From positions 32,001-96,000 of IMG/VR virus record IMGVR_UViG_3300028800_000005: a stretch of DNA of 64,000 nt. One strand, given 5' to 3'. Numbering within the stretch: position 1 is the first letter of the stretch; the number at the start of each line of letters is the position of its first letter. The notes beneath the pieces were generated by a model. That model saw nothing but the letters and a program-made list of their open reading frames with translations, was not told where the DNA came from and did no database searches. Made by a program: the position numbers and the translations under genes. Origin of the DNA: a virus. This document shows, one piece after another, positions 1-64,000 of this stretch.

Positions 1-1
1 G

Positions 2-1327
2 GGCGGGTGGGACTGCTCCTCATTCGCTAGCTATGTCCTTGGCCACGACGAGGGATACAAGCTTCCCGGAGGGAAGACCTGGGACCAGGCCACCAGTAGC
101 GGGAAGACGCACGGGCCCACGTCGGGCTCGTTCGCTGGAATGCCTGGTGCTCACAAGGTAAGCAATAGCGCGAAGGACATCCAGGCGGGTGACCTGCTAG
201 TCTGGCCGACGCACGTTGGATTCGGTGTCGGTCCCGGGACAATGTTCTCGGCATATGACACGGCGAAGGGTACGCTCCAGACGCCGAAGGACATGCAGAA
301 CGCAAGTGGGCCTAGCGGGGAGAAGCTGACGGTTCTTCGCCTGGGCGCTGGCGGTGGTAACGCGAACAGCTCGGGTGGTGGAAGCGGGTCCTCTTCAAGT
401 TCATCTAATTCCGGGTCATCGCAAACGAATACCGGAGGGGGCAGCCCAAGCTCGACTTCTGAGACCGATAACGTACTGGGTGCCCTTGGGGCGGGGGCGT
501 ATGCTTCAAGCGCGAGCGCCCCACAGCAAAGCAAAACTACTAGTAACGGTGGTGGAGGGGCCCCGGCCGGGGGTGTTACCGGATCTGCCGCCGCAAACGG
601 CAAGGAGCTTTACCAGTACCTGCTGACTAACCTATTCGGTGGTAAGAAGATAGCGGCAGCCGGGGCTATCGCCTCAATCTGGGGTGAGTCAGGCTGGAAC
701 CCGATGTCCCAGGGTACCGGAGGCCGTGGACTTATCGGATGGACTCCACCAAGTTCAATCAGTGATGCCGCATTCAAGGGCGGCATGAAGACGCAGCTCC
801 CGGAGATCATTAACTTCGTCCACAAGAACGGGGACATGGGTGCTGTCCACCAGATGGAGGGTGCCAGCACCATCCTGGACGCGGCAAACATCTGGGGTAA
901 GAAGGTCGAACGTTACGGAATTAACGACGTTCACTCCGCTGGAATCGCGGCGGCCAAGAAGATAGCCGGGCTGGCGACGGGTGGTGTCACCCAGAAACCA
1001 GGGCCATACCTGGTTGGCGAGCGCGGGCCGGAGGTCGTGGACCTTCCCAGCGGGGCGTCAGTAACGGACGCCAAGCGGACGAGCGTCTCCGGGGCCCAGG
1101 GCGTGGCCCAAACCCCGTGGAAGGTGTCCGTACCCCAGCCTGCCGCATCTAGCAAGGGTGCGCAGGTTAACCTGACCTTCGGGGATGTCGTCATTCAAAC
1201 CCAGAATGGTAATATCAACAAGCAAGACGTTGCTAACTCGGTACGGGAGATTTACGCGGGCGTCACGAAGATGATCGAGAACGACAAGGTGATACAGGCG
1301 ATCGCCAACGGAGAGAAGCGCGGGTAA
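2..1327 (+). CDS. Tape measure protein C-terminal part (5'-truncated by window) with NlpC/P60 peptidase and phage-tail-lysozyme domains
   Basis: Frame is open from base 2 (GGWDCSSFASYVLG, the NlpC/P60 catalytic Cys motif, then THVG His). Later IASIWGESGWNP..GRGLIGWTP..VERYG (tail lysozyme) and LATGG..YLVGERGPEVV, typical of TMP C-termini. Lies directly before baseplate genes. Confidence 0.85.
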   Translation, partial: GGWDCSSFASYVLGHDEGYKLPGGKTWDQATSSGKTHGPTSGSFAGMPGAHKVSNSAKDIQAGDLLVWPTHVGFGVGPGTMFSAYDTAKGTLQTPKDMQNASGPSGEKLTVLRLGAGGGNANSSGGGSGSSSSSSNSGSSQTNTGGGSPSSTSETDNVLGALGAGAYASSASAPQQSKTTSNGGGGAPAGGVTGSAAANGKELYQYLLTNLFGGKKIAAAGAIASIWGESGWNPMSQGTGGRGLIGWTPPSSISDAAFKGGMKTQLPEIINFVHKNGDMGAVHQMEGASTILDAANIWGKKVERYGINDVHSAGIAAAKKIAGLATGGVTQKPGPYLVGERGPEVVDLPSGASVTDAKRTSVSGAQGVAQTPWKVSVPQPAASSKGAQVNLTFGDVVIQTQNGNINKQDVANSVREIYAGVTKMIENDKVIQAIANGEKRG

Positions 1328-1328
1328 C

Positions 1329-2357
1329 ATGCCAATCATAACCACGTCACCGTCTACCGGCGCAAAGTCAGCCACGGTCAGCCCGAAGACCGGCGCGGTG
1401 TCAAATCCATCTCCAGGAACGACCTCCGCTGGGAGTAAGGGGGACGTACCGTACTACGCGCAGTCTCTGTTCGATTCCCGGATCTACTCTCTCGTGTTCC
1501 CGATGGAACGGAATGACACGGAAGCCCCGACAAATGGCGGTGGTTACAACGGCGGGCTGACGCGCGGGATGATGATATGGGACAAGGCTTACCCGCCGTA
1601 CACGCACCAAGCCGAAATGCATTTCCTGTTCAACCCGACGACCGTCACGGCGACCTACTCTGTCGACTCCGGTGACGCTTCGACATCATTGATGTACCGC
1701 AGCCCTACGGACACGGCGCAGGCCGCCTTTGCGATGAACCAGACGGTCAGCTTCAGCCTTTACTATGACCGGACGTTCGAGCTATGGGGGTCCTATGGCG
1801 CGTCGGGCGTGCCAAACCCCCAGACAGTCGGCCCGAACGGAAAGATGCAGGACACCTCGTCAGCTAACCCCAATATTAACGGCATGAACCCGATGGACCC
1901 GACCGTGTACGGCGTGAACGTCGACATCATGGCCATGAAGCAGATCACCGGAATGTTCCTGAACCAGCTATCTGCTCCCTCCGGTGCGGCGACTGGTGCT
2001 CCGACTAGTAATGCTTCCCCCGGGCTGTCCCAGCAGGGTGTAATGTGCATGCTCCCGACCTGGGTTTACTTCGGGGCGAAGACGGGCCTCGTATACTACG
2101 GGTACATATCCTCGTTCACGGTCACCGTGACTCACTGGACCCAGTTTATGATTCCTATGCGAGCGGTGATCGACGTCGGCTTTAACCTGCTTGTCCCCTC
2201 GGCGGACCAGAAGGACGGGCCAACCTTCACTGACTGGAACACCCTGGCACAGCTCGCCATCGGAACCTCGGCTGCTGATAGTGCAAATGGACAGCAGACA
2301 ATCAGCAAGGCAACAGGTAACAACAGTAACCTGTCCACGGGGAAGGCGGGGCGATGA
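1329..2357 (+). CDS. Tail-tube initiator / baseplate hub-associated protein
   Basis: HFLFNPTTV and YYGYISSFTVTVTHWTQFMIPMRAVIDV motifs typical of contractile-tail tube initiators; position after TMP. Confidence 0.65.
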   Translation: MPIITTSPSTGAKSATVSPKTGAVSNPSPGTTSAGSKGDVPYYAQSLFDSRIYSLVFPMERNDTEAPTNGGGYNGGLTRGMMIWDKAYPPYTHQAEMHFLFNPTTVTATYSVDSGDASTSLMYRSPTDTAQAAFAMNQTVSFSLYYDRTFELWGSYGASGVPNPQTVGPNGKMQDTSSANPNINGMNPMDPTVYGVNVDIMAMKQITGMFLNQLSAPSGAATGAPTSNASPGLSQQGVMCMLPTWVYFGAKTGLVYYGYISSFTVTVTHWTQFMIPMRAVIDVGFNLLVPSADQKDGPTFTDWNTLAQLAIGTSAADSANGQQTISKATGNNSNLSTGKAGR

Positions 2358-2629
2358 TAGGTCAGTTCAGCCGGTACATCGACTCTTCAATAGTGAACGT
2401 CGATGTAAACAAAAGGACCCGGCAAGTTATAGTTCCCAGCCCTCCGCAGCCGTACACGATCGTGTTCCGGTCCTACATGGTCACGGACTCTGACACACTT
2501 GACGGCCTGGCTGACCAGTTCTTCGGCGCGGCTACATGGTGGTGGAAGATCGCGGACGCTAACCCGGAGATCCTTGACTGGACCACCATCCCCCCGGGCA
2601 CCGTCATTCGTATTCCGGTGGCATCGTGA
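2354..2629 (+). CDS. LysM/gpX-like baseplate protein
   Basis: YMVTDSDTLDGLADQFFG..WWKIADANP..IPPGTVIRIP. Confidence 0.85.
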   Translation: MIGQFSRYIDSSIVNVDVNKRTRQVIVPSPPQPYTIVFRSYMVTDSDTLDGLADQFFGAATWWWKIADANPEILDWTTIPPGTVIRIPVAS

Positions 2630-3798
2630 CTTCCACACCCGTCGGCCCAGTCATATTCTCGGCTACAGTTAACGGCGTGAAGTCCCAGACGGCTCCGCTG
2701 GACTTTGAGGTGCAGCAGGAGTGGGGAAAGCACGACCTTTTCTTCGCGCGCGTCGTGGTAAAGAAGGGGCTGACGTACACTAAGCTGCTGAAGTCCTGGC
2801 CAGAGGGTGCCGCCGTTGACATCACCTGGGGACGTTACCCGACATCAGTACAGCACTGGTACGGGTACATAAACCACCATCAGATCAACACCGAAGATGA
2901 CGCGAACGGGCAGAACATCCAGATCACGTACGTCTTTATCGGAACCAGTGCGAAGATGAACGGGGACAAGAACCGGACCTGGAAAAGCTACACGCCAACG
3001 GCCATGGCGAGTACCATTGCCCGGGAGAACTCGCTGCGGTGTGTCGTCACGTCGACCGACTGGACACTGCCGTACGAGGTTCAGGCCCACGAGTCAGACT
3101 TTCAGTTCCTTAACCGGATGGCCGACAAGGTCGGAATGCGTTTCTGGGTTTCCGGAGGGACGCTGTACTTTATTGACCCTATCGTCCTCCTGTCCGGTGC
3201 GAGCAACTACTTCATCCCGCAGTACACGATTAACCGTGCGGCGTACCTCCAGGACACCGCACGGAACTTCGAGCTGATGCAGGGTTCTTCTATTCCCGGG
3301 GCCTTCAAGATGTCCCGCACGGTCTACGGCCTGGACCCGGACACCGGTCAGGTGATCCAGGCGACCGCTGACGGGGACACGTATGACGACGAGATCGTGA
3401 ACATTCACCGGAACGTGACTTCAACGCAGGAAGCGAAGCAGATCCAGAACGCGGCCCAGGCCCTAAGCCAGTTCTGGCGCACCGGCACGGTAGAGGTATT
3501 CGGGTACAGCCTGCTGTATCCCGGGAAGATGATCAAAATAGATGGTGCGGTCATGCCCGATGACACGGCCGGTAACTGGATCGTCATGAAGGTAAACCAC
3601 ATCCTGAAGATGTCCGGCAGCCCGGACCCGGTGAATGACAAGTACGTCAGCCGCCTTACTATCTCGTCAAACGTGAGCGCGACGATTCCCTTTGTCAAGG
3701 GGGTCCACAAGGTCACGCCAGAGATCATTCCGTGCAACCTGAGTGGCGGGAAGTGGCAGGCACAGCAGCTTAACACGGTCATCGAGGGGGTTGTGTAA
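2626..3798 (+). CDS. Baseplate hub protein (gp27/gpD-like)
   Basis: [30 protein letters not shown]; G..L.PGKMIKI..G.W.V.KV.H; synteny. Confidence 0.85.
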
Positions 3799-3799
3799 G

Positions 3800-6442
3800 A
3801 TGGCACCACCGGCCAGGCAGTGGTTCGGTACGTACACCGCGAGTGTTGCTAACGCGCGCAAGGATAATTACCTTGAGCTGAACATCCCCCAGGTTCTTGG
3901 GAAGTCCATTTCGAACTGGGCGGCCCCGGTTGTGTCCTGGCCTGGGCCGCCGCTTACCCCGGGCACGGTTGTCTTCGCGGCGTTCCTTGGCGGGGACATT
4001 AACCAGCCAGTGTGGGCACCTAAGGCCCGCATACTGCAGGGTATTTACCCAGGGGACCCGACGCTAGTCCTCCACGGGGACGGCACCTGGGGAGCCGTGG
4101 TCTCTTCAAGTGGGCAGGTTCTCCCGACTAGTGCCATGGACATGAACGGGCAGATCATTACTAACGCCGCCGATGGCGTTGCTAATACTGACGTGGCTAC
4201 GGTGGAGCAGGTAAACCAGGTCGAATCCGACGTGATGACCTACCTGCAAAGCATCTCGTCTGAACTAGGCGGGGGATCAACCGGCCCCGTAGGGCCAGCC
4301 GGACCAACCGGACCCGCCGGACCTCAGGGGCCCGTGGGAGCCACAGGGTCTACCGGCCCGGCCGGGCCCACTGGTCCGACAGGGGCAACCGGAGCTACGG
4401 GACCGGCGGGCCCTACGGGGCCGACCGGGGCGACCGGACCTACCGGGCCGCAACCCCCGCTGAACACCACGGCCGTTAATATACAGGCCCTTGGAACCCA
4501 GGCGGCCGGAACGTTTACCACGGCAGCGGCGGCCGACCACGTGCACCCCACGACAGGCCTGGCTACTGCCGCGTCTATTTCCGCAGCGGCCGGTGCGGGA
4601 GATTCCACGCTAGCCCTCACGCCTGCCGGGTACTGGCGTCTCGGGGACGTTACGGCTGGCTCCTGCCCGGACTCCTCTGGGAATAACAACCCGGCCGTAG
4701 TGACAGGGACGATCGCGCCGACGCAGGGTTTTCCGGGGACTAAGGCCGCGTATTTCGTTAACTCTACCGCGTACGCCACAACCGCAGCCTTCACGTTCGC
4801 CGTTCCTTCCGCATGGTCCCTGGAAGTCTGGTTCAATACCTCAGCGCTGGGTAACAATGTCGCACTGATGTCGGGCGGGTCGTTCGCCCAGAACAGTCAC
4901 CAGGGATTCAACCTGATCCTGTTCTCGGACAACAACATTTACTTTGACTGGGGTAACGGGACCGTACGGAACAGGGTGAACACGACCACGGCTCCGGTTA
5001 CCGCTAACACCTGGCACCATGTGGTCGGCACGTACGACGGAACGACATCGAAACTTTACCTGGACGGAAGCCTGGTCGCGAGCGGATCAGCCACCGGCCC
5101 GATGAGCTGGCCAACGCCGCAGGTTGCCTTCGCGCAGGTCTACACGGGCATCGGCGGAACGCCGCACCCGCTATCGATTGAGCGCGGGGCAATTTTCTCC
5201 TCCGTGCTGACGTCTGTGACCGTGGCGAACAGGTACAACACGGCCCTGTTCAGCTCGGCCACCGCTGGCCCGACAGTTATCAATGCGGCTGACTACAACA
5301 GCATTCAGGCCGCACTTGATGCGGCGGCAAATGGTTCTAATACCTCACCGACCGTGTACATACCGTCAGACCGGCTCTGGCAGGCTAGCGCGGCGTTTAC
5401 TTACACGTCTGGTAAGCCGCTGCACATCACGGGTGACATCAGTGGTGCTGCCACGAATCACGGGACGACAATTCAGTGCGCCGCAGGCGGGAACTATACC
5501 CTGTTCTCTGCCCCGAACTCACCGAACACGTGCATCGAGCACCTGACCCTTGCGACTCTGGGTACCATGGGATCGTCCTCGACAGCCATTAACCTGGGCG
5601 CGTACTCGACTGTAAACGACATAACCATTACCGGTCCAAGCTCCAGCCAGTGTTTCTACACCGGCATTGAGATTACCGGTAACGTATACATGACCAACTG
5701 CTGGATTAACGCCGTCCAGACAGCGGTGTACCTTTACGAGGGTGGCGGGGGAGTCATCATGGGCACCTCGACCTTCACGGTTCCCGGAGGAGGGTCGGCT
5801 GGTATCTGGGCGAACGGCGCTACTGTCCGCATGACAAACTGCTTCACCACCGGAGGTGACCGGGGCATCTACGCCACGGCCGGTGAATTCATGTTCATCA
5901 ACAACGTGGAGATAAACAACTGCTGGGTCGCTGGCCTGGAAGTCGCGCAGCTAGACGGGCACCCCCCGGGCTTCATCGGGCAGGTCTGGGCGAACCAGCT
6001 ATGGATGACGGGCGGGGAGTCCCCGCTGGCGCACGGGGTTATCTTCAACACGGGCGGCGGGACCCTGCAGTTGACGCAGGCGAACATCGGCGGGTTCTCG
6101 GGTAACGGGGTGTGGCTGCGGAAGGGATTCGGCTTCGGAATCTACGAGTCGGTCTTCGGGGAAAACGGATTCTATGCCGCGAACTCCTATGACGACATCC
6201 ACATCGAGACCATTGCCGACCAGATACAGATCAACAACAACCGGTTTAACTGTGACCCGTACAACCAGCTCATGAGCCCGGCAGTACGCTCAAGTGTGTA
6301 CGTCCCGTCCGGAGCTATGCCGAACCTTATCTGCACCGGGAACATCTGGCCAGCAGCAGGATACGGGACGGCACCGGTTGTAAACCCAGACAGTTTGGGT
6401 ATCTTTGCGAACAACCTAGCCACTACGACACCAACGCACTGA
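3800..6442 (+). CDS. Central spike (gpV/gp5 OB-fold N-terminus) fused to collagen-like repeat, LamG domain and right-handed beta-helix
   Basis: Start MAPPARQ at 3800. N-terminal [36 protein letters not shown]; (GPx)n; [16 protein letters not shown]; [13 protein letters not shown] followed by beta-helix-like repeats. Confidence 0.8.
4283..4453 (+). repeat. Collagen-like Gly-X-Y coding repeat
   Basis: About 19 consecutive [12 protein letters not shown]-type triplets. Confidence 0.95.
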
Positions 6443-6470
6443 CATCGAATCCTGGTAGAATGAAGACGGC

Positions 6471-6857
6471 ATGCGACAAGAAATTCTGATCCCTTTTACA
6501 CTGGACCCGGATACCGGAAAGATCATGCAGACTTCGGACCCGGACATCCAGGCGATGCAGCATGTCTCCAGCCTGGTCTGTACAGAGCCGGGGGAACGCG
6601 TGATGCACCCGGACTACGGCATTCCTTTGTCGTCCTACGTGTTCGACCCCGGAGCCTCCATAGTCGCGCAGGCAATTGACAAAGACGTAACCCAGCAGAT
6701 GGCCCAGTGGGAACCTTCCCTGACGGTGGTGCGCATTACCCCTTCAGCGGACGAAGACTTCGGGGTAGCCCGCGTTGACGTCGACTTCGAGACGTCCCCG
6801 GAGGCCACCAGATACACGCAGACGGCTACCGTTTACGTAGGGGGAGTAGTTGCATGA
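6471..6857 (+). CDS. gp25-like baseplate wedge protein
   Basis: TEPGERVMHPDYG..QWEPSL motifs. Confidence 0.9.
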   Translation: MRQEILIPFTLDPDTGKIMQTSDPDIQAMQHVSSLVCTEPGERVMHPDYGIPLSSYVFDPGASIVAQAIDKDVTQQMAQWEPSLTVVRITPSADEDFGVARVDVDFETSPEATRYTQTATVYVGGVVA

Positions 6858-8374
6858 GTTCTAGCCAGCGCTCGATACCGGCGCAGTACCCGACAATTGC
6901 AATCCCGACGAGCATCGACTACACGAGTAAGGACTTCGTGTCCTTCGTGCAGTCCATGCTGACGTACGCCGCGCAGGCAATGCCCGACTGGAATCCCGGC
7001 AGCGAGGGTGACTTCGGGATGGTCATGGTAGAGCTGATGGCCTACATGGGAGACATTATCTCCTACTACGGGGACCGGCTTTCCCAGGAGGCGTACCTTC
7101 CCACCGCGACGCAGCGGCTGTCCGTAATGAACATCGCCCAGCTTCTTAATTACGTCCCGGCCGGTGCCCTGCCCTCTTCCGGGACCATTAACCTGGTCAC
7201 CCCCCTTGGTGGCACGGCAGTGACGGTCCCAGCCGGTACCCAGGTTTCCGCTACTAACATCCCGAACGGAATGAGCGAGCCACCGATCTTTGAGACCACG
7301 ACAGACGTTACCGTACCAGGGAATGGCGGGACGGCCTCGGTAGTGGTTGAACAGGGGATCACCTACAAGATGATCCGGATCGGTACCAGCACCGGTACTC
7401 CGGGGCAGTCGTTCTCCCTTCCTCAGCTCCAGGTGCAAGACGGGAGCGTCCAGGTCCGGGTCGACGGGACGCTCCCGATTCCAGACGCCTGGAACCAGGT
7501 TAACTTCATGATCGACGCGAACGCCGAGGACGAGTCTTACAGTGTCTCGGTTGACCAGTCGGGAGTTACCTGGGTTACCTTCGGTGACGGAACTAACGGG
7601 ATGATCCCGGGAATGGGCCTTGGCATCTGGGCCACTTACCGGGTGGTCGACGGAGCGGCGGGCAACATCCCCTCCGGATCGGTAAACGCTATCAGCAGCC
7701 CGGTCGCCGGAGTTGACATCGCTTTGCTGCCGGACGGTGTCACTCCTAACACGACAGCCATGACGGGTGGCGCGGACGTAGAGGCGACCGAGTCTATCCG
7801 GGCAAATGCCGGTGCGGCCTGGCGTGCACAGTACCGCGCGGTGTCGATCCAGGACTACAATGACCTGGCCCTGAATGTCCCTGGTGTCACCATGTGCAAT
7901 GCGGTCGCCCAGCATTCGACCAGCGTGGTCCTGTACGTCGCCGGATCGAATTACCAGGGGCCCGGTCCTGTCCTGGTTGACGCTATCCTCGATTACTTCG
8001 AGGGCAAGACGGTGAACGGGACAACGCTAAGCATCGTGCCGCCTGCAATTATCCCGATTGACATCGGCACCTCGGATAACCCCGTGCAGGTAGTGGTCAA
8101 GGACGGGTACGCGCAGGGGACCGTCACCGCGAATGTTAACACCGCCCTGCAGGCCCTGCTGTCCCCGCCGAACATATCATTCGGGCAGCTACTTACCATC
8201 TCGTCTGTCTACGAGGCTATCCTGGCCGTTGACGGGGTCGACTACTGCATCGTCCCAGCGTTCACCCGGGAGGACGTGACGCAGGATAACACGAACTCGA
8301 TTCAGCTACGGCCTAGTGAATTCGCTAAGTCGGGGAACATTACCATGGTCGTATCTGGAGGCTTCACGTCGTGA
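6854..8374 (+). CDS. Baseplate J-like wedge protein
   Basis: IDYTSKDF, EAYLPTATQRLSV..A.LLNY.P, FGDG.NG.IP, GGADVE..ESIR..RAVSIQDY. Confidence 0.92.
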   Translation: MSSSQRSIPAQYPTIAIPTSIDYTSKDFVSFVQSMLTYAAQAMPDWNPGSEGDFGMVMVELMAYMGDIISYYGDRLSQEAYLPTATQRLSVMNIAQLLNYVPAGALPSSGTINLVTPLGGTAVTVPAGTQVSATNIPNGMSEPPIFETTTDVTVPGNGGTASVVVEQGITYKMIRIGTSTGTPGQSFSLPQLQVQDGSVQVRVDGTLPIPDAWNQVNFMIDANAEDESYSVSVDQSGVTWVTFGDGTNGMIPGMGLGIWATYRVVDGAAGNIPSGSVNAISSPVAGVDIALLPDGVTPNTTAMTGGADVEATESIRANAGAAWRAQYRAVSIQDYNDLALNVPGVTMCNAVAQHSTSVVLYVAGSNYQGPGPVLVDAILDYFEGKTVNGTTLSIVPPAIIPIDIGTSDNPVQVVVKDGYAQGTVTANVNTALQALLSPPNISFGQLLTISSVYEAILAVDGVDYCIVPAFTREDVTQDNTNSIQLRPSEFAKSGNITMVVSGGFTS

Positions 8375-9432
8375 CAACCAATCCGGTTTACCCGAAGTCC
8401 CTGCTGCCGTGGTCTGACCGCGTAGACGAAGTTGATATCGTCTGGGCGCAGGACCCGAACAGCATTGCCGCTGACCTGGTATCGGTTGAGAGCACTCTCG
8501 GCGTGATGCCGCAGCAGATGAAAAACCCCATCCTGGGGAATGCGATTAACTTCGTCAACGTCGACCAGCGCCTTGACTACCTTACCGCCGGGCAGAACAT
8601 CCCGGTCACGCAGCTTTACAACACCAGCGGGTTCCAGGTTAGCCCGTGGTGCGGTCCAGGCACGCACTACGGCGCGTTTAACAGCTACAAGGTCGCTTAC
8701 GACTCGTTCGCCAGCACTGGCCAGCCAATGTACAACGGGTCCGACCTGACCATGCCGGTGACCGGATGGTGCGTCATTGATTCGAGCCAGTTCTGGGAGT
8801 GGCACGGAACCGGGTACTCCGGCATGGGCCTGTACGTCGGTAACCGTCTGGTCGACTATGACAAGTGGGACTGGGGATTCCCGGGGAACTACCCTGGCGG
8901 ACTGTGGCGGCCTGAGGTGTTCCGCCCGGCGTGCACCCACGTCCACTACGAGGGCATCGTTAACCAGGGTGACAGAATCCGTGTCGTGTCCGAGAACGGC
9001 ATGTCTTCGCAACTTCCGAAGTTCGCATATCAAATGAGCCTGTCCGCCACCGTCCTGCGGACCACCCCCCGGAACAACGCGCAGCCCCCGTTTAACCCGT
9101 CGCCACCACCGCCTGGACCGATTATGTGCACACGGTTCCCCCCGCCTCCTGGCATGCTATGCAGGCACCTTGGGGGTGGCATCCTGCACATCGAATGGGA
9201 CATGTTCCAGGAGCCGTCGTGGCCGTTCCCAGACAGCTATAACGTAGCGGTTTACCGTCCGGGACTAGTCTCACCATTGGCATACTTCACGGTAGTGCCT
9301 GCCCCGGCAGTATTCGGCCGGATGGAATGGGACACCGAGGCCCTGCCCCTCGGGGCAACCTACCAGGTAGTCGTGAGTGCGAACGGCGCACTTATCCCGA
9401 GCGACTCGGCGCAGATCATCCTTAACATCTGA
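8371..9432 (+). CDS. Minor tail / fibre-associated protein
   Basis: YPKSL..WSDRVDEVD.VWA..N.I...E.TLG N-terminus seen in actinophage minor tail proteins; Pro-rich linker and C-terminal beta-sandwich-like domain. Confidence 0.55.
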   Translation: MTTNPVYPKSLLPWSDRVDEVDIVWAQDPNSIAADLVSVESTLGVMPQQMKNPILGNAINFVNVDQRLDYLTAGQNIPVTQLYNTSGFQVSPWCGPGTHYGAFNSYKVAYDSFASTGQPMYNGSDLTMPVTGWCVIDSSQFWEWHGTGYSGMGLYVGNRLVDYDKWDWGFPGNYPGGLWRPEVFRPACTHVHYEGIVNQGDRIRVVSENGMSSQLPKFAYQMSLSATVLRTTPRNNAQPPFNPSPPPPGPIMCTRFPPPPGMLCRHLGGGILHIEWDMFQEPSWPFPDSYNVAVYRPGLVSPLAYFTVVPAPAVFGRMEWDTEALPLGATYQVVVSANGALIPSDSAQIILNI

Positions 9433-9469
9433 TGCAAAGTTATCCACGTGGTAAGGCGGTGAGGTAACA

Positions 9470-12352
9470 GTGTCCGTGTACGGCATTACGCCCTACGGAA
9501 CCTCTGTGTACGGGCTCGACCTTTACCCTGCCTATTCCGTTGAGCCATTTACCGCGCAGTCGGTCACCTATGGCACGGTCCAGGTCTCCTGGACAAAGCC
9601 CACGGGGACTATCTTGCGTTACCGGCTGCTCGCTAACCGGTACGGGTACCCGGTTAACGAGAATGACGGCACTGTCCTATTTGACTCCGCGACCTACCCC
9701 GGATCGAACTACGCGGACACCTCGATAATCCCCGGGACCTACCACTACTACGGGTTCTACGTCCTGGCCGACCTGGCAGACAACATCTGGATACGAAGTG
9801 GTGTCGCCGGTTGCCTGGCTATCAAGGATTACGGGTCAAGCGAAGAGATGTGGCGTCGTCTCCCGAATCACTTCCGGACGATTCCAGAGACTGACGGGTA
9901 CCTTACCGGGGACGCTCCGGGGGACTCCTACCTGCAACAGTTCGTGAATGTCATTGGGTTCGGTGTGGACTACCTGCGCACGCAGTACGGGATGATGCTC
10001 GACCACTGCAACGACCCGATGGCAATTCCAATTGACGACCTGTGGAACCTCGCTGCTGAGGTCGGCCTTAAATTCTCACCGGAGATGCCCGCCTACACGA
10101 TCCGGAAGGCCGTCGCTAACCAGGCCCATGTCTGCCGTGAGGGCGGGACTACCCCTGGTATCGAGAATGAGATCATCCTGCGCACCGGGTGGTCGGCGGA
10201 CATAACCACGGGCGCGAACCTGATGCTTGAGGACGACCAGTCCACGTTCCTCCACCCGGTGTTCTACGAGTACACCCGGCACCGATGCTACAACATTGGT
10301 GAGTGCGTCTGGTTCGGTCCTCCCTTCTCTTTCCGGCAGTGGCCGGGACTCGGGTACTGGTACAAGTGCATCTCACCAACACAGGGGATAGACCCGCCAG
10401 CCTCAGGGGGAAGTAATGCGAACTGGCAGGTAATACGGGACTCCGATGACACCCTGCTGACCCTGGTCCAGCCGTCCACTGGGATGCCCAGTACCTGGGA
10501 AGCTGTCGACCTCGGGAATACTAACGGCGTTCCGACGAGCGGCTCCGTTCTGCAGGGCCTTGGTGTCCAGAACATCGCGAACACCGGGTTTGCATGGAAC
10601 TGCCTGCGCCTGAAGAACAAGGCGTCAAGCTCGCGGAACCTTATGCTCCGGTCAGTGTGCCGGAAGACCAGCCAGGTTAACCTGACGCCCTGGGCCGTCG
10701 ACCCCCAGAGTGCGGTCCAGGACGCTGTGCCTGTCCCGTACGTCCGGGACTCACAGCAGTGGGACCCCACCATACGATACGGTACCGGCGACCTTGTTCT
10801 CTACCAGGGGCAGCCGTTCAAGGCCCTGCGGGCGTCGACAGGTATAACCCCTCCGACTAACGACATCGCTAACGCGGAATGGACGCCCCTGTCTGAATCG
10901 CGACGGATCAGGATAGCCACCAGCGGGTACGTCAGCGACAACATGACCGGCACCGCGCACGCGGTCAAGGTAGTTCCGTGCATGGAATGGTATGACTGCG
11001 CGGGTAACTTCATCACCCGGATTACCGCCCGGAACACCTCGTCGACAGGCGTGCCCAGCAAGCCGGACAGCCTGGCATTTGACTCGTTCACCAGCCAGAG
11101 CCGTGTTTACAATGTGCAGGCGGCGACGTCGGTATCCCTCGGCCCGTGGCTGGCCACGTTCTGGCCGAACGGCACGATGTCCGGACGGCCTGCCGGTACC
11201 CTGTCCGTTCCTAGCCCGAACTTCAGCCTGGACGGGTACCATTCCCTGCTTCCTGACCTCGCCGGTACCGGATGGTCCGGGCGCTGGGTGACTCAGTTCG
11301 TCCCGCAGTCCGCCGGTAACTACACCTTCTCCCTGAAGGGCCTGGGCGGCGGTGTCCGCATGCTCGTAAACGGGGTTCCTATCATCAGCGACTGGTACGG
11401 CACGCCGACCAGCCTGACCTCTTCGACCGTGACGCTCAAGGGCGGTACCCCAGTTTCCGTCGAGGTTGATTACCGTGCTCCGGACTACACACCTGGTACC
11501 TGGACCGCGAACTTGATTCCGCAGGAGTCACTCCCGCTTACACTTGCTTCGTCGAACCAGGATATAAAGGTACCCCCGTTCTATGTCGTGGCCGGGGCTG
11601 AATTCATATTCTCCCTAACCTCGTCAGGAGGGCACGCAGGAGGTGCCATCACCTGGTACGGGAGCAATGGGCAACCGGTAGGGTGCTTCGCCTTCCCGTA
11701 CAGCAGTACCGCTGGTGTGGACGAGTCCGTAAGCGGGTTCATACCGGGTAATGCCACCTCGGCTTCCATCGAAGTAATGTGTTTCTCCTCATTTGAGGGT
11801 ATGGAATCCAATTTCCAGATGCGGACAGCCGTCCCCCAGCCGTCTGCCCTGACGGTTACCAGCCCGATCTCCCTGGTGCCTACCGGGAGCGTGGTAAACA
11901 CCGGGACCCTTACCGGCCGTCTCACGGACGACGAGACGAATACCTGGCTGACCCCGGCGGGGAACTTCCTTATCGGTTACGGTAACTGCTGGCCCCTGAA
12001 CCCCGGGCAGCGGTCCATCGGCCTGGTCACCGGCCCGGCGAACACGAACGTCGGGGTCACCTTCCGGACCAGTCCGCAGTCAGGACAGACCCAGGGCATC
12101 GTCTTCCGGTACACCGACGACAATAACTACTGGCGGTGCGGACGGGTAAGCATTCGCAAGAAGGTCGCCGGGGTATGGACCACGGTGGCGACTCACTCTA
12201 CTACATTCCTGAACAATGACCGGATGATCCTGACACTTAGCGGGTCGTCGATTAAGGTGTTCCGAAATGCTGCGAGCACTCCGGTAACCTCGGTGACGGA
12301 CACCTTCAATTCCAGTGCCACTAAGCACGGGATCATCGTGGAGAACAGTTGA
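9470..12352 (+). CDS. Baseplate wedge (gpI-like) / tail fibre with CBM5/12-like and PA14 domains
   Basis: LP..FR....L..F..VIGFGVD..L.NLAAEVG..GT..GI (gpI-like); WDPTIRYGTGDLVLYQGQPFKAL (CBM5/12-like); WSGRW..F.P..AGNYTF..GGVRMLVNG..IISDW (PA14). Confidence 0.75.
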   Translation: MSVYGITPYGTSVYGLDLYPAYSVEPFTAQSVTYGTVQVSWTKPTGTILRYRLLANRYGYPVNENDGTVLFDSATYPGSNYADTSIIPGTYHYYGFYVLADLADNIWIRSGVAGCLAIKDYGSSEEMWRRLPNHFRTIPETDGYLTGDAPGDSYLQQFVNVIGFGVDYLRTQYGMMLDHCNDPMAIPIDDLWNLAAEVGLKFSPEMPAYTIRKAVANQAHVCREGGTTPGIENEIILRTGWSADITTGANLMLEDDQSTFLHPVFYEYTRHRCYNIGECVWFGPPFSFRQWPGLGYWYKCISPTQGIDPPASGGSNANWQVIRDSDDTLLTLVQPSTGMPSTWEAVDLGNTNGVPTSGSVLQGLGVQNIANTGFAWNCLRLKNKASSSRNLMLRSVCRKTSQVNLTPWAVDPQSAVQDAVPVPYVRDSQQWDPTIRYGTGDLVLYQGQPFKALRASTGITPPTNDIANAEWTPLSESRRIRIATSGYVSDNMTGTAHAVKVVPCMEWYDCAGNFITRITARNTSSTGVPSKPDSLAFDSFTSQSRVYNVQAATSVSLGPWLATFWPNGTMSGRPAGTLSVPSPNFSLDGYHSLLPDLAGTGWSGRWVTQFVPQSAGNYTFSLKGLGGGVRMLVNGVPIISDWYGTPTSLTSSTVTLKGGTPVSVEVDYRAPDYTPGTWTANLIPQESLPLTLASSNQDIKVPPFYVVAGAEFIFSLTSSGGHAGGAITWYGSNGQPVGCFAFPYSSTAGVDESVSGFIPGNATSASIEVMCFSSFEGMESNFQMRTAVPQPSALTVTSPISLVPTGSVVNTGTLTGRLTDDETNTWLTPAGNFLIGYGNCWPLNPGQRSIGLVTGPANTNVGVTFRTSPQSGQTQGIVFRYTDDNNYWRCGRVSIRKKVAGVWTTVATHSTTFLNNDRMILTLSGSSIKVFRNAASTPVTSVTDTFNSSATKHGIIVENS

Positions 12353-14919
12353 GCTACTACTTCGATACCTTTGTCACCCCGTTTAGCCCGATCGGGTACT
12401 GGGCCGTTGGTGATGTTGCCAGCGGGTCTCTGCCTGACACGTCTGGAAACGGCCGATCGGCCACGGTATCCGGGTCGGTTACCACGGCTGGCACTGCTCC
12501 CCGGTGGCTGACTGCCGGGACATTCACACCCGGGAACACAGCTAGTACCGCATCGTTCACTTACAGTACCCCATCTCAATTCAGCGCGGAATGCTGGTTC
12601 AGTACTTCAGCCACGGGCAACGAGGCCCTCCTGATAGACGGCGGGTCATACACAGGCCACTCCAACCAGAACTGGTCTGTTGCGATTTACACCGACAACA
12701 AAGTCTACTTTGACTGGAATAGTACAGGGGCTTATCACCGTATATCTGCAGCCGTACCCGGTGGCCTCACCGCTAACACATGGCACCATGTCGTTGCGTT
12801 GTACGACGGCTCCCATCAGATTCTTTACATAGACGGAACTGCAGTAGCAACCTCTGCTACTATCACAGACACCTGGACATGGGTAACACCAAAGGTTCGC
12901 TTTGCGGCGTCGAACCTGGAATTCGTCATAGGTAATATTTCCTACGCCGTGTCCCTGGCCGGTGCCGGATTCTACCCGTCTGCATTTACACCGACCCAGG
13001 TTGCCGATAGGTACCAGGGATATGAACTTGTCACCACTACTGACAATGCCACATGGAACGTTTGTGATACGATTCCGGTTACCGCACCGTCGTCCTGGAA
13101 GTCACTGACGCTAGTGCCCAAGTCTTCATCAGCGTCCTGGAATTCCGATGCCACAGTCACCAAAACTGCACAGTCATCCTGGAAAACCCGGACAGCAGTC
13201 AGCACCTCAGTCCGGACCACCTGGGTATCACATAACGTCACCCCGTATACCCAGAACCTGTGCCCGAACCCGTCCTTTGAGAGCACGGTCACCGTTACCG
13301 ACTCAGACGGTGGCACCAGTACTGAGCCGCAGGGGAACCTTACCGGGTACACCGCGCTGCCGGGCACGACCCTTGCCTACACGTCCCAGGACGCCATGGC
13401 TGGCCAGTATTCTATGCTGGTCACGACGGACGGACACGCAGCCGGTGAGGGATTCGTCGGCCCGATGGTGGAATTCGACCCGGTCGACGAGTACTGCTCT
13501 ATGCAGGTGTCGATGACCGGCGAGACGGGCAGCCTGATGGTGTCCGCGCTGACCCCCGCTGTCGGCGGGAACCCGATGGCTGTCCTCGGGCAGGTCACCG
13601 TCACGCTGTCGCCCGGGTGGCAGACCGTCGCGCTGGACGGGCTGGGCCTAGCTCAGGGGGAGCAGGCTTACCTCGTCGTCTGGACTAACTCCGCGCAGGC
13701 GCTGACCTTCATGGTTGACTGCGTCCAGTACGAACCGGAGTCCCCGCACCACGATTACGTAGAGTCCACTAGGTTCTTTCAGAATTACTTCACCGCGTCC
13801 GGCGGTACCGTAGTTGAAGGAACCGCCGAGCTGATCACGCCCGGACTGATCCGGGTAATGACCCCGAACCCGGGGGGCATTACCTCTGGCGGTTCTGTCT
13901 CCCTGGTGATGGCAACCCCGGTCGCGGCCTTTGATGACTTCGGCATGTGGGAGCTGACCGACCCGGACCCGGCCATGACGTACGTCGGATGGAACACGGC
14001 GAACCAGTCGACGGGCCACAGTAATTACGCGCGGAACTGGGGGATCTTCTACCCGCCGCTGGACTATCCGGTATCAGACGGGACCCTGCTGTGGAAGCGC
14101 GCGGCGTTCATGGTCCCCGGGTTCCAGTATCTGACCGTGCCTGCCGGTGTCTCTCAGAACCTCACTGCCGTTCAGGCCGAGATGCTCCCCCTTTTCGACA
14201 TCATCGACAGCGCCCCGGCCCCCAGTGCGTGGGATACGCCCCGGGCACTGCACGTCCGGGTCCGGCCAACCCGGCTGAACCACTCACCGAACCCGTCGTT
14301 CGACAACGGGACCACCGGATGGACGGCCCTGGGGGCGGCTACCCTTTCCCAGGATGCCACGGTCCAGTACGGAATTCTCGGCAGCTCCGGAAAGGTTACC
14401 TGCACCGGCCCGGGTGACGCGGTCCAGCTTGCCGTCCCGCAGCTTATCGCCGGGGACATTTACACCTGCTCGGTGTACGTCCTCCCGGAGTCGGGTCACA
14501 TCGTCGACCTTCAGATTCAGGCAGGCGGGACGTCCGGAGGTATCAGCGGGGTGCCTGGCAGCGTGCTGCCCCAGACTAACAAGGACGGGACCGAGGCGTG
14601 GGTCCGGTCGAGCGTGACCTTCACCGCGACCGCGTCGACTATGTCCCTGGTGTTCGCACCCGTTACGGACGGGACCTACCCGGTAACGTTCGCCCTGGAC
14701 GATAACCTGATCGAGGCCGGTGACCTTATCGGTAATTACTTCGACGGTAACGGAGGGAACCCCGACTATTACTGGGAAGGCGGGACCGGGGTAAGCCGGA
14801 GCTACTACTATGAGGGGTACAACGCCGGGCAGCAGGTGATCAGTGACGTCCTGGACAGGCACGTTCCGATCGAGATCACTGCGGCCGACCCGGTATATAT
14901 GCAACCTCCGACCCAGTAA
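12349..14919 (+). CDS. Tail fibre / receptor-binding protein with LamG and carbohydrate-binding domains
   Basis: N-terminal LamG (YWAVGD..WHHVVALYDG); two N.{2}PNPSF-type CBM repeats; YFDG near the C-terminus. TTG start. Confidence 0.75.
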   Translation: MSYYFDTFVTPFSPIGYWAVGDVASGSLPDTSGNGRSATVSGSVTTAGTAPRWLTAGTFTPGNTASTASFTYSTPSQFSAECWFSTSATGNEALLIDGGSYTGHSNQNWSVAIYTDNKVYFDWNSTGAYHRISAAVPGGLTANTWHHVVALYDGSHQILYIDGTAVATSATITDTWTWVTPKVRFAASNLEFVIGNISYAVSLAGAGFYPSAFTPTQVADRYQGYELVTTTDNATWNVCDTIPVTAPSSWKSLTLVPKSSSASWNSDATVTKTAQSSWKTRTAVSTSVRTTWVSHNVTPYTQNLCPNPSFESTVTVTDSDGGTSTEPQGNLTGYTALPGTTLAYTSQDAMAGQYSMLVTTDGHAAGEGFVGPMVEFDPVDEYCSMQVSMTGETGSLMVSALTPAVGGNPMAVLGQVTVTLSPGWQTVALDGLGLAQGEQAYLVVWTNSAQALTFMVDCVQYEPESPHHDYVESTRFFQNYFTASGGTVVEGTAELITPGLIRVMTPNPGGITSGGSVSLVMATPVAAFDDFGMWELTDPDPAMTYVGWNTANQSTGHSNYARNWGIFYPPLDYPVSDGTLLWKRAAFMVPGFQYLTVPAGVSQNLTAVQAEMLPLFDIIDSAPAPSAWDTPRALHVRVRPTRLNHSPNPSFDNGTTGWTALGAATLSQDATVQYGILGSSGKVTCTGPGDAVQLAVPQLIAGDIYTCSVYVLPESGHIVDLQIQAGGTSGGISGVPGSVLPQTNKDGTEAWVRSSVTFTATASTMSLVFAPVTDGTYPVTFALDDNLIEAGDLIGNYFDGNGGNPDYYWEGGTGVSRSYYYEGYNAGQQVISDVLDRHVPIEITAADPVYMQPPTQ

Positions 14920-14959
14920 CAGTGATAGGATGACACCGTAACCAATAATCGGAGCTTAA

Positions 14960-15292
14960 ATGGAATTGATTACCGGCGCACTGGCAGCCTTTTACGTCTG
15001 GAACACGCTGAGGTTCCTTCTGCCGTTCTCTGTACCTGACCGTCTGGCCCTGCCCCTGTACGGCGGGATAGCCTACGGCCTGCTCCAGGTCCCTGTTCAC
15101 TCTGTCGTGCTGGCGCTCGCGATCGCCGGGGGACTCACCCTGCTGATGCTCGGCGTCTCCCTGCTCGGCGTCCGGCCGGAGCGCTGGAGCCTGCCGACGT
15201 TCCACCGGCCGGGGCACTTCAAGCTCACCGGGCTAGGGCACACGCCAGGGGCGAAGGCCAGCCGGGTAGGCCGCAGGATTCCGAAGCTCTAG
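14960..15292 (+). CDS. Membrane protein (possible holin)
   Basis: Three hydrophobic segments and a basic C-terminal tail, at the end of the structural operon. Confidence 0.5.
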   Translation: MELITGALAAFYVWNTLRFLLPFSVPDRLALPLYGGIAYGLLQVPVHSVVLALAIAGGLTLLMLGVSLLGVRPERWSLPTFHRPGHFKLTGLGHTPGAKASRVGRRIPKL

Positions 15293-15294
15293 TT

Positions 15295-15324
15295 TCGACG
15301 GGGCAAGACCCCAGGGGGTAGCCT
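15295..15324 (+). promoter_or_regulatory. SigA/HrdB-like promoter
   Basis: TCGACG-N18-TAGCCT upstream of an AGGAGG RBS. Confidence 0.55.
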
Positions 15325-15365
15325 TCTATACGGAAGGTTCACAACTATGTCCAAGGAGGAACCGC

Positions 15366-16361
15366 ATGTCTGATGCGGAACTGCTAATCGCGTTCGCCGG
15401 GTCCGGTACCGTGACGCCCGCGAACGTCAAGGCCCTGATCGATGACCAGCTTATCGGGGAGAGGGACGTCGCTGAGTTCTACGTCCCGGACAAGATCGCA
15501 GAGAAGAAGCAACCGGGGCTAGCAAACGTCGTCGGCTACCTGACTAAGTACTGGGGGGACGACGACTCCAGTGAGGACCCGTTCAAGACCGCCCCGGTGT
15601 CGAACCTGGACGCCGTCCTGCGCACGGGCGCTCGCGACGGCCTGGACCCGGTCCTGGTTATCCTCGCCGGGGACGACGGCGCGGACGACGAGACCGCTGA
15701 CCTGGTCGAGGCTGCCCTTCAGTCTGACATCCGGGTACTGGACCTCGCGGCCGGTCTCGATGAAGTCACCGCGACCGAGGACGAGGCAGAAGAGGTCCCA
15801 GCCGAGCCGGAGCCGGAGCCTGAGGCCCCTAAGCGGCGTCGGCGTACAACGGCAGCCCCCGAAGCGGAGAAGCCCGCTCCGGCCCGTACAAGGGGTAAGC
15901 CACGGTCAAAGGCAGAGGTCGCGGAAGTCGGGGAGAAGGCCCTGGACGACCTTAAGGCCAAGCGCGCTGCGGCGGACGACACCCCGCCGTTCGACGGCCC
16001 CTACAAGGGTGAGGGTATCAACCTCTCGAAGTTTAGCAAGAGCGTGGATAAGATCGACTTCTCGAAGCTCAGCAAGAGCGTAGAGGGAGTCTCCGTGTCC
16101 AGCGGGGAATCAGTCCGGGACCTGCTGATCGTGGCTCTTCGTGGCGCTCTGAGCGCCCTGGAGGCTGCTGACGCCCCGCTCGGTGCCGTGCTGGACGCTG
16201 CGGACGCGGGCCAGCCTGGTCCGACCACGGCCTACATCCGGGACGACGAGACCGGGAAGCTCCGCAAGCGGGGGCGCGGGAAGCCGCGTGCCGGTGAGAC
16301 CGCCGTCTACCTCACCCCGTCCCAGGAGAAGGCAGCCAGGGCTAAGGGAGAGCTGGAGTAG
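15366..16361 (+). CDS. Hypothetical protein: Rossmann-like N-terminus, charged disordered middle, AT-hook-like C-terminus
   Basis: Strong RBS; LIAFAGSG start; KRGRGKPR; tandem duplication INLSKFSKSV/IDFSKLSKSV. Confidence 0.75.
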   Translation: MSDAELLIAFAGSGTVTPANVKALIDDQLIGERDVAEFYVPDKIAEKKQPGLANVVGYLTKYWGDDDSSEDPFKTAPVSNLDAVLRTGARDGLDPVLVILAGDDGADDETADLVEAALQSDIRVLDLAAGLDEVTATEDEAEEVPAEPEPEPEAPKRRRRTTAAPEAEKPAPARTRGKPRSKAEVAEVGEKALDDLKAKRAAADDTPPFDGPYKGEGINLSKFSKSVDKIDFSKLSKSVEGVSVSSGESVRDLLIVALRGALSALEAADAPLGAVLDAADAGQPGPTTAYIRDDETGKLRKRGRGKPRAGETAVYLTPSQEKAARAKGELE

Positions 16362-16371
16362 CAAATGAAAA

Positions 16372-16410
16372 GGGCCCCTCTGCGAACCAGTGGCTCAAGC
16401 GGAGGGGCCC
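16372..16410 (+). terminator. GC-rich hairpin (terminator or regulatory stem-loop)
   Basis: GGGCCCCTCTGC...GCGGAGGGGCCC just after the stop codon. Confidence 0.55.
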
Positions 16411-16611
16411 CTCTCTCGGTGAGGAGGAGGCACCGTGATCCCAGTATAACCAAAGTGCAGAATCAAAAGCAAAACAGGGAGGAGGAAAGCAACGTGACCA
16501 TCTTTGACATGAGGCCGCGCGAGCCGGAGATAAAGTTCCCGAAGTGCTGGGAACATATCCCTGCTCTGTTCGAGCTATGCCTCGCGGATCACTTCGGCAG
16601 GCAAGACGACG

Positions 16612-17055
16612 ATGAAGAATAACGATCTCTCAGCGGACCCTGTGCCCAGGCTGGCACTGGTTTTCGAGGGTGCCCTGGCCTGGCTTCCTGACGAGAAGGT
16701 ACAGCGTCAGTTCACCCGGCACATGGACCGGGGCGAATTCAGTAAGGCCGTCGACCTGTTCGAGTTTAACCAGAAGCTTGAGACGGTGATCTGGGACAGG
16801 TCGTTCCGTGTGTCGATGCAGATCGACGTCATAACTTTCCTTGGCCCGGACAAGTTCGCGGAGGAGGTAGCCCGTAGGATAGGCGACGAGGAGCTGCCGA
16901 TCCACAAGGTCTGGGCTACGACGCCGAAGATACTCGGCCGGAGGCTGGCCTACATGCCAGACCTTGTGCGGGTCTACCACGCGTACCCGCAGTACCAGCT
17001 TTACTTCGGGCAGAAAGGCAGGCTTCTAGATGACGCTAACCAGTTCGGGTACTAG
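16612..17055 (+). CDS. Hypothetical protein, possibly degenerate HAD fold
   Basis: LALVFEGAL resembles HAD motif I without the catalytic Asp. Confidence 0.5.
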   Translation: MKNNDLSADPVPRLALVFEGALAWLPDEKVQRQFTRHMDRGEFSKAVDLFEFNQKLETVIWDRSFRVSMQIDVITFLGPDKFAEEVARRIGDEELPIHKVWATTPKILGRRLAYMPDLVRVYHAYPQYQLYFGQKGRLLDDANQFGY

Positions 17056-17063
17056 GAGGAGAC

Positions 17064-17450
17064 ATGAAGGAACCAGCATTTAAGAGCTATTTCGAGGCCC
17101 GGGACTTCCTAGACATCACATCCATGAACATGCCAGTCGAGTTCAACATGGCACAGATGGCGATCTTCAGGTTCCTGCTGTCACACACGATGTTCACGCA
17201 GGACGACGACTACGGGCGCGTGGATGACCGGTGGACCCGGCAGGAGACGATCGCGGACGCGGTAAGGTGCTCACGTGAGTATGTAAACAGGGCACTGAAG
17301 ATTCTGGAGAACAAGGTCGGAGCCATCAAGCGCAAGAAGTGGCGGGACGGGGCACCGGGAAGCGTGCCGGACGAGATTCGGATCACCTGGCGGGCCATGT
17401 ACAAGATTGCCGAGGGTGAACCTGGATCACACTCTATAGGAAGTGACTGA
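17064..17450 (+). CDS. Winged-HTH replication-initiator-like protein
   Basis: TRQETIADAVRCSREYVNRALKILE..GAI HTH; iteron-like repeats at its 3' end; upstream of helicase and primase. Confidence 0.7.
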   Translation: MKEPAFKSYFEARDFLDITSMNMPVEFNMAQMAIFRFLLSHTMFTQDDDYGRVDDRWTRQETIADAVRCSREYVNRALKILENKVGAIKRKKWRDGAPGSVPDEIRITWRAMYKIAEGEPGSHSIGSD

Positions 17451-17510
17451 TGATCACAGCGAGTGTGACCTACGATCACACTCTATTCCTTTGTAAAGAA
17501 AGAAAAGAAC
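17416..17510. repeat. Three GTGA-N7-TCAC iteron-like sites plus A-rich tract (putative origin)
   Basis: GTGAACCTGGATCACACTCTAT (17416), GTGACTGATGATCACA (17443), GTGACCTACGATCACACTCTAT (17465), then TTTGTAAAGAAAGAAAAGAA. Confidence 0.6.
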
Positions 17511-17539
17511 TACGTCGGTAGTGTTAGGAGGAAGAAGAC

Positions 17540-18091
17540 ATGAGTAACAGGTCATGGCTGAACAGCAAGGACCCGAACTACACTCGCCGTCAGTTCGACC
17601 CGAATTACAAGCCAGCACGACAGGACCCCAGGCACCAGGAGAAGAAAGGTCCCCGCGAGTTCGACAGGAACTCCTGCCCCGCAGGATGGGACGCCTCAGT
17701 CTGGGAGCTGACCCTCCAGTTCGAGCAGGCAGCCGCCAGGGAGGGGATTCAACTGGCGACCGGCAGGCCCGTGATCTACTCCCTCCTGCGCGACAGGTGC
17801 GACTCGTTCCGCGACGGGCTGTACACCAGGCACAAGCGCTGGTCAGTCGACGGGGTGAACGTCCACGCTACCTGGCAGGAGATAGTCTCCGCTGCGATCT
17901 CCCGGCACTTCAGGGACTACCAGGAGGACGAGTACGCGGCGGACTACTTTTGCGGGCCGGTGGTGTTCAACGATATGATCAGAGAGGTCCGGGAGCACGG
18001 GGCGAACCTCTACGGGGTCCGCAAGCTTGAGGAGCGGTACGGCTCCCTGGACTACAATCACAGCTACGCTGAGGAGGACGGCAATGAATGA
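17540..18091 (+). CDS. Hypothetical protein (replication region)
   Basis: AGGAGG RBS; coupled to the downstream ORF. Confidence 0.7.
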   Translation: MSNRSWLNSKDPNYTRRQFDPNYKPARQDPRHQEKKGPREFDRNSCPAGWDASVWELTLQFEQAAAREGIQLATGRPVIYSLLRDRCDSFRDGLYTRHKRWSVDGVNVHATWQEIVSAAISRHFRDYQEDEYAADYFCGPVVFNDMIREVREHGANLYGVRKLEERYGSLDYNHSYAEEDGNE

Positions 18092-18612
18092 CAGCTACAA
18101 CTGGGACGAGTACTTCAAGAGCCACAACGTCCTGGATCTTCGGGAAGACCTCGGCCACTGGAAGGACGCCCGTCACTACTACACCCCGTCTTCCAGTCAG
18201 CGGCACACGCTTGACGCCCGGATCGCGCGGCTCGAAGAGTACCTGGCCGCCCGGAAGTTCACCGAGGCTGACGCCCGCGAGCTTCTGGCATCGATGGGGA
18301 TCGATGACCCGCTTACGTGGCAGGTTCAGGTACTGGTTAACGTCCTGAACGCGGAGGGCCCGATCCGTGCCTTCTGAGCGCCAGACATTCCACTGCGGTG
18401 CGGAGGTTCTCCCTATCCTGCGTGAAGCGTGGAAGCCCCATGACGTCGACCACACATCCAATGGCTTTATCGAGTGGGCGGCCCCGTCCCCGCTGCCATA
18501 CGGCATCGACATCTACGAGGAGCCGGACTTCCCGGACCATTACTTCGAGGTGCGAGCAGGTTCCGAAGTTCTTCTCGCCGGATTCATAGAGGCAGGCAAT
18601 GGATCTAGGTAG
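18084..18612 (+). CDS. Two small hypothetical proteins (18084-18377, 18367-18612)
   Basis: RBS and short overlaps in a coupled operon. Confidence 0.6.
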
Positions 18613-19873
18613 AGAAATGATCCGGGCGGTCCTGACAGAGAAGGGCGCGCTCAAGAAGTTCATCGACGCTGGATTCGGGCACGACTGGGTAAACGACAAG
18701 CAGGATCTTTCCCGCGCCGCTATCTTCGGGGACACGGACCTGGATGCCTACCGGTTCATCCTCCGGCACTGGGAGGACTACCGCGAGCCGCCTAGCCTGA
18801 GTTTCTTCCAGCACAGTTACCCGCCTGAGTCCCTCCGGCTGCCGAAGTCAGACCTTAAGGTCGAAGAACTCCTGGCGATGGTCCGCTCCGACGTGACCCG
18901 CGTCCAACTGGAGGAGGGCGGGTCGGAATTCATCGACGCGTTCGAGTCCGGGGACCTTGAGGGTGCCGTCGCGAAGATGGAGGAGACGGCACGGAAGATC
19001 CGCGCGGAGCGGACCTCCCGGAGCGTGCAGATTCCCTGGGACAGCGCGGACTACGACCTTGAGTCTAAGCTGAACCGAAAGGAGGTCGCCGGAATACACA
19101 CGGGCATCGCAAAGCTTGACGAGAAGTTCTCCGGCTGGCAGCCCGGGGAGATGGTGACCTTCCTCGGCCGGGCGAAGGCGTGCAAGACCTCGCACCTCCT
19201 GAAGGCCGCGCTGGCTGCCCACGACGACGGCTGGAATTCCCTGGTGGTCACCGTGGAAATCAAGGGGTCGTCTATTGCCGAGCGGCTGGACTGCTTCGCG
19301 GCCGGGGTAGAGTACGACCGGTACGTCCGGGGAAGGCTGGACGAGTCTGAGAAGAAGCGCGTCCGGATGGCGAAGTCTAATCGCGGACGAGAGGAGTACC
19401 TTCACGTAATCCAGCCGACCGGGAAGTACACTATCGCGGACCTTGAGATGGACATCGAGAGGTACCGGCCGCACGTCGTCTTCCTTGACGGGTTCTACTT
19501 CCTGATCGACAGCCGGACAGGGAAGCCCGGGTCGAACTGGGAGGGGCACGATAACCTCGCCCAGGATCTGCATAACCTCTGCCTGCGTCATGACATAGTG
19601 ATCGTCGTGACGATGCAGGTCCGGGAGAAGCAGGCCCGGGGCGGTAAGAAAGGTGACCTGGACGACAACACGATGATGGGCGGGACCGGGCTTATCATGT
19701 TCTCGGACATGGTACTTACCCTGGACATGGACAAGGAGACCTGGCTGAACACTATCCAGTGCTCCCGCAGCAGGACCCGGTACCTTCCCACGGTCAAGGG
19801 GACATGGTACTGGCCGAAGTCAGAGTTCCGGGTGATGGAGGATTACCTGGACGAGGACGAGGAGGACGAGTAA
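18599..19873 (+). CDS. dnaB: DnaB-like replicative helicase
   Basis: GIHTGIAKLD..GWQPGEMVTFLGRAKACKT (variant Walker A), VTVE, VVFLDGFY, VVTMQ, SD.VL.L, SRSR. Confidence 0.9.
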   Translation: MDLGREMIRAVLTEKGALKKFIDAGFGHDWVNDKQDLSRAAIFGDTDLDAYRFILRHWEDYREPPSLSFFQHSYPPESLRLPKSDLKVEELLAMVRSDVTRVQLEEGGSEFIDAFESGDLEGAVAKMEETARKIRAERTSRSVQIPWDSADYDLESKLNRKEVAGIHTGIAKLDEKFSGWQPGEMVTFLGRAKACKTSHLLKAALAAHDDGWNSLVVTVEIKGSSIAERLDCFAAGVEYDRYVRGRLDESEKKRVRMAKSNRGREEYLHVIQPTGKYTIADLEMDIERYRPHVVFLDGFYFLIDSRTGKPGSNWEGHDNLAQDLHNLCLRHDIVIVVTMQVREKQARGGKKGDLDDNTMMGGTGLIMFSDMVLTLDMDKETWLNTIQCSRSRTRYLPTVKGTWYWPKSEFRVMEDYLDEDEEDE

Positions 19874-20458
19874 TGGACGACACTCTTGACGGAGTTTACA
19901 AGTGGCTAGTGGAGGTCGTGCACTTCCCGTTCGACTTCTTCTTCGGGGACAAGCCGGAGTGGATGGACGTCGAGCGGCTAGCGACGGCCTGGTGGCTGTA
20001 CGAGGGGAAGCAGGAGTCAATCGAGGACTACGTGGGAACTATCTACTACGAGACTTCATGGCCAAGGGATAACTGATGGAAGCGATCGACGGCCGGGGAA
20101 ATGTCTGGACGAAATTCGATGACGCGGAGTTCCCGTGGCACATCACGAAGCTTACGACTGATCCCGACTGGAGCACGACAGCGGGCTGGCACTCCGGACG
20201 GGCCAGGAACCTTCAGACTATCGAGATGATGTTCGGGGCCGTGGTGGTCCTGGATTCCGAGGAGGAATGATGGCAGAGGCACCTAAGCTCGTAGGTATTC
20301 CGGCGTACGAGATATTCGAATGGCGCGGCGATTACTGGATGACCCTGGGCATCGGTGATGATAACGAGGAGTTCGCCAAGGCCGCCGCCCGGCGTGAGCA
20401 GGAGAGTTACAAGCACGTCCGTCTGTTCAAGGTCACCCGCATCGAGATCGAGTTCTGA
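19873..20458 (+). CDS. Three small hypothetical proteins (19873-20076, 20076-20270, 20267-20458)
   Basis: Consecutive TAATG/TGATG/ATGA coupling. Confidence 0.65.
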
Positions 20459-21414
20459 TGCCTAAGACGGAATTCATCCGGCGGCCGGTGCCGAGTGACG
20501 TTCCGGCTGCCCTGGATGAACTCGGGCTGGACTACTCAGTCTCCGGGGACAACGCGAAGATACTCTGCCTGTTCCACACTGACCATAGCCCCTCCTGCTA
20601 CGTCCATGTCGACAGTGGCGTCTTCCACTGCTTCGTCTGCGACTCGGCCGGTCAGTTCGTGCAGCTCGTACAGCGCGTCAAGGGCCTGTCTGAGGAGAAG
20701 GCGGCACTCTGGTGCCAGACGAGGGCGTTCGGCCGCCTGCGTGGCGCTGCGGAGCGCATGGAGCTATCCTCGCACCGTAACGACACGACCCTGGTGATAA
20801 ACGAGGCGAGCCTTGCCCTGTTCACGGCCCCGCCTGAGCGCGAGCTGCGTAAGCGCGGTATTGATTTGGACGCGGCCGATGAACTTGGGATACTATGGGA
20901 CCCGAAGGAGCGTGCCTGGATTCTCCCCATGCGGGATCAAGACGGGAAGCTCGAAGGATGGCAGGTAAAGAAGGGCCATGATGTCTGGAACTACCCCGGG
21001 GACGACCGGAAGCGGGGAGTCAAGGGCGTTCGGAAGTCCGACTACCTCTTCGGACTCCATGCCATCTCTCACACTGCTCCAGTACGAGGCCTGCTGGTTG
21101 AAAGTCCACTCGATGTTGCTGTCTTCCGGACTGCCGGATTCCGAAGCGCGGTCGCAAGCTACGGCGTACGTGTCTCTTCTAGCCAGCTTGACCTTCTGAC
21201 TGCGCACTGCGACGAGCTTATCTACGCCGGGGACAATGACGAGGCCGGATGGCTGATGGCTGATATCCTGCGGAAGGAGTTCAAGCGGCTGCCACTTAGT
21301 TTCTATAACTACGGGAAGACTAAGTGCAAGGACCCGGGAGAGATGTGGACGAAGGGGGAGGACATACTGTGGGGCATAACGAACGCGACGCGCGCACTGA
21401 CGACGAGGTTCTAG
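20458..21414 (+). CDS. DNA primase (CHC2 zinc finger + TOPRIM)
   Basis: CLFHTDHSPS..FHCFVC; LVESPLD; GDNDEAG; KDPGE. Confidence 0.92.
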   Translation: MPKTEFIRRPVPSDVPAALDELGLDYSVSGDNAKILCLFHTDHSPSCYVHVDSGVFHCFVCDSAGQFVQLVQRVKGLSEEKAALWCQTRAFGRLRGAAERMELSSHRNDTTLVINEASLALFTAPPERELRKRGIDLDAADELGILWDPKERAWILPMRDQDGKLEGWQVKKGHDVWNYPGDDRKRGVKGVRKSDYLFGLHAISHTAPVRGLLVESPLDVAVFRTAGFRSAVASYGVRVSSSQLDLLTAHCDELIYAGDNDEAGWLMADILRKEFKRLPLSFYNYGKTKCKDPGEMWTKGEDILWGITNATRALTTRF

Positions 21415-21634
21415 ATCAACACCTGTGGGCCCAAATGGACCTGCGGGACGACAGTGATAACGTGGTGTGGCACGGGCGAATCTGCATCACGGGACCCGAC
21501 GACATCGACCGCATCAATGAGATCGCCCAGCCTTACCTGAACGTTCCGTTGACAAAGGATGCGGTGTATAAGCTAATCGCGGTGCTGCACGACGCTGGAT
21601 TCCCGTCACGACATGCGAAGGACTGGATCTTCCA

Positions 21635-21811
21635 ATGACGCGCAACTTTTCGGTAGAGCTTTACAAGTACCTGTCCGAGGACCCGGACCGTGCGGAGCGG
21701 TACCTGCTTGAGCCGGAGTACCGTACGGTAGTACGGCGTCTGATAGAGCAGCGGGTTATCAGCCGAAAGATAGAAGACAAGGTAATTCAGAAGATGGAGG
21801 AGGAGTTTTAA
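21635..21811 (+). CDS. Small hypothetical protein (58 aa, not in ORF track)
   Basis: MTRNFSVELYKYL..KMEEEF; ATGA and TAATG overlaps. Confidence 0.6.
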   Translation: MTRNFSVELYKYLSEDPDRAERYLLEPEYRTVVRRLIEQRVISRKIEDKVIQKMEEEF

Positions 21812-22233
21812 TGATTCGATGGATGCTATGGGGACGGCAGTGGGGCAAGAGTTACCAGACACTGGAGTGGTTCAAGGGGGACCCGGTCCACCGTGTTATC
21901 ATCACCCCGAACCTGGTTCAGGCTGAGCAGCTCCGTCGTGAGCTTGCAAACTACTACCCGCACGGCCCGGACGATGCTGCCGCTGAATGGCATGAGCTAC
22001 TGGAGACGAACGTCGTCAGCCTGACGCAGTGGTCACAGGAGGGAGACCATCACGCCAGGTACACCAGGGACTGGGAACGATTCTATCCGGAGGTCGCGAT
22101 AGATAACCTGGACATGATGCTCAAGGGCCTGGTTGGAGCGGACGTCTCCCTGGTTACCGCGAGCGGCGGGAACGACACGCCCGTGGGTCTCGTCATCGAC
22201 CCGCGCACGCTAAAGTACCCGACCATCGACTGA
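21811..22233 (+). CDS. Short P-loop-like protein (terminase/helicase ATPase fragment-like)
   Basis: WGRQWGKS, VIITPNLVQAEQL, VAIDN. Confidence 0.55.
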   Translation: MIRWMLWGRQWGKSYQTLEWFKGDPVHRVIITPNLVQAEQLRRELANYYPHGPDDAAAEWHELLETNVVSLTQWSQEGDHHARYTRDWERFYPEVAIDNLDMMLKGLVGADVSLVTASGGNDTPVGLVIDPRTLKYPTID

Positions 22234-22236
22234 CCC

Positions 22237-23889
22237 GTGCTGACCGGAAAGCTTCACCCGTACCAGGACCCCTGTGTTGACGCCGCGCTGGCACGGGGGC
22301 GGTACCTTATCGCCGCAGACATGGGTACCGGCAAGACGGTCATGTCCATAGCAGTGGCCGAGGAGCTGCTCGGGTGCGGGGACGTCTCCCGGGTCCTGAT
22401 TGTCGTCCCGTCTTCCCTGAAGTACCAGTGGGCCCAGGCCCTGGCGAAGTTCACCGACCTGCCGACTAAGGTGGTCAAGGTAGGCAAGCACAAGATCACC
22501 GTCCCGGCAGATCCAAGGTGCGTTGTAATCAACGGGCGTGCATTCCAGAAGAACAAGGTCCAGTACTCTGCGGCCGATGACCGTAAGCGCCAGTACAATT
22601 CGGTGACCGACGCGACTGAGTACGTCATCCTGAGCTACGAGTCGATCCTTGATGACTCCCGGCAGGTACGCAAGCTCAAGCCCGGCCTGGTCATCCTTGA
22701 CGAGTGCACCCAGATAAAGTCCTTCCGAGCGCAGCGGTCAAAGAAGATCAAGAGGATGCTTGACTCCGAGTACCGACTCGGACTGACCGGTACCCCCATT
22801 GAGAACGGCAGGCCCGAGGAGCTGTTCTCTATCATGCAGTGGGTCGACGAGGACGTGCTCGGCCGGTGGGATTTCTTCGACCAGACGTACATCCGCCGCG
22901 ATTCAAATGGCATATCCAAGGGGTACAAGAACCTGCCGGTACTGCGCGAGCGGCTGGCCCCGGCGATGTCCCGGCTATCCAGGCACGACCCGACCGTCCG
23001 GTCGTACATGCCAGACGTGACCGAGGACCGCTGGTCAGTAGAGATCACCGGCCCTATCCGGGACGCGTACATGTCGATGGCCCGGGACCTTTACGCGGAG
23101 CTGAAGAACATTGGATTCGCCGGGAGGTCGTTCTCCGTGGCGGATTACTACGGGGGAGCGGCGGACGAGAGCACTAAAATCGGCAAGATCATGGCAATTC
23201 ACACGGCCATGGAGATGCTGCTCGACCACCCTGACCTGGTAGTGAAGTCCGCCATGGAATACGAGGCCACGAAGAACCTGCCTTTCGAGAAGAGAAAGGG
23301 ATCGAAGTACGCGTACCAGGTATGGCAGGACGACCTGCTTGATGACGTTTGGGACAGCCCGAAGCTGACCGAGCTGACCGAAAGGCTAACCCGCGCGCTG
23401 TCCTTTGACGCCAAGGTTCTGGTGTACACCAAGTACCGGTCGATGCTCCCGGTACTGTCGGAAGCGATCGGTGTCCCGTCCGTCCTGTACCACGGTGAGC
23501 TGACGTCCAGCCAGAAAGCGGCTGCTGTGGCTAAGTTCTCCGCACCGGCCGGGCCCCGCGTCTTCCTGTCATCCCATGCCGGTGCCTACGGCTGTGACAT
23601 GAACATGGCTGACCACCTGGTCGACTACGATAACGCCTGGCAGGCGGGCAAGGCTGACCAGATCGACGCGCGCCACGTCCGAGCCAGCAGCGAGTTCAAG
23701 AACGTCTACGTCCACAAGATGGTCTGCGAGGGGACGGTGGAGGAACGCATCCTCCAGATGCAGCACCACAAGCGACGTGTGTCCGGCGCGGTCATGGACG
23801 GCAAGGGCGCGGACAAGTTCGGCCGCGTGGAGAACGACGTCACCGGGCTGACGGCGTTCCTTGAGGGCACGGTCGACGGCTTGATTTGA
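22237..23889 (+). CDS. SNF2-family helicase
   Basis: ADMGTGKT, VVPSSLKYQW, ILDECTQIK, LTGTPIEN, QIDARHVR, TVEERI. Confidence 0.93.
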   Translation: MLTGKLHPYQDPCVDAALARGRYLIAADMGTGKTVMSIAVAEELLGCGDVSRVLIVVPSSLKYQWAQALAKFTDLPTKVVKVGKHKITVPADPRCVVINGRAFQKNKVQYSAADDRKRQYNSVTDATEYVILSYESILDDSRQVRKLKPGLVILDECTQIKSFRAQRSKKIKRMLDSEYRLGLTGTPIENGRPEELFSIMQWVDEDVLGRWDFFDQTYIRRDSNGISKGYKNLPVLRERLAPAMSRLSRHDPTVRSYMPDVTEDRWSVEITGPIRDAYMSMARDLYAELKNIGFAGRSFSVADYYGGAADESTKIGKIMAIHTAMEMLLDHPDLVVKSAMEYEATKNLPFEKRKGSKYAYQVWQDDLLDDVWDSPKLTELTERLTRALSFDAKVLVYTKYRSMLPVLSEAIGVPSVLYHGELTSSQKAAAVAKFSAPAGPRVFLSSHAGAYGCDMNMADHLVDYDNAWQAGKADQIDARHVRASSEFKNVYVHKMVCEGTVEERILQMQHHKRRVSGAVMDGKGADKFGRVENDVTGLTAFLEGTVDGLI

Positions 23890-23915
23890 TTTGGGGAGTA
23901 ACTCTGGGCTACCCT
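23886..23915 (+). promoter_or_regulatory. SigA-like promoter
   Basis: TTGATT-N18-TACCCT. Confidence 0.5.
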
Positions 23916-24060
23916 GAAGGGGAGCTTAGGAGGCTGACATGACAGACAAGCCACGGTACACCTACCAACTGCAGTACCTGCCATGGCTAGGGGAACCTCG
24001 CTACGTCCTGGTCGACCCTGAGGCGCTTGACGGGGACACGATCATCCGGGGGGAGAACTA

Positions 24061-25210
24061 GTGAAGGCAAAGAAACTGCTCGCCCATTTCCTGGAGTACT
24101 TTAACCTTACTCGGGAAGAGGCCGAGCACGTCTTCCACTGTTTTTCATGTGAACTCTCCGGACTGGAGGGTGCCCAGGAATTCTGCCGGGAGTTCATGGT
24201 TGAGTTCCGTGGATGGACACCCCCGGTCCTGACGGAGGACGATAAGCTGTTCTCCCGGGCCCTGCAGAACTTGTGGGCTCCGTATATCCTAGATCAGATG
24301 CCCGTACTGAAGTTCGAGAAGTTCCAGGCCAAGGAGAACCAATGACGACACGTAAGCGCCGCCGCCCGGCTCCGTCAATCGACATCGCGCACACGTTCCA
24401 GACGTACCTGTTCCAGCGGGAAGTCGCCGCGACCGCGACGAAGGAGAAGGAAAAGGCCGCCAAGGAGCTGCGGAAGGCTACCATTGAGCGTGGCGTGGTA
24501 GCCCTTGACGAGTACGGTAACGAGATCCACGGCGGGAACATCGAGTACGCCCTGGACGACCCTATCCAGGTCGGTAACAAGGTGTACGCCGGGATGGAGA
24601 TGCGGAAGTCCCCGCAGATATCATTCGATGAAGACACTGCCATGGACCTGGCCAGGGCCAAGAAGATCCCGTTGGCTGATGTCGTCGGCACGGTCACACT
24701 CACTATGTCCTACTCGGACTACGAGCAGCTCCAGCGGGAAAGCACGCTGGACTCTTGGGACATTACCGTGTACCAAGAGGTCAACCAGGACGCATTCTAT
24801 GTACTGAACCAGCAGGGCAAGATCACCGACGACGAGCTGGACTCACTGCTTATCGAGGGCGAGCCCAAGTACAGTCTCTGGCCGATCGAAAGGACAGGGG
24901 AATGATCGATAGCATCACGCAAGAAGAACTAGCTGAGGCGTTCATACGCCTGGGGTACACAAGTCGGCATCACGCGCCGAACATCTTCGCGGACATCGAA
25001 GCCCACCGCGAGTACTTCGAGGTCGGGGAAATCTACGAGGACAACAAGGGACGCCGCCTGCTGCGCCGGGAGAATGACCTGTGGCCGTGGCAGGTCATTA
25101 CGTATGTCAAGGGTGATCCGATGACCCAGCACGATGGGAGTCACTACGGGACGCTGCAGCTTGAGACGTTTCCGGAGCGCCCGCTCAGGAAGCTAGTCCC
25201 GGAGGGGTAG
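24061..25210 (+). CDS. Three hypothetical proteins (24061-24345, 24342-24905, 24902-25210)
   Basis: ATGA-coupled ORFs with RBSs; starts revised from the ORF track. Confidence 0.65.
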
Positions 25211-25212
25211 CC

Positions 25213-25548
25213 ATGGAGATCCTGATACTGAGCCTGGTCGCCCCTCCCCTGGGGCTGGCTTCCTTCTGGTTCTCGCTGCGCCACCCGTGGGGATGGATCT
25301 TCGGGATCGCGCAGTCGGTTGTCTACGCCACGCTCGGTGTCGCCAGCGGTGCCATCGGGCTGCTGATCTTCTCCCCCCTGTACATCCTTGTGTTCTCCAG
25401 GAACTTCTACCTAGCGGAGAAGGACCACAAGAAGAAGCTAGCCAAGAAGGCTAAGAAGACAGCCAAGAAGCAGGCAAAGATAGCCAGGCGCGTGGCCGAG
25501 GAAAACGCTACGCTCTGCATAATAGGAGGCAGTAATGCCAAAGGGTAA
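25213..25548 (+). CDS. PnuC-like small membrane protein
   Basis: RHPWGWIFGIAQSVVY..YILVFSRNFY; three TM segments and a Lys-rich tail. Confidence 0.55.
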   Translation: MEILILSLVAPPLGLASFWFSLRHPWGWIFGIAQSVVYATLGVASGAIGLLIFSPLYILVFSRNFYLAEKDHKKKLAKKAKKTAKKQAKIARRVAEENATLCIIGGSNAKG

Positions 25549-25765
25549 GGGAAAGGCACCCCGGCCTGAGATCATCCCGCCGCCGCCCCTGACCGCTCCC
25601 GTCCCGGAGCTGTTCACGGATGCCGACCGGCAGCTACCCGGCGCGGTCCAGTGGGTCCGTCGCGGTATCAAGGAACTGATCCAGAAGGCGTACTACATCG
25701 GGTACAACGATGGGTACGCGCACGGGTACCAGGACGGCACCGATCACGGGCACGTCAATGCGTGA
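25535..25765 (+). CDS. Hypothetical protein with GYxxG repeats
   Basis: AYYIGYNDGYAHGYQDG; GGAGG RBS. Confidence 0.6.
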   Translation: MPKGKGKAPRPEIIPPPPLTAPVPELFTDADRQLPGAVQWVRRGIKELIQKAYYIGYNDGYAHGYQDGTDHGHVNA

Positions 25766-26159
25766 CGAGTACTTCATCCCGGGACTCAAGGGCCCGCAGA
25801 AGTTCGCGGCCCCCGAGCAGCATGAGGATGCCCTTGACGCCCTGCTGGGCCATCCGATCCTGATGCGGTACCAGGGAGAGGTCACCGAGTTCTACAAGAT
25901 CGGCGCGCTAGCGAGGTCCCTGAACAGGTCCGTTGTCACCATCAGGAAGTGGCAGGACAAGGGGATAATCCCGAAGCCAAACTTCGCTATCCCTACGAAG
26001 GCACTGGGTGGTAAGATCCGTCTGTACTCCCGGCCGCAGGTGCTGGGACTCCGGGAGATCGCGGAGGAAGAGGGCATCCTGATCGACACGACCAAGGCCA
26101 TAACCCACACGCGCTTCGAGGAGCGCGCGTTTAACCTGTTCAGGGAGCTTAGGCAATGA
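25758..26159 (+). CDS. MerR-like HTH DNA-binding protein
   Basis: YKIGALARSLNRSVVTIRKWQDKGIIP..RLYSRPQV. Confidence 0.85.
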   Translation: MRDEYFIPGLKGPQKFAAPEQHEDALDALLGHPILMRYQGEVTEFYKIGALARSLNRSVVTIRKWQDKGIIPKPNFAIPTKALGGKIRLYSRPQVLGLREIAEEEGILIDTTKAITHTRFEERAFNLFRELRQ

Positions 26160-26759
26160 GGATCGAGATACGGGACACTGAGGAACTGGTCCAGTACCTG
26201 CATCCGGCCACGATACATGAGGTACGGTTCGTGCATGACACTGGAGGTTCGTCAACGTCTACCTCGGTGGAGCGAATGACCACGGCCGAGCTTAGGGAGC
26301 TGTGGGAGCGGGTTACTGACAGATTGGGGAGCATACGGTGAAGGCAACCCTGCGCATGATAGTTCCGGGCAAGCATGCATGGAGCGAGAAGATAGATCTA
26401 ACCATGACCATGACGGACGAGCGCGCCGCCCGGCGCACGTACGAGTACCTTACCGAGCGCGAGATCGGTGCCGAACTAACCACCACTAAGCAGGTCGTAG
26501 AGAAGAACGGGCTATGATAATCGAACGCAGCCGCGAGCACGTGGTGAACCTGGGGAACTACGAGTCCGTCCGGGTCGGTGCTAGGATCACCCTGGACCGG
26601 GCGGATATCGAGGAGCTACTGCAGGATGGCCTGAAGATCGAGGACGTTGTCACCCAGGCTGACGAGTGCCTTGATGCCCTGCTAGCCGCCGACCTCGCTG
26701 AGGCCGAGCAGAATGTCCCACCGGACAAAGAAACGCACCTCACGACCTGGAAGAAATGA
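26156..26759 (+). CDS. Three small hypothetical proteins (26156-26341, 26338-26517, 26514-26759)
   Basis: ATGA/GTGA coupling; the third carries a VNLGNYESVR motif common in phage replication regions. Confidence 0.6.
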
Positions 26760-26781
26760 GAACTACCCCCCAGCGGTAGTT

Positions 26782-26811
26782 TTGACCGGGGACAGTGGGC
26801 CCCAGTACCCT
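26782..26811 (+). promoter_or_regulatory. SigA-like promoter
   Basis: TTGACC-N18-TACCCT upstream of the SSB gene RBS. Confidence 0.6.
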
Positions 26812-26840
26812 TAGTACGGACATCACATGGAGGAAATTCA

Positions 26841-27662
26841 ATGGCCCGAGCACTGCGCCGTAGCGTTAACCCAGAGCCCGAGGACGAGGAGGAGGTCGAG
26901 GAGCGCGCCGAAAGCCGTCGCCTCTCGAAGTCCGCTGGCCGTCGCACCCGTAACGTCGAGCCCGAGGACGACGACGAGGACGAGGAGGACGAGCCGCGCG
27001 GTGGATTCCGTAGCCGGTCTTCCAAGCGTCGTTCTTCCCGGGACGACGAGCCCCTTAGTTCTTCTCTCGGCAGCGGCTGGGACGCCTACAAGAAGAACAA
27101 GGCTAAGTCCAGCAAGTTCAACAGTGAGGACCAGTTCAAGGTCCCGATGCTTCCCAAGGAAGACGAGGCTCTTATCCTTTTCCTTGAGGAGAAGCCTTTC
27201 GCTACCTACAATGAGCACGGCGTTGGCCAGGGCAAGGGGTACCGAGCGTACGTCTGCCTAGGGGATGACTGCCCGTTCTGTGAGTTTGGGGACTCTCCCG
27301 GGTACCGTGCCGTCTTTAACATCGCCGTCTTCGACGACGACGGGAACGCGTCCGTCAAGTACTGGACGGCCACCCCGGCTCCACTGGACGAGATCGAGGA
27401 GCATGCCTTCAACGATCGTTACGGCCCGCTTAACAAGCCAGGGAACTACTACGTGGTCTCCAAGAAGGAGCAGAAGAACCACTTCAACAAGTTCAAGGTC
27501 GAGCGGGTCACTGAGGACCAGGTTCGCGCCGAGTTCGAGATCGAGCCGATGTCAAAGGACGAGATCAATGAGCTGCGGGACGAGATGTTCGCGGCGAAGG
27601 ACGTCGTCCGGGTCAAGACCCGGCGTGAGCTGCGCGAGGCCGCGAAGGACGCTGAGGACTGA
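26841..27662 (+). CDS. gp32-like single-stranded DNA-binding protein
   Basis: H..(x)n..CLGDDCPFC zinc motif; long charged N-terminal arm; near PolA. Confidence 0.7.
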   Translation: MARALRRSVNPEPEDEEEVEERAESRRLSKSAGRRTRNVEPEDDDEDEEDEPRGGFRSRSSKRRSSRDDEPLSSSLGSGWDAYKKNKAKSSKFNSEDQFKVPMLPKEDEALILFLEEKPFATYNEHGVGQGKGYRAYVCLGDDCPFCEFGDSPGYRAVFNIAVFDDDGNASVKYWTATPAPLDEIEEHAFNDRYGPLNKPGNYYVVSKKEQKNHFNKFKVERVTEDQVRAEFEIEPMSKDEINELRDEMFAAKDVVRVKTRRELREAAKDAED

Positions 27663-27969
27663 TGCCGGGAAAGCAGATCAACGACTGGCAATTGCAGTCC
27701 CTTGTTGGTGCGCTGGAAGCGGCTGCCTCGAATGACATCCGGGATTTCGAATGGGGAAGTGAGGGCACGAGCTACCAGGTGCACTGGGATGACTCCGCAG
27801 AGGAGCACTACATCATCCTGGCTGACTAATGCCTGAGTTCCGATACCCGTACTACGAGCGGGGACCAGACGGCAAGGCGGTGCCCAGGGAGATCATAGTC
27901 GTCGCTGCCACCGAGGAAGACGCGCTTGCTCTGGCAGTAGCGGAATTCCAGCTCCGGATAAACGGATGA
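27662..27969 (+). CDS. Two small hypothetical proteins (27662-27829, 27829-27969; not in ORF track)
   Basis: MPGKQINDW.. and MPEFRYPYY..; stop/start coupled on both sides. Confidence 0.6.
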
Positions 27970-29930
27970 CCGGGAACATTGTCTTCACGGCCGAGCACCT
28001 TCGCTCGGTCGTGGAGCATTTCCTGAAGCAACCTGCGTTCGCATGGGACGTAGAGACAGTCGGGGACCACCGGGGGACGCCCGCGCTGAACACGGTCACC
28101 TGGATCTCCATGGCGACGCACGGCATGACCGTGGTCATCCCCTGTGGTCACCCTCTCGGGACGAAGATCATCGGGACGACTAAGGAACCACGCAAGGACA
28201 AGACCGGGAAGACTAAGTTCTTCACCGTCCCGATCTACGAGGACCCCCCCGAGCAGTTGTCCATCGGGACAGTGGCTGAAATACTGCGCCCGCTGTTCTT
28301 CACCGAGGGCATCACAAAGATCGCGCATGAGGCGACGTTCGACACCGGGTCGATCACTAAGTACTTTGACGGGGAGATATTCCCGGGCCCGTACGACGAC
28401 ACCAAGGTCATCATGCGCCTGCTGGACGAGAACACGGCGCAGAAGGACAACGGGCTTAAGGCTTGGACCAAGAGGATATTCGGGGCCGAGTACGATCACG
28501 AGAACGTCGGCAAGCGGGTAGAGATCCACCCGTTCGACAAGGTCGCCCACTACAGTTACATGGACGCGCTGTACACCTGGCTGCTCTGGTTGCAGAAGTT
28601 CCCCCGGATTGAGCGGGAGGGACTGACGGAGGCGTGGAAGGTCGACGTCGACCTTATCCCTGTTCTCACGGACATGCGGCTTAACGGGGCACACATGGAC
28701 GTCCCCAGCCTGGAGAGTACCCAGGAGGAAATGGGTTCGCGGATGGTACTCCAGGAGGCGGACTGTTACCGTGCTGCCGGGAAGGAATTCAACCTGAATT
28801 CCCCGCCGCAGAAGCAGAAGATCCTGTTCGGCCCGAAGGCAGAAGGGGGACAGGGCCTCAAGCCCTGGAAGCAGACGGACAAGGGCGGCTGGTCGACGGA
28901 CGCTGACGTCCTGGCGAGCTACCCGACGAACCCAGTCTGCAAGGCACTGCTGGCCTATGCCGACACGCACAAGCTCTTGAGCACGTACATCAATTCCTGG
29001 CTAGGGGAACCAGGGAACCCCAAGAAGCCCTGCCTTATCACGGACGGGTTCCTTTACACGGAATTCCAGCAGCACGGTACCGTGACCGGGAGGTTCAGCG
29101 GGCGGACCCCGAACCTCCAGAATATCCCCCGGCCTGACAAGCCGTACGGAAAGCTAATCCGTGGCGCGTTCGACGCCCTGCCCGGTCATAAGCTAGTCGT
29201 CGCTGACTACGGTCAGATTGAACTGGTCATCCTGGCGCACATGCTAGGCAAGGGCAAGCTCTACGATGGTTTCATGCACGGCGTCGACCCCCACACCGCG
29301 CACGCCGCTGGTGTGCTGCACAAGAAGCCGTTCATCACTAAGGACGGGGGCAAGGACGGGGGCATTACCCCGGCCGAGCGCCAGAAGTACGGTAAGACCC
29401 TGGGATTCACGATCGTTAACGGCGCGGGCTGGAAGACGATCGCGGAGACGGCCGGGGTATCGGGCAAGGAAGCCAAGAAGATCCAGGAGGACTACGACAC
29501 CGAGTTCCCAGAGACCGACCGGCTCAAGATAAAGCTGATCAAGCAGGCCATGTCCGTCTCCGGGGTGCCGTACATCCGGACTCCTATTCTCGGGCGGAAG
29601 CGCAGGCTGCGCGGGCTGTTCTCTGACGACTACGGCACGCGCGGGTACAATGAGCGCCAGTTGTTCAACACCATGATCCAGGGTGGAGCGGCCGAGCTTA
29701 TGAAGCTCGCACTGATACGGGTCTACTGGGCATTGAAGGAGCAGGTCCCCGAGGCCAGGCTTAGCCTCACCGTGCACGACGAGATGGTAGTCATGTGCCC
29801 GGAGGACAAGGCCGAGGCAGTGCGGAAGATCGTTATTTGGGCCATGACCGGCGGGGGAATTCAGGACCGCGTCAAGGTACCCTTGAATGTCGACTGCAAG
29901 ATAGTTGACCGTTGGGCAGATGCTAAGTGA
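27966..29930 (+). CDS. polA: Family A DNA polymerase with 3'-5' exonuclease
   Basis: WDVET, HEATFD, YSYMDA (Exo I-III); TVTGRFS..PNLQNIP; ADYGQIEL; TVHDE. Confidence 0.96.
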   Translation: MTGNIVFTAEHLRSVVEHFLKQPAFAWDVETVGDHRGTPALNTVTWISMATHGMTVVIPCGHPLGTKIIGTTKEPRKDKTGKTKFFTVPIYEDPPEQLSIGTVAEILRPLFFTEGITKIAHEATFDTGSITKYFDGEIFPGPYDDTKVIMRLLDENTAQKDNGLKAWTKRIFGAEYDHENVGKRVEIHPFDKVAHYSYMDALYTWLLWLQKFPRIEREGLTEAWKVDVDLIPVLTDMRLNGAHMDVPSLESTQEEMGSRMVLQEADCYRAAGKEFNLNSPPQKQKILFGPKAEGGQGLKPWKQTDKGGWSTDADVLASYPTNPVCKALLAYADTHKLLSTYINSWLGEPGNPKKPCLITDGFLYTEFQQHGTVTGRFSGRTPNLQNIPRPDKPYGKLIRGAFDALPGHKLVVADYGQIELVILAHMLGKGKLYDGFMHGVDPHTAHAAGVLHKKPFITKDGGKDGGITPAERQKYGKTLGFTIVNGAGWKTIAETAGVSGKEAKKIQEDYDTEFPETDRLKIKLIKQAMSVSGVPYIRTPILGRKRRLRGLFSDDYGTRGYNERQLFNTMIQGGAAELMKLALIRVYWALKEQVPEARLSLTVHDEMVVMCPEDKAEAVRKIVIWAMTGGGIQDRVKVPLNVDCKIVDRWADAK

Positions 29931-29954
29931 TATGCTTGCGGCGATAGGAGACTA

Positions 29955-30389
29955 ATGGCGAACGACATGGAACAACCGATTGACCTGACTCCGCTGCTGA
30001 AGACGCGGCTAGCCTGGGACCTGCTGCCTCATGAGGAAATGCACGCGTGGATGGAGAAGCTCGGACTGACTCCGGCGAACAAGGATGTCTCGGACATGGA
30101 GCACAAGGAGGCCCACGGAAGGGCCCAGCTCGCGGCTCCTATTTCCCGCCTTGTCGACGCGTACGTCGCAGTTATCTCAGAGATCCAGGCCGCGTACCTC
30201 GGAGAGCACGCTGAGGCTAACCAGGATCAGCTTGAGGCGTTCACGGAGGACGCGTTCATGCTCGGCCGCGCCGCTGCCCTGGCCGTCCTGGTGGAGTTCC
30301 TGGCGGACGGGGTTCTGGTTTACGGCCCGGAGCTAGTCCAGGGTCTATTGGAACTTGCTGAAGAACGAGAAGACGAGGACGAGAAATGA
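29955..30389 (+). CDS. Hypothetical protein
   Basis: AGGAG RBS; predicted helical. Confidence 0.7.
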   Translation: MANDMEQPIDLTPLLKTRLAWDLLPHEEMHAWMEKLGLTPANKDVSDMEHKEAHGRAQLAAPISRLVDAYVAVISEIQAAYLGEHAEANQDQLEAFTEDAFMLGRAAALAVLVEFLADGVLVYGPELVQGLLELAEEREDEDEK

Positions 30390-30964
30390 GCTTTTGGGAC
30401 CGCGCGCTCGGGACCCCGGCCCGCCCGAACGTAGCCCCGGCCCCCCAGCCGGGATGGGTTGCCCCTCAGCGGCCCCAGATGCCCCCTCAGGGCTACCCGC
30501 CGCAGCAACAGGGGTACCAGCAAGGCTACCAGCAGCCATACCCCCAGCAGGCCCCTCAGGGACCGGGCAGTGGCCTCCCCCCGCAGTTCCAGGGCCTGGC
30601 CATTCAGCCAACGAAGAACGCCGAGGACCAGCAGGCCGGGTACACTGCCGCGACACAGGGGTACATCAGGAAGCCACCTGACTGGGTGCGTAATCAGGCT
30701 TCGGAGCGCTGCCCCGAGTGCAACGGGGTTAACTTCGCGCGGCACGGGCAGGGTGAGGGAACCTACGGGAAGCTGCGCCGGACGACTGCGGGCGCTGTTG
30801 AATTCGGGCACTGTTTCGATTGCGGGTACACGATGAACGGCGGGAACCCCATGAGCGATGCCCAGATCGGGAACTCGCACTCACATGGCCTGTCAAATTC
30901 CAGCGGGACGGTTAAGGCTACCCGCCAGCCGCACGGGCTCAAGAATTTCTACGTGATATCGTGA
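30386..30964 (+). CDS. Gln/Pro-rich zinc-ribbon protein
   Basis: QGYPPQQQGYQQGYQQPY; CPEC..CFDC. Confidence 0.75.
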   Translation: MSFWDRALGTPARPNVAPAPQPGWVAPQRPQMPPQGYPPQQQGYQQGYQQPYPQQAPQGPGSGLPPQFQGLAIQPTKNAEDQQAGYTAATQGYIRKPPDWVRNQASERCPECNGVNFARHGQGEGTYGKLRRTTAGAVEFGHCFDCGYTMNGGNPMSDAQIGNSHSHGLSNSSGTVKATRQPHGLKNFYVIS

Positions 30965-31095
30965 CCTCCGACCAGCTCAGGGAGCTGGCGGGCATCACGG
31001 GAGTACGAAAGCTAAGCGACCACACTACTACTGTCGTCTTCCCAAATGGTGCCGCCCGCCCTGCCACGTCCCTTGAAGTCCGACTCTGGCATATT

Positions 31096-31125
31096 TTGAC
31101 TAGCATGGCCCAGGAGGAATAAACT
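31096..31125 (+). promoter_or_regulatory. SigA-like promoter
   Basis: TTGACT-N18-TAAACT before recA. Confidence 0.65.
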
Positions 31126-31151
31126 AAGGCCAGACCTAGGAGGAATTATTT

Positions 31152-32270
31152 ATGGCCCTCAGTACTGAGGTTCTCACCTGGATGGCCCGCCTGAACAAGG
31201 ATATCGGGCCGGACACCATTGTCCGGGCATCGGACATCGTGGTAGCCCACCGATTCACTTCCGGTAGCCTAGCCCTTGATGTAGCACTCGGCGGTGGCTG
31301 GCCAGGTAACCAGGCCGTTGAAGTCATCGGTAACGAGTCCAGCGGGAAGACGTACACCGTACTTAAGACCATCGCCGCTAACCAGAAGATCGATAAGGAA
31401 TTCACGACCTTCTGGGTCGCGGCCGAGCACTACTCTCCGGAGCAGGCCGCTGCCCTTGGCGTCGACAACGACAGGGTAGTCGTCGCCCCGGCCGCACAGC
31501 AGGCCGAGGTCGGCCTTGACCTCATGCTGGACGCCCTGGAATCCAAGCTCTATGACTGCGTCGTCCTAGACTCATTCCCCGCCCTCATTCCCAGGGAAGA
31601 GGACGAGAAGGCGATGAACGAGGCCGTCGTGGCTACCGGGGCGAAGCTGTTCAACAAGTTCTGGCGCAAGTACGGGACCTCGTCACACAGGAACAGCGAC
31701 GGAACCGAGCGCCCCTACCTCCTTATCGTCATCAATCAGTTCCGTGACAAGGTCGGCGGGTTCCAGAAGTTCGGTGTCCCTCAGACTACTCCGGGGGGAC
31801 ACGGCAAGGACTACGCGTTCTACACCCGGGTAAAGGTCGCCCGCGACGAGTGGATAACGGAGAAGCGCCCCGGCCTGCCGGACCCGGTGATTGTCGGTCA
31901 GGTCATGGCCTACAAGACGACCAAGAACAAGTCCGCCTCGCCGCAGCAGACCGCTAAGGTGCGCGCCTTTACCCGGAACGCTCCCCTTCTCGGGTTCCAC
32001 CGGGGGGACTATGACCTCGGTTCCGACTACGTCGACATGGGAATTCTCTTCGGCGTAATTCAGCTTAAGGGGTCCTGGCTTAACTACGACGGCCAGCAGT
32101 GGCAAGGCAAGGATGCCATGAAGGACTCTGTCCGGGAAGACCTGGACCTTCAGGCTAAGTTGTCGGCCGAGGTTCTAGAAGTCGCCGCCGACCCGCGAAA
32201 GGCCGACGCGATGCTCCAGCAGGCCATAGAGGAAGCGCCGCCCAGGCGCAAGAGGGGACGCGCAGCATGA
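31152..32270 (+). CDS. recA: RecA/UvsX-like recombinase
   Basis: SGSLALDVALGGGWP, EVIGNESSGKT, VVLDS, INQFRDKVG, TTPGG. Confidence 0.95.
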   Translation: MALSTEVLTWMARLNKDIGPDTIVRASDIVVAHRFTSGSLALDVALGGGWPGNQAVEVIGNESSGKTYTVLKTIAANQKIDKEFTTFWVAAEHYSPEQAAALGVDNDRVVVAPAAQQAEVGLDLMLDALESKLYDCVVLDSFPALIPREEDEKAMNEAVVATGAKLFNKFWRKYGTSSHRNSDGTERPYLLIVINQFRDKVGGFQKFGVPQTTPGGHGKDYAFYTRVKVARDEWITEKRPGLPDPVIVGQVMAYKTTKNKSASPQQTAKVRAFTRNAPLLGFHRGDYDLGSDYVDMGILFGVIQLKGSWLNYDGQQWQGKDAMKDSVREDLDLQAKLSAEVLEVAADPRKADAMLQQAIEEAPPRRKRGRAA

Positions 32271-32418
32271 TGAACGTTCGGGAACTGATCGAGGCCCTGA
32301 AGGACAAGCCACAGGACGCTATCGTGGTTTACGACGTTGAGTGGGGGCTAGGGAGCATCGCCTTGGTGGAAATTCAGCCACCCTTCGGCGCAACCAAGGA
32401 AATGGTGGTCTTGTCATC

Positions 32419-32982
32419 ATGACACTCATAGGTGGCGTAGTGTCCGGGAAGCAAGTCATCATCGCAGGTGACCGCGCGGCCCTGTCACCGGAGGAACTCA
32501 CCTCCGACACGCTGAAGCAGCCGAAGGTATTCCGATCGGGGGAACTAGTCCTTGGCGGGAGCGAGTCCTTCCGGATGATACAGGTTCTCCAGTACCAGCT
32601 CAAGATACCGCCGCTAACCGACTTCGCCTTGTCGGACGGAGATCCCATGAGGTACATGGTCGAGGAGTTCATCCCGGCGGTGCGCGAGCTTCTGACGGAT
32701 AACGGGTTCAACGAGACCGGGGAAGAGGCGTCCCCGCCGGGCAATATCATGGTCGGGCTGCGTGGTCACCTGTACGTCATCCAGGGGGACTACGCGGTGA
32801 TGGAAGCGACGGACCCGTTCGACGCGATCGGCTTCGGGAAGACGGCGTTCCTCGGTGCTATCCGTGCCGTTCGAATCGCCCAGCCGAAGCTTGCCGCGCA
32901 CCATCAGCTAGCCCTTGCCATGGAGGTCGCGGAGAGCGTTACCTTTGCGGTCAAGGGCCCGTTCGATATCCTGGCCGCCTGA
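32419..32982 (+). CDS. HslV/proteasome-beta-like Ntn hydrolase
   Basis: Likely start MTLIGG (Thr1); IIAGD, PKVF, DAIGFG, V.GPF. Preceded by a 51-aa ORF at 32267-32422. Confidence 0.75.
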   Translation: MTLIGGVVSGKQVIIAGDRAALSPEELTSDTLKQPKVFRSGELVLGGSESFRMIQVLQYQLKIPPLTDFALSDGDPMRYMVEEFIPAVRELLTDNGFNETGEEASPPGNIMVGLRGHLYVIQGDYAVMEATDPFDAIGFGKTAFLGAIRAVRIAQPKLAAHHQLALAMEVAESVTFAVKGPFDILAA

Positions 32983-33326
32983 TGGACGAGAGGATCGCTA
33001 GGAGCAGGAAGCAGGAGCGTAAAGGGGCACAGCGGTACGGCGGGACGGTGAACAGCCAGTCCGGTGCCGGTGACATACGCAAGAACGATGTTCGAACCGA
33101 GACCGAGAGCATCGAGTTCAAGGGGACGTCTAACACCGGGTACCGTCTGACGCTGGCGGACCTCTGTACGGCCTGGCGGCATGCCCTGATGGACGGCCGG
33201 AACGTGATCTTCGGGATCGAGTTCTTCCGGACGGACAAGTTCTTCGGGGTACCGACGCGCTGGGTCATCATGCCAGAGGATGATTACCTCGCCATGAAGG
33301 ACCAACTACGTTTCTACGAGGACTGA
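32982..33326 (+). CDS. Holliday-junction-resolvase-like PD-(D/E)xK nuclease
   Basis: SRKQE..SGAG..KNDV..IEFK. Confidence 0.75.
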   Translation: MDERIARSRKQERKGAQRYGGTVNSQSGAGDIRKNDVRTETESIEFKGTSNTGYRLTLADLCTAWRHALMDGRNVIFGIEFFRTDKFFGVPTRWVIMPEDDYLAMKDQLRFYED

Positions 33327-33329
33327 CCT

Positions 33330-33713
33330 ATGGTGCTGCATCTCCGTCAGCCTAGTCCGGACCAGTGGCGTAATTCAAAGTGCCTTGGAAAGGTATTCGA
33401 CGAGGACGGGAAGTACCAGGAGGAGCTGGACCCTTTTTTCACCCCCGACCGGGAAGAGGAAGCGGTTGACTTCTGCCGGGGAAAAGATGGGACCCCCTGT
33501 CCTATCATGGAGCAGTGCCTGATATTCGCCCTAGTCAACAACGAAAAATCAGGCGTGTTTGGTGGTACGCCTGAGCTGGATCGCAAGGCCATCCGTAAGA
33601 AGTGGCCACTCCGTCGTGGTAAGGACCCCCGCCCAGAGTGGCAGCTATTCGAACCGGGAGAGCCAGCGAGCTGGTACGCCGACGAGGAGCTAGGGGACGA
33701 TAATGACGATTGA
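33330..33713 (+). CDS. whiB: WhiB-family transcription factor
   Basis: W..SKC..DPFF..C..CP..EQC..AL..GVFGG..R. Confidence 0.85.
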   Translation: MVLHLRQPSPDQWRNSKCLGKVFDEDGKYQEELDPFFTPDREEEAVDFCRGKDGTPCPIMEQCLIFALVNNEKSGVFGGTPELDRKAIRKKWPLRRGKDPRPEWQLFEPGEPASWYADEELGDDNDD

Positions 33714-33954
33714 CGAGGCTCTGGCCCGCCTTGAATCAGATCTAACGCCCATCCTGGAGGCCACAACTATCCTCGGGCCGCTGAGCGAATCAGAAATTGC
33801 CCGGTATATCATTAGTCAGTACACAGAGGTTCCGTGGGAATACGTGAGTAACCTGCACGCGAAATTTAATGATGACGGTTCGGTGCATATTTCCTTGACG
33901 TACATGCCACCAATTACGGAGGCTGAGGTGCACCTTGACGAAGCCAACGGGTAA
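33703..33954 (+). CDS. Hypothetical protein
   Basis: Coupled ORF with lower GC. Confidence 0.55.
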   Translation: MTIDEALARLESDLTPILEATTILGPLSESEIARYIISQYTEVPWEYVSNLHAKFNDDGSVHISLTYMPPITEAEVHLDEANG

Positions 33955-35182
33955 GTTCGCCGCCCTCGCGAATGCCAAGAAGCAGGGGGGTATCCTGATC
34001 CCCGAGCTGCAAAAGGTTGCCCTGAAGTCGGCCGGTGGTGGCCATCCTGGCGGTAATGACCATATTCACCCGTCTGAGATGTCTAAGGCTGACTGGTGCC
34101 CCCGCGCGACCTATTACCGCCTGAATACCGGTAAGGTCTTTGACGACAAGTTCTCGTTCATCCTTGAGAATATCTTTGACGAGGGTAATGAGATCCACGC
34201 GAAGTGGCAGCGGAGGATGCGGGAGACAAAGAAGCTCTGGGGGTCCTGGAGGTGCCTGACCTGCAAGCAGTGGCGGCACCAGTGCTTTGAGCCCGGTATT
34301 GCCGCTGGCGGGATGTGCTATGACAAGATTATCCACCACTGGGAGTACATGGAGGTCCCTCTCGAAGACAAGGAGTCTTTGATCTGGGGCCACGAAGACG
34401 GGGCCATGGCCTTGGAGTCCGCCGCGCCAGAGGACGATATGCTTCCTGGCGGGTACATGGTCGAGCTAAAGTCGATCGGCCTCGGTACAGTTCGAGTCGA
34501 CGCGGCCGAGAAGCTCAAGAAGTATTACGTGGAGACGACAGACGGCGACCGTATCTATAACCTGAACAAGTTCTGGAAGGACCTTAAGCGACCGTTCCTT
34601 TCCCACGTCAAGCAGGCGAACATTTACCTATGGCTGTCCGAGCGCATGGGCTTGCCGTTCACTGAGGTCCGGTTCCTGTACGAGTTCAAGGCAAACCAGC
34701 AGGTCAAGGAATTCGTCATAAAGAAGTCCGACCGGATTCTGGAGCCGCTTTTGACCATGGCCAAGGGTGTCGTCTACGCTCTGGAGAGCGGGACCCCGCC
34801 GGTTTGCCCGAACGTAGACGACCAGGGTAATCACGGCTGCAAGGCCTGCCGAAAGTATGAGGAGGAACTTGATGCCCCGCAGGAGAACAGCGCCAGAAGC
34901 GCCCCTGGAGAGCCCGGAGACGCACCAGGAGAGCCTGTACCGGCGCGAGGGAGCAAACGTCGCCGCACGCCGCCTGAAGTCTCAGGGGATCGACGTCGAC
35001 CGGTGGGCGAGGCACCCCGAAAGCGACCCGCCCGGCGTACCACGGGACCTGACGGAGGAACGCGACCGGGACCTGATGAACATCTACCAGGAGGTCCAGC
35101 GGTGGGTGAAGTACCTGGCGCTTCAGCTAGCAGCGGCCGAGGTCGACGAGTCCTACGCCGAAAGGGCAGTAACCCGGACTGA
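33935..35182 (+). CDS. Cas4-like / PD-(D/E)xK exonuclease
   Basis: IHPSE..WCPR..Y, GNEIH, E..L..GHEDG, VELKS, H.KQA.IY, C-terminal C..C..C cluster. Confidence 0.85.
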   Translation: MTKPTGKFAALANAKKQGGILIPELQKVALKSAGGGHPGGNDHIHPSEMSKADWCPRATYYRLNTGKVFDDKFSFILENIFDEGNEIHAKWQRRMRETKKLWGSWRCLTCKQWRHQCFEPGIAAGGMCYDKIIHHWEYMEVPLEDKESLIWGHEDGAMALESAAPEDDMLPGGYMVELKSIGLGTVRVDAAEKLKKYYVETTDGDRIYNLNKFWKDLKRPFLSHVKQANIYLWLSERMGLPFTEVRFLYEFKANQQVKEFVIKKSDRILEPLLTMAKGVVYALESGTPPVCPNVDDQGNHGCKACRKYEEELDAPQENSARSAPGEPGDAPGEPVPARGSKRRRTPPEVSGDRRRPVGEAPRKRPARRTTGPDGGTRPGPDEHLPGGPAVGEVPGASASSGRGRRVLRRKGSNPD

Positions 35183-35411
35183 GGCCCTGAAGGGCTACGA
35201 CTTCCGTAAGGTCGACGCTAAGACCCGCGCGAACGAGGACCAGGAGTACCTGGATGTCAAGGAAGCGCAGCTCGCCGCGTACGGGTACCGGAAGATGATC
35301 GCCGCCCTGTACGCGAACGTCGACCGCGACGCTTTCCAGCTTTCCCGTGAGATCACCCGGCGTAGCGCCAGGTCTGACCGGGATCACCGCGCTGACCGGC
35401 ACAGCAGTTAG
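34872..35411 (+). CDS. Coiled-coil protein, possibly UvsY-like recombination mediator
   Basis: GGAGG RBS inside the exonuclease gene; helical heptads ending LSREITRR. Confidence 0.6.
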   Translation: MPRRRTAPEAPLESPETHQESLYRREGANVAARRLKSQGIDVDRWARHPESDPPGVPRDLTEERDRDLMNIYQEVQRWVKYLALQLAAAEVDESYAERAVTRTEALKGYDFRKVDAKTRANEDQEYLDVKEAQLAAYGYRKMIAALYANVDRDAFQLSREITRRSARSDRDHRADRHSS

Positions 35412-35414
35412 CTT

Positions 35415-35444
35415 TTGCCAGCATGGCCTGGGCAGGACTAGACT
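35415..35444 (+). promoter_or_regulatory. SigA-like promoter for the PEPCK operon
   Basis: TTGCCA-N18-TAGACT; same boxes as the promoter at 50032. Confidence 0.65.
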
Positions 35445-35482
35445 GGGGAACGAAGCCAAGAAGACACGTCACAGGAGGAAAC

Positions 35483-36006
35483 ATGGAGACCCGCAAGACC
35501 CTGCCCCGGACACTGGAGCTAGCCGCCGTGATCGCGGTTGTCTACCCGATCGACCGCCTATGGGCCGCGTTCGGTGCCCCGCACACTGAGACCTGGCCGT
35601 TCTTCGCTAAGCCCCTGCCGTTCCTGCTGGTCCTCCTGAGCTTCCTGGTCCTGCTCTACGTCCCGACTATCAAGAAGGTCTACGACCGCGCGCGGAATGC
35701 CTGATGCACCAGGTAACCGAGCGCGTCCTGAATATCATGTGGCAGCTAGAGTCTGTCTACGCCGAGATGGACCCGGACTTCGCACTGCTGCTGTCGTTCC
35801 AGGAGGCCCGGGAGCTATATCACGACCTTGGGTCCAGCGGTTCCTTCGAGGTACACACGTATCTCCCTGTTAACGGGGAGGTGCAGTGTAATAGTTACGT
35901 CATTCCGCTGCAGTTGAGCCCGCCACCGTACCCGGACGGAAAGAGAGTCGTCTGGGCCCAGTGCGAGGGCCTTAAAATCGCCATCAAAGGCACCGAGGAG
36001 GCATAA
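35483..36006 (+). CDS. Small 2-TM membrane protein (35483-35704) and hypothetical protein (35704-36006)
   Basis: AGGAGG RBS; hydrophobic segments; TGATG/TAATG coupling. Confidence 0.65.
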
Positions 36007-37937
36007 TGACATTCACAGGACATTCAGCGAACCTGAACCTGAACCAGTGGGTTCTAGGCATCGCGGCACGAACCAGTCCCGACGAGATCCTCTGGCTTGA
36101 CGGCAGCGATGCCGAGTACCAGGAGCTTCTCAGGACGCTTGTCGCGTCCGGTACTATTCAGGGCCTGAACCCTCGTAAGCGGCCGAACAGTTTCCTGGCC
36201 CGGAGTGACCCGGGTGACGTCGCGCGTGTCGAGTCCCGGACCTTTATCTGCTCGAAGAACGAGTCGGACGCCGGGCCGACCAACAACTGGGCGGACCCTG
36301 AATACATGCGTGGTGTCCTGGAGGCTAAGTTCAATGGGGCAATGCGCGGCCGGACGATGTACGTCATCCCGTTCTCAATGGGCCCGTTCGGCGGCCCGAT
36401 CAGCCAGGTCGGCGTCGAGCTTACCGACTCACCGTACGTCGCGCTCTCCATGATGATCATGACCCGAGTCGGCCAGCAGGCCCTTGACGTCCTAGGTCCC
36501 TGCGGGGAATTCGTCCCGGCTGTGCACAGCGTCGGCTACCCGCTGCGGGACTTTAGTGGTGACTACCCGTTCGCGGACAACCCATCCCGCCCGGATATTC
36601 CGTGGCCGTGCAACGATGACAAGTACATCGTGCATTTCCCGGAGACCAGGGAGATCTGGTCTTACGGTTCCGGCTATGGCGGTAACGCGCTGCTCGGTAA
36701 GAAGTGCTACGCGCTCCGCATCGCGTCAGTCCAGGCCCGGGATAACGGCTGGATGGCCGAGCACATGATGATTCTCAAGGTCACCCCGCCGTCCGTTATC
36801 GGTACGGTATCGTATGCCGGAGAATCCGGGCACGTCGTAACGGTTCCCGGCCGGACGGATCAGCCCGAGCCGATCTACGTCGCCGGGGCATTTCCGTCAG
36901 CGTGCGGGAAGACGAACCTCGCCATGATCGAGACGCCAAAGGATCTTCCCGGGTGGAAGTTCGAGACCATCGGGGATGACATCGCCTGGATGAAGCCAGG
37001 GGCGGACGGCAGGCTATACGCCATTAACCCGGAATTCGGGTTCTTCGGTGTCGCGCCGGGGACGAACTACAAGACGAACCCGAACGCGATGCGCGCGATG
37101 GAGAAGGACACGATCTTCACGAACGTCGCGCTCACCGACGACGGGGACGTCTGGTGGGAGGGCATCGACGGTGACAAGCCAAGTCACCTTGTCGATTGGA
37201 CTGGCCGCGATATCTACCGGATGGGTGGGTACTACCAGACCCGTAATGGTGAAAAGGCTTTGGCCGCGCACCCTAACAGCCGGTTCACCAGCCCCACCAG
37301 GAACGCCCCCAGCCTGGCCCAGGAGTACCTGAACGCCCCTCAGGGTGTTCCTATCTCGGCTATCCTGTTCGGTGGCCGTCGTCCCTCCCTGGTCCCCCTG
37401 GTGACCGAGGCTAAGTCCTGGGCCCACGGGGTTTACATGGGCGCGACGATCGCGTCCGAGCAGACCGCAGCGGCTGAGGGGACGGTCGGGGAGCTTCGCC
37501 GGGACCCGATGGCGATGAAGCCGTTCATCGGCTATAACGTCCGCGATTACTGGCAGCACTGGCTGGACATGGAGAACATTCTCGGGGAGTCGAAGCTGCC
37601 GATGATCTACCGGGTGAACTGGTTCCGTCAGGACAAGGACGGGGAATTCATCTGGCCAGGATTCACCGCGAACGCTCACGTTCTCCGCTGGATCTACGAC
37701 CGGGTTACCGGATCGACCTGGGGCCGTGTGACCCCTCTCGGAATCCTGCCTGTCCCGGCGCAGATCCCGGACGCCGACGCGAGCCTGTTCTTCGTTGACG
37801 TCCAGGGCTGGCAAAAGGAGCATGAGCTTTCCGGGAATTACCTCCGGGAAATGAAGGCCCCGAAGGAACTCCACCGGGTCCTGACCGATGACGACGCGGC
37901 CCTGGTCGCCCTCGCGCTGCATGAGGGGTCGGAGTGA
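36006..37937 (+). CDS. pckG: Phosphoenolpyruvate carboxykinase (GTP)
   Basis: [98 protein letters not shown]. Confidence 0.97.
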
Positions 37938-38239
37938 GTCTTGTTGACCGGGAAATCCTCCGGTACACCGACCGTATCCGAACCCCCACCTTGGATCATG
38001 TCACACGGAATGATCCGCAGTTCGTAGCGGAATGGGTTCGGGTCAAGAAGCTCTTGGTAGCGGTTGACGAGGCCATGATGCTCCAGGGGATCTCGGAGGA
38101 TACCCGGGCCAGGGTTATCCGGACGGTTCTCCTGGGGTCGCCCGACGAGTCCGACGCGCTCGAACGTATGGCAGCCAGAGAGCGTGAAATGAAGCTGATG
38201 AACCAGCGGGTTTCTCCGCTGACATTTCCTCCAAAGTGA
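37934..38239 (+). CDS. Hypothetical protein
   Basis: GTGA-coupled ORF. Confidence 0.6.
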
Positions 38240-38356
38240 AAGTACGGACCACTGACCTCCCGAAGAAGGCGTTCATATTCGAGGACGATTCTCTGGAGGT
38301 CAAGAGGTCCAAGCGGTACATAAACACGATCATTACCTTGAGAAAGGCGGCAAGAA

Positions 38357-38863
38357 ATGGGCACATGGCGTGGGACAGGACCGTGGGCAGAACCAGCGGC
38401 GGGCGTTGACGACGAGGACGAGGTGACCTACCACAGCGACGTGGCCAAGCAGCACGCTTGCCGCTGCAAGAAGGCGGAAGAGGACGACGGCACGCTCCGG
38501 ACGTTCGCCACGGGCGCGACCAGGGACACGGGCGAGGGGAAGCCACAGCACTGGGCCTTTGGTTCGGCCCTGGTGGAGAAGCGGTTCGGTGAGTACATGC
38601 ACTCGAAGCGCATCCAGACGGACGGCAAGCTCCGGGCCGGGGATAACTGGAAGAAGGGCATTCCGCAGTGGGAGTACTTCCATTCCCTGTCGCGGCACAC
38701 CAATGACATGCGCCTGATATCCGAGGGGTTCCGCGACGAGGCTACTGAGCCCGACATGGAGGTCGTTCTCTGCGCGATGCTGTTTAACGTCCAGGGCCTT
38801 CTCCATGAGGTTCTTAAGGAGAACATGGTCAACGGGAACCCGGCGAATAGGGAGCACAAGTGA
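38357..38863 (+). CDS. DUF5664-type dATP/dGTP diphosphohydrolase
   Basis: RTFATGATRD..GK..DNWKKGIP..SL.RH..L.A..FN. Confidence 0.8.
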   Translation: MGTWRGTGPWAEPAAGVDDEDEVTYHSDVAKQHACRCKKAEEDDGTLRTFATGATRDTGEGKPQHWAFGSALVEKRFGEYMHSKRIQTDGKLRAGDNWKKGIPQWEYFHSLSRHTNDMRLISEGFRDEATEPDMEVVLCAMLFNVQGLLHEVLKENMVNGNPANREHK

Positions 38864-39234
38864 CGACGTACGACACTATACTCGTTACCAGTGCAAACGC
38901 GGAAGTCCTGGCGGACATAGACGACGAGCGCGATTACCAGGATTCCAAGTGGGGCGAGCAGAACTGGCCGGACGGGACAGGTGACCTACGTCGTATCCTG
39001 TACATGACCGACAGCAACCTGGACCTGCGCAGCGGCCGGGAACTGGCTGACATCTTCCGTGCGAAGTGTAAGAACAGGCACGCTGCAGGGGCCCTCACCT
39101 GGCGCGATATCCTCCTGGAGGAGGTATTCGAGGCCATGGCCGAGGAGGACCCGGTGAAGCTACGCGCCGAGCTTATCCAGGTCGCGGCGGTCGCGACATC
39201 ACACGCCCAGGCAATTGACCGGCGGCAGAAATGA
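38860..39234 (+). CDS. MazG-like nucleotide pyrophosphohydrolase
   Basis: ER..QD.KWGEQ..ILLEEVFEA..ELIQVAAVA. Confidence 0.8.
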   Translation: MTTYDTILVTSANAEVLADIDDERDYQDSKWGEQNWPDGTGDLRRILYMTDSNLDLRSGRELADIFRAKCKNRHAAGALTWRDILLEEVFEAMAEEDPVKLRAELIQVAAVATSHAQAIDRRQK

Positions 39235-39638
39235 GCTGTATCGCGCGCATTGAACATCTTCGTCAATGCGGGTCAGAGGACTTGAAGAACGAGTTCTACT
39301 GCACGCAGCATCATGCCAAGAACCTTTACCTTATCCGCACTTACGGCATAAACCTCCTCAGTGCTGAGCAGCTCCTGGACCGGCAGGGTTGGAAGTGCCC
39401 GATTACGGGTGACGAGCTGACAGAGGGGCACTGGGTAGTCGACCACTCCCACAGGCAGAAGAAAGTCCGGGGGATAACGACCAGGTACGCTAACCACCGT
39501 CTTATCGGTCGGCATGAGGACTGGGTCCTTGTCCAGCACATAGCTGACTACCTGCGTGACCCCCCGGCGTACCGTCTGATGCCAGAGCAGAAGGTCCCGG
39601 TCAAGAAGCGAAAGAAGCGAAAGAAGAAAACCAGTTAA
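39231..39638 (+). CDS. Endonuclease VII-like protein
   Basis: YGI..LL..Q..CPI..VVDHSH..VRG..N..IG. Confidence 0.75.
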   Translation: MSCIARIEHLRQCGSEDLKNEFYCTQHHAKNLYLIRTYGINLLSAEQLLDRQGWKCPITGDELTEGHWVVDHSHRQKKVRGITTRYANHRLIGRHEDWVLVQHIADYLRDPPAYRLMPEQKVPVKKRKKRKKKTS

Positions 39639-39698
39639 CAGCACAGTGCGCTCCCTGTCTATTCTGGAGGAGGGTAATACTATCTTCTGGAGCATGAC

Positions 39699-39974
39699 AT
39701 GGAGCGCACTGATGACCTGGTTCTCCGGGTAAAGTCCACAACGCCGGTACCAGACCTGGCGAGTGCGGTGGCACACGGGGTTACTGACGGCAAGCACGTT
39801 ATCATGCGGTGCATCGGCCCGCAGCCTATCTCGCAGGCTACCAAGGCGGTCGCCGTCGCACGCGGGTACGTAGCACCGCGAGGAATTGACCTGGCTTTGA
39901 TACCCGGGTTCATAAACGTTGAGATGCCCGAAGGCACGGTAACCGGAGTAGCATTGAGAGTTGTGGTCCTGTAG
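39699..39974 (+). CDS. spoVS: SpoVS-family (Alba-like fold) protein
   Basis: IG...SQATKAVAVARGYVAPRGIDL..IPGF matches the SpoVS signature NQAVKAVAIARGFVAPSGVDL..IP.F. Confidence 0.88.
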   Translation: MERTDDLVLRVKSTTPVPDLASAVAHGVTDGKHVIMRCIGPQPISQATKAVAVARGYVAPRGIDLALIPGFINVEMPEGTVTGVALRVVVL

Positions 39975-40019
39975 GTAATTCCGCGTACAATGGGAGTGCA
40001 TGCAACATAGGAGTTCTCC

Positions 40020-41116
40020 ATGATGATGAATCAGCAGCCAGTAGGGAACGGCGGGTTCTCTCCCCAGCAGCCACCGCCATTCCAAAGTCGTGGGCAGGCA
40101 TTTGGCGAAGGAATGGTCGGCGGGCAGTTGTCCGCACCCCCGTCGATGCTTGAGCAGGCCGCGAAGTTTAATGCGCAGGTCCCCCAGACCTACCGACCCA
40201 GCGGTTCCATGAACGGCATGAGCGCCAACCAGTACCAGAATACCCTGGGCGGTCAGTTCCAGAACCCTAACGGTATTTCGCAGGACTACTACCAGACCAA
40301 GCGCTACTTCCCCCAGGGACAGTAATGAGCACTAAGCGGTTCAGTAACCCAGACGGCACGGACTCCCCGGAAACTGGCCATTGGACGATCCAGGAGACCG
40401 CCGCTAACCCCGGGCACGTTGCCGGTGGCGAGGTCTTCCGAACGTACGCGCCGGACCACACGAACACCCCGGCTAACGTCCGGACGTGGACCGTCCAGAG
40501 CAGCATGACCGGGTCAGACCAGAACCTTACCGAGCACACCGGAGCCGTCTCATGAGTTCAGACCCAGTAAAGACTGACTTCCCGGCGATGGGCCTTAACG
40601 GCATCCCGGAGTCGGTCATTAACATGTCCGGCAACCGTTCGCCGTACACCACGCCGCGCCCGAACTCGGGACCGTCTGGTGACTCCATCGACGGCGCTAC
40701 CGGTGGCCCGGCCAAGCACAGCCTGGTGAACGCCGAGGTTCTCGGCCCGGTCTGCGCCCCGCAGACCACGCTGTTCTACCCGAACGCGGCCGACCACGAG
40801 AAGACCGGCCGGAACGTGAAGCTCCTGCCGCCCCGCTCGGGTGCCTCGGACTTCTGGGACAACCGCGCGCAGGGCCCGTACGTCGGCTAACATGCCTCAG
40901 GATAACCAGCAGCAGAATGTCGGAGCGTCGCGGAATGAGAACTTCTACGACGCCTCCGATTCTGCGCGTTCTGGGTTCCTTAACGCCGGGCGAACGCCTA
41001 GCTGGGGACCGCAGACGGCAGGGAACCCGCACGACGGCGGGTACAATCCCTGGCACAGCACCCGCGAGGACATTCCCGACGAGACACCGGACAGCCCCTC
41101 TTCCGACCAGTGGTGA
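40020..41116 (+). CDS. Four small G/P/Q/N-rich proteins (40020-40325, 40325-40555, 40552-40890, 40892-41116); candidate virion-internal proteins
   Basis: Coupled, low-complexity hydrophilic ORFs. Confidence 0.6.
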
Positions 41117-41120
41117 TCAC

Positions 41121-41819
41121 ATGACTGACGAGCGTGGCAAGTGGCCAAACACGCCCGGTGGACGGCGCAGGCAGCGCATCCAGGACGTCCGGGAACAGAT
41201 GCCGCCTGTCTACAACAAGAATGGCGAAGAGAGCTTCGGACGTAGCCGCAGGCGCTTTGAGGGTGCTGTCGCGCGTTCGTCCATGCCTGCCGGTGACCTT
41301 TCGGCCGTCAATGAGGTTCACCTGACGAGGGCTAACCAGTCAGCCCTGGCGCAGTACGATATAAATAGCCGGGACATAGAGATCCCGACACCTAAGGGAC
41401 AGAGCCTGAAGCGGGACACGGCCGAGGACAAGACACTGCTCGCGCATTCTATTGTCCATGAGACCGGGCACGCTATCGACCGGAACCTTAACCCGGAGCA
41501 GTTCTTCCCGATTAAGGACAAGGCTCGATCGGGCCGCCGTGAGGCGGTCGCGGAGAACTACGCGGACAAGCACACACGTGGTTACGGTGGTGAGCCCGGC
41601 GGGAGTTACTCCACCTACGATGCCGCAGTGCAGGCCCACCTGAACAACAAGAGCAGGGGCGGGTACGCACCCATTAAAAAGGACTTCGGGGCGAAGGGCG
41701 TGGAAACGTACCAGGGATTCCGTAAGCTCGGCATGACTCCGTCTGACTCGGCACCGCCAGAGCATGAGGTAAACCAGAAGCTGTCCCAGACGTGGGCACC
41801 GAATAGTAAGTTCGTCTGA
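41121..41819 (+). CDS. HExxH zincin-like metallopeptidase
   Basis: AQY..IEI..HSIVHETGHAID..EAVAE; likely start MTDERGKW. Confidence 0.7.
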   Translation: MTDERGKWPNTPGGRRRQRIQDVREQMPPVYNKNGEESFGRSRRRFEGAVARSSMPAGDLSAVNEVHLTRANQSALAQYDINSRDIEIPTPKGQSLKRDTAEDKTLLAHSIVHETGHAIDRNLNPEQFFPIKDKARSGRREAVAENYADKHTRGYGGEPGGSYSTYDAAVQAHLNNKSRGGYAPIKKDFGAKGVETYQGFRKLGMTPSDSAPPEHEVNQKLSQTWAPNSKFV

Positions 41820-42394
41820 TGGACAGCACCGCTAACTCAAACTGGAGTGTCCAGGCGCAACCTTGGAACGGCAGCGCCGGTAAGATGCTCGGCGGTGGCG
41901 GGGACCCGTCGATGGTAAACCTCGGTACGGGCGCGGCCCGGCTGGACAAGATCCGCATGGGTGCGGGCCAGCTACCGGACGCGCAGTACCCCGACGGCTA
42001 CCTCGGGAACTACCGGAGCAAGAACGAGGGCAAGCTCCAGCAGCGGATGGACGACCGGAGCTACCAGCGAGGCGTCCACAAGTTCGTCAAGATGACCCCT
42101 GACGAGTACCGCTGGCCCTCAGACTTCGGCCCTGACTCGGGCCTGGTGAACCAGGCCAGGACCGCACGGGCTACGGGTGACGGCACGATCCAGACGCGGC
42201 GGTTTGGTTCGACAGGAGACCCTGCCGAGAGGTATCGTGGATACATGCAGGGTGGCCCGATGGTCACCGACCGTGAGATGTCTGAGCTGTACCGGCGCTA
42301 CGGCATCAACGCCGTCACCGGTCAGGGCACGGACCCGGTCGACCCGGCACGCAGGGCCGTAATCTCCAAGATGGCACCCGGACTGAGCTGGTAG
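41819..42394 (+). CDS. Gly-rich hypothetical protein
   Basis: QYPDGYLG..RSYQRGVHK; coupled to the upstream ORF. Confidence 0.65.
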   Translation: MDSTANSNWSVQAQPWNGSAGKMLGGGGDPSMVNLGTGAARLDKIRMGAGQLPDAQYPDGYLGNYRSKNEGKLQQRMDDRSYQRGVHKFVKMTPDEYRWPSDFGPDSGLVNQARTARATGDGTIQTRRFGSTGDPAERYRGYMQGGPMVTDREMSELYRRYGINAVTGQGTDPVDPARRAVISKMAPGLSW

Positions 42395-42402
42395 GGGGAG
42401 AC

Positions 42403-42660
42403 ATGAGCGCAACCGAGAACTTGAACGGAGAGCAGTTCTCTGACTGGGCCCGTAGCGCCCTGGACCCTCAGGGACCTCTGCGCCAGGGACTTCAGGAAGA
42501 GTACGCCCAGCGGGGGCCCCGCATGGAGCGCAAGGTCGCGGGACAGCGCGTGGATAACTACTGCACCGGATGCGGCGTCCACCAGCCCGTGAACCCGGGA
42601 ACCTTCAAGTGCCCGACCTGCACCGACAAGGCATACGACCGCATGTCTGCGAGGATCTGA
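42403..42660 (+). CDS. Zinc-ribbon protein with MSATENLNGEQF leader
   Basis: GGGGAG RBS; CTGC..CPTC. Confidence 0.7.
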   Translation: MSATENLNGEQFSDWARSALDPQGPLRQGLQEEYAQRGPRMERKVAGQRVDNYCTGCGVHQPVNPGTFKCPTCTDKAYDRMSARI

Positions 42661-42962
42661 TGCCCTGGCGACTCCCTGACAGTTTCATCGATGACACGCA
42701 CACCTGGAATAACCACAATGACCAGGTGATGTTCGAGCGTGCATTTGAGACTGAGCCCGGGGAGGAGCAGAAGATGGCATTGTCACTTCTTTGCGCGAAC
42801 CCTGGTACCTCCGAGAAGTTCATCCGGAACACGCTGCAGAACCCGAGCATGACTGATCGTACCGCTCCGTCCTTCCCGCCGCCTACAATTGAAGAAGTAT
42901 TCGCACGCAGTCAGGCCCCCACCGGGGACAATGACATGGCCCGTCAGGCAGGGGCGCATTAA
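42660..42962 (+). CDS. Hypothetical protein
   Basis: MPWRLPDSF..; TGATG/TAATG coupling. Confidence 0.6.
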   Translation: MPWRLPDSFIDDTHTWNNHNDQVMFERAFETEPGEEQKMALSLLCANPGTSEKFIRNTLQNPSMTDRTAPSFPPPTIEEVFARSQAPTGDNDMARQAGAH

Positions 42963-43915
42963 TGCCAAAGAAGCAGCCCGCACCGCAAGATAACCCGAAT
43001 TTCGCGACTCACGTCCAGAACGTCGTGAACTCGGTCAAGTCGGCTACGCCCGCAGAGACCGAGGCCGGGCTGAAGTGGTACCCGGAAGCGCACGCCCAGA
43101 CTCTTGACGTCGCGAAGCGCAATCCCGGGCCGATTGAGGACTACGAGTCCGCCGGGACAATGGACAAGCACGGGGTCGGCGGGAACAACGTCGGTTCAGT
43201 TCACCCGGCCATGGCCCGCGCGGCTGGCGAGGTCGCGGCATTGTCTCCCGCGCGCCCGGCGGGAATGCGATGGGAGCATAACGTCCCGGCAGCCGCTCAG
43301 CTAAAGGACGTCACGCCGGAGCAGCGCGGTTCGATTAATGACGCCCGGTCGATGGCTAAGCGCCAGTCACAGGCAATGGGCGCGCTAAAGTCTGCGAAGA
43401 ACCGTGGCGCTGGCGTTGACGAGGCCCAGGGTAACCTGGACAGGGCCTCCGAGGCGTTCAAGGTCCGCTCCGCGCAGGCGCGTGCCCCGTTCAAGGACAC
43501 GCCACTGGGTCACGCCGGAGTTCACGCGATCGGAAAGGCCCTGGACATCCAGGCTGGTGACGTCCACCCGTACGAGGCGCTCGGTACCGTCAAGGAACGT
43601 CACTTCGCCCATGATCTTTCCCGGCCGCATGACGCGGAAAAGGTTTTCCACGGCGCTAGCGGGACGATTGACGAGCACATGAAGAACGTCATGGAGGGCC
43701 CGGAAGTCAGCCACGGGTGGAAAGAGAGTGCGGCGGCCCTTAGCGTGCCCCGAACTGCCCCCGACCCCGGCACCCAGGGCGGGTACGTGTACGGCAGGTC
43801 CGTCCTGCATGAGGCTGCCCGGCAACTGCGCATGCGACCTAATGCGGCCCAGCCTGTATCCTGGGTACATGAGAAGGCAACAAAGCCACGCACCGGTAAC
43901 CGGGGCACTAAGTAG
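42962..43915 (+). CDS. Phage protein of the G..WY/AALSP/WxxN/TID.H/Q..W family (possibly HhH-GPD-like)
   Basis: GLKWY, AAGEVAALSP, WEHN, KERHF, TIDEH, P.AAQPVSW. Confidence 0.55.
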   Translation: MPKKQPAPQDNPNFATHVQNVVNSVKSATPAETEAGLKWYPEAHAQTLDVAKRNPGPIEDYESAGTMDKHGVGGNNVGSVHPAMARAAGEVAALSPARPAGMRWEHNVPAAAQLKDVTPEQRGSINDARSMAKRQSQAMGALKSAKNRGAGVDEAQGNLDRASEAFKVRSAQARAPFKDTPLGHAGVHAIGKALDIQAGDVHPYEALGTVKERHFAHDLSRPHDAEKVFHGASGTIDEHMKNVMEGPEVSHGWKESAAALSVPRTAPDPGTQGGYVYGRSVLHEAARQLRMRPNAAQPVSWVHEKATKPRTGNRGTK

Positions 43916-43923
43916 GAGTTCAC

Positions 43924-44184
43924 ATGGGACGTCCAGTCAGCAGGAGCTGTAACCGCGAGCTTGCGCAGGGCCTTACCGATGGCTCCTACAAGCAGATCGT
44001 GAAGGACCGTGGCGGCATAGTCGAGTCGTCGACTTACGAGGCGCGCAAGAACCTCAGCGTGCCGCTTTACGGCATCGTGGAGAAGGAAGAGAAGGAACTC
44101 GGGGACGCGGTCGGCCCGGTTCGCACGCCGTACGTCGTCGACAGCCCGAAGCCCGGACTCCTGGTGACCGACCAGGACCGGTAA
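43924..44184 (+). CDS. Hypothetical protein
   Basis: AGGAG RBS. Confidence 0.6.
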   Translation: MGRPVSRSCNRELAQGLTDGSYKQIVKDRGGIVESSTYEARKNLSVPLYGIVEKEEKELGDAVGPVRTPYVVDSPKPGLLVTDQDR

Positions 44185-44186
44185 TT

Positions 44187-44216
44187 TTGACATCGGAGAA
44201 CTAAACGGACTAGCCT
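44187..44216 (+). promoter_or_regulatory. SigA-like promoter
   Basis: TTGACA-N18-TAGCCT; followed by a 54-aa ORF at 44233-44397. Confidence 0.7.
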
Positions 44217-44393
44217 GAAGTCTAGGCATCGAATGGAGCACCACATGATCATCGGCACGGACGTGCACGGGGACGCAGTAGAACTCCCCGTAGAGCTTAG
44301 GGACGAGGGCATCCTCGACTTCGGCTCCGAGCACGCGCTTTGCTGGCACTGGGCCGATGACTTTGTGCTCCGCATTTCTACTGAGGAGCATGA

Positions 44394-44738
44394 ATGACGA
44401 TCGACCGCAAGGTGCAGTATGGAAGCACGGTCACGGCTGTTACCGGACTGGCTACCTGGCTGCTCACGACATACGCATTCCACGGGTCCATGCCGACTGC
44501 GGTTGCCACCGCGCTCCCTGTCCTGATCGCCTCGGTTATCGGCTGGATTACCTCTTACATGACCAAGCAGGCACCGAAGGACGTCGTCCGCGCGGCGGAC
44601 AAGCTCGAATCGGATGCCACCGTGCACCAGATGTCGCTGGCTCTCCTGGCCACGCACACCCCGAACAAGGTCCAGGCACGCGCTTTCCCAAAGGCATACC
44701 CGCCAGTCGGCCCGCAAGCCCCATTCGGGGGACAGTAA
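44394..44738 (+). CDS. Holin-like 2-TM membrane protein
   Basis: KV..ST.TAVTGLATWLL..MP.AVATAL.VLIA.VIGW.T. Confidence 0.6.
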   Translation: MTIDRKVQYGSTVTAVTGLATWLLTTYAFHGSMPTAVATALPVLIASVIGWITSYMTKQAPKDVVRAADKLESDATVHQMSLALLATHTPNKVQARAFPKAYPPVGPQAPFGGQ

Positions 44739-45301
44739 TGGCTGGTAAGCGGGTCCGGATTCTCGTATGTCCCCGGTGTGAGACGGTAGAACCCATTGAA
44801 TGGTGCGCCACCGCTCCCGGCTCGAATCCTGAGTGCGGGCACGCCCAGTGCGCTGACCTCCTGAACTTCAGGGTAATGCCGCACACTGCCGACCTGGCCG
44901 AAGGCAGGGTCTACCACAGTAACCTGCTGCTGACTGACGTCGCGTCCGACGACTGGAACCGGCTGTCGACGCGAAAGAACATCCTGAAGAACTTCACCGC
45001 CCCGGGTGACGCCACGCCTTACGGCGCGGAACTCTACGCGATCAAGGAGAACTACCAGGAATCCGCTATGCAGTGCTGGAAGCAGCATAACCGCACGACA
45101 GACTGCGGTGAATGGCGGCACTCTTCAAAGCGCCTGGTTGACCAGCGTGAGGAGACAAAGGATCTCCGTCGTGAGCTAAAACTGGAGACGCGCTCGAAGC
45201 ACCGGCCGACCATGACCTACCTCTGTGACTTCTGCCCGATGCGGAGCATCAAGGAGACTAAGGTCGACGCAGAGAAGTACGGATTCCAGAGTCCGTACTG
45301 A
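44738..45301 (+). CDS. Cys/His-rich hypothetical protein
   Basis: CPRC, CWKQHNR..C, YLCDFCP. Confidence 0.7.
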   Translation: MAGKRVRILVCPRCETVEPIEWCATAPGSNPECGHAQCADLLNFRVMPHTADLAEGRVYHSNLLLTDVASDDWNRLSTRKNILKNFTAPGDATPYGAELYAIKENYQESAMQCWKQHNRTTDCGEWRHSSKRLVDQREETKDLRRELKLETRSKHRPTMTYLCDFCPMRSIKETKVDAEKYGFQSPY

Positions 45302-45861
45302 TGATCATTACCTGCGGCATGTGCCCGGCGTCTTTCGAGCGAACTTTTTATCGCCGGAAGTACTGTAGTGATGCGTGCGCAGCAGCGGCCATTCGCAGGA
45401 GAGATCGACTCCGGTACCAAAATCCTCCACGCCGGGCGGATTGTAACGCACGCGCCGCCGCGTGGAAGGGCGCTCACCCAGAGACGACGAAGGCGCATAT
45501 GCACTCAAGGCATTTGCTTCGCCGGTACAACCTATCGGTAGAGCAGTACCTAAAGATGCTTGATGACCAGGGTGGGGTTTGTTACACCTGTCATCGAACC
45601 GAGAACGGAGTGCATTACAAACAACTCTCGGTGGACCACGATCACAACTGCTGCCCCGGATCTAGGTCGTGTGGTAAGTGTATCCGCAAGCTACTGTGTC
45701 ATCAGTGCAATAGCATACTTGGTATGTTGGATGAAGATCCAGTGGTGCTCCAGTGTATTGCGGATCGTCTTGACACATTCTTCGGACTCCCAGGTAGTGT
45801 GTTCACATCAATGGCCAATTATGTTCAAGAATATTCAGTAACCCCTACTAGGAGGAACTAG
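45301..45861 (+). CDS. Endonuclease VII-family (homing-like) endonuclease
   Basis: CxxC..YCS.AC; RRYNLS..Y..ML.DQGG.C.TC..LSVDHDH.CC...SCGKCIR.LLC..CN..LG; lower GC than its flanks. Confidence 0.88.
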   Translation: MIITCGMCPASFERTFYRRKYCSDACAAAAIRRRDRLRYQNPPRRADCNARAAAWKGAHPETTKAHMHSRHLLRRYNLSVEQYLKMLDDQGGVCYTCHRTENGVHYKQLSVDHDHNCCPGSRSCGKCIRKLLCHQCNSILGMLDEDPVVLQCIADRLDTFFGLPGSVFTSMANYVQEYSVTPTRRN

Positions 45862-46892
45862 TGCTGTTTACCGAGATCGCACTGGCGATCGTCGCCGCTG
45901 CATTCCTTTTCATCGACGCCCTGTACATTCGGGAGCGCAAGTGGCGTCGTTACACGGAGTACGTCCTGCGCGAGGAGGCCAAGCATCACAACGACATGAT
46001 GTCGGCCCACCTTGACCTTATCACGCGGTACGAGCGAGTCCAGCACGGGTACGACCAGGGTGTCCTGGAGGGAATGCGGCAGGCGTACGTGAACGTCCGC
46101 GCTACACTGGCCGACGAACTCTTTATCACGGGCGGGACAGACGGGGCGAAGCTCCGTGCGTTCGTCCTTCCCTTGCTGGAGAACCTCGGAACTCACGAGA
46201 CCAAGATCCTGGACGAGATGAAGGGGAACACGAAGGCGCGCGAGGCATTCGAGAAGCACGCGGGGAACACCGAGCCAATCAACATGTTCCCGGGCAATAA
46301 CAAGCCGCAGATAGCACAACCAGTGGAGGATAACTGACATGGACATTCCCGAACTCGGACACTCGGCAGCTCGCGCTCGCCAGGAGTCCCCGAAGGCAAT
46401 TCCCGACGAGGACGACATGAGTCCGCTGTCCCCGCTCCCGGACGTCATTCACGCTGACACGGCGTTCCTCGTCTACAAGACCCCAGACGGTCAGGTTATC
46501 CTGACGGCGGACCTGAACACTCCGGTGTCAGTCCGTCGCGGGCCGCTGAACCACGATATCGTCGGGATGTCACACTGCGTCCTTGAGGACATCCGGCTGA
46601 TGGGTTCCGCCCCGGCAATTGCCCAAACGGTCGTGAACGCGGTTAAGCTGGAGCAGCAGCAGCAGATGGAGCAGATGCAGCAGGCCCAGGTTCTCCAGCA
46701 GATCCAGAAGCAGAAGCAGGGGCACCTGTAATGACCAGTGAAGAGATGCACCTGGATAACGCACTCGCGCGACTGCAAAAGGCGCATGTGTACGACGTCA
46801 GCGCCGAGCTGACCTACGGGCAGGCATACCAGCGGCTAGTCCAAATGGGCCTCCGTCCACAGATCCGACGCAAGTACCGAGGGACTAAGTAA
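45861..46892 (+). CDS. Three hypothetical proteins (45861-46337 with N-terminal TM; 46339-46731 with Gln-rich tail; 46731-46892)
   Basis: RBSs and coupling. Confidence 0.65.
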
Positions 46893-47875
46893 TGATCGAC
46901 CCGCGTTTCTTCGAGAAGGCTGCCTCCGGGCAGCCTGCTCCCTCTACGGAGGGAGGTGCCTCCGGGTACTTCTCCCGGCCAGAGCCGATGCTGGACCCTA
47001 ACCTGTTCGAGAACGGGCGCTTGCGTGAGAAGGTGCGCAATCACCTGCTCGGAACGCTGGTTAACTGGCTAGACGAGACTATGGCTGCCCATGAGATGCA
47101 ATCCTGGCTGCATGTCTGGCTGGCTGGCAGCGGCATCAGTTACCAGTGGGCGGCCAGTCGTGGCAACGGTGACCTTGACGTCCTGTTCGGCGTTAACCTC
47201 GGTAAGTTCCAGGCCGCTAACCATGGCTGGGACTGGTCGGAGGCTGAGACAGCCGCCCAGGTAAACGACGGTATGAAGGAAGGACTCTGGCCGTCGACAG
47301 CACAGACCAGGTTCGGCTTCGGTACCTATGAGGTCACGTACTTCTGGAACCCGGGGACCGGAAGTGACATCAAGAAGATCCACCCGTACGCCGCGTACGA
47401 CCTGGTGAAGGACAAGTGGGCAGTACCCCCTCCGCAGCTCCCAGAGATCCCTGGAGAGCTTTACCCCCAGGACTGGTACATCCAGGCCGGGAAAGACTCC
47501 GAGGCCGCCCTGAGGCTCACACGGGCCTTTAACGAGCATATCCAGAAGTACTCGGACGCAATGCCAGGCTCAATGACCCAGCATAACTCCGGAGCGGCCC
47601 TGAACGGCATCGTCGCGGAGGCGAATAACCTATTCACGGACATGCACACCGGACGCCGTGCCGCCTTCAGCGACCAGGGCCAGGGCTACGGCGACTACGC
47701 TAACTTCCGGTGGCAATTCAATAAGTTGAATGGAGCAGTGCAAGCCCTTTCCCAGATAGCAAACGTTGGTAAGGAAGCGCGGCGGCAACAAGAGACGGAG
47801 CAATGGGGAGCGCCCATCGATGGGGCAGAGATCGCGCTCCGTCGGGCAGTACAACAGTACCGAGGTCGTTTGTGA
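46892..47875 (+). CDS. Pol-beta-superfamily nucleotidyltransferase
   Basis: WLAGSGISYQW...GDLDVLF. Confidence 0.8.
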   Translation: MIDPRFFEKAASGQPAPSTEGGASGYFSRPEPMLDPNLFENGRLREKVRNHLLGTLVNWLDETMAAHEMQSWLHVWLAGSGISYQWAASRGNGDLDVLFGVNLGKFQAANHGWDWSEAETAAQVNDGMKEGLWPSTAQTRFGFGTYEVTYFWNPGTGSDIKKIHPYAAYDLVKDKWAVPPPQLPEIPGELYPQDWYIQAGKDSEAALRLTRAFNEHIQKYSDAMPGSMTQHNSGAALNGIVAEANNLFTDMHTGRRAAFSDQGQGYGDYANFRWQFNKLNGAVQALSQIANVGKEARRQQETEQWGAPIDGAEIALRRAVQQYRGRL

Positions 47876-47894
47876 GTGAAGAGGTCTTGCAGGT

Positions 47895-48356
47895 ATGAGG
47901 AAGACATTCGTCATCCCGGTCGAGGGTGTTATTCGCAAGGTAACAGACGGCCAGCCTATTGTGCAGATGGTAGAGCTTATCAGCTCGTTCGCCGGGGAGA
48001 ACACGTTCATCTACCTGACCGACGAGGCTGCCAATGACACCGCTGACTGGCTGAACCTCCACGGCCTTGGGCACACGCTTGTCCTCGGGCGTGATGCTGA
48101 CCGGCTGATGCAGCTTCGCCGTATTCAGCATGAGTGGGGATATAACGTAGACTTCGTTATCGAGCCCGATCCTGAGGTTGTCGCGAAGCTCGTCGAGCAC
48201 GGTTACCCGGTTCTAGCTTTCTTCCACCCGTACTATTCAAAGCGCGAGTGGAGACCAGATTACAAGTTCGAGGTCACCCCCTGGGACGACATCAAGGAAG
48301 GCATCGTGAAGCAGCAGGCAATGCGCGCGAACGACAGCCGCACACGGAGCGAGTAA
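47895..48356 (+). CDS. HAD-like protein (degenerate motif I)
   Basis: FVIPVEGVI, YLT, WL..HGL, FVIEPDP. Confidence 0.6.
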   Translation: MRKTFVIPVEGVIRKVTDGQPIVQMVELISSFAGENTFIYLTDEAANDTADWLNLHGLGHTLVLGRDADRLMQLRRIQHEWGYNVDFVIEPDPEVVAKLVEHGYPVLAFFHPYYSKREWRPDYKFEVTPWDDIKEGIVKQQAMRANDSRTRSE

Positions 48357-49858
48357 TGTTGCTGTACATGGCAGGTGCCGAGAATAACGAGTGGAGGAAC
48401 TTTCTCTCTGACCTCGGTGTCGAGTACGTCTCGATGTCCTTCGTCGGCCTGTCAAAGCGCGTAAAGGGCACGGCGAAGTGGTCGATTGCCTCGCACTTCG
48501 AGGGGCAGCATGTTCTCCTTGACGCTGGCGGGTACTCATTCAACAAGAAGGACTCCACCGCGACCGAGGAAGAGGCGATGGAGACAGCGAACGCTTACAT
48601 GGCGTTCGTCACCCAGAACATTGACGCGGTCGACCTTGTTACTGAGTTCGACGCGAATATACTCGGCCGTGACTGGCTGCTGGCGATGCGAGAGGATTTC
48701 TATGACGACCTCGGGGACAAGTTTTGCCCAGTATGGCATGAAGACACCAGTACAACGGAACTGGAACGACTCGCGAGCCGCTACGCGCATGTGGGAGTCC
48801 TGGCTTCAGGACTTGACGAGCACCTTGTGCCTATACTCAATGGATTGGTATCGCGTTACGGTGTCAAGTTCCACGGTCTAGGCATCACCGCGACAAAGAC
48901 CTCGTTGTGCCAGGCGGTGAAGTGGGACTCGATCGGCTCCAAGAGCTGGATCTCACCGTCCATCGACGGCGATACTATCATCTGGACCGGGCAGGAGCTG
49001 AAGCGCTACCCGGCTAAGCTTAAGGACCAGGCCAGGCGACGCCACAAGAGCTACCTGGAGCGTCAGGGCTTTGACGCCGACAAGATAGTAGGGGACGACC
49101 GCAAGGAGGTTCTACGGCTCTCTGTGTGGTCCTGGCAGCAGTTCATGGAGTCGCTCGCACATGCCAGGGTGTTCAATCCTTTCGGTGGTGGCCCTATCGG
49201 AGTTACTCCCCAGGGTGATAACGGGGATACTGAAAATGAGGAACGGCATGTAGACGGTGTTGATCACCCTGTGCCTGACCCGGGGAACCGTGGGTTGCTC
49301 CCCGCCGTCGTCGAACGACGTGATCCCGTGCTCCTGCCGGTCATGGGAATCGAGGTAATCACCAATAAGTCCGAGGACGAAGATGGTGAGGATTTCGAGG
49401 AGCGGGTCGTAACCACGCCCGCAAAAGCACCCTTGATGCAGTGCAACACATGCCACATCAGGGACAATTGCCCGAAGGCAAAAGCGAACGCTGAGTGTGC
49501 CTACGAGATACCGATCCAGGTAACCTCGAAGAACCAGATGCGCAGGCTTCAGGACGCGCTGATTGAGATGCAATACCAGCGTGCGGCGCGGATGGTGATG
49601 TTCGAGCAGGCCCTTGGCGGATACTCAGACCAGAATGCATCGGCCGAGATAGACAGGCTTCAGAAGCTGATTAACGCCAAGCGTGAGGCAGAGAAGACAG
49701 GCTTCACCCTCCACATGGAGGCACACGACGACAAGGGCGTTGGCGTCATGAGCCGGGTGTTTGGTCGCGACGCGGGCGACGCTGTCACGGCTCTCCCTGA
49801 GGTTGTCGACGCCACACAGTACATTGAAGCCGAGATCGTAAACGAGACGGAAGAGTAA
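48356..49858 (+). CDS. TGT/DpdA-like TIM-barrel protein fused to a Cys4 zinc finger and helical C-terminal domain
   Basis: LYMAG, VLLDAGGYSF, EFD, PVWH, FHGLG, WDSIGSKSW; CNTC..CP..C; helical region ending GVMSRVFG. Confidence 0.6.
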   Translation: MLLYMAGAENNEWRNFLSDLGVEYVSMSFVGLSKRVKGTAKWSIASHFEGQHVLLDAGGYSFNKKDSTATEEEAMETANAYMAFVTQNIDAVDLVTEFDANILGRDWLLAMREDFYDDLGDKFCPVWHEDTSTTELERLASRYAHVGVLASGLDEHLVPILNGLVSRYGVKFHGLGITATKTSLCQAVKWDSIGSKSWISPSIDGDTIIWTGQELKRYPAKLKDQARRRHKSYLERQGFDADKIVGDDRKEVLRLSVWSWQQFMESLAHARVFNPFGGGPIGVTPQGDNGDTENEERHVDGVDHPVPDPGNRGLLPAVVERRDPVLLPVMGIEVITNKSEDEDGEDFEERVVTTPAKAPLMQCNTCHIRDNCPKAKANAECAYEIPIQVTSKNQMRRLQDALIEMQYQRAARMVMFEQALGGYSDQNASAEIDRLQKLINAKREAEKTGFTLHMEAHDDKGVGVMSRVFGRDAGDAVTALPEVVDATQYIEAEIVNETEE

Positions 49859-49867
49859 CTCCCCAAC

Positions 49868-50026
49868 GTGCGTATTCCTAACAACGGTCCCCTGGAGGGC
49901 GAGACTCAGGTCTGCCCCCGCTGCAAGGGCACCGGGTTCACGGACCAGTATGACGAGGACGTCTGCCTTACGTGTCTGGGGGAGGGCGAGGTCCCTGTGC
50001 TCCAGGTCACACGGAAGACACCCTAG
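49868..50026 (+). CDS. Small DnaJ-type zinc-finger protein (not in ORF track)
   Basis: CPRCKGTG..CLTCLGEG. Confidence 0.6.
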   Translation: MRIPNNGPLEGETQVCPRCKGTGFTDQYDEDVCLTCLGEGEVPVLQVTRKTP

Positions 50027-50031
50027 ATCTG

Positions 50032-50061
50032 TTGCCAGCACCCCCATCGGCCGACTAGACT
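50032..50061 (+). promoter_or_regulatory. SigA-like promoter
   Basis: TTGCCA-N18-TAGACT. Confidence 0.65.
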
Positions 50062-50083
50062 GGAGTTGTCGGAAGGGGACACC

Positions 50084-51316
50084 ATGGACACCGCAGTCAC
50101 CACTGAGGCACCAGAAGTGCAGGCCGACCGCTGGCTGTACCGGCTGAACGACCAGGAGCTGGTCGACACCCGCGAGAAGATCGCCAAGATGAACGCACGG
50201 GCTGCCAAGCGCGGCCTGGCTGGTGAGCTGACCGTCTCGGCCGTGAAGGTCCGCCAGACGCGCAAGCTACCGAGCGGCTTCGAGATCACCGAGTCCTGGT
50301 GGGACACTGAGATCCTCGGTGCAGCTCCCCAGTACAACGGGTGGAAGTTCATCGCTAGCCTGGACTTCGACCCGGCTGCTGGCCTGATCACCAAGACGAT
50401 CCCCGGCCTGGCAGGCAAGATCGACCGCAGCAAGCTGCAAGACAACTGGTGTGACCACTGCAAGACCAGCCGGTTCCGTCGACTGGCCTACCTCCTGGAG
50501 AGTGCGACCGGCGAGCGACTGCAAGTCGGCAGCACGTGCATCAAGGACTTCCTCGGCCAGGCGGTGCGTCCCGTGTTCACCAGTGAGGACACCATTCGCG
50601 AGGAGTTCGGCGGCTTCGGTGCCTCTGACTACGACGTCACCCCGCTGGACGTGCTCGCTATCGCGTGGGCCGCAGTTCAGGAGTTCGGTTTCGTCCGCTC
50701 TGGTGACTACGACGACGTCCCGACCAAGCGGCGCATCGATCAGGTTCTGTACCCGGCCAGCAAGGGCCAGGCTGCCATCGACGACCGGGCCCTGGGTGAG
50801 AGGCTCCGTCCGCTGGCTGCCAAGGCTGCCGAGCAGGCCAAGCTGATTCAGTCCTACATCCTCAGCGACGAGTTCAGCGGCGACAGTGAGTACGTTCAGA
50901 ACCTCAAGCAGATCGCCGGGGCCGAGCGGGTCGGCCGGAGGTTCTTCGGTCTCCTCGCTAGCGCGCCGCAGGCGTGGGCCAAGTCGGTCGAGCGGGACCT
51001 GCGCCGCCAGGCCGAGCAGGCTGAGATCAAGAACGAGTTCTTCGGCTACGTCAAGGACAGGATTGAGCTTACCGTCCGCATCAAGTCCATCCGCTACTTC
51101 GATGGAGCCTACGGGACCACCACCTTGTACACCCTGGTTACCGACGACGGTCACCTGGCGCAATGGTGGGCATCCAATTCCGCACTGGGAAATGAGGTCA
51201 CCAATCACAGCTACCTAGTCAAGGCCACGATCAAGGGCCACGAAGATTACCAGGACACCAAGTACACAAAGCTCACGCGGGTCACTGTCCTAGAAGACAT
51301 CCCCGGAGAGGAGTAA
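50084..51316 (+). CDS. Conserved-type phage protein with zinc finger and C-terminal OB-fold
   Basis: CDHC..R.R..QVGSTCIKDFLG; FG..K.R.E..YG..W..S..V.ATIK.H..Y...T.L.R. Confidence 0.7.
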   Translation: MDTAVTTEAPEVQADRWLYRLNDQELVDTREKIAKMNARAAKRGLAGELTVSAVKVRQTRKLPSGFEITESWWDTEILGAAPQYNGWKFIASLDFDPAAGLITKTIPGLAGKIDRSKLQDNWCDHCKTSRFRRLAYLLESATGERLQVGSTCIKDFLGQAVRPVFTSEDTIREEFGGFGASDYDVTPLDVLAIAWAAVQEFGFVRSGDYDDVPTKRRIDQVLYPASKGQAAIDDRALGERLRPLAAKAAEQAKLIQSYILSDEFSGDSEYVQNLKQIAGAERVGRRFFGLLASAPQAWAKSVERDLRRQAEQAEIKNEFFGYVKDRIELTVRIKSIRYFDGAYGTTTLYTLVTDDGHLAQWWASNSALGNEVTNHSYLVKATIKGHEDYQDTKYTKLTRVTVLEDIPGEE

Positions 51317-51557
51317 GAATGCAGGCAGCACAGCCAGACAGCCGGTACGCTTACCGGCTAGTCTGCGGAGACATAGGCCTTGGTTCAAAGGACCTATCGG
51401 AGCACGACCACCTGTTTTGCGCAGTTCACCGGAATTATGAGCGCATCGCAGGGTTCGGCATCAGGTGGAGCAGGCTCCAGGCTGAAGCCGCAAGTGAGAG
51501 TGCCAGTGTTGTCTAGGTAGGAGGTGATCCTCTATCTCCCCTGTCGGAGGGGTAATT

Positions 51558-51587
51558 TCGACAACACGATCCGGTCCCCGGTATACT
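51558..51587 (+). promoter_or_regulatory. SigA-like promoter
   Basis: TCGACA-N18-TATACT. Confidence 0.65.
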
Positions 51588-51614
51588 GGGGATCGGATCA
51601 TTTATTGGAGGAAC

Positions 51615-51845
51615 ATGGACGTCAACGACTACATCAGGGGCCTTTCGGACCAGGATCTGAAGAAGGAGATCCGCCGTCGTAACGAAGAGGTCGCGCGTGA
51701 GGCCCGTGAGTGGATGGAACGGGAGTACCGGGAGCGGCAGGCTGTACGGGCCGGTGCCAGGTCTGAGTTCTGCGCGGCACAGGGTATCACACCGGAGCAG
51801 TTCGAGGCCGTCGAAGACTACCTGGACGAAGAAGCGAATTCGTAA
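51615..51845 (+). CDS. Small hypothetical protein
   Basis: GGAGG RBS. Confidence 0.7.
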   Translation: MDVNDYIRGLSDQDLKKEIRRRNEEVAREAREWMEREYRERQAVRAGARSEFCAAQGITPEQFEAVEDYLDEEANS

Positions 51846-52396
51846 TGCTCTCTGACCTACCGCAGCCAGGAACAATCGGGCTAACTGCGATCGACGGCCA
51901 GGTCGGCAAGGCAATTCACTTCCTGCAATGGCTGAATGAGAACCCGTTCAAGAACTGGTTCAAGAAGAACACCGACCCGAACTATGAGCATGTCGTGCTC
52001 TACCTCGGCGCGACGAAAGAATACCCTGAGGGTGCACTGCTTGAGGCTGAGCCCGGCGGCTCAAGGATTCGCTCGGTAGAGGAATACTCGGAGATCTACT
52101 GGTGCACGCGCATCGCGTGGAAGTTCTACAAGGCACTGCCCCTGATCGCGAACGAGGCTAAGCGTGACACCGGCATCCCGTACTCGTTCCTTGACTACCT
52201 GGCGCTTACGCTCCGGCGAATGCACTTCTGGTTCCCAGGGATGCGCAGGTATCTCAAGGCCATTGGGCACCAGATCTGCTCCCAGCTAGCTGTCTGGGAG
52301 TACGAGAAGCACGGCTGTTACCTGTTCCCACACGAGTGGGCCGGGGATGAAACGCCGATGGATATCTACTACCTGGATCAGAAACTAGGAAAGTAA
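51845..52396 (+). CDS. Permuted papain-like (NlpC/P60, YiiX-type) amidase
   Basis: YEHVVLYLG..LEAEPGG..GIPY..ICSQL..TP.D. Confidence 0.8.
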   Translation: MLSDLPQPGTIGLTAIDGQVGKAIHFLQWLNENPFKNWFKKNTDPNYEHVVLYLGATKEYPEGALLEAEPGGSRIRSVEEYSEIYWCTRIAWKFYKALPLIANEAKRDTGIPYSFLDYLALTLRRMHFWFPGMRRYLKAIGHQICSQLAVWEYEKHGCYLFPHEWAGDETPMDIYYLDQKLGK

Positions 52397-53056
52397 TGGC
52401 ACTACTCGATTACAAGCCGCAGGGCAAGGGCACACTGGGAAGCTACGTCCGCTTCGCCCCTGGGGAGATCGACCACGCCGTCGATGCCCCGGGGCTTGGC
52501 GTCATCACATATTACGGGACCAGGCGACGAGGTGAGTACGTCGACATCACGGCCGATAACATGAAGGCTATAGAGCTTGTCCCTGGCATGGAGGCCGAGC
52601 AGGATAACGGCAAGGCCCAGACGTTGTCACGAATGCCCAAGGATTTCTCGCAGGAGCAGCGTGAGGTTACCTGGTACGCACTTCTGGGAGGCCGACGTGC
52701 CAGGCACTGAGCAGGCGCAAGGGTGGGGCATGGGCGCGTACGCGATGTGGGGTGCGAGCGCGTTTACTAAGCATAGTCTCATGGCTGATGTTACCCCCAG
52801 CGCGTCTAGCCCGGGGCTGCGTGAGATCTACTGCTGGCAGTGCGGGACGCTGGCCCTTAGGACGTACTCGTACCAGACGACGTACACCTGCAAGGTCTGT
52901 GAATGCTCAGGCAAGCTGACTCCAGATGAAGGGCGGAAGTCGTTCACTGACCCGAGGACGACCAATATGTTCCGTGGGGTGACGACGGTGACTCACGAAC
53001 GGTACCTGGACTTCGGTGACCCTGAGGTGTCCAGGATGAACGGCAGCCCGGCTTGA
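52396..53056 (+). CDS. Two hypothetical proteins (52396-52710; 52697-53056 with zinc finger)
   Basis: Coupling; CWQC..CKVC. Confidence 0.6.
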
Positions 53057-53066
53057 CCCACCTTAC

Positions 53067-53099
53067 AACCCCCTCTGTACGGCCCAGAGGGGGTTTTTT
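53067..53099 (+). terminator. Rho-independent terminator
   Basis: AACCCCCTCTG-tacggcc-CAGAGGGGGTT followed by a T-run. Confidence 0.88.
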
Positions 53100-53113
53100 C
53101 ATGCCCTCTTATT

Positions 53114-53144
53114 TTGCGTTCAGCAGGACGCGGGCGGGTATGAT
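53114..53144 (+). promoter_or_regulatory. Promoter for a probably leaderless transcript opening the ART operon
   Basis: TTGCGT-N19-TATGAT, 6 nt before ATG 53151. Confidence 0.55.
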
Positions 53145-53150
53145 TGTGGT

Positions 53151-53378
53151 ATGCCCATAGACGTCGACTGGTCCCACCGGCACCACATGGTCAAGTGCCC
53201 TGTGTGCCACGTGCTGCACTGTGCTTGCCAGTGCCCGCGTGACCGCTGGCGCTACGACATTGTTGTCCGCCGGGCGGCTGACGGGCTGATGTACTGGGAC
53301 GCTAGCGAGCACGCCTGGTGCAAGGTCATAGGCTCGAAGCACGAATCCGACTGGAGGCAGCACATTGAGCGCAACTGA
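53151..53378 (+). CDS. Cys/His-rich small protein
   Basis: CPVCHVLHCACQC. Confidence 0.6.
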   Translation: MPIDVDWSHRHHMVKCPVCHVLHCACQCPRDRWRYDIVVRRAADGLMYWDASEHAWCKVIGSKHESDWRQHIERN

Positions 53379-53568
53379 GGTACTAAGTTCCCTTCAGTTC
53401 AAGAGGCACCCCGTGAGGGCCGCAGCGCAACGTGTGCACGCTGCTGAGAAGCACGCGGCTGGTCGCCTCGGCCACGGTGTCGACCGGGCGCTAGACGCCC
53501 TTGAGGGCCCGCATGACCCAGGGAACTGGAACGATCACCCGGATGACATCGGGGAGATCACACCGTGA
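53365..53568 (+). CDS. Small protein with MSATEVLSSLQF leader
   Basis: GGAGG RBS, TTG start; followed by a 55-aa ORF at 53565-53732. Confidence 0.6.
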   Translation: MSATEVLSSLQFKRHPVRAAAQRVHAAEKHAAGRLGHGVDRALDALEGPHDPGNWNDHPDDIGEITP

Positions 53569-53728
53569 CTGAGGATCGTGACCAGGCGGCCCTGACCCTG
53601 CTGAAGATGATGTCCGAGCTGAACTTCGACCAGATAGCGTTCCTCGTCGGTTACATGACTATCAAGGACATCGACCTCGCAGCCAGGGCAATGACAGCAC
53701 TCCAGTTCACCGACGTCGGGCAGGTCAA

Positions 53729-54103
53729 ATGAGCGCACAAGAGAATTTGAATCCTCAGCAGTTCTATCATGGTTCTAACCAGGAGTTCAAGCCAGGTGAC
53801 ATGCTGACTCCTGCGGGCGGTAAAGCCCACGCTGACTCCTGGGATAACAAGGATTACTCGCCGGGAGAGTACGTCCACACGACGCTTGACCCAGGGACGG
53901 CACATCTTGTCGCGGGGCGAAAGAACGATTACGAAGGGCTAGGTCACGTCTACACGGTAGAGCATACCGGCCCGGTAGAAGAGGACAAGTCGATGAACGC
54001 CGACATGCAGTCCGCCGGAGCGAGGAACTTCCGCACCAAGAGCCCTGTACGTGTCACCGGGGAAGATCATGACTGGTGGGAACGCCAGCAGAGGGGCGTG
54101 TAA
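53729..54103 (+). CDS. Arr-like ADP-ribosyltransferase 1
   Basis: FYHGS..F.PGD.L.P..VHTT..VY.VE.TGPVEED..FRT..PVRV.GE. Confidence 0.8.
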   Translation: MSAQENLNPQQFYHGSNQEFKPGDMLTPAGGKAHADSWDNKDYSPGEYVHTTLDPGTAHLVAGRKNDYEGLGHVYTVEHTGPVEEDKSMNADMQSAGARNFRTKSPVRVTGEDHDWWERQQRGV

Positions 54104-54381
54104 TGGCAGCCACAGATAACCTGAATCCCCACCAGTTCTACCACGGGTCGGACCATAAGTTCGGCCGAGGGGCAATGGTGAAGCCAGGGCATGCCCCGCT
54201 GAATTCACCGTCCCCTGAGGAGCACGCTTACTTCGCGCGGACGCCGGAAGAGGCAGAGGGATACGGAAGGTACGTCCATGCGGTAAACCCGACAGGGGAC
54301 TACGAGGACGACCCTAACGCACAGGGGGCACTGCGCTCACGTGATCCCCTGCGCGTCCGGTATACCCACTCGACGTCCTAA
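54103..54381 (+). CDS. Arr-like ADP-ribosyltransferase 2
   Basis: FYHGS..V.PG..HAYF..V.PTG.YEDDPN..RSRDPLRV. Confidence 0.82.
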   Translation: MAATDNLNPHQFYHGSDHKFGRGAMVKPGHAPLNSPSPEEHAYFARTPEEAEGYGRYVHAVNPTGDYEDDPNAQGALRSRDPLRVRYTHSTS

Positions 54382-54738
54382 ATGAATTCGGGAGTGTAAT
54401 GGCAGCGCAAGATAACCTGAATAAGAAGCAGTTCTACCACGGTACTAGCGCTGCCCTGAAGCCTGGCGATTACCTGTCTCCCAAGGGCGCTAATGAGTTC
54501 GGCAGGCATGAGACGGAGAGCGGGAGAAGCCACGTCTACGCAACACTCGATGAGGACACAGCGTGGGGGTACGCCATAGACCATGCAGGGTCCGTCGACC
54601 GGGCTCACGTCTACCAGGTTCAGCCAACGGGGAAGACAGAGCCCGACCCGAATGCCGGTGAGTACCCGGCTATAAGGACACGCGCTCGCATGAAGGTCAC
54701 ACGGGAACTGGCCTACTAGCGCTAAATGAATTCGGGAG
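54378..54738. repeat. 17-bp exact direct repeat flanking ART gene 3
   Basis: CTAAATGAATTCGGGAG at 54378-54394 and 54722-54738. Confidence 0.9.
54399..54719 (+). CDS. Arr-like ADP-ribosyltransferase 3
   Basis: FYHGTSAALKPGD.L..HVYAT..A.GYA..VY.V.PTG..E.DPN..RT. Confidence 0.85.
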   Translation: MAAQDNLNKKQFYHGTSAALKPGDYLSPKGANEFGRHETESGRSHVYATLDEDTAWGYAIDHAGSVDRAHVYQVQPTGKTEPDPNAGEYPAIRTRARMKVTRELAY

Positions 54739-54750
54739 ATAGCAGGTTAC

Positions 54751-54912
54751 CTAAAGCTCCCTGCCGTCCAGGCTATGGTGAACGTACAGCCAGCCGTATG
54801 ACCCGTCATCCCGGTGAACCGGATTCAAAGTCGGCCCGCAGGGACAGTCCTCTGTTACCTCATGCCGGATAATATCATCCAGGGGGTGGACGTGGAGCGT
54901 GTCGTCATCCAT
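54751..54912 (-). CDS. 53-aa His/Cys-rich protein (not in ORF track)
   Basis: MDDDTLHVHPLDDIIRHEVTEDCPCGPTLNPVHRDDGSYGWLYVHHSLDGREL; has its own promoter. Confidence 0.75.
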   Translation of the reverse strand: MDDDTLHVHPLDDIIRHEVTEDCPCGPTLNPVHRDDGSYGWLYVHHSLDGREL

Positions 54913-54918
54913 GGCCCT

Positions 54919-54948
54919 AGCCTATGCCGGTAGCCTGTGCTAAGTCAA
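54919..54948 (-). promoter_or_regulatory. Leaderless SigA-like promoter
   Basis: TTGACT-N18-TAGGCT on the minus strand, 6 nt before the ATG at 54912. Confidence 0.7.
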
Positions 54949-55335
54949 AATGAATTTGGGCGGGGGAGATAGCCCAAGGGTAGCGCACACACATAGTGCA
55001 TACACACCACGCACCACACTCCCAGGGGTGTCAGGAGAGTATCACCACCAGGTATACCCTCCCTCACACCTACTCCCCACCCTCCCATACCCTGTCACCT
55101 AATTAATTTGGCGAGGGGGGATATGCAGACTGACACCCCCCATACTATGTACTTGGAACCATCATGCTCAGGAGAGTAACTGTACACCCCTGATACCCTC
55201 CCTCAGCCTATGGTCCTTGGGTAAATTAATTTGGGCGGGCGGGGAGTCCAGGGGACTACCACTATTAGCTATACACATAGGGATGGGCTAAGGCACCGGG
55301 ACCAGGAGTAACTATGCGGTCACTCCTACCCCTCT
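54947..55335. repeat. Three degenerate ~135-bp tandem units
   Basis: AAT(G/T)AATTTGG plus G-run boxes at about 54947, 55099 and 55222; CAGGAG(AG)TA..TACCC boxes at about 55031, 55168 and 55302. Confidence 0.7.
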
Positions 55336-55370
55336 GGTCTAGCTACTCCCCAGTGTCCACTACCCTGTCT

Positions 55371-55690
55371 CACCTGGACCGGCAAATGTGCAAAGCACAT
55401 TATGTCGTCCAGGTGGCCGCTTGTGGCCTCGAATTCGGGGATTTATCCCCGTATTCGCGCTGTTCACGACCAAATCTCGTAGATTTGTTCGAGAACACCC
55501 TTGTAATTACTAATTGCGCAAGCTTATTAGTAATTACTGCACTGCCATGCCCCTGGCACCGGACTGGCCACGAAATAGTAATTTCGGCGGCCAGGCCGAT
55601 GGCCAGTGGTACAGGCGACACGTGTATGTACTGCATTATCCCGCGCGCTGCGCGGAATAGATTGGTATAGGCACTCGGTAATTCCGAGGG
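55371..55690 (+). other. Array of back-to-back hairpins (candidate structured RNA or terminal DNA structure)
   Basis: About nine inverted repeats, most directly adjacent; listed in the findings. Confidence 0.6.
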
Positions 55691-55880
55691 GGGGTACCCT
55701 TTAACGGCTTTTCCCTGGATTAGCGCGGCCAGGAAATCGGGATGAACAGCCAGCGGGACTCCGGGACAGTGGCTACAGGCAGGATCTTAAATCGGTAATT
55801 CCGGGCAGTGGCCCCTATCGGTGCACCCGGATCACGACTGGATAGCCCCCCTAATTCGGAATTAAGGCTCTGATATTGTT

Positions 55881-55910
55881 TTGCGGGGCCGCCGGGGACC
55901 GTGGTAAGAT
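55881..55910 (+). promoter_or_regulatory. Early SigA-like promoter
   Basis: TTGCGG-N18-TAAGAT with extended -10 TG. Similar promoters at 56249 (TTGCGC-N17-TAAGCT), 56532 (TTGACG-N18-TAGTCT) and 56751 (TTGACG-N17-TAAACT). Confidence 0.65.
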
Positions 55911-55936
55911 CGGTGTACACACAGACAGGAGACCGT

Positions 55937-58869
55937 ATGTACATCGCACTTTCAATTCCGCCCCGCCCGGGACGCCCGGACGGCGTCATGCTTCTGACCC
56001 AGGCGGCGACCTACTCGACCGACTCGGCCGGGACCCTCCACATGTACAGGATGCGCGAGTACCGTGAAGACGTTCCTTGCCAGTATGGCGGGTACCACAC
56101 GGTCACCCGGACGGAGCCGGAGGAGTTCCTTACGCTCCCCCGGGGCGCGTACGAGGCGGTCCTCGCCGGGGACACGCGCGAGGAGAGGGACCTCCTGGTC
56201 TCGATGTTCACCGCGAGGGAACCTCAGGGGTAACCCATAATTCGGAATTTGCGCGTCCCGCATGCCCCTGGTAAGCTCAGGGGGTACCTAGACAGGGAGG
56301 GCACATGGGTTTCAGCAGGCCGAACGTAGCTCAGGACGCCAGGGCCCGCTATGAGGCAGGCCACACGATCCTGGCCGTCACCCACGACTGCGGCATGAAG
56401 GTCGACACGGAGGTCTTCGCTAACATCATCGAGGATGCCGAGAGGGAAGGCTGGCACCTGGAGCACATCTACCAGGCACCAGGACGGCAGCTCATGATCT
56501 TCCGGCGCGCACGGTAACCCCTAATCTCGATTTGACGGTCCTGCGGAGGCGTTGTTAGTCTTGGATCTTCACAAGGACCAGGACGGGAGAACCGGAATGC
56601 TAGCAAAGGAAGAGGCGGTCGCGATGACCGTCATCACGATCTGCGGTATCGGCTGCAAGCCGGTATCTGCCGGGAAGCGCGACGAGATCCAGGAGGTTCT
56701 TGACGCGCTCTGGGAGAACGGACGCCAGAACGGGCTCGCTGAGGCGCAGCTTGACGAGGGCCCCGGGACCGGCTAAACTGAGGGCTAGGAGGAATTATGG
56801 CACACTACGACGAGATGAAGTCCGAGGAAGACCTTCGCCGCGATAACGCGGTCGCCCTGGCCCTGCGCGAGATCGACCGGGCGCGCATTTCCGGCGTCTC
56901 TGCGGTCCCGGCCCTGGAGCAGCTCTTTAACTACGGCGAGGAGACCGGGTACGACCAGGCCGTCCGCGACGTCGCGGAGGGGATATCCAAGCTAGGGAGC
57001 GGGCGCTGATGACTACCGTGAACCGCGAGGACGCGACAGCGATCCTGGTCTCCAAGGGCTACTCAGGCGACGAGGCCAGGAAGATCCTTGACGAGGCGAG
57101 GGTTTACGGGACGGCCCTGACCGTCCCGCGCGACTGCCCTAGCCTCTGGGTCACCTCCTGGTACCAGGGGTCGGTCGTACCGGCCTACCGGATTCAGGAA
57201 AACGACTCCGGCGAGGAGGTTACCTTCTGATGGACTTCGAGACCAGCAGGGACCCGGACCAGGCTGTCCACTTTACCGCCAGGAAGCTGCAGGACATCCT
57301 CGGCGTGGAAGTTCCCCCGGCGTACCGCTCGAAGTTCTACGCGGCCCTTCGGAACCTTCGCCAGTCCGGGTACACCACCGGCTGGGACGACGCCGAACAG
57401 CTTGGAGATAACTGATGTACAGCGTATTCATCCGCCGGAACAGGATTCGCCAGGAGCCGGAATGGCTTCTCCGCGCGAGGACAGACGAGAGGTACGAGGC
57501 GTGGGACCGCGCCCAGAAGCTCGCGGACGCCTACCAGTACCACGTCCGGGTCACCGACCCTGACGGTTCCGTGGTCTCCGAGATAATTCCGGCGTAATTC
57601 CGATTTTACCGTACCCTCGGGGAAGCCCCTCGGGGAGTCAGGAGGAGAAATGGGCGATCACACGGAGCAGTATTACCGGATAGGAAAGAAATACGTCCGG
57701 CAGCAACTGGCTAAGGTCCTTACCGAGTCCCGCAGTGAGGTGACGGCCTCGGGGATCATCCAGGCCCTTGACCATGTCGCGGAAGAGATGGGCCTGGAGA
57801 AGAAGACCGTGGTCCGGACCTACTACACCAGTAACGAGGAGGAGTAATGAACCGGGAGCACGCGCTGAACACCGCAATCCAGCTTCTTTTCGGGGACCAG
57901 GTGACTGAGTCCCAGGAGAGCATCCTGTCCGACCTCTATGAGAAGGGGGTCCGTGACGGCCAGTCGCTGAAGGTCACCGGGGGATGGGTCAATGAGTTTT
58001 CCGACCTCGAATGGCAGCCCCTCGGTGAGTTCCCCCCGCTGGACGGTCCCTACTTCAGCCGGATGACTGAGACCGGGGAATGGGCCAGGGAGACAATTTC
58101 CACCCTGCAGGCCGAAGCGGACGCTTACCGTATCTACGGGCGCACCCTGGACGGTGCCTGATGGCGACAGAGGGCGCGGTCGCCCAGTACGAGGCCGGTT
58201 GGAACGCCGCCATGAACCAGGTTCTCAGGGCCCTGAACGACGCCCGGTGGGGATTTCACAGCGAGGAGTACATGAGGGCCCTGGACGACCTCGCGGCGGA
58301 CCTGTCCTTCCGCCGGACAGTTATCGCGGTCAGGTACGACCTGTAATGACACCTGTCCAGTCACCGGGAATAGAGGTTTCCGCCCTCCCGGACTACGACG
58401 AGGCTATCCCGTGCCAGTGCCGGTGGCTGGTGCCCTGGCGCGGTGAGACGTTCGAGTGCGGGGAGCCGTCAGATTTCCGGCTGCGCATCCACTGCGTGAA
58501 CGGCCACGACTACACGACCTTTAACTGCAGGGCCTGTTACGTTACCTGGGCGGCTGACGTCGTCCCGGTAACCTGCCGGGTATGTGATGCCCCCCTGACC
58601 GACTGGAGCACGACATGAGGAACTTCATCCGGAGCGCGCGGGTATATGTCCAGGGCTGGATTGAGACCCTGGACATCCGCTTCCGCTCTCCCGAGACCTA
58701 CCGGGCCCTGAAAGAGAACAAGCTCGCGGGTCCTGAGAAATTTGCGGAGGTCTCCCGGCCTGCGGCACCCTACTGGCTGGACCGCCCGACAAACGAGCAG
58801 GTCCGGCGGAACTACGCTCTCAGCGACGAGGAGGTAGAGGAGCTTCTGAACCACTTCCGCCGCCAGTAA
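55937..58869 (+). CDS. Run of 12 small early-type hypothetical proteins (55937-56233, 56305-56517, 56597-56776, 56797-57009, 57009-57230, 57230-57415, 57415-57597, 57650-57847, 57847-58161, 58161-58346, 58346-58618, 58615-58869)
   Basis: Strong RBSs, stop/start coupling and interspersed promoters. Confidence 0.7.
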
Positions 58870-58880
58870 GGTGTCCCGCC

Positions 58881-59446
58881 AGGGCCCCCCGGGTAATTTT
58901 CCCGGAGGGGCCCTTGACTGTCTGCGACGGGGGATGATACGGTCGTAACTCGTCCCGTTCAGGGAGACATAGGAAAGGAAGGAACGAGAGTATGCGAAAG
59001 GTGATTCACGGCCTGGCCCTCGCCGTGGCCACTGCGTCCGTCGCGCTGGCCACTGCTTGCGCCGGGAATAAGCCCCCGCCGACCGCTAAGAGCGTCCTTA
59101 CCGGGGACGGTTACAGCGTTCTGGTGAATGAGTCCCCCAAGGTCATTCACGACAGCTTCGGTGAGGCCGCCCCGTACATCGCCCCTAACGGGGTAGCCGC
59201 CGGGGAGAGGGGAAGCACCCTGGAGCTTGTCATCGTCGCTGACACCAGCGCGGACGCGCAGAATGTCATCTATCCGGCCCTGAGCGGGTCCCTCAAGGGG
59301 GCAGGTGTCTCCTGCTCTCTTGACGGGGTGGTAACCCGCTGCACGGGGCCCGTTACCGCGAACTGGGTAAACGGGGGCCAGTAGGCCCCCTGCAACCCCC
59401 CACAGGGCCCCCCGGGTTTGACGTACCCGGAGGGGCCCTGTAGTGT
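58881..59446 (+). promoter_or_regulatory. Two promoters, each paired with the same GC-rich inverted repeat
   Basis: AGGGCCCCCCGGGT..CCCGGAGGGGCCCT at 58881-58914 and 59404-59439; TTGACT-N18-TACGGT (58914) and TTGACG-N17-TAGTGT (59418). Confidence 0.7.
58992..59384 (+). CDS. Lipoprotein
   Basis: MRK, hydrophobic core, LATAC lipobox-like site. Confidence 0.75.
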   Translation: MRKVIHGLALAVATASVALATACAGNKPPPTAKSVLTGDGYSVLVNESPKVIHDSFGEAAPYIAPNGVAAGERGSTLELVIVADTSADAQNVIYPALSGSLKGAGVSCSLDGVVTRCTGPVTANWVNGGQ

Positions 59447-59487
59447 GGACGGACAGGTAAAAAGAGCGAGTGAGAGGAGAACCTCAG

Positions 59488-60111
59488 ATGATCGCCCTGA
59501 CACCGATTCCGGTACTGCTACTGGCCTCACTTAGTCCGTTCCATATGACCGCACCGCCAGCCGCGCACCACGCACCACCCCCGGCCGCGACCGCCAGGGC
59601 TCACCACGCCCCGGCACCGCACAAGGCGCACAAGGCCCGCGCCAAGGAAACCCCGTACCACGTCTGGGACACCACGGTCCCGTCGAACGTCCCGGCCGGA
59701 AAGCGCGCCGCGTTCTACGCGAACGGCGCTTACGCCGCGACCGTCTCACAGACCGCCGGGCACACCCCGGTCCTGTGGATCGACGTCTTCGGGTCGAACC
59801 CGAACGCTAACGTCGTCGATGTAGAGCCCGGTGACGCGACCGCGTCGCAGGCCGCCGCATGGGCACACGCCCGCGTCGACCTCCACCCCGGCCAGACCGC
59901 GATTATCTACGTCGCTAAGTGCCACTGGCAGGACGTCAAGAACGCCGTCTCTGCCCTACCGAAGCACGTTCAGGATAACGTCCGCTACTGGATCACGGAC
60001 CCGACCGGCGTGGACCATGTCGTCCCCGGCTCGCAGGCGACCCAGTGGCACTGGGACGCGAACGTGGACATCTCAACTGTCCTCCCGTCACTGACGAAGG
60101 CAGGTGCCTGA
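59488..60111 (+). CDS. Secreted GH25-like (TIM-barrel) glycoside hydrolase
   Basis: Hydrophobic N-terminus, His/Pro/Ala linker, WD..FY.NG.Y..DVEPGDA..IY..W..Q..Q..DIS. Confidence 0.6.
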   Translation: MIALTPIPVLLLASLSPFHMTAPPAAHHAPPPAATARAHHAPAPHKAHKARAKETPYHVWDTTVPSNVPAGKRAAFYANGAYAATVSQTAGHTPVLWIDVFGSNPNANVVDVEPGDATASQAAAWAHARVDLHPGQTAIIYVAKCHWQDVKNAVSALPKHVQDNVRYWITDPTGVDHVVPGSQATQWHWDANVDISTVLPSLTKAGA

Positions 60112-60668
60112 TGATTATCGCCCCGATGCTGATGATCGCCGTCACGGCGAACAGCCACCACCATCCCGTCGCCTCAGCCCACCGGCACCACCACAGTGCC
60201 CCTGTACGGCCCGCAGCGCGCCACCACAGGCACCACAAGGCCCAGGTGACCATACCGCTGCCAACCGGCCCGATGCAGAACGCAGGGAGCATCTACCGGG
60301 GCCTGAGGGGCATGGGCCTCAGCCCCGCCGCTGCGGCCGGTGTCGAAGGGAACCTCTACCAGGAGTCCCACGGGGACCCGCACAGCTACAACCCGGTCGG
60401 CGGGGGACTGTTCGGGCTGACGAACCAGAACGGCGGGTCGCCGTCCGGCGGATCGCTCCAGAGTGAGCTTCAGAAGCTCCACGTCTACATCACCACGAAC
60501 GGCTCCGTCCAGGACGTGAACGCGCACGCGACCGGCAGCACCCAGACGCAAAAGGCCGCGAACGTCGCGAACGATTTCGTCCAGCGGTATGAGCGCGCGG
60601 GAATTCCCGCCAGCGGGACCCGCATGCAGGCCGCTAAGCACTTCGCCCAGGCGCAGGGGGGATCATGA
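60111..60668 (+). CDS. Secreted phage-tail-lysozyme-family muramidase
   Basis: GLSPAAAAGVEGNLYQES..P..GLFG..F...YERAG..R; His-rich linker. Confidence 0.8.
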   Translation: MIIAPMLMIAVTANSHHHPVASAHRHHHSAPVRPAARHHRHHKAQVTIPLPTGPMQNAGSIYRGLRGMGLSPAAAAGVEGNLYQESHGDPHSYNPVGGGLFGLTNQNGGSPSGGSLQSELQKLHVYITTNGSVQDVNAHATGSTQTQKAANVANDFVQRYERAGIPASGTRMQAAKHFAQAQGGS

Positions 60669-61453
60669 CACGCAAGATCATCGCGGCGACCGTCGCTGCC
60701 GCCAGCGTTGCCACGGGAGTGGCCCTGGCCGTCCCGGTGAGCGCGTCTGTGCCACCGCCGGTCACGGTCAGCGGTAACGGCTCCACCCAGACGCACACCA
60801 GCCCCCAGTTCGCTCTCCACGCGGGCGGGGCGGACGTCACCACCAGGGCTGGCAGTGTCAAGTACACCGCGAGCCACCACGGGCCAGTCTCCTGGCAGGA
60901 CCCGTACCTGACGACAGGGTATAACGGAGGCAAGCGGGCGGGGACCGCGCTGCCGGTCCAGCTCGGCAAGCAGGGGAACCCGGTCGCGTCGGTCAGCTAC
61001 ACGACGACCCGCGACTTCTGGGGAGACGTCGGATTTGACATCTGGCTTACCGAGACGCCGAACAAGCACAGCTACGCGCAGATGACGGACGGCGGGCCCG
61101 GCACGACGGAGATCATGATATGGTTCTCCAGCGTCGGCCTGCCCCTTCCGCGCACGGGCTACTACGCGAACATCGACGGCATGAAGTTCGGCACGATCGT
61201 CGGGCTGGCCGCCCAGGGGCACGCTAAGTCGGGCACCCGGGCCGGGTGGAACAACGTGAACTTCATCCTGGACGCCCACAAGCCCGGCGCGTTCATCCAC
61301 CACGGCCACCTGGCCCTGAACCCGTTCCTGGAGTTCGCGGTCAAGAAGGGCTGGGTCAAGCCGCACGATTACATCATGGCGATCAATAACGGCGCAGAAC
61401 TGACCTACGGCGGAATGTCGGTCACCGGGTACTCCCTGACCGGGCTGCGATAG
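60665..61453 (+). CDS. Secreted GH12-like endoglucanase
   Basis: Sec signal MTRKII..PVSA; DVGFDIWL, TEIMIW and YI.AI..GAE, giving both catalytic Glu positions. Confidence 0.75.
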   Translation: MTRKIIAATVAAASVATGVALAVPVSASVPPPVTVSGNGSTQTHTSPQFALHAGGADVTTRAGSVKYTASHHGPVSWQDPYLTTGYNGGKRAGTALPVQLGKQGNPVASVSYTTTRDFWGDVGFDIWLTETPNKHSYAQMTDGGPGTTEIMIWFSSVGLPLPRTGYYANIDGMKFGTIVGLAAQGHAKSGTRAGWNNVNFILDAHKPGAFIHHGHLALNPFLEFAVKKGWVKPHDYIMAINNGAELTYGGMSVTGYSLTGLR

Positions 61454-61461
61454 GAGGCAAG

Positions 61462-61986
61462 ATGGTTTCCCGAATCCTGACTACCGTCCAGTTCGACGGT
61501 TACAGCAATTCCATCCTGGTGGAGCCTCCGGACGAGCGTACCGGGTGGAAGGTAGCACAGATGACCCAGAGCCTGTCCCGTTCGAACGGGATCGCCCAGG
61601 TAACCATTCTCTGGGAACTAGACGAGTACTCATGGCGGGAGGACATGTAATGCGCTGGTCACTAACGGCCTACCTGGCTTCAGAGGCGCTAATCCGGCGC
61701 TGGGAAGCGGAAGCTGACCTGGCCCGGAAGGAAAAGGAAGCAGAGGAGGAAGAGGAAGATGCCTGAGGGAACCAGCAAGCTTATCCGCAAGCGCCCCGGG
61801 GAGCACCCTGAGGTTGTCAGCGACCCCGGTACCGGGCAGATGATGGAGTTCGAGAACCGGCAGATAGCCAGGACGTACGCCCGCCAGGCCAGGATCGCCA
61901 CCGGATGGGAATACTCGATTTACTGGGTAGCGGACGACGGGATGCCGCGCCTGGAGAGTGTCGAGCCCGTAATCCGGGAGGACTGA
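61462..61986 (+). CDS. Small hypothetical proteins (61462-61650, 61650-61766, 61759-61986)
   Basis: RBS and coupling. Confidence 0.55.
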
Positions 61987-62031
61987 CCAGTGAAGCGAGA
62001 AGTGCCAGAACTACCGGAAGGAAGTCTACTG

Positions 62032-62436
62032 ATGACCACACCGAAGGTCTACCTGGCCGGGCCGATAAACGGCTGCTCGGACGCGGAGGCAATGAACTGG
62101 CGGAACACGGTTCACAACCGCCTTGGACCGGGGTACTGCCTTGACCCGATGCGCCGGGACTACCGGGGCAGGGAAGACGACTTCGCGTCGGAAATCGTCG
62201 CGCACGACAAGACGGACATCTTTAACAGCGCGATCGTCCTGGCGAACTGCTCGAAGCCAGGATGGGGCACGGCGATGGAGATCTTCTACGCGTTCTCGCA
62301 CAGTAAGCCGGTCGTTGCCGTGATACCCGAGGACGCCCCCGTATCCCCCTGGGTCAGGCAGCACACTGTCCGTGTATTCACGAGCTTTTTCGACGCCGTC
62401 GAATTCGTGGCCGATTACCTTAAGGCAATTGAGTGA
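62032..62436 (+). CDS. Nucleoside 2-deoxyribosyltransferase-like protein
   Basis: KVYLAGPI..WR..DPMR..D..DI..S.IVLA..GTAMEI.YA...KPVV. Confidence 0.88.
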   Translation: MTTPKVYLAGPINGCSDAEAMNWRNTVHNRLGPGYCLDPMRRDYRGREDDFASEIVAHDKTDIFNSAIVLANCSKPGWGTAMEIFYAFSHSKPVVAVIPEDAPVSPWVRQHTVRVFTSFFDAVEFVADYLKAIE

Positions 62437-62732
62437 TCCCCCGGTACCCGGACGACAAGCTCTTTTACGCGATGGTAAGAGAGAATGTCCTGGACCGTAA
62501 CATGTGGGACGACCTTGTCCAGGAGGCGCGAATCCACGACTGGAAAATGCGAACCGAGCACCCGGGCATGTCCCCGCAGTGGTACCACAAGTGCGCCCGT
62601 CGGCGAATTAACGAGGTAAGCAAGCGCCAGACGTGGACGGGCTACACCAGCCACCGGGGGCACCCGATCGATCCGCTCCGGCGCGCTCATGATTCCCTGG
62701 ACCAGATGAACGGCTGGGGTTCCGAGGAGTGA
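62433..62732 (+). CDS. Sigma-70 region-2-only protein
   Basis: WDDLVQEA.I..WK..WY.K.ARRRI.E..R..DSLD. Confidence 0.6.
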   Translation: MIPRYPDDKLFYAMVRENVLDRNMWDDLVQEARIHDWKMRTEHPGMSPQWYHKCARRRINEVSKRQTWTGYTSHRGHPIDPLRRAHDSLDQMNGWGSEE

Positions 62733-62779
62733 CCCCGGCGTGCTAGGGTGGAGTTACAAGCAATCCTGGGGAGGATGAC

Positions 62780-63706
62780 ATGGCCGGACACCGGTTCGCG
62801 GTAGGCGACGAAGTACACAGGGTAGTTCGCGGAGAGCCCGTGACGCGCTACATCCTGGTGATCGAGGAGGTTCTGCCCGCGCGCCTCTCGGACGTGACGC
62901 GGAAGCCATTCTTCCCGTACCGGGTGTGGGACCCCCGCACCGGCCTGATCTCACATGCCAGCGACGAGTTCCTTACAGCAGCTACCGGGAGGTCATGATG
63001 CCCCGCAAGAAGACGGACTACCGGCCGGTAATCGGGCAGGTTTCCGCAGAGTTCGACGTCATCCCTGGCGTGTCCCACCGCCTGGTGAAGCTACCCTCTG
63101 GCTGGGTCCACACGCGGTACGCGGGGAACGTGCTCACCACCCGTGAGGAACTGACCCAGGAGGCAGTAGAGTCGCTCCTGACAGCCGCACAGGACCGGGG
63201 GGACGCCATCCAGGGCCCGGCTATGCCGGATATCGCGCAGGTCTACGTCATCAGGGAGGCATGATGGGGTTCTACGCCGGGAAGAAGTCCGTGGAGCTGA
63301 AGCAGGGCACGCGTTTCGTGCACCGGCACTACCTCGCGGACGGGGTAAAGCTGCAGGACGTCCGGCAGGACCCGGACAACCCCGATTTCTACGCGATATT
63401 CGAGGTGACAGCAGTCATCTGCGGGCGGGTTTACTACCGGCACACCGGTACCGAGGGCCCGGCGCAGTGGTTGTTCGACCAGGCCAGGGCAGCCGACTAC
63501 GTCAGGAAGGTGCTTTAGACATGATCAAGCCGATCCTAGATGGCATCATGGCATTCGAGCAGGGCGAACTTTCGGCCGAAGAGACGGTCGCGCTGTTCCA
63601 GGAGCTGGTGAACTCCGGAATGGCCTGGAAGCTCCAGGGAAGTTACGGACGTCTGGCGAATGACCTTATCCAGGCTGGCCTGGTGACTACTCCGGACGTG
63701 GCGTAA
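62780..63706 (+). CDS. Four small hypothetical proteins (62780-62998, 62995-63264, 63261-63518, 63521-63706)
   Basis: Coupled ORFs; the last has a phage-type motif I.A.E.GE..FQ.LV.SG.AW.LQG.YGR.A..LI.AG. Confidence 0.65.
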
Positions 63707-63962
63707 CGCGCTGGTAGCTGTACCCGGTGCGACGAGAGGTCCCCTGCACATGGCGGGGGACCTCTTCATTGCTGATTTTAAGTACGTAGTTGCCTTTTAC
63801 CGGCTCGAAATGGCACCAGAAGCGCCCAGTTTTCGGTGCGTGGTCATACTGGCGGGCTAGCTGCGTCGCCGGGCACTTCAAAAGGTTCCCCGGGCACCAC
63901 AAAGGGTGAATTAGCATCCAGCCGCGCTGGTCAAGCTCAATTATGTGTTCCATATGGGCCAT
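63687..63962 (-). CDS. Hypothetical protein
   Basis: GAGAGT RBS-like sequence upstream on the minus strand; H..C..C motif. Confidence 0.55.
   Translation of the reverse strand: MAHMEHIIELDQRGWMLIHPLWCPGNLLKCPATQLARQYDHAPKTGRFWCHFEPVKGNYVLKISNEEVPRHVQGTSRRTGYSYQRVTPRPE
63735..63765. terminator. Hairpin at the convergence of + and - strand genes
   Basis: AGAGGTCCCCTGC-acatg-GCGGGGGACCTCT. Confidence 0.6.
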
Positions 63963-64000
63963 TCGTACTCCTCACATTGCCTTTAGTCTACGGCCTAGAC

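Follow-up and report, generated by a model that had tools for sequence, protein, structure and literature searches.

Results

The window, i.e., the whole stretch of 64,000 nucleotides that was analysed, comprises bases 32001-96000 of a 112,017-bp virus record (IMG/VR IMGVR_UViG_3300028800_000005). Five of its open reading frames (ORFs), all on the + strand, begin with a 12-residue leader of the consensus M[SA]A-x-[ED]-N-L-[NS]-x-x-Q-F, and each was verified at the position and with the N-terminus reported for it in the initial annotation. The leader at 42403-42438 (MSATENLNGEQF) heads an 85-aa protein (42403..42660) with a zinc-ribbon-like CxxC...CxxC C-terminus, for which Pfam returned weak zinc-ribbon matches only (E 0.03-0.36). 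At 53365-53400 a partly degenerate leader (MSATEVLSSLQF) precedes a 67-aa protein of no recognised fold (53365..53568). This ORF is a real gene; it has a TTG start with GGAGG 7 nt upstream, and an orthologue in a 112,412-bp relative (P0030) starts MSAIENISPEQF, with the C-terminal half retained. Three tandem genes follow, each encoding an Arr-like ADP-ribosyltransferase (ART). The leader at 53729-53764 (MSAQENLNPQQF) is carried by a protein of 124 aa (53729..54103; Pfam Arr-ms E 3.5e-11 from residue 12), that at 54103-54138 (MAATDNLNPHQF) by one of 92 aa (54103..54381; Arr-ms 24.7 bits from residue 12) and that at 54399-54434 (MAAQDNLNKKQF) by one of 106 aa (54399..54719; Arr-ms E 1e-12). The core of the motif, NLNPEQF, also occurs internally at 41484..41504 (+), as had been reported, 5 residues after the HETGH of a 232-aa HExxH protein (gene about 41121-41819) that matched no Pfam family; the only homologue found for this protein (P0026, 75% identical) keeps DRNLNPEQFFP.

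The full 112-kb genome holds at least 11 leader carriers, comprising six Arr-like ARTs and five unrelated bodies, and the carriers are separate ORFs of 43-176 aa, each with its own start. Outside the window, Arr-like carriers lie at genome positions 148, where the motif begins 13 residues in and the extension is conserved, 106037 and 106537, and non-Arr carriers at 106866 and 111684; at 102780 the motif stands 20 residues in, given use of an upstream ATG. Most carriers sit among small non-structural genes at 72-107 kb of the genome. Once stripped of the leader, the six ARTs were mutually related (E 1e-11 to 1e-3) and the other five bodies matched nothing (E above 0.09), which bears out the earlier statement that the bodies of 42403 and 53365 are unrelated to each other and to the ARTs. 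The pattern [ED][NVH][LMV][NS]..QF occurred 9 times in the predicted proteome, compared with a mean of 0.0145 in residue-shuffled proteomes, and all six-frame motif matches were on the coding strand, in predicted genes and at most 25 residues from the likely start. The initial annotation had looked to a full-genome scan for enrichment at the termini of small enzymes or of scaffold and capsid proteins; the motif is enriched near the N-termini of small, diverse proteins, but none of the structural proteins of this genome (portal, scaffold, capsid) carries it.

Several sequence markers support the proposal that the source is an actinophage: the genome encodes WhiB and an Mpa-type ATPase with the C-terminus GQYL, and the nearest matches of its terminase are in Streptomyces phages. 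The leader-bearing phages form a clade of actinobacterial, myovirus-like phages with genomes of roughly 100 kb. It has deep high-GC and low-GC branches, between which terminase identity is only about 53%. In related contigs, both viral and metagenomic, the leader occurs across 39-67% GC, and the bodies behind it are Arr-like, GNAT, zinc-ribbon and other small proteins; among cultured relatives, none was found to carry the tag.

A leader-only profile run against 1.84 billion representative proteins gave 15 true matches, all from residue 1 and all on proteins of 66-166 aa. A pattern search of viral contigs returned 17 matches (16 real), and the same search of 596 Gb of bacterial genomes returned 8, most inside long ORFs and none heading body types found in the phage clade; these 8 look like chance. 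GNAT carriers were confirmed with Pfam in both the high-GC and the low-GC branch, passing the curated Acetyltransf_1 cut-off (L012:3614, 30.7 bits; L039:13135, 32.8 bits; P0031, 27.9 bits), and NL[NS]xxQF is kept in both. The orthologous operon of a 112-kb relative has different tagged bodies in equivalent slots, and at least eight different bodies have acquired the leader. Carriers labelled R-S-E type ART and ParB/Srx-like had no match in Pfam or PDB sequences, and these labels are guesses made solely from the [FY]RG...HW[ST] and GxHR motifs.

Codon usage was analysed in 39 distinct leaders from 18 contigs (39-64% GC). A3, N6, Q11 and F12 are near-invariant despite free codon variation, with all four codons used for Ala3 and seven codons for Leu7, and the conservation is therefore at the peptide level, as had been claimed. 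On this codon evidence, purifying selection at the amino-acid level maintains the leader on phage proteins. With 11 carriers, five unrelated bodies and conservation of this kind, the description of the 12-mer as a portable tag on unrelated proteins holds. Codon 2 is AGC in 23 of the 26 cases of serine, low-GC genomes included, which hints at a nucleotide-level constraint at the gene start. In the phage ARTs conservation is far stronger in the leader than in the catalytic body: mean column identity is 23%, whereas A3 and L7 reach 90% or more. Of the direct repeats shared by the three tandem ARTs, leader DNA is the longest. In the AF2 model of 54399 (pLDDT 82), strand 1 runs from F12, and the model has coil over residues 1-11 (mean pLDDT 54), which predicts an unstructured tail ahead of that strand. 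Pfam Arr-ms begins exactly at F12, therefore residues 1-11 lie outside the Pfam model.

The Arr-like assignment of the three tandem genes was upheld by Pfam and by structure comparison. Five of the six phage ARTs exceeded the 25-bit cut-off of Pfam Arr-ms (PF12120, NAD+-rifampin ADP-ribosyltransferase), the 54103 gene falling just below it, and the best Foldseek matches of the 54399 model were Arr 9IAF and 2HW2 (E 1e-7, TM 0.72). The NAD-binding histidine of the [FY][YF]HG[TS] strand, H14, is invariant in 18 sequences, and the phage ARTs measure 92-127 aa, plus one of 166 aa, against 143-151 aa for solved Arr. A branch of cellular Arr proteins has the N-terminus MAATDDLxSQxF directly before YHGT, at the same length and position as the phage leader. 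These proteins come from cyanobacteria and other bacteria of distant phyla, many being double-domain forms of about 240 aa, and their N-terminus is conserved no better than the remaining protein; the N-termini of the solved Arr-ms and Arr-2 differ from the leader. Such sequence comparison shows that the leader derives from the native N-terminus of one Arr-family branch, cellular enzymes included, and since the two are homologous its presence on the phage ARTs is family inheritance. What is new is the transfer of the leader onto non-Arr bodies and its stronger conservation there. In the cellular branch (PF12120), where homology and placement before YHGT are clear, the segment stands solely on Arr bodies, whereas in the phage clade it also precedes bodies of unrelated fold and is conserved better than any other part of the protein. 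The initial annotation had allowed that the motif might be an ordinary part of Arr N-termini with its other matches at chance frequency; the former is true of one Arr branch and explains the ARTs, while the non-Arr carriers greatly exceed chance expectation and are found repeatedly across the phage clade.

Discussion

We infer that the leader acts as a short linear motif recognised by a single partner common to its carriers, through which a changing set of cassettes would all be handled alike. Its single most likely use, which we put forward tentatively, is loading into the procapsid: the tagged proteins would be packaged and then delivered with the DNA, as the T4 capsid-targeting sequence (CTS) does for IPI-III, here probably without cleavage by a prohead protease. 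The location of tagged genes inside the virion-gene block of relatives counts for loading. A tagged gene directly follows the major capsid gene in L009, L015 and L067, tagged genes lie between the homologues of g22587 and g24967 in L006, L007, L017 and L020, and others immediately precede the terminase region (g111684, g148, L048, L049); in low-GC relatives, leader arrays are upstream of, and co-oriented with, lysis, terminase, portal and capsid genes. In published work on gene context, ARTs encoded beside head genes are interpreted as packaged in the head, above all in myoviruses (PMC9503650), and the T4 CTS, a 10-residue N-terminal peptide common to otherwise divergent internal proteins, is sufficient to load foreign proteins (PMC9026906). 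Counting against loading, the motif is on no portal, scaffold or capsid protein, it is not always terminal (the extension at g148 and the internal copy in the HExxH protein) and the carriers are mostly among non-structural genes. Furthermore, the leader is present on cellular Arr enzymes, where no capsid role is possible, therefore loading would be an exaptation. Also against loading, searches of the complete genome for HK97-type (Peptidase_S78) and Peptidase_Prp proteases gave no match while both controls matched, and no long propeptide precedes the major capsid protein; a search for the T4-type Peptidase_S77, which gave no match for its control either, was uninformative. The protein between portal and capsid matched no family, and the other peptidases of the genome are an A4 peptidase, a proteasome-like protein and two HExxH proteins.

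The proteasome-like protein, a proteasome-beta/HslV-like Ntn-hydrolase homologue (32341..32982, +), is itself a candidate reader of the tag. It is possible, if doubtful, that it recognises the disordered leader and that potentially toxic take-over enzymes are thereby removed on schedule, trimmed or activated; in the high-GC branch an Mpa/ARC-type unfoldase able to dock on the host 20S core would be added. The source-phage protein has the expected Thr1 and Asp17 and, close to position 33, a Lys (counted from Met27). Homologues lie 1-3 kb from leader arrays in the low-GC contigs G003, G006, G007, L012, L071 and L080, that of G003 matching Pfam Proteasome (E 1e-4), but synteny in phage genomes is weak evidence, and endolysin and cupin genes separate the array from the protease. 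The homologue, Arr and the ATPase are all absent from four of four complete leader-less relatives, although this co-occurrence of leader and protease may merely reflect the shared ancestry of the clade. Directly downstream of two tagged genes is a 505-aa ATPase with AAA, both proteasomal OB domains and the C-terminal GQYL, followed by a Peptidase_A4 gene; however, ATPase and A4 peptidase were not found in five low-GC fragments that sum to about 1.7 genome equivalents. AAA+ unfoldases typically engage unstructured ends, to which an 11-residue leader would be suited, and a degron role is plausible for cellular Arr enzymes too. To our knowledge there is no precedent for a phage marking its own effectors for its own protease, which counts against this reading. 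Phage proteasome homologues are a described group without assigned function (PMC8665760). Still more doubtful is the fuller scheme in which the leader would be the address label of a phage-run sorting system, whereby the phage's own Ntn-hydrolase, joined in the high-GC branch by the Mpa-type unfoldase, destroys or activates interchangeable toxic effectors at a set time, with the HExxH protein co-regulated.

The leader-like N-terminus on cellular Arr from distant phyla bears on a further reading, since its reader there is no phage part: the leader may bind a conserved bacterial factor, maybe already on cellular Arr, by which the phages bring ARTs, GNATs and others to the same host target. Most carriers are small modifying enzymes, types that phages turn on host machinery, and, as docking motifs do, the motif can stand behind a short extension of the N-terminus or inside a protein. 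We nevertheless consider this unlikely, as there is no candidate host partner, solved Arr enzymes have a different N-terminus, and the cellular N-terminus, being no more conserved than other parts of the protein, would fit a segment integral to the enzyme equally well. The established Arr origin also favours a relic of recombination or expression, in which the Arr N-terminus has no function outside the ARTs: genes entering Arr arrays would have been fused in frame to the resident start, retaining a proven ribosome-binding site and first codons, and their leaders would persist by recent origin, gene conversion or expression effects. The arrangement of carriers in tandem arrays that are translationally coupled and whose cassettes turn over rapidly, the direct repeat of leader DNA, the AGC bias at codon 2 and the leader of 53365, visibly decaying relative to its orthologue, all agree with this. 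However, amino acids are held while synonymous sites vary freely, on non-Arr bodies included, the core motif persists on GNAT carriers of both deep branches, the leader of phage ARTs outlasts their catalytic bodies in conservation, and its gain by at least eight bodies is hard to explain without selection; a functionless relic is accordingly quite improbable.

Known systems offer partial parallels to the leader. Like it, the T4 CTS is an extreme N-terminal peptide of 10-12 residues on divergent small proteins at variable loci of a contractile-tailed phage, and the set it loads includes the ADP-ribosyltransferase Alt, just as ARTs are among the leader carriers. However, the two peptides have no sequence resemblance, T4 carriers are substrates of the prohead protease gp21 whereas no prohead protease was found in the source phage, and T4 loading was shown experimentally whereas loading by the leader is a proposal; the leader is also on cellular enzymes. 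Encapsulin cargo-loading peptides, likewise short, conserved and terminal, direct diverse enzymes into an HK97-fold shell, but they are usually C-terminal, differ in sequence and serve a cellular nanocompartment rather than a virion. Prp cleaves the N-terminal extension of ribosomal protein L27 and that of the capsid and scaffold proteins of staphylococcal phage 80alpha. This too is a short N-terminal peptide found on cellular as well as phage proteins, and it loosely resembles the leader in its LN..QF, but the spacing differs and the source genome has no Peptidase_Prp; actinobacterial L27 is without the Prp-cleaved extension. In the Pup-Mpa-proteasome system of Actinobacteria a disordered tag is read by an Mpa-type unfoldase, and the source phage encodes such an ATPase with a GQYL docking tail. 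Pup, however, has about 64 residues ending in GGQ/GGE and is ligated post-translationally to lysines through its C-terminus, and a Pup-like degradation tag was rejected for the leader, a genetically encoded N-terminus of 12 residues. Polyvalent proteins and MuF-fused effectors contain the same kinds of domain as found here (ART, zincin peptidase, and ArdC-N plus MPTase-PolyVal, a combination encoded at genome position 107877 near leader carriers), and these domains are predicted to be first-line injected effectors (PMC5512222, PMC9503650). There, however, the domains are parts of a giant polypeptide, two to fifteen effector domains in each polyvalent protein (Iyer et al. 2017), or of a fusion with the head protein MuF, whereas the source phage, in which no MuF was seen, has small separate ORFs, each with its own tag; we therefore rejected the carriers as polyvalent proteins.

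The link to Arr raises the question of what role the conserved N-terminus has in cellular Arr enzymes. Were the leader a relic, it would illustrate clearly how new genes form within tandem arrays by taking over the start of a gene already present there. The leader carriers are concrete substrate candidates for the phage-encoded proteasome homologues and the Mpa-type ATPase. If the leader is an address label, it would mark, independently of homology, all the exchangeable effectors of an uncultured clade of actinophages, any small leader-headed ORF would be a candidate take-over or counter-defence protein, and its 12 residues may provide a handle for capsid cargo loading or for timed protein removal in Actinobacteria.

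Leader-bearing genes of the studied phage

The initial annotation had described five ORFs sharing a 12-residue N-terminal leader, M[SA]A[TQ][ED][NV]L[NS]xxQF, and all five are present with exactly the N-termini it gave, at window positions 42403 (zinc ribbon), 53365 (unknown fold) and 53729, 54103 and 54399 (ADP-ribosyltransferases, ARTs, resembling the NAD+-rifampin ADP-ribosyltransferase family, Arr). The internal NLNPEQF it had seen in the 232-residue HExxH protein (about window 41121-41819) is likewise there, five residues after HETGH. The scan that it proposed for further carriers, run over the whole genome, recovered additional Arr-like genes (genome 148, 106037 and 106537) and non-Arr genes (genome 106866 and 111684), as well as a gene at genome 102780 whose motif sits 20 residues from the N-terminus if translation starts at an upstream ATG. 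The motif is far above shuffled expectation, with nine occurrences in the predicted proteome versus 0.0145 in residue-shuffled proteomes.

Without the leader, the six ARTs were still related to one another, and the remaining five bodies matched nothing. ORF 53365 proves to be a genuine gene whose leader is decaying; its orthologue starts MSAIENISPEQF. One Arr-like gene (genome 148-531 and, on contig L048, 9550-9930) carries a conserved 13-residue extension, MSERYNQ[WF]L..RG, before the leader, and its GTG start overlaps the preceding stop codon; the leader is therefore not necessarily at the extreme end of the protein. Residues 1-11 fall outside the Arr-ms model, since the Pfam match starts at F12. 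The AlphaFold model of the 54399 protein (pLDDT 82) renders these residues as low-confidence coil with strand 1 beginning at F12, and structural comparison places the model closest to solved Arr enzymes. The family of the genome 111684 protein matched only unnamed viral clusters in the ESM Atlas, while the HExxH protein has no Pfam family and no viral-contig relatives, a single homologue being found, and its AF2 model is of pLDDT 40.

Just upstream of the HExxH protein, the 'QYPDGYLG' protein (window 41819-42394) and the tagged zinc-ribbon gene, window 40020-41116 has several small ORFs, overlapping or closely packed, for Q/N/G/P-rich low-complexity proteins; this module is kept in the low-GC contigs G001 and G007, with some members there beginning ...S.QF. 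A local repeat, AAAT[GT]AATT[CT]GGG followed by a G-run, occurs in five copies at window 54378-55243 and nowhere else in the genome. The first copy lies shortly before the third ART begins, and the others fall in about 1.2 kb beyond the ART array that has no convincing ORFs; they may represent decayed junctions between cassettes, or else sites of regulation. The tagged cluster at genome 106037-107174 is followed, 0.7 kb further downstream, by the gene for an anti-restriction type protein with ArdC-N and MPTase-PolyVal domains (genome 107877-108827; L003:11877-12824).

Genome organisation and host

A 108-bp terminal repeat suggests that the 112,017-bp IMG/VR record, whose bases 32001-96000 make up the window, is a circularly closed assembly. 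Nearly all genes are on the plus strand, with structural genes at genome 0.6-47 kb, including the large terminase (2780), portal (13964) and major head protein (16544); comparison with homologues also identified sheath-like, tube-like and tape-measure-sized genes. The window encodes a SpoVS-family protein (39699-39974; Pfam E 2e-21), a protein with a recombination endonuclease VII domain and additional cysteine clusters at its N-terminus (45301-45861; E 1e-16) and a WhiB-family protein (33330-33713; E 6e-10), which has a counterpart in the low-GC contig G006 identified solely as a BLAST homologue of this Pfam-confirmed WhiB. The WhiB genes point to actinobacterial hosts. Scans of the 64-kb window for tRNA and Rfam families returned nothing, sigma-70 promoter matches, sought as a guide to early versus late expression, did not exceed those in shuffled sequence, and no phage promoter motif emerged from k-mer enrichment across 61 intergenic gaps.

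A DNA search and three protein queries found no close relatives among GenBank phages; the Arr match in 'Acinetobacter phage MD-2021a' was rejected as a phage relative, being an integron resistance cassette. Judged by terminase, the phage is nearest to isolates of the Streptomyces phage BRock group and to Bacillus phage BCD7; these are without the leader, and the one recurring loose match in them is gene-internal.

The leader in related viruses and protein databases

Viral contigs, bacterial genomes and metagenomes were searched with a degenerate DNA pattern of the leader. Viral contigs gave 17 matches, of which 16 were real, all at ORF starts, on varied bodies and on contigs of 39-64% GC. The eight matches in 596 Gb of bacterial genomes look like chance, because most fall within long ORFs and none stands at the start of a body of the type found in the phage clade. 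About 18 of the 33 metagenome matches were real; the other 15 or so, together with L011/G004, were discarded as chance matches. A leader-only profile searched against 1.84 billion representative proteins returned 16 significant matches, 15 of them real, all starting at residue 1 in proteins of 66-166 residues. No paper describing the leader was found in a literature search.

The relatives form two deep branches. High-GC contigs share structural genes with the studied phage, and low-GC contigs share the terminase (51-53% identity), portal (48%), capsid protein (55%) and scaffold candidate (31%), in addition to the 'QYPDGYLG' protein and a proteasome-like gene. Tagged genes stand in tandem in low-GC genomes, in arrays of seven to ten. 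Among the carrier bodies, those assignable to a family are Arr-like or GNAT; others, read from motifs only and with no model support for these labels, are putative R-S-E-type ARTs, ParB/Srx-like proteins and zinc ribbons.

Conservation of the peptide

Across 39 distinct leaders A3, N6, Q11 and F12 are nearly fixed, and yet the codons used include all four for alanine and seven for leucine. Among 18 Arr-like sequences mean column identity is 23%, whereas leader positions A3 and L7 are at least 90% conserved, and the core motif is retained by the GNAT carriers of both branches. The same operon slots hold different tagged bodies in close relatives, which indicates cassette turnover. When codon 2 is serine it is AGC in 23 of 26 leaders from all contigs, even at about 40-45% GC, and serine at position 8 is always TCN; these biases hint that the bases immediately behind the start codon are constrained at the nucleotide level, and that the leader has two old subtypes, NLN and NLS.

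Origin of the leader

One match of the first leader profile, the database protein P0015, is a full-length canonical Arr starting MAATDDLSSQRF, and its closest homologues were therefore gathered (n = 119, mostly double-domain, ~240 aa). Exactly 11 residues precede [FYL][YF]HG in 40 of them, with the consensus M-A-A-T-D-D-L-[RS]-S-Q-[RQ]-F, and eight fit the phage spacing. NCBI names several of them as enzymes of cyanobacteria, encoded on contigs as long as 7.4 Mb. Solved Arr-ms and Arr-2 begin differently, and the leader is therefore the native N-terminus of one Arr branch. The initial annotation would have taken it as refuting its own reading if the motif were ordinary in Arr N-termini and its other two matches were due to chance. 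The first half of this holds for the ARTs, in which the leader is family inheritance; the non-Arr carriers are well beyond chance and turn up throughout the clade.

Possible roles of the leader

In its working the leader would most resemble the capsid-targeting sequence (CTS) of T4 internal proteins (PMC9026906). By this analogy the tag would load its carriers into the virion, as the CTS does. We consider this a tentative possibility, if the likeliest of those weighed here. Counted in its favour are tagged genes of relatives inside the virion-gene block (behind the capsid gene, flanked by two genes of the tail region, or a short way upstream of the terminase region) and low-GC arrays upstream of, and co-oriented with, lysis and head genes; ARTs in such a context have been read as head-packaged in a published contextual analysis (PMC9503650). 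Counted against it are the cellular origin of the peptide, its non-terminal motif copies, the lack of the motif in structural proteins of the genome and the failure to recognise a prohead protease there, although the T4-type search was uninformative; prohead-protease cleavage, one of the defining features of the CTS, finds no support for the leader. It is doubtful, and next in probability, that the tag is instead recognised by proteolysis genes of the clade itself. The studied phage encodes a proteasome-beta/HslV-like Ntn-hydrolase homologue inside its replication block (window 32341-32982), homologues of which adjoin the low-GC leader arrays and are absent from four complete leader-less relatives (BRock-type phages). 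The phage further encodes a 505-residue Mpa/ARC-type proteasomal ATPase (genome 598-2115; L004:598-2112), which comes directly after two tagged genes and before the large terminase. This protein combines an AAA domain and the two proteasomal OB domains with a coiled-coil-like segment at its N-terminus and ends in GQYL; the next gene (genome 2112-2717), likewise ahead of the terminase, encodes a Peptidase_A4 (eqolisin-family) protein. However, neither of these two genes was found in the low-GC fragments, and they were rejected as universal tag partners.

Descent from cellular Arr could also mean that the tag was inherited as a docking peptide for a conserved host factor, which we regard as unlikely. 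Less probable again is that the peptide has no function and reflects start-capture within arrays only, a reading that the codon evidence counts against; the small share of probability left falls to something else. Resemblances to beta-clamp, PIP-box, Prp-site and TEV-like motifs were dismissed by eye, as the spacing is wrong and key positions are not conserved. The carriers are not polyvalent proteins, nor is the leader a tag of the Pup type. By analogy, we would class it as a shared N-terminal address peptide on variable phage effectors, for which the origin in a cellular enzyme family documented here is unusual. A further unusual point is that the phage clade has transferred this peptide to folds other than Arr and conserves it more strictly than the bodies behind it.

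What the first reader, a model, noticed from the sequence alone, without database searches (positions are those of the whole stretch)
53729..54719. Three tandem, diverged Arr-like ADP-ribosyltransferases in a phage
Seen: three 92-124-aa paralogs carry the Arr signature FYHG[ST]..PG..[YH]..V.[PH]TG..E.D..R[ST]. They keep the NAD-binding His and the acidic motif (copy 1 has His at the Tyr position), but the segments between the motifs differ in length and none has the KxFPGNPT loop of bacterial Arr. Established: Arr is an ADP-ribosyltransferase that inactivates rifamycins. Inference: diversified substrate loops suggest different targets, such as host proteins, nucleic acids or defence molecules. 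Alternatively they shield host RNAP, which this phage's SigA-type promoters need, from rifamycins made by actinomycetes.
Basis: partly seen in the sequence, partly recalled or inferred. Interest (0 to 1): 0.8.

Follow-up and report, generated by a model that had tools for sequence, protein, structure and literature searches.

The report
Tagged mini ADP-ribosyltransferase gene array in phage
An uncultured soil phage carries three side-by-side genes (six in the whole genome) for stripped-down relatives of the rifampicin-inactivating enzyme Arr that lack the drug-binding parts, so they most likely attach ADP-ribose to several different host targets, not to the antibiotic.

Summary
Observation confirmed. 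Window 53729-54103, 54103-54381 and 54399-54719 are three intact, tightly coupled genes of the Arr family (Pfam PF12120: 43.6, 24.7, 48.6 bits; cut-off 25). They are not rifampin-Arr equivalogs (NCBIfam 44/18/42 bits against 130). They lack Arr's lid loop and C-terminal helix, two of the three elements that line the rifamycin pocket.

The 112-kb phage genome holds six such genes (3+2+1). Each is closer to metagenomic homologues than to its own paralogues, so the array holds old, distinct subtypes. The His-Tyr/His-Asp triad is conserved family-wide; length variation sits where Arr binds its acceptor.

Related domains occur 2-8 times per protein in giant polyvalent-type proteins. The stand-alone genes share an 11-residue N-terminal leader that also heads non-ART proteins. 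In a sister phage the same locus carries different genes.

Best reading (0.55): a panel of active mini-ARTs with different, non-rifamycin acceptors, used in host takeover or counter-defence.

Arr-family ARTs in actinophages and multi-copy ARTs in polyvalent proteins are already in print. This scan also noted Arr-like phage mini-ARTs, and the tag, on other DNA. I class it as a new variant of a known kind.

The parts
53067..53095 (+). Intrinsic-terminator-like hairpin (11-bp stem, 7 G-C pairs, T run) closing the upstream unit
53114..53144 (+). Possible SigA-type promoter TTGCGT-19 nt-TATGAT, ending 6 nt before the ATG at 53151 (would give a leaderless mRNA). Read by eye; the scan tool did not list it because the spacer is 19 nt
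   Evidence: sequence; not listed; inference
53151..53378 (+). 75-aa ORF, first gene of the six-gene unit; no Pfam family; conserved in the sister phage (62% in tblastx)
53365..53568 (+). 67-aa ORF (TTG start) with the same N-terminal leader (MSATEVLSSLQF) but no ART body; conserved in the sister phage (54.5% over 66 aa)
53565..53732 (+). 55-aa ORF overlapping both neighbours by 4 nt; no Pfam family
53729..54103 (+). ART copy 1, 124 aa, pI 5.4; His14, Tyr48/His50, Asp86; longest of the three; lid-length loop of unrelated sequence; short C-terminal tail
54103..54381 (+). ART copy 2, 92 aa, pI 6.1; shortest; Pfam 24.7 bits (cut-off 25), but 42-47% identical to family members P0019 and P0093
54399..54719 (+). 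ART copy 3, 106 aa, pI 6.5; His14, Tyr47, Asp83; the Atlas model matches an Arr cluster at TM 0.75
54378..54394 (+). 17-nt direct repeat, left copy, which includes the ribosome-binding site of copy 3
54722..54738 (+). 17-nt direct repeat, right copy, 100% identical, just after the stop of copy 3
42403..42660 (+). 85-aa ORF with the same leader (MSATENLNGEQF) and a CxxC...CxxC body, not an ART

Best explanation
The three genes encode active, minimal NAD+-dependent mono-ADP-ribosyltransferases of the Arr family. They keep the catalytic core (His in strand 1, Tyr or His in the next strand, Asp after the V-x-P-x-G strand). They have lost the lid loop and the C-terminal helix that make Arr a rifamycin-specific enzyme. 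They belong to a large subfamily found so far only in viral and metagenomic sequence. Its members begin with an 11-residue leader (M-S/A-A-x-D/E-N/H-L-N/S-P-x-Q) that runs straight into FYHG. The phage keeps six of them in three places. Each is an old subtype that differs mainly in the three segments which in Arr contact the acceptor. I therefore read the array as a panel of enzymes that transfer ADP-ribose from NAD+ to different acceptors. The acceptors are most likely host proteins such as defence or transcription components, as with T4 Alt/ModA/ModB, AcrIF11 and the multi-ART polyvalent proteins. Shown: homology, conserved triad, missing rifamycin elements, multi-copy habit, age of the paralogues, variability of the locus. 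Inferred: catalytic activity, nature of the acceptors, role in the conflict with the host.
For: Homology and fold: Pfam PF12120. A profile of 137 family members matches ARR-2 at E 4.6e-16 and Arr-ms at 2.6e-14 over Arr-ms 17-114. The Atlas model of copy 3 gives TM 0.75 to an Arr cluster. Triad in the 137-row alignment: His 136; Tyr column Y103/F17/H9/W5; Asp 121. Not rifamycin enzymes: NCBIfam 43.9/18.3/41.7 bits against 130; six-residue deletion at the lid in the profile alignment; the 27-residue C-terminal helix of ARR is absent in all copies. Asn86/Lys91, Leu130/Leu133 and the Phe39 loop line the rifamycin cleft (sections read). Diversified acceptor side: segment lengths range 3-26, 2-51 and 0-30 residues, with a tail of 0-59. 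Old subtypes: for 6 of 6 paralogues the best outside homologue beats the best in-genome paralogue, for example 123 against 56 bits and 201 against 46 bits. Multi-copy habit: 42 long proteins hold 115 such domains, up to 8 in one, together with NUDIX, 2H, GNAT and Lar domains. Of 5 IMG/VR contigs, 3 hold 2-4 matches, though the second match in one of them covers only the leader. The second cluster lies about 700 nt upstream of an ArdC-N plus MPTase-PolyVal gene. The locus is accessory and fast-changing: the sister phage has one ART and other leader genes there. Precedents in print: multi-copy H-Y-D ARTs in polyvalent proteins, predicted to modify host proteins (PMC5512222, section ARTs); AcrIF11 as a phage ART (abstract).
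Against: No activity, target or expression datum exists, and no RNA run is listed. Iyer et al. 2022 place the clade that holds Arr mainly in RNA repair, small-molecule modification and soluble ADP-ribose products, which favours the small-molecule rival. The three proteins are acidic to neutral (pI 5.4-6.5), which says little either way. All neighbours in the window are without a Pfam family. The phage has no NUDIX, Macro or 2H gene of its own. Copy 2 falls 0.3 bits under Pfam's cut-off. The sister phage's ART at this locus has Arg where the Asp should be, so not every member need be active.
Confidence: 0.55

Rival explanations
1. They ADP-ribosylate small molecules other than rifamycins, such as anti-phage or antibiotic metabolites of soil actinomycetes or NAD-derived immune signals. 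Each paralogue would handle a different compound.
For: The only characterised family member acts on a small molecule. Iyer et al. 2022 raise exactly this for phage Arr-family ARTs and assign the clade to small-molecule and soluble-ADPr chemistry (section 3.7.4 passage). Variable pocket-lining segments fit varied small ligands as well as proteins. The source is rhizosphere (12 runs, 3 with at least half of the words).
Against: Loss of the lid and of the whole C-terminal helix removes most of the enclosed cleft that holds the drug in Arr. Fusion of related domains into polyvalent proteins with ArdC, MPTase and Lar-type partners points to intracellular host macromolecules. No biosynthetic or transport context is present.
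Confidence: 0.22
2. They are true rifamycin ADP-ribosyltransferases that keep host RNA polymerase working for the phage in rifamycin-containing soil.
For: Family membership. The phage shows no sigma-70 region 2 and no T7-type polymerase match (where the control also found nothing), so it probably depends on host polymerase.
Against: 18-44 bits against the 130-bit equivalog cut-off. The lid and C-terminal helix are missing although they contact the drug. Six diverged copies are not needed for one drug class.
Confidence: 0.05
3. They use or bind NAD+ without transferring ADP-ribose to a specific acceptor, acting as NAD+ glycohydrolases, makers of soluble ADP-ribose products, or binders of NAD-derived signals.
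For: The NAD-binding core is the conserved part. Some relatives lack the Asp (16 of 137 rows; sister-phage ART). Clade-level functions in Iyer 2022 include soluble ADPr derivatives.
Against: Conservation of the Asp in 121 of 137 rows and of the aromatic residue argues for transfer chemistry. Old, stable subtypes with varied acceptor-side segments are not needed for plain NAD+ hydrolysis.
Confidence: 0.12
4. The array is decaying duplicated DNA with no current function.
For: One leader-bearing neighbour of the second cluster (genome C1:106866-107174) matches the family model only in the leader. Copy 3 is flanked by 17-nt repeats.
Against: All three frames are intact, translationally coupled and carry ribosome-binding sites. 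The triad is kept. Identical sequence is seen in contigs of two further runs (X1 and X2, 0 differences). Each copy has conserved outside homologues.
Confidence: 0.03

Closest known systems
Arr, NAD+:rifamycin ADP-ribosyltransferase (Arr-ms, ARR-2; Pfam PF12120; PDB 2hw2, 9iaf, 9iba)
   Same: Same Pfam family and the same small single-domain ART core. His, Tyr and Asp align with Arr-ms His19, Tyr49 and Asp84 (numbering derived; the catalytic role of these residues is recalled from Baysarowich 2008, which is not held).
   Different: The lid loop (Asn86-Lys91, KKLPGNPT) is shortened or replaced. The C-terminal helix (about 27 residues, Leu130/Leu133) is absent. They carry an 11-residue N-terminal leader that Arr lacks. 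They score far below the equivalog cut-off.
Multi-copy H-Y-D ART domains of polyvalent proteins (Iyer, Burroughs, Anand, de Souza, Aravind 2017, PMC5512222; Pfam ART-PolyVal PF18760)
   Same: Small H-Y-D ARTs of phages and mobile elements, present one to many times per element, next to GNAT, ArdC-N and MPTase partners, and predicted to modify host proteins early in invasion. The nearest long relatives here hold 2-8 Arr-like domains.
   Different: Here the domains are separate small genes, not one polypeptide. Pfam assigns them to Arr-ms, not ART-PolyVal. Embedded domains start GP[LFYW]YHG without the leader (97 of 115 looked at).
Arr-family ARTs already noted in actinophages (Iyer et al. 2022, PMC9503650, section 3.7.4: Microbacterium and Gordonia phages, Sinorhizobium phage PBC5); Streptomyces phage TurkishDelight gp70, annotated 'ADP-ribosyltransferase'
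   Same: Phage-borne Arr relatives of actinobacterial hosts. The same two readings (antibiotic or diffusible immune compound) are already in print. gp70 is a 137-aa Arr-like protein.
   Different: The passages read describe no tandem arrays and no leader, and gp70 has no leader. tblastn with 4 queries found no closer relative among 50,697 phage records. Supplements could not be read.
Phage T4 Alt, ModA, ModB
   Same: One phage with several paralogous ARTs that have different targets and timing. That modA and modB are neighbouring genes is recalled. Alt is packed in the head and injected (passage).
   Different: These are R-S-E clade enzymes, larger and unrelated in sequence (passage).
AcrIF11
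   Same: A small phage- and plasmid-borne mono-ART that disables a host defence complex (abstract).
   Different: No sequence match was found here (not among PDB profile matches at E up to 10); different host group.
T4 internal proteins with the capsid targeting sequence (CTS)
   Same: A set of diverse small proteins that share only a short conserved N-terminal sequence and vary between related phages (PMC3012670, section 6 passage).
   Different: Packaging, cleavage and injection are shown for T4. Nothing of the kind is shown for this leader.

Membership tests
Pfam Arr-ms (PF12120) | Score at or above the gathering cut-off of 25 bits | tested here: met
   Copy 1 43.6 bits and copy 3 48.6 bits; copy 2 24.7 bits, just under. 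Copy 2 is 42-47% identical to family members.
Pfam Arr-ms (PF12120) | ART core with His, aromatic (Tyr) and Asp in order | tested here: met
   Alignments. Family columns: His 136 of 137, Tyr column Y103/F17/H9/W5, Asp 121 of 137. For copy 1 the choice between Tyr and His is ambiguous.
Pfam Arr-ms (PF12120) | Arr-like three-dimensional fold | tested here: inconclusive
The Atlas's own model of copy 3 (pTM 0.67) gives TM 0.75 over 95 residues to an Arr cluster. There is no model for copy 2, and copy 1 was not asked.
Rifampin ADP-ribosyltransferase proper (NCBIfam NF033144 equivalog) | Score at or above 130 bits | tested here: not met
   43.9, 18.3 and 41.7 bits.
Rifampin ADP-ribosyltransferase proper | Lid loop over the rifamycin cleft (Asn86-Lys91, KKLPGNPT) | tested here: not met
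   Six-residue deletion in the profile alignment. Copies 2 and 3 are 7-9 residues shorter, and copy 1 has unrelated sequence there.
Rifampin ADP-ribosyltransferase proper | C-terminal helix lining the cleft (Leu130, Leu133) | tested here: not met
   The alignment ends near Arr-ms residues 114-116. Tails of 15, 7 and 6 residues follow the last conserved Val.
Rifampin ADP-ribosyltransferase proper | ADP-ribosylation of rifamycins | not testable with these tools
   Needs an enzyme assay.
ART-PolyVal (PF18760) / polyvalent proteins | Match to PF18760 | tested here: not met
   No match at E up to 1 and none in the genome (the control genomes also gave none).
ART-PolyVal (PF18760) / polyvalent proteins | Several unrelated effector domains fused in one large polypeptide | tested here: not met
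   Stand-alone genes of 92-124 aa. Fused relatives exist elsewhere.
CTS-type tagged virion proteins (T4 internal proteins) | Short conserved N-terminal sequence shared by otherwise unrelated small proteins | tested here: met
   The motif occurs 9 times in the genome, always at or near an N-terminus, against 0.085 +/- 0.28 expected in 200 shuffles. It sits on non-ART bodies.
CTS-type tagged virion proteins (T4 internal proteins) | Packaging into the capsid, cleavage by the head protease, injection | not testable with these tools
   Needs virion proteomics of a cultured relative.

The most novel reading that the evidence does not exclude
The 11-residue leader is a delivery or packaging tag, working like the capsid targeting sequence of T4 internal proteins. 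It would mark a changeable arsenal of small effectors (mini-ARTs, ParB_N-like proteins, zinc-ribbon proteins and others) for loading into the virion and injection with the DNA. The array would then be an 'unbundled' polyvalent protein: the same toolkit that other elements fuse into one giant polypeptide, here split into separately tagged, swappable genes.
Probability: 0.25. Interest if true: 0.85.

Novelty: new variant of a known kind. Interest (0 to 1): 0.6.

Why it matters
Arr is filed as an antibiotic-resistance gene. These data indicate that the rifamycin enzyme is one branch of a much larger family of minimal ARTs (1597 cluster representatives at E up to 0.001). In that family, phages collect several members per genome, and the members lack the drug-binding parts. 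Automatic labels such as 'rifampin ADP-ribosyl transferase' on phage contigs would then overstate resistance carriage. If the paralogues hit different host proteins, they form a ready panel of small, specific protein-modifying enzymes. They would also be probes for unknown actinobacterial defence systems. If the leader is a delivery tag, it would be a general handle for finding injected effectors in actinophages.

Tried and rejected
I used the Atlas's stored model for copy 3 instead. Copy 2 has none.

Cultured relatives. megablast of 53000-55500 against phages gave no match. tblastn with copy 3, copy 1, P0134 and P0053 gave only an integron-type arr on 'Acinetobacter phage' contigs, a weak hit to TurkishDelight gp70 (E 1) and one weak Mycobacterium phage hit. 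In 0 of 4 BRock-like Streptomyces phages and 0 of 1 IMG/VR relative of 82,930 nt was there a family match.

Cellular genomes. Two scans of 185,579 species genomes with leader patterns gave 56 and 16 pattern hits, and none was confirmed. The patterns are narrow, so this does not prove absence.

Companion domains. No NUDIX, Macro or 2H gene in the genome, so the partnership seen in polyvalent relatives is not reproduced here. All 9 neighbours tested around the array have no Pfam family.

Leader-bearing non-ART proteins. 3 of 10 gave only sub-threshold ParB_N matches (16.7-24.4 bits against 26.3). The other 7 gave nothing reliable; two of them had only very weak matches. I suspected a GNAT motif in the sister phage's 136-aa leader protein; Pfam gave nothing, so I dropped it.

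Rfam found nothing in 50000-60000. The promoter scan found nothing convincing near the array (3 sites against 2.1 expected).

Sequencing runs. No RNA holder is listed. In the four runs laid, no contig joins across the 17-nt repeats that flank copy 3. Contigs drop rare variants, so this shows nothing.

The nucleic-acid-target idea rested only on charge (pI 5.4-6.5), which is too weak to count.

Supplements of Iyer 2017 and 2022 could not be read. They may list phage Arr-family members, copy numbers or this leader.

The paper PMC2290778 (Baysarowich 2008) is not held. Residue roles from it are recalled.
Full report
THE OBSERVATION. The window holds three consecutive plus-strand ORFs at 53729-54103 (124 aa), 54103-54381 (92 aa, ATG inside TAATG) and 54399-54719 (106 aa). 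All three match Pfam Arr-ms PF12120: 43.6, 24.7 and 48.6 bits against a cut-off of 25. Copy 1 alone finds the solved ARR-2 (9iba, E 4.2e-8) and Arr-ms (2hw2/9iaf, E 7.1e-7). PHROGs places copies 1 and 3 in phrog_17296 (unknown function) and copy 2 nowhere. The copies are 34-39% identical to each other.

SETTING. The window is bases 32001-96000 of a 112,017-base IMG/VR virus record whose first 100 bases (the longest stretch tested that matched) recur at position 111,910, 108 bases from the end. The genome encodes the following:
- portal, major head protein and tail sheath;
- Baseplate_J, family-A DNA polymerase, DnaB-like helicase and a GTP-type PEP carboxykinase;
- terminase, an ARC/Mpa-type proteasomal ATPase and an Lsr2-type DNA-binding domain.
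The nearest cultured phages are Streptomyces phages BRock, Alone3, LuckySocke, GiJojo and pSt2308, at 42-43% identity in the DNA polymerase. The host is therefore probably an actinomycete. Twelve rhizosphere metagenome runs of 2019 hold the stretch or part of it, 3 of them with at least half of the sampled words.

The array follows a strong terminator-like hairpin (53067-53095). It belongs to six tightly packed ORFs running from 53151 to 54719, with 4-nt, 14-nt or 1-nt overlaps or an 18-nt gap. A possible TTGCGT-19-TATGAT promoter ends 6 nt before the first ATG. I read it by eye; the scan did not list it.

MORE COPIES THAN REPORTED. A search of the whole genome with PF12120 gave six matches. 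A family model built from 137 sequences gave six full-length matches of 93-134 bits. These six sequences were themselves in the model, so the scores are inflated. The three extra copies lie outside the window, at C1:106037-106534 (166 aa with a large insert), C1:106537-106866 (109 aa) and C1:139-531 (130 aa). The second cluster ends about 700 nt before a gene with ArdC-N (99.6 bits) and MPTase-PolyVal (110.4 bits) domains. The single copy lies just before the ARC ATPase, a Peptidase_A4 gene and the terminase.

WHAT THEY KEEP AND WHAT THEY LACK. A profile of 137 family members aligns to ARR-2 (E 4.6e-16) and Arr-ms (E 2.6e-14), but only over Arr-ms residues 17-114 of 143 and with a six-residue deletion at KKLPGN.
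- In an alignment with an integron ARR, the last 27 residues of ARR have no counterpart in any copy. The lid is 7-9 residues shorter in copies 2 and 3 and of unrelated sequence in copy 1.
- A 2026 preprint on Arr-ms (10.64898/2026.05.04.722716; abstract, passages and section 7 read) names the contacts and mobile elements of the rifamycin cleft. They are the backbones of Asn86 and Lys91 on a lid loop, Leu130 and Leu133 in the alpha-2/C-terminal part, and the Phe39 loop between strands 2 and 3.
- My residue count reproduces Phe39, Asn86 and Lys91, so the numbering is sound. Two of the three elements are thus missing, and the third lies in a segment of variable length.
- NCBIfam's equivalog model for rifampin ARR gives 43.9, 18.3 and 41.7 bits against 130.
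- The catalytic side is kept. In the 137-row alignment the His is present in 136 rows, the aromatic position reads Y103/F17/H9/W5, and the Asp is present in 121.
- The Atlas's stored model of copy 3 (pTM 0.67) superposes on an Arr cluster at TM 0.75 over 95 residues.

DIVERSIFICATION. Length variation is concentrated in three segments and the tail: 3-26 residues (contains the Phe39-loop position), 2-51 residues (after helix 1), 0-30 residues (the lid) and 0-59 residues (tail, median 13). For each of the six paralogues, the best homologue from other metagenomes scores higher than the best paralogue in the same genome. The pairs in bits are 123 v 56, 73 v 47, 100 v 56, 63 v 42, 162 v 54 and 201 v 46. 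The array is therefore a collection of old subtypes, not a recent burst of duplication.

A MULTI-COPY HABIT. An exhaustive profile search found 1597 cluster representatives at E up to 0.001.
Together they hold 115 family domains, up to 8 in one protein.
- Six of these long proteins were scanned. Four also carry NUDIX, and some carry 2H/LigT, GNAT or Lar domains; one has a sub-threshold ART-PolyVal match.
- This matches the polyvalent proteins of Iyer et al. 2017. [quoted passage not shown]
- Of 5 IMG/VR contigs carrying the family, 3 hold 2-4 matches, and one has 4 within 3.3 kb. The second match in one contig covers only the leader.

THE LEADER. Stand-alone members start M-[SA]-A-x-[DE]-[NH]-L-[NS]-P-x-Q-F-[YF]-H-G, with Met exactly 11 residues before the F in 92 of 105 proteins.
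- Embedded domains instead read GP[LFYW]YHG, as in ARR-2, with no leader (97 of 115 domains could be examined).
- In this genome the motif [DE][NH][LMIV][NSQG]..Q[FWY] occurs 9 times, always at or near an N-terminus, against 0.085 +/- 0.28 expected in 200 shuffles.
- Four of the nine carriers match the ART model only in the leader or not at all (window 42403, window 53365, C1:106866, C1:111684).
- Codon choice varies within the leader (four Ala codons at position 3, five Leu codons at position 7), so selection acts on the peptide.
- In other IMG/VR contigs the leader heads proteins with sub-threshold ParB_N matches (3 of 10 tested) and proteins with no family.
I checked it independently as above.

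THE LOCUS VARIES BETWEEN SISTER PHAGES. A 112,412-base metagenome contig is syntenic with window 42287-53583 at 40-89% tblastx identity. At the site of the array it has these genes:
- the conserved 66-aa leader protein (54.5% identical over 66 aa);
- a 136-aa leader protein with no Pfam family;
- a single ART (PF12120 35.3 bits), closest to copy 2 at only 47% over 72 residues, with Arg where the Asp should be.
It also has an extra leader-tagged, partly ART-like ORF where the window has a gap of about 170 nt. IMG/VR contigs of the same kind carry another leader ART directly after the major head gene, where this genome has about 90 nt of spacer. Contigs of two further runs reproduce the three-gene array without a difference (X1 54085-55452, X2 53777-55111). 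A more abundant sister-type contig matches only in patches.

MECHANISM. I take the proteins to bind NAD+ through the conserved His/aromatic core and to transfer ADP-ribose, with the Asp assisting, to acceptors chosen by the variable segments.
- With the lid and C-terminal helix gone, the acceptor side should be open. This favours macromolecules, but it is inference.
- The company the family keeps points to host takeover or counter-defence: ArdC-N/MPTase next door here, and polyvalent proteins elsewhere.
- So do the accessory, fast-changing locus and the precedents of T4 Alt/ModA/ModB and AcrIF11 (abstract).
- The main rival is modification of small molecules. Iyer et al. 2022 already proposed it for phage Arr-family ARTs, and it fits their assignment of the clade (PMC9503650, passages).
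- The rifamycin-shield idea is the least likely.

WHAT IS NEW AND WHAT IS NOT. Already in print: Arr-family ARTs in phages of Microbacterium and Gordonia and in Sinorhizobium phage PBC5, the two readings for them, and multi-copy ARTs in polyvalent proteins. A search for 'Arr-like' + phage + ADP-ribosyltransferase found 0 papers. 'Streptomyces phage' + ADP-ribosyltransferase found 7, none of which by title or abstract describes such arrays. Supplements were closed.

This scan has noted Arr-like mini-ARTs in phages on other DNA several times. These include a tagged pair beside a portal gene (e1-3298489) and Arr-like domains inside tape-measure proteins (e1-5893731, e1-5899032). I did not test those notes.

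What this case adds:
- six stand-alone paralogues in one genome;
- the definition of a leader-bearing subfamily without the rifamycin elements;
- its absence from the cultured relatives tested (0 of 4) and from two pattern scans of 185,579 species genomes;
- evidence that the locus is a variable island.

LIMITS. No model of my own, no biochemistry, no expression data and no known host. Family counts rest on the best 150 hits plus the 41. The family model contained the genome's own copies.

Noticed in passing
window 54913-55900: About 1 kb without a convincing gene after the array. It holds five copies of an AAT[GT]AATT[CT]GG motif and several palindromes. A 400-nt part (55300-55700) was aligned with the sister phage; there short islands, including both arms of a 12-nt perfect palindrome and a GGGGAT-TTA-TCCCC hairpin, are identical while the sequence between them differs. 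This could be a regulatory region, an origin or a structured RNA. No Rfam match.
   Followed up: partly
window 54378-54394 and 54722-54738: Identical 17-nt direct repeats bracket ART copy 3, the left one including its ribosome-binding site; they look like a cassette or duplication scar. No contig in four runs joins across them, which proves nothing.
   Followed up: partly
genome C1:598-2115 and 2112-2717 (outside the window): A proteasomal ARC/Mpa-type AAA ATPase (both OB domains, ends in GQYL) followed by a Peptidase_A4 gene, between an ART copy and the terminase.
   Followed up: partly
genome C1:107877-108827 (outside the window): A stand-alone ArdC-N plus MPTase-PolyVal gene about 700 nt after the second ART cluster. 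These are the two hallmark domains of polyvalent proteins, encoded here as a separate gene.
   Followed up: partly
L028 13368-13667 (sister phage): The single ART at the equivalent locus reads YELRG where the family has YE.D, so the catalytic Asp is replaced by Arg. It may be an inactive or re-purposed member.
   Followed up: no
L018 6001-6300 and L019 2006-2305 (IMG/VR contigs): A 100-aa leader-tagged ART sits directly after the major head protein gene (97% identical to this phage's), where this genome has only about 90 nt. It is an insertion in the late structural block.
   Followed up: partly
proteins P0006 and P0051 (metagenome): Two-domain proteins of about 245 aa. In P0006 (the only one read) a trimmed Arr-like domain is followed by a canonical-looking Arr domain with the GNPT lid motif and a C-terminal extension.
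   Followed up: no
window 61990-62436 and genome C1:110855-111229: Two nucleoside 2-deoxyribosyltransferase-like genes (34.2 and 24.4 bits), a superfamily that Iyer et al. 2022 count in the NAD+/ADP-ribose network.
   Followed up: no
window 36006-37937: Full-length GTP-dependent PEP carboxykinase (455 and 305 bits for its two domains) inside the phage genome.
   Followed up: no
L021 21-1201 (IMG/VR contig): Three consecutive leader-tagged genes. Two have GHHR-type ParB_N-like bodies (sub-threshold). They lie upstream of an ART, between head and tail-sheath genes of a relative.
   Followed up: partly
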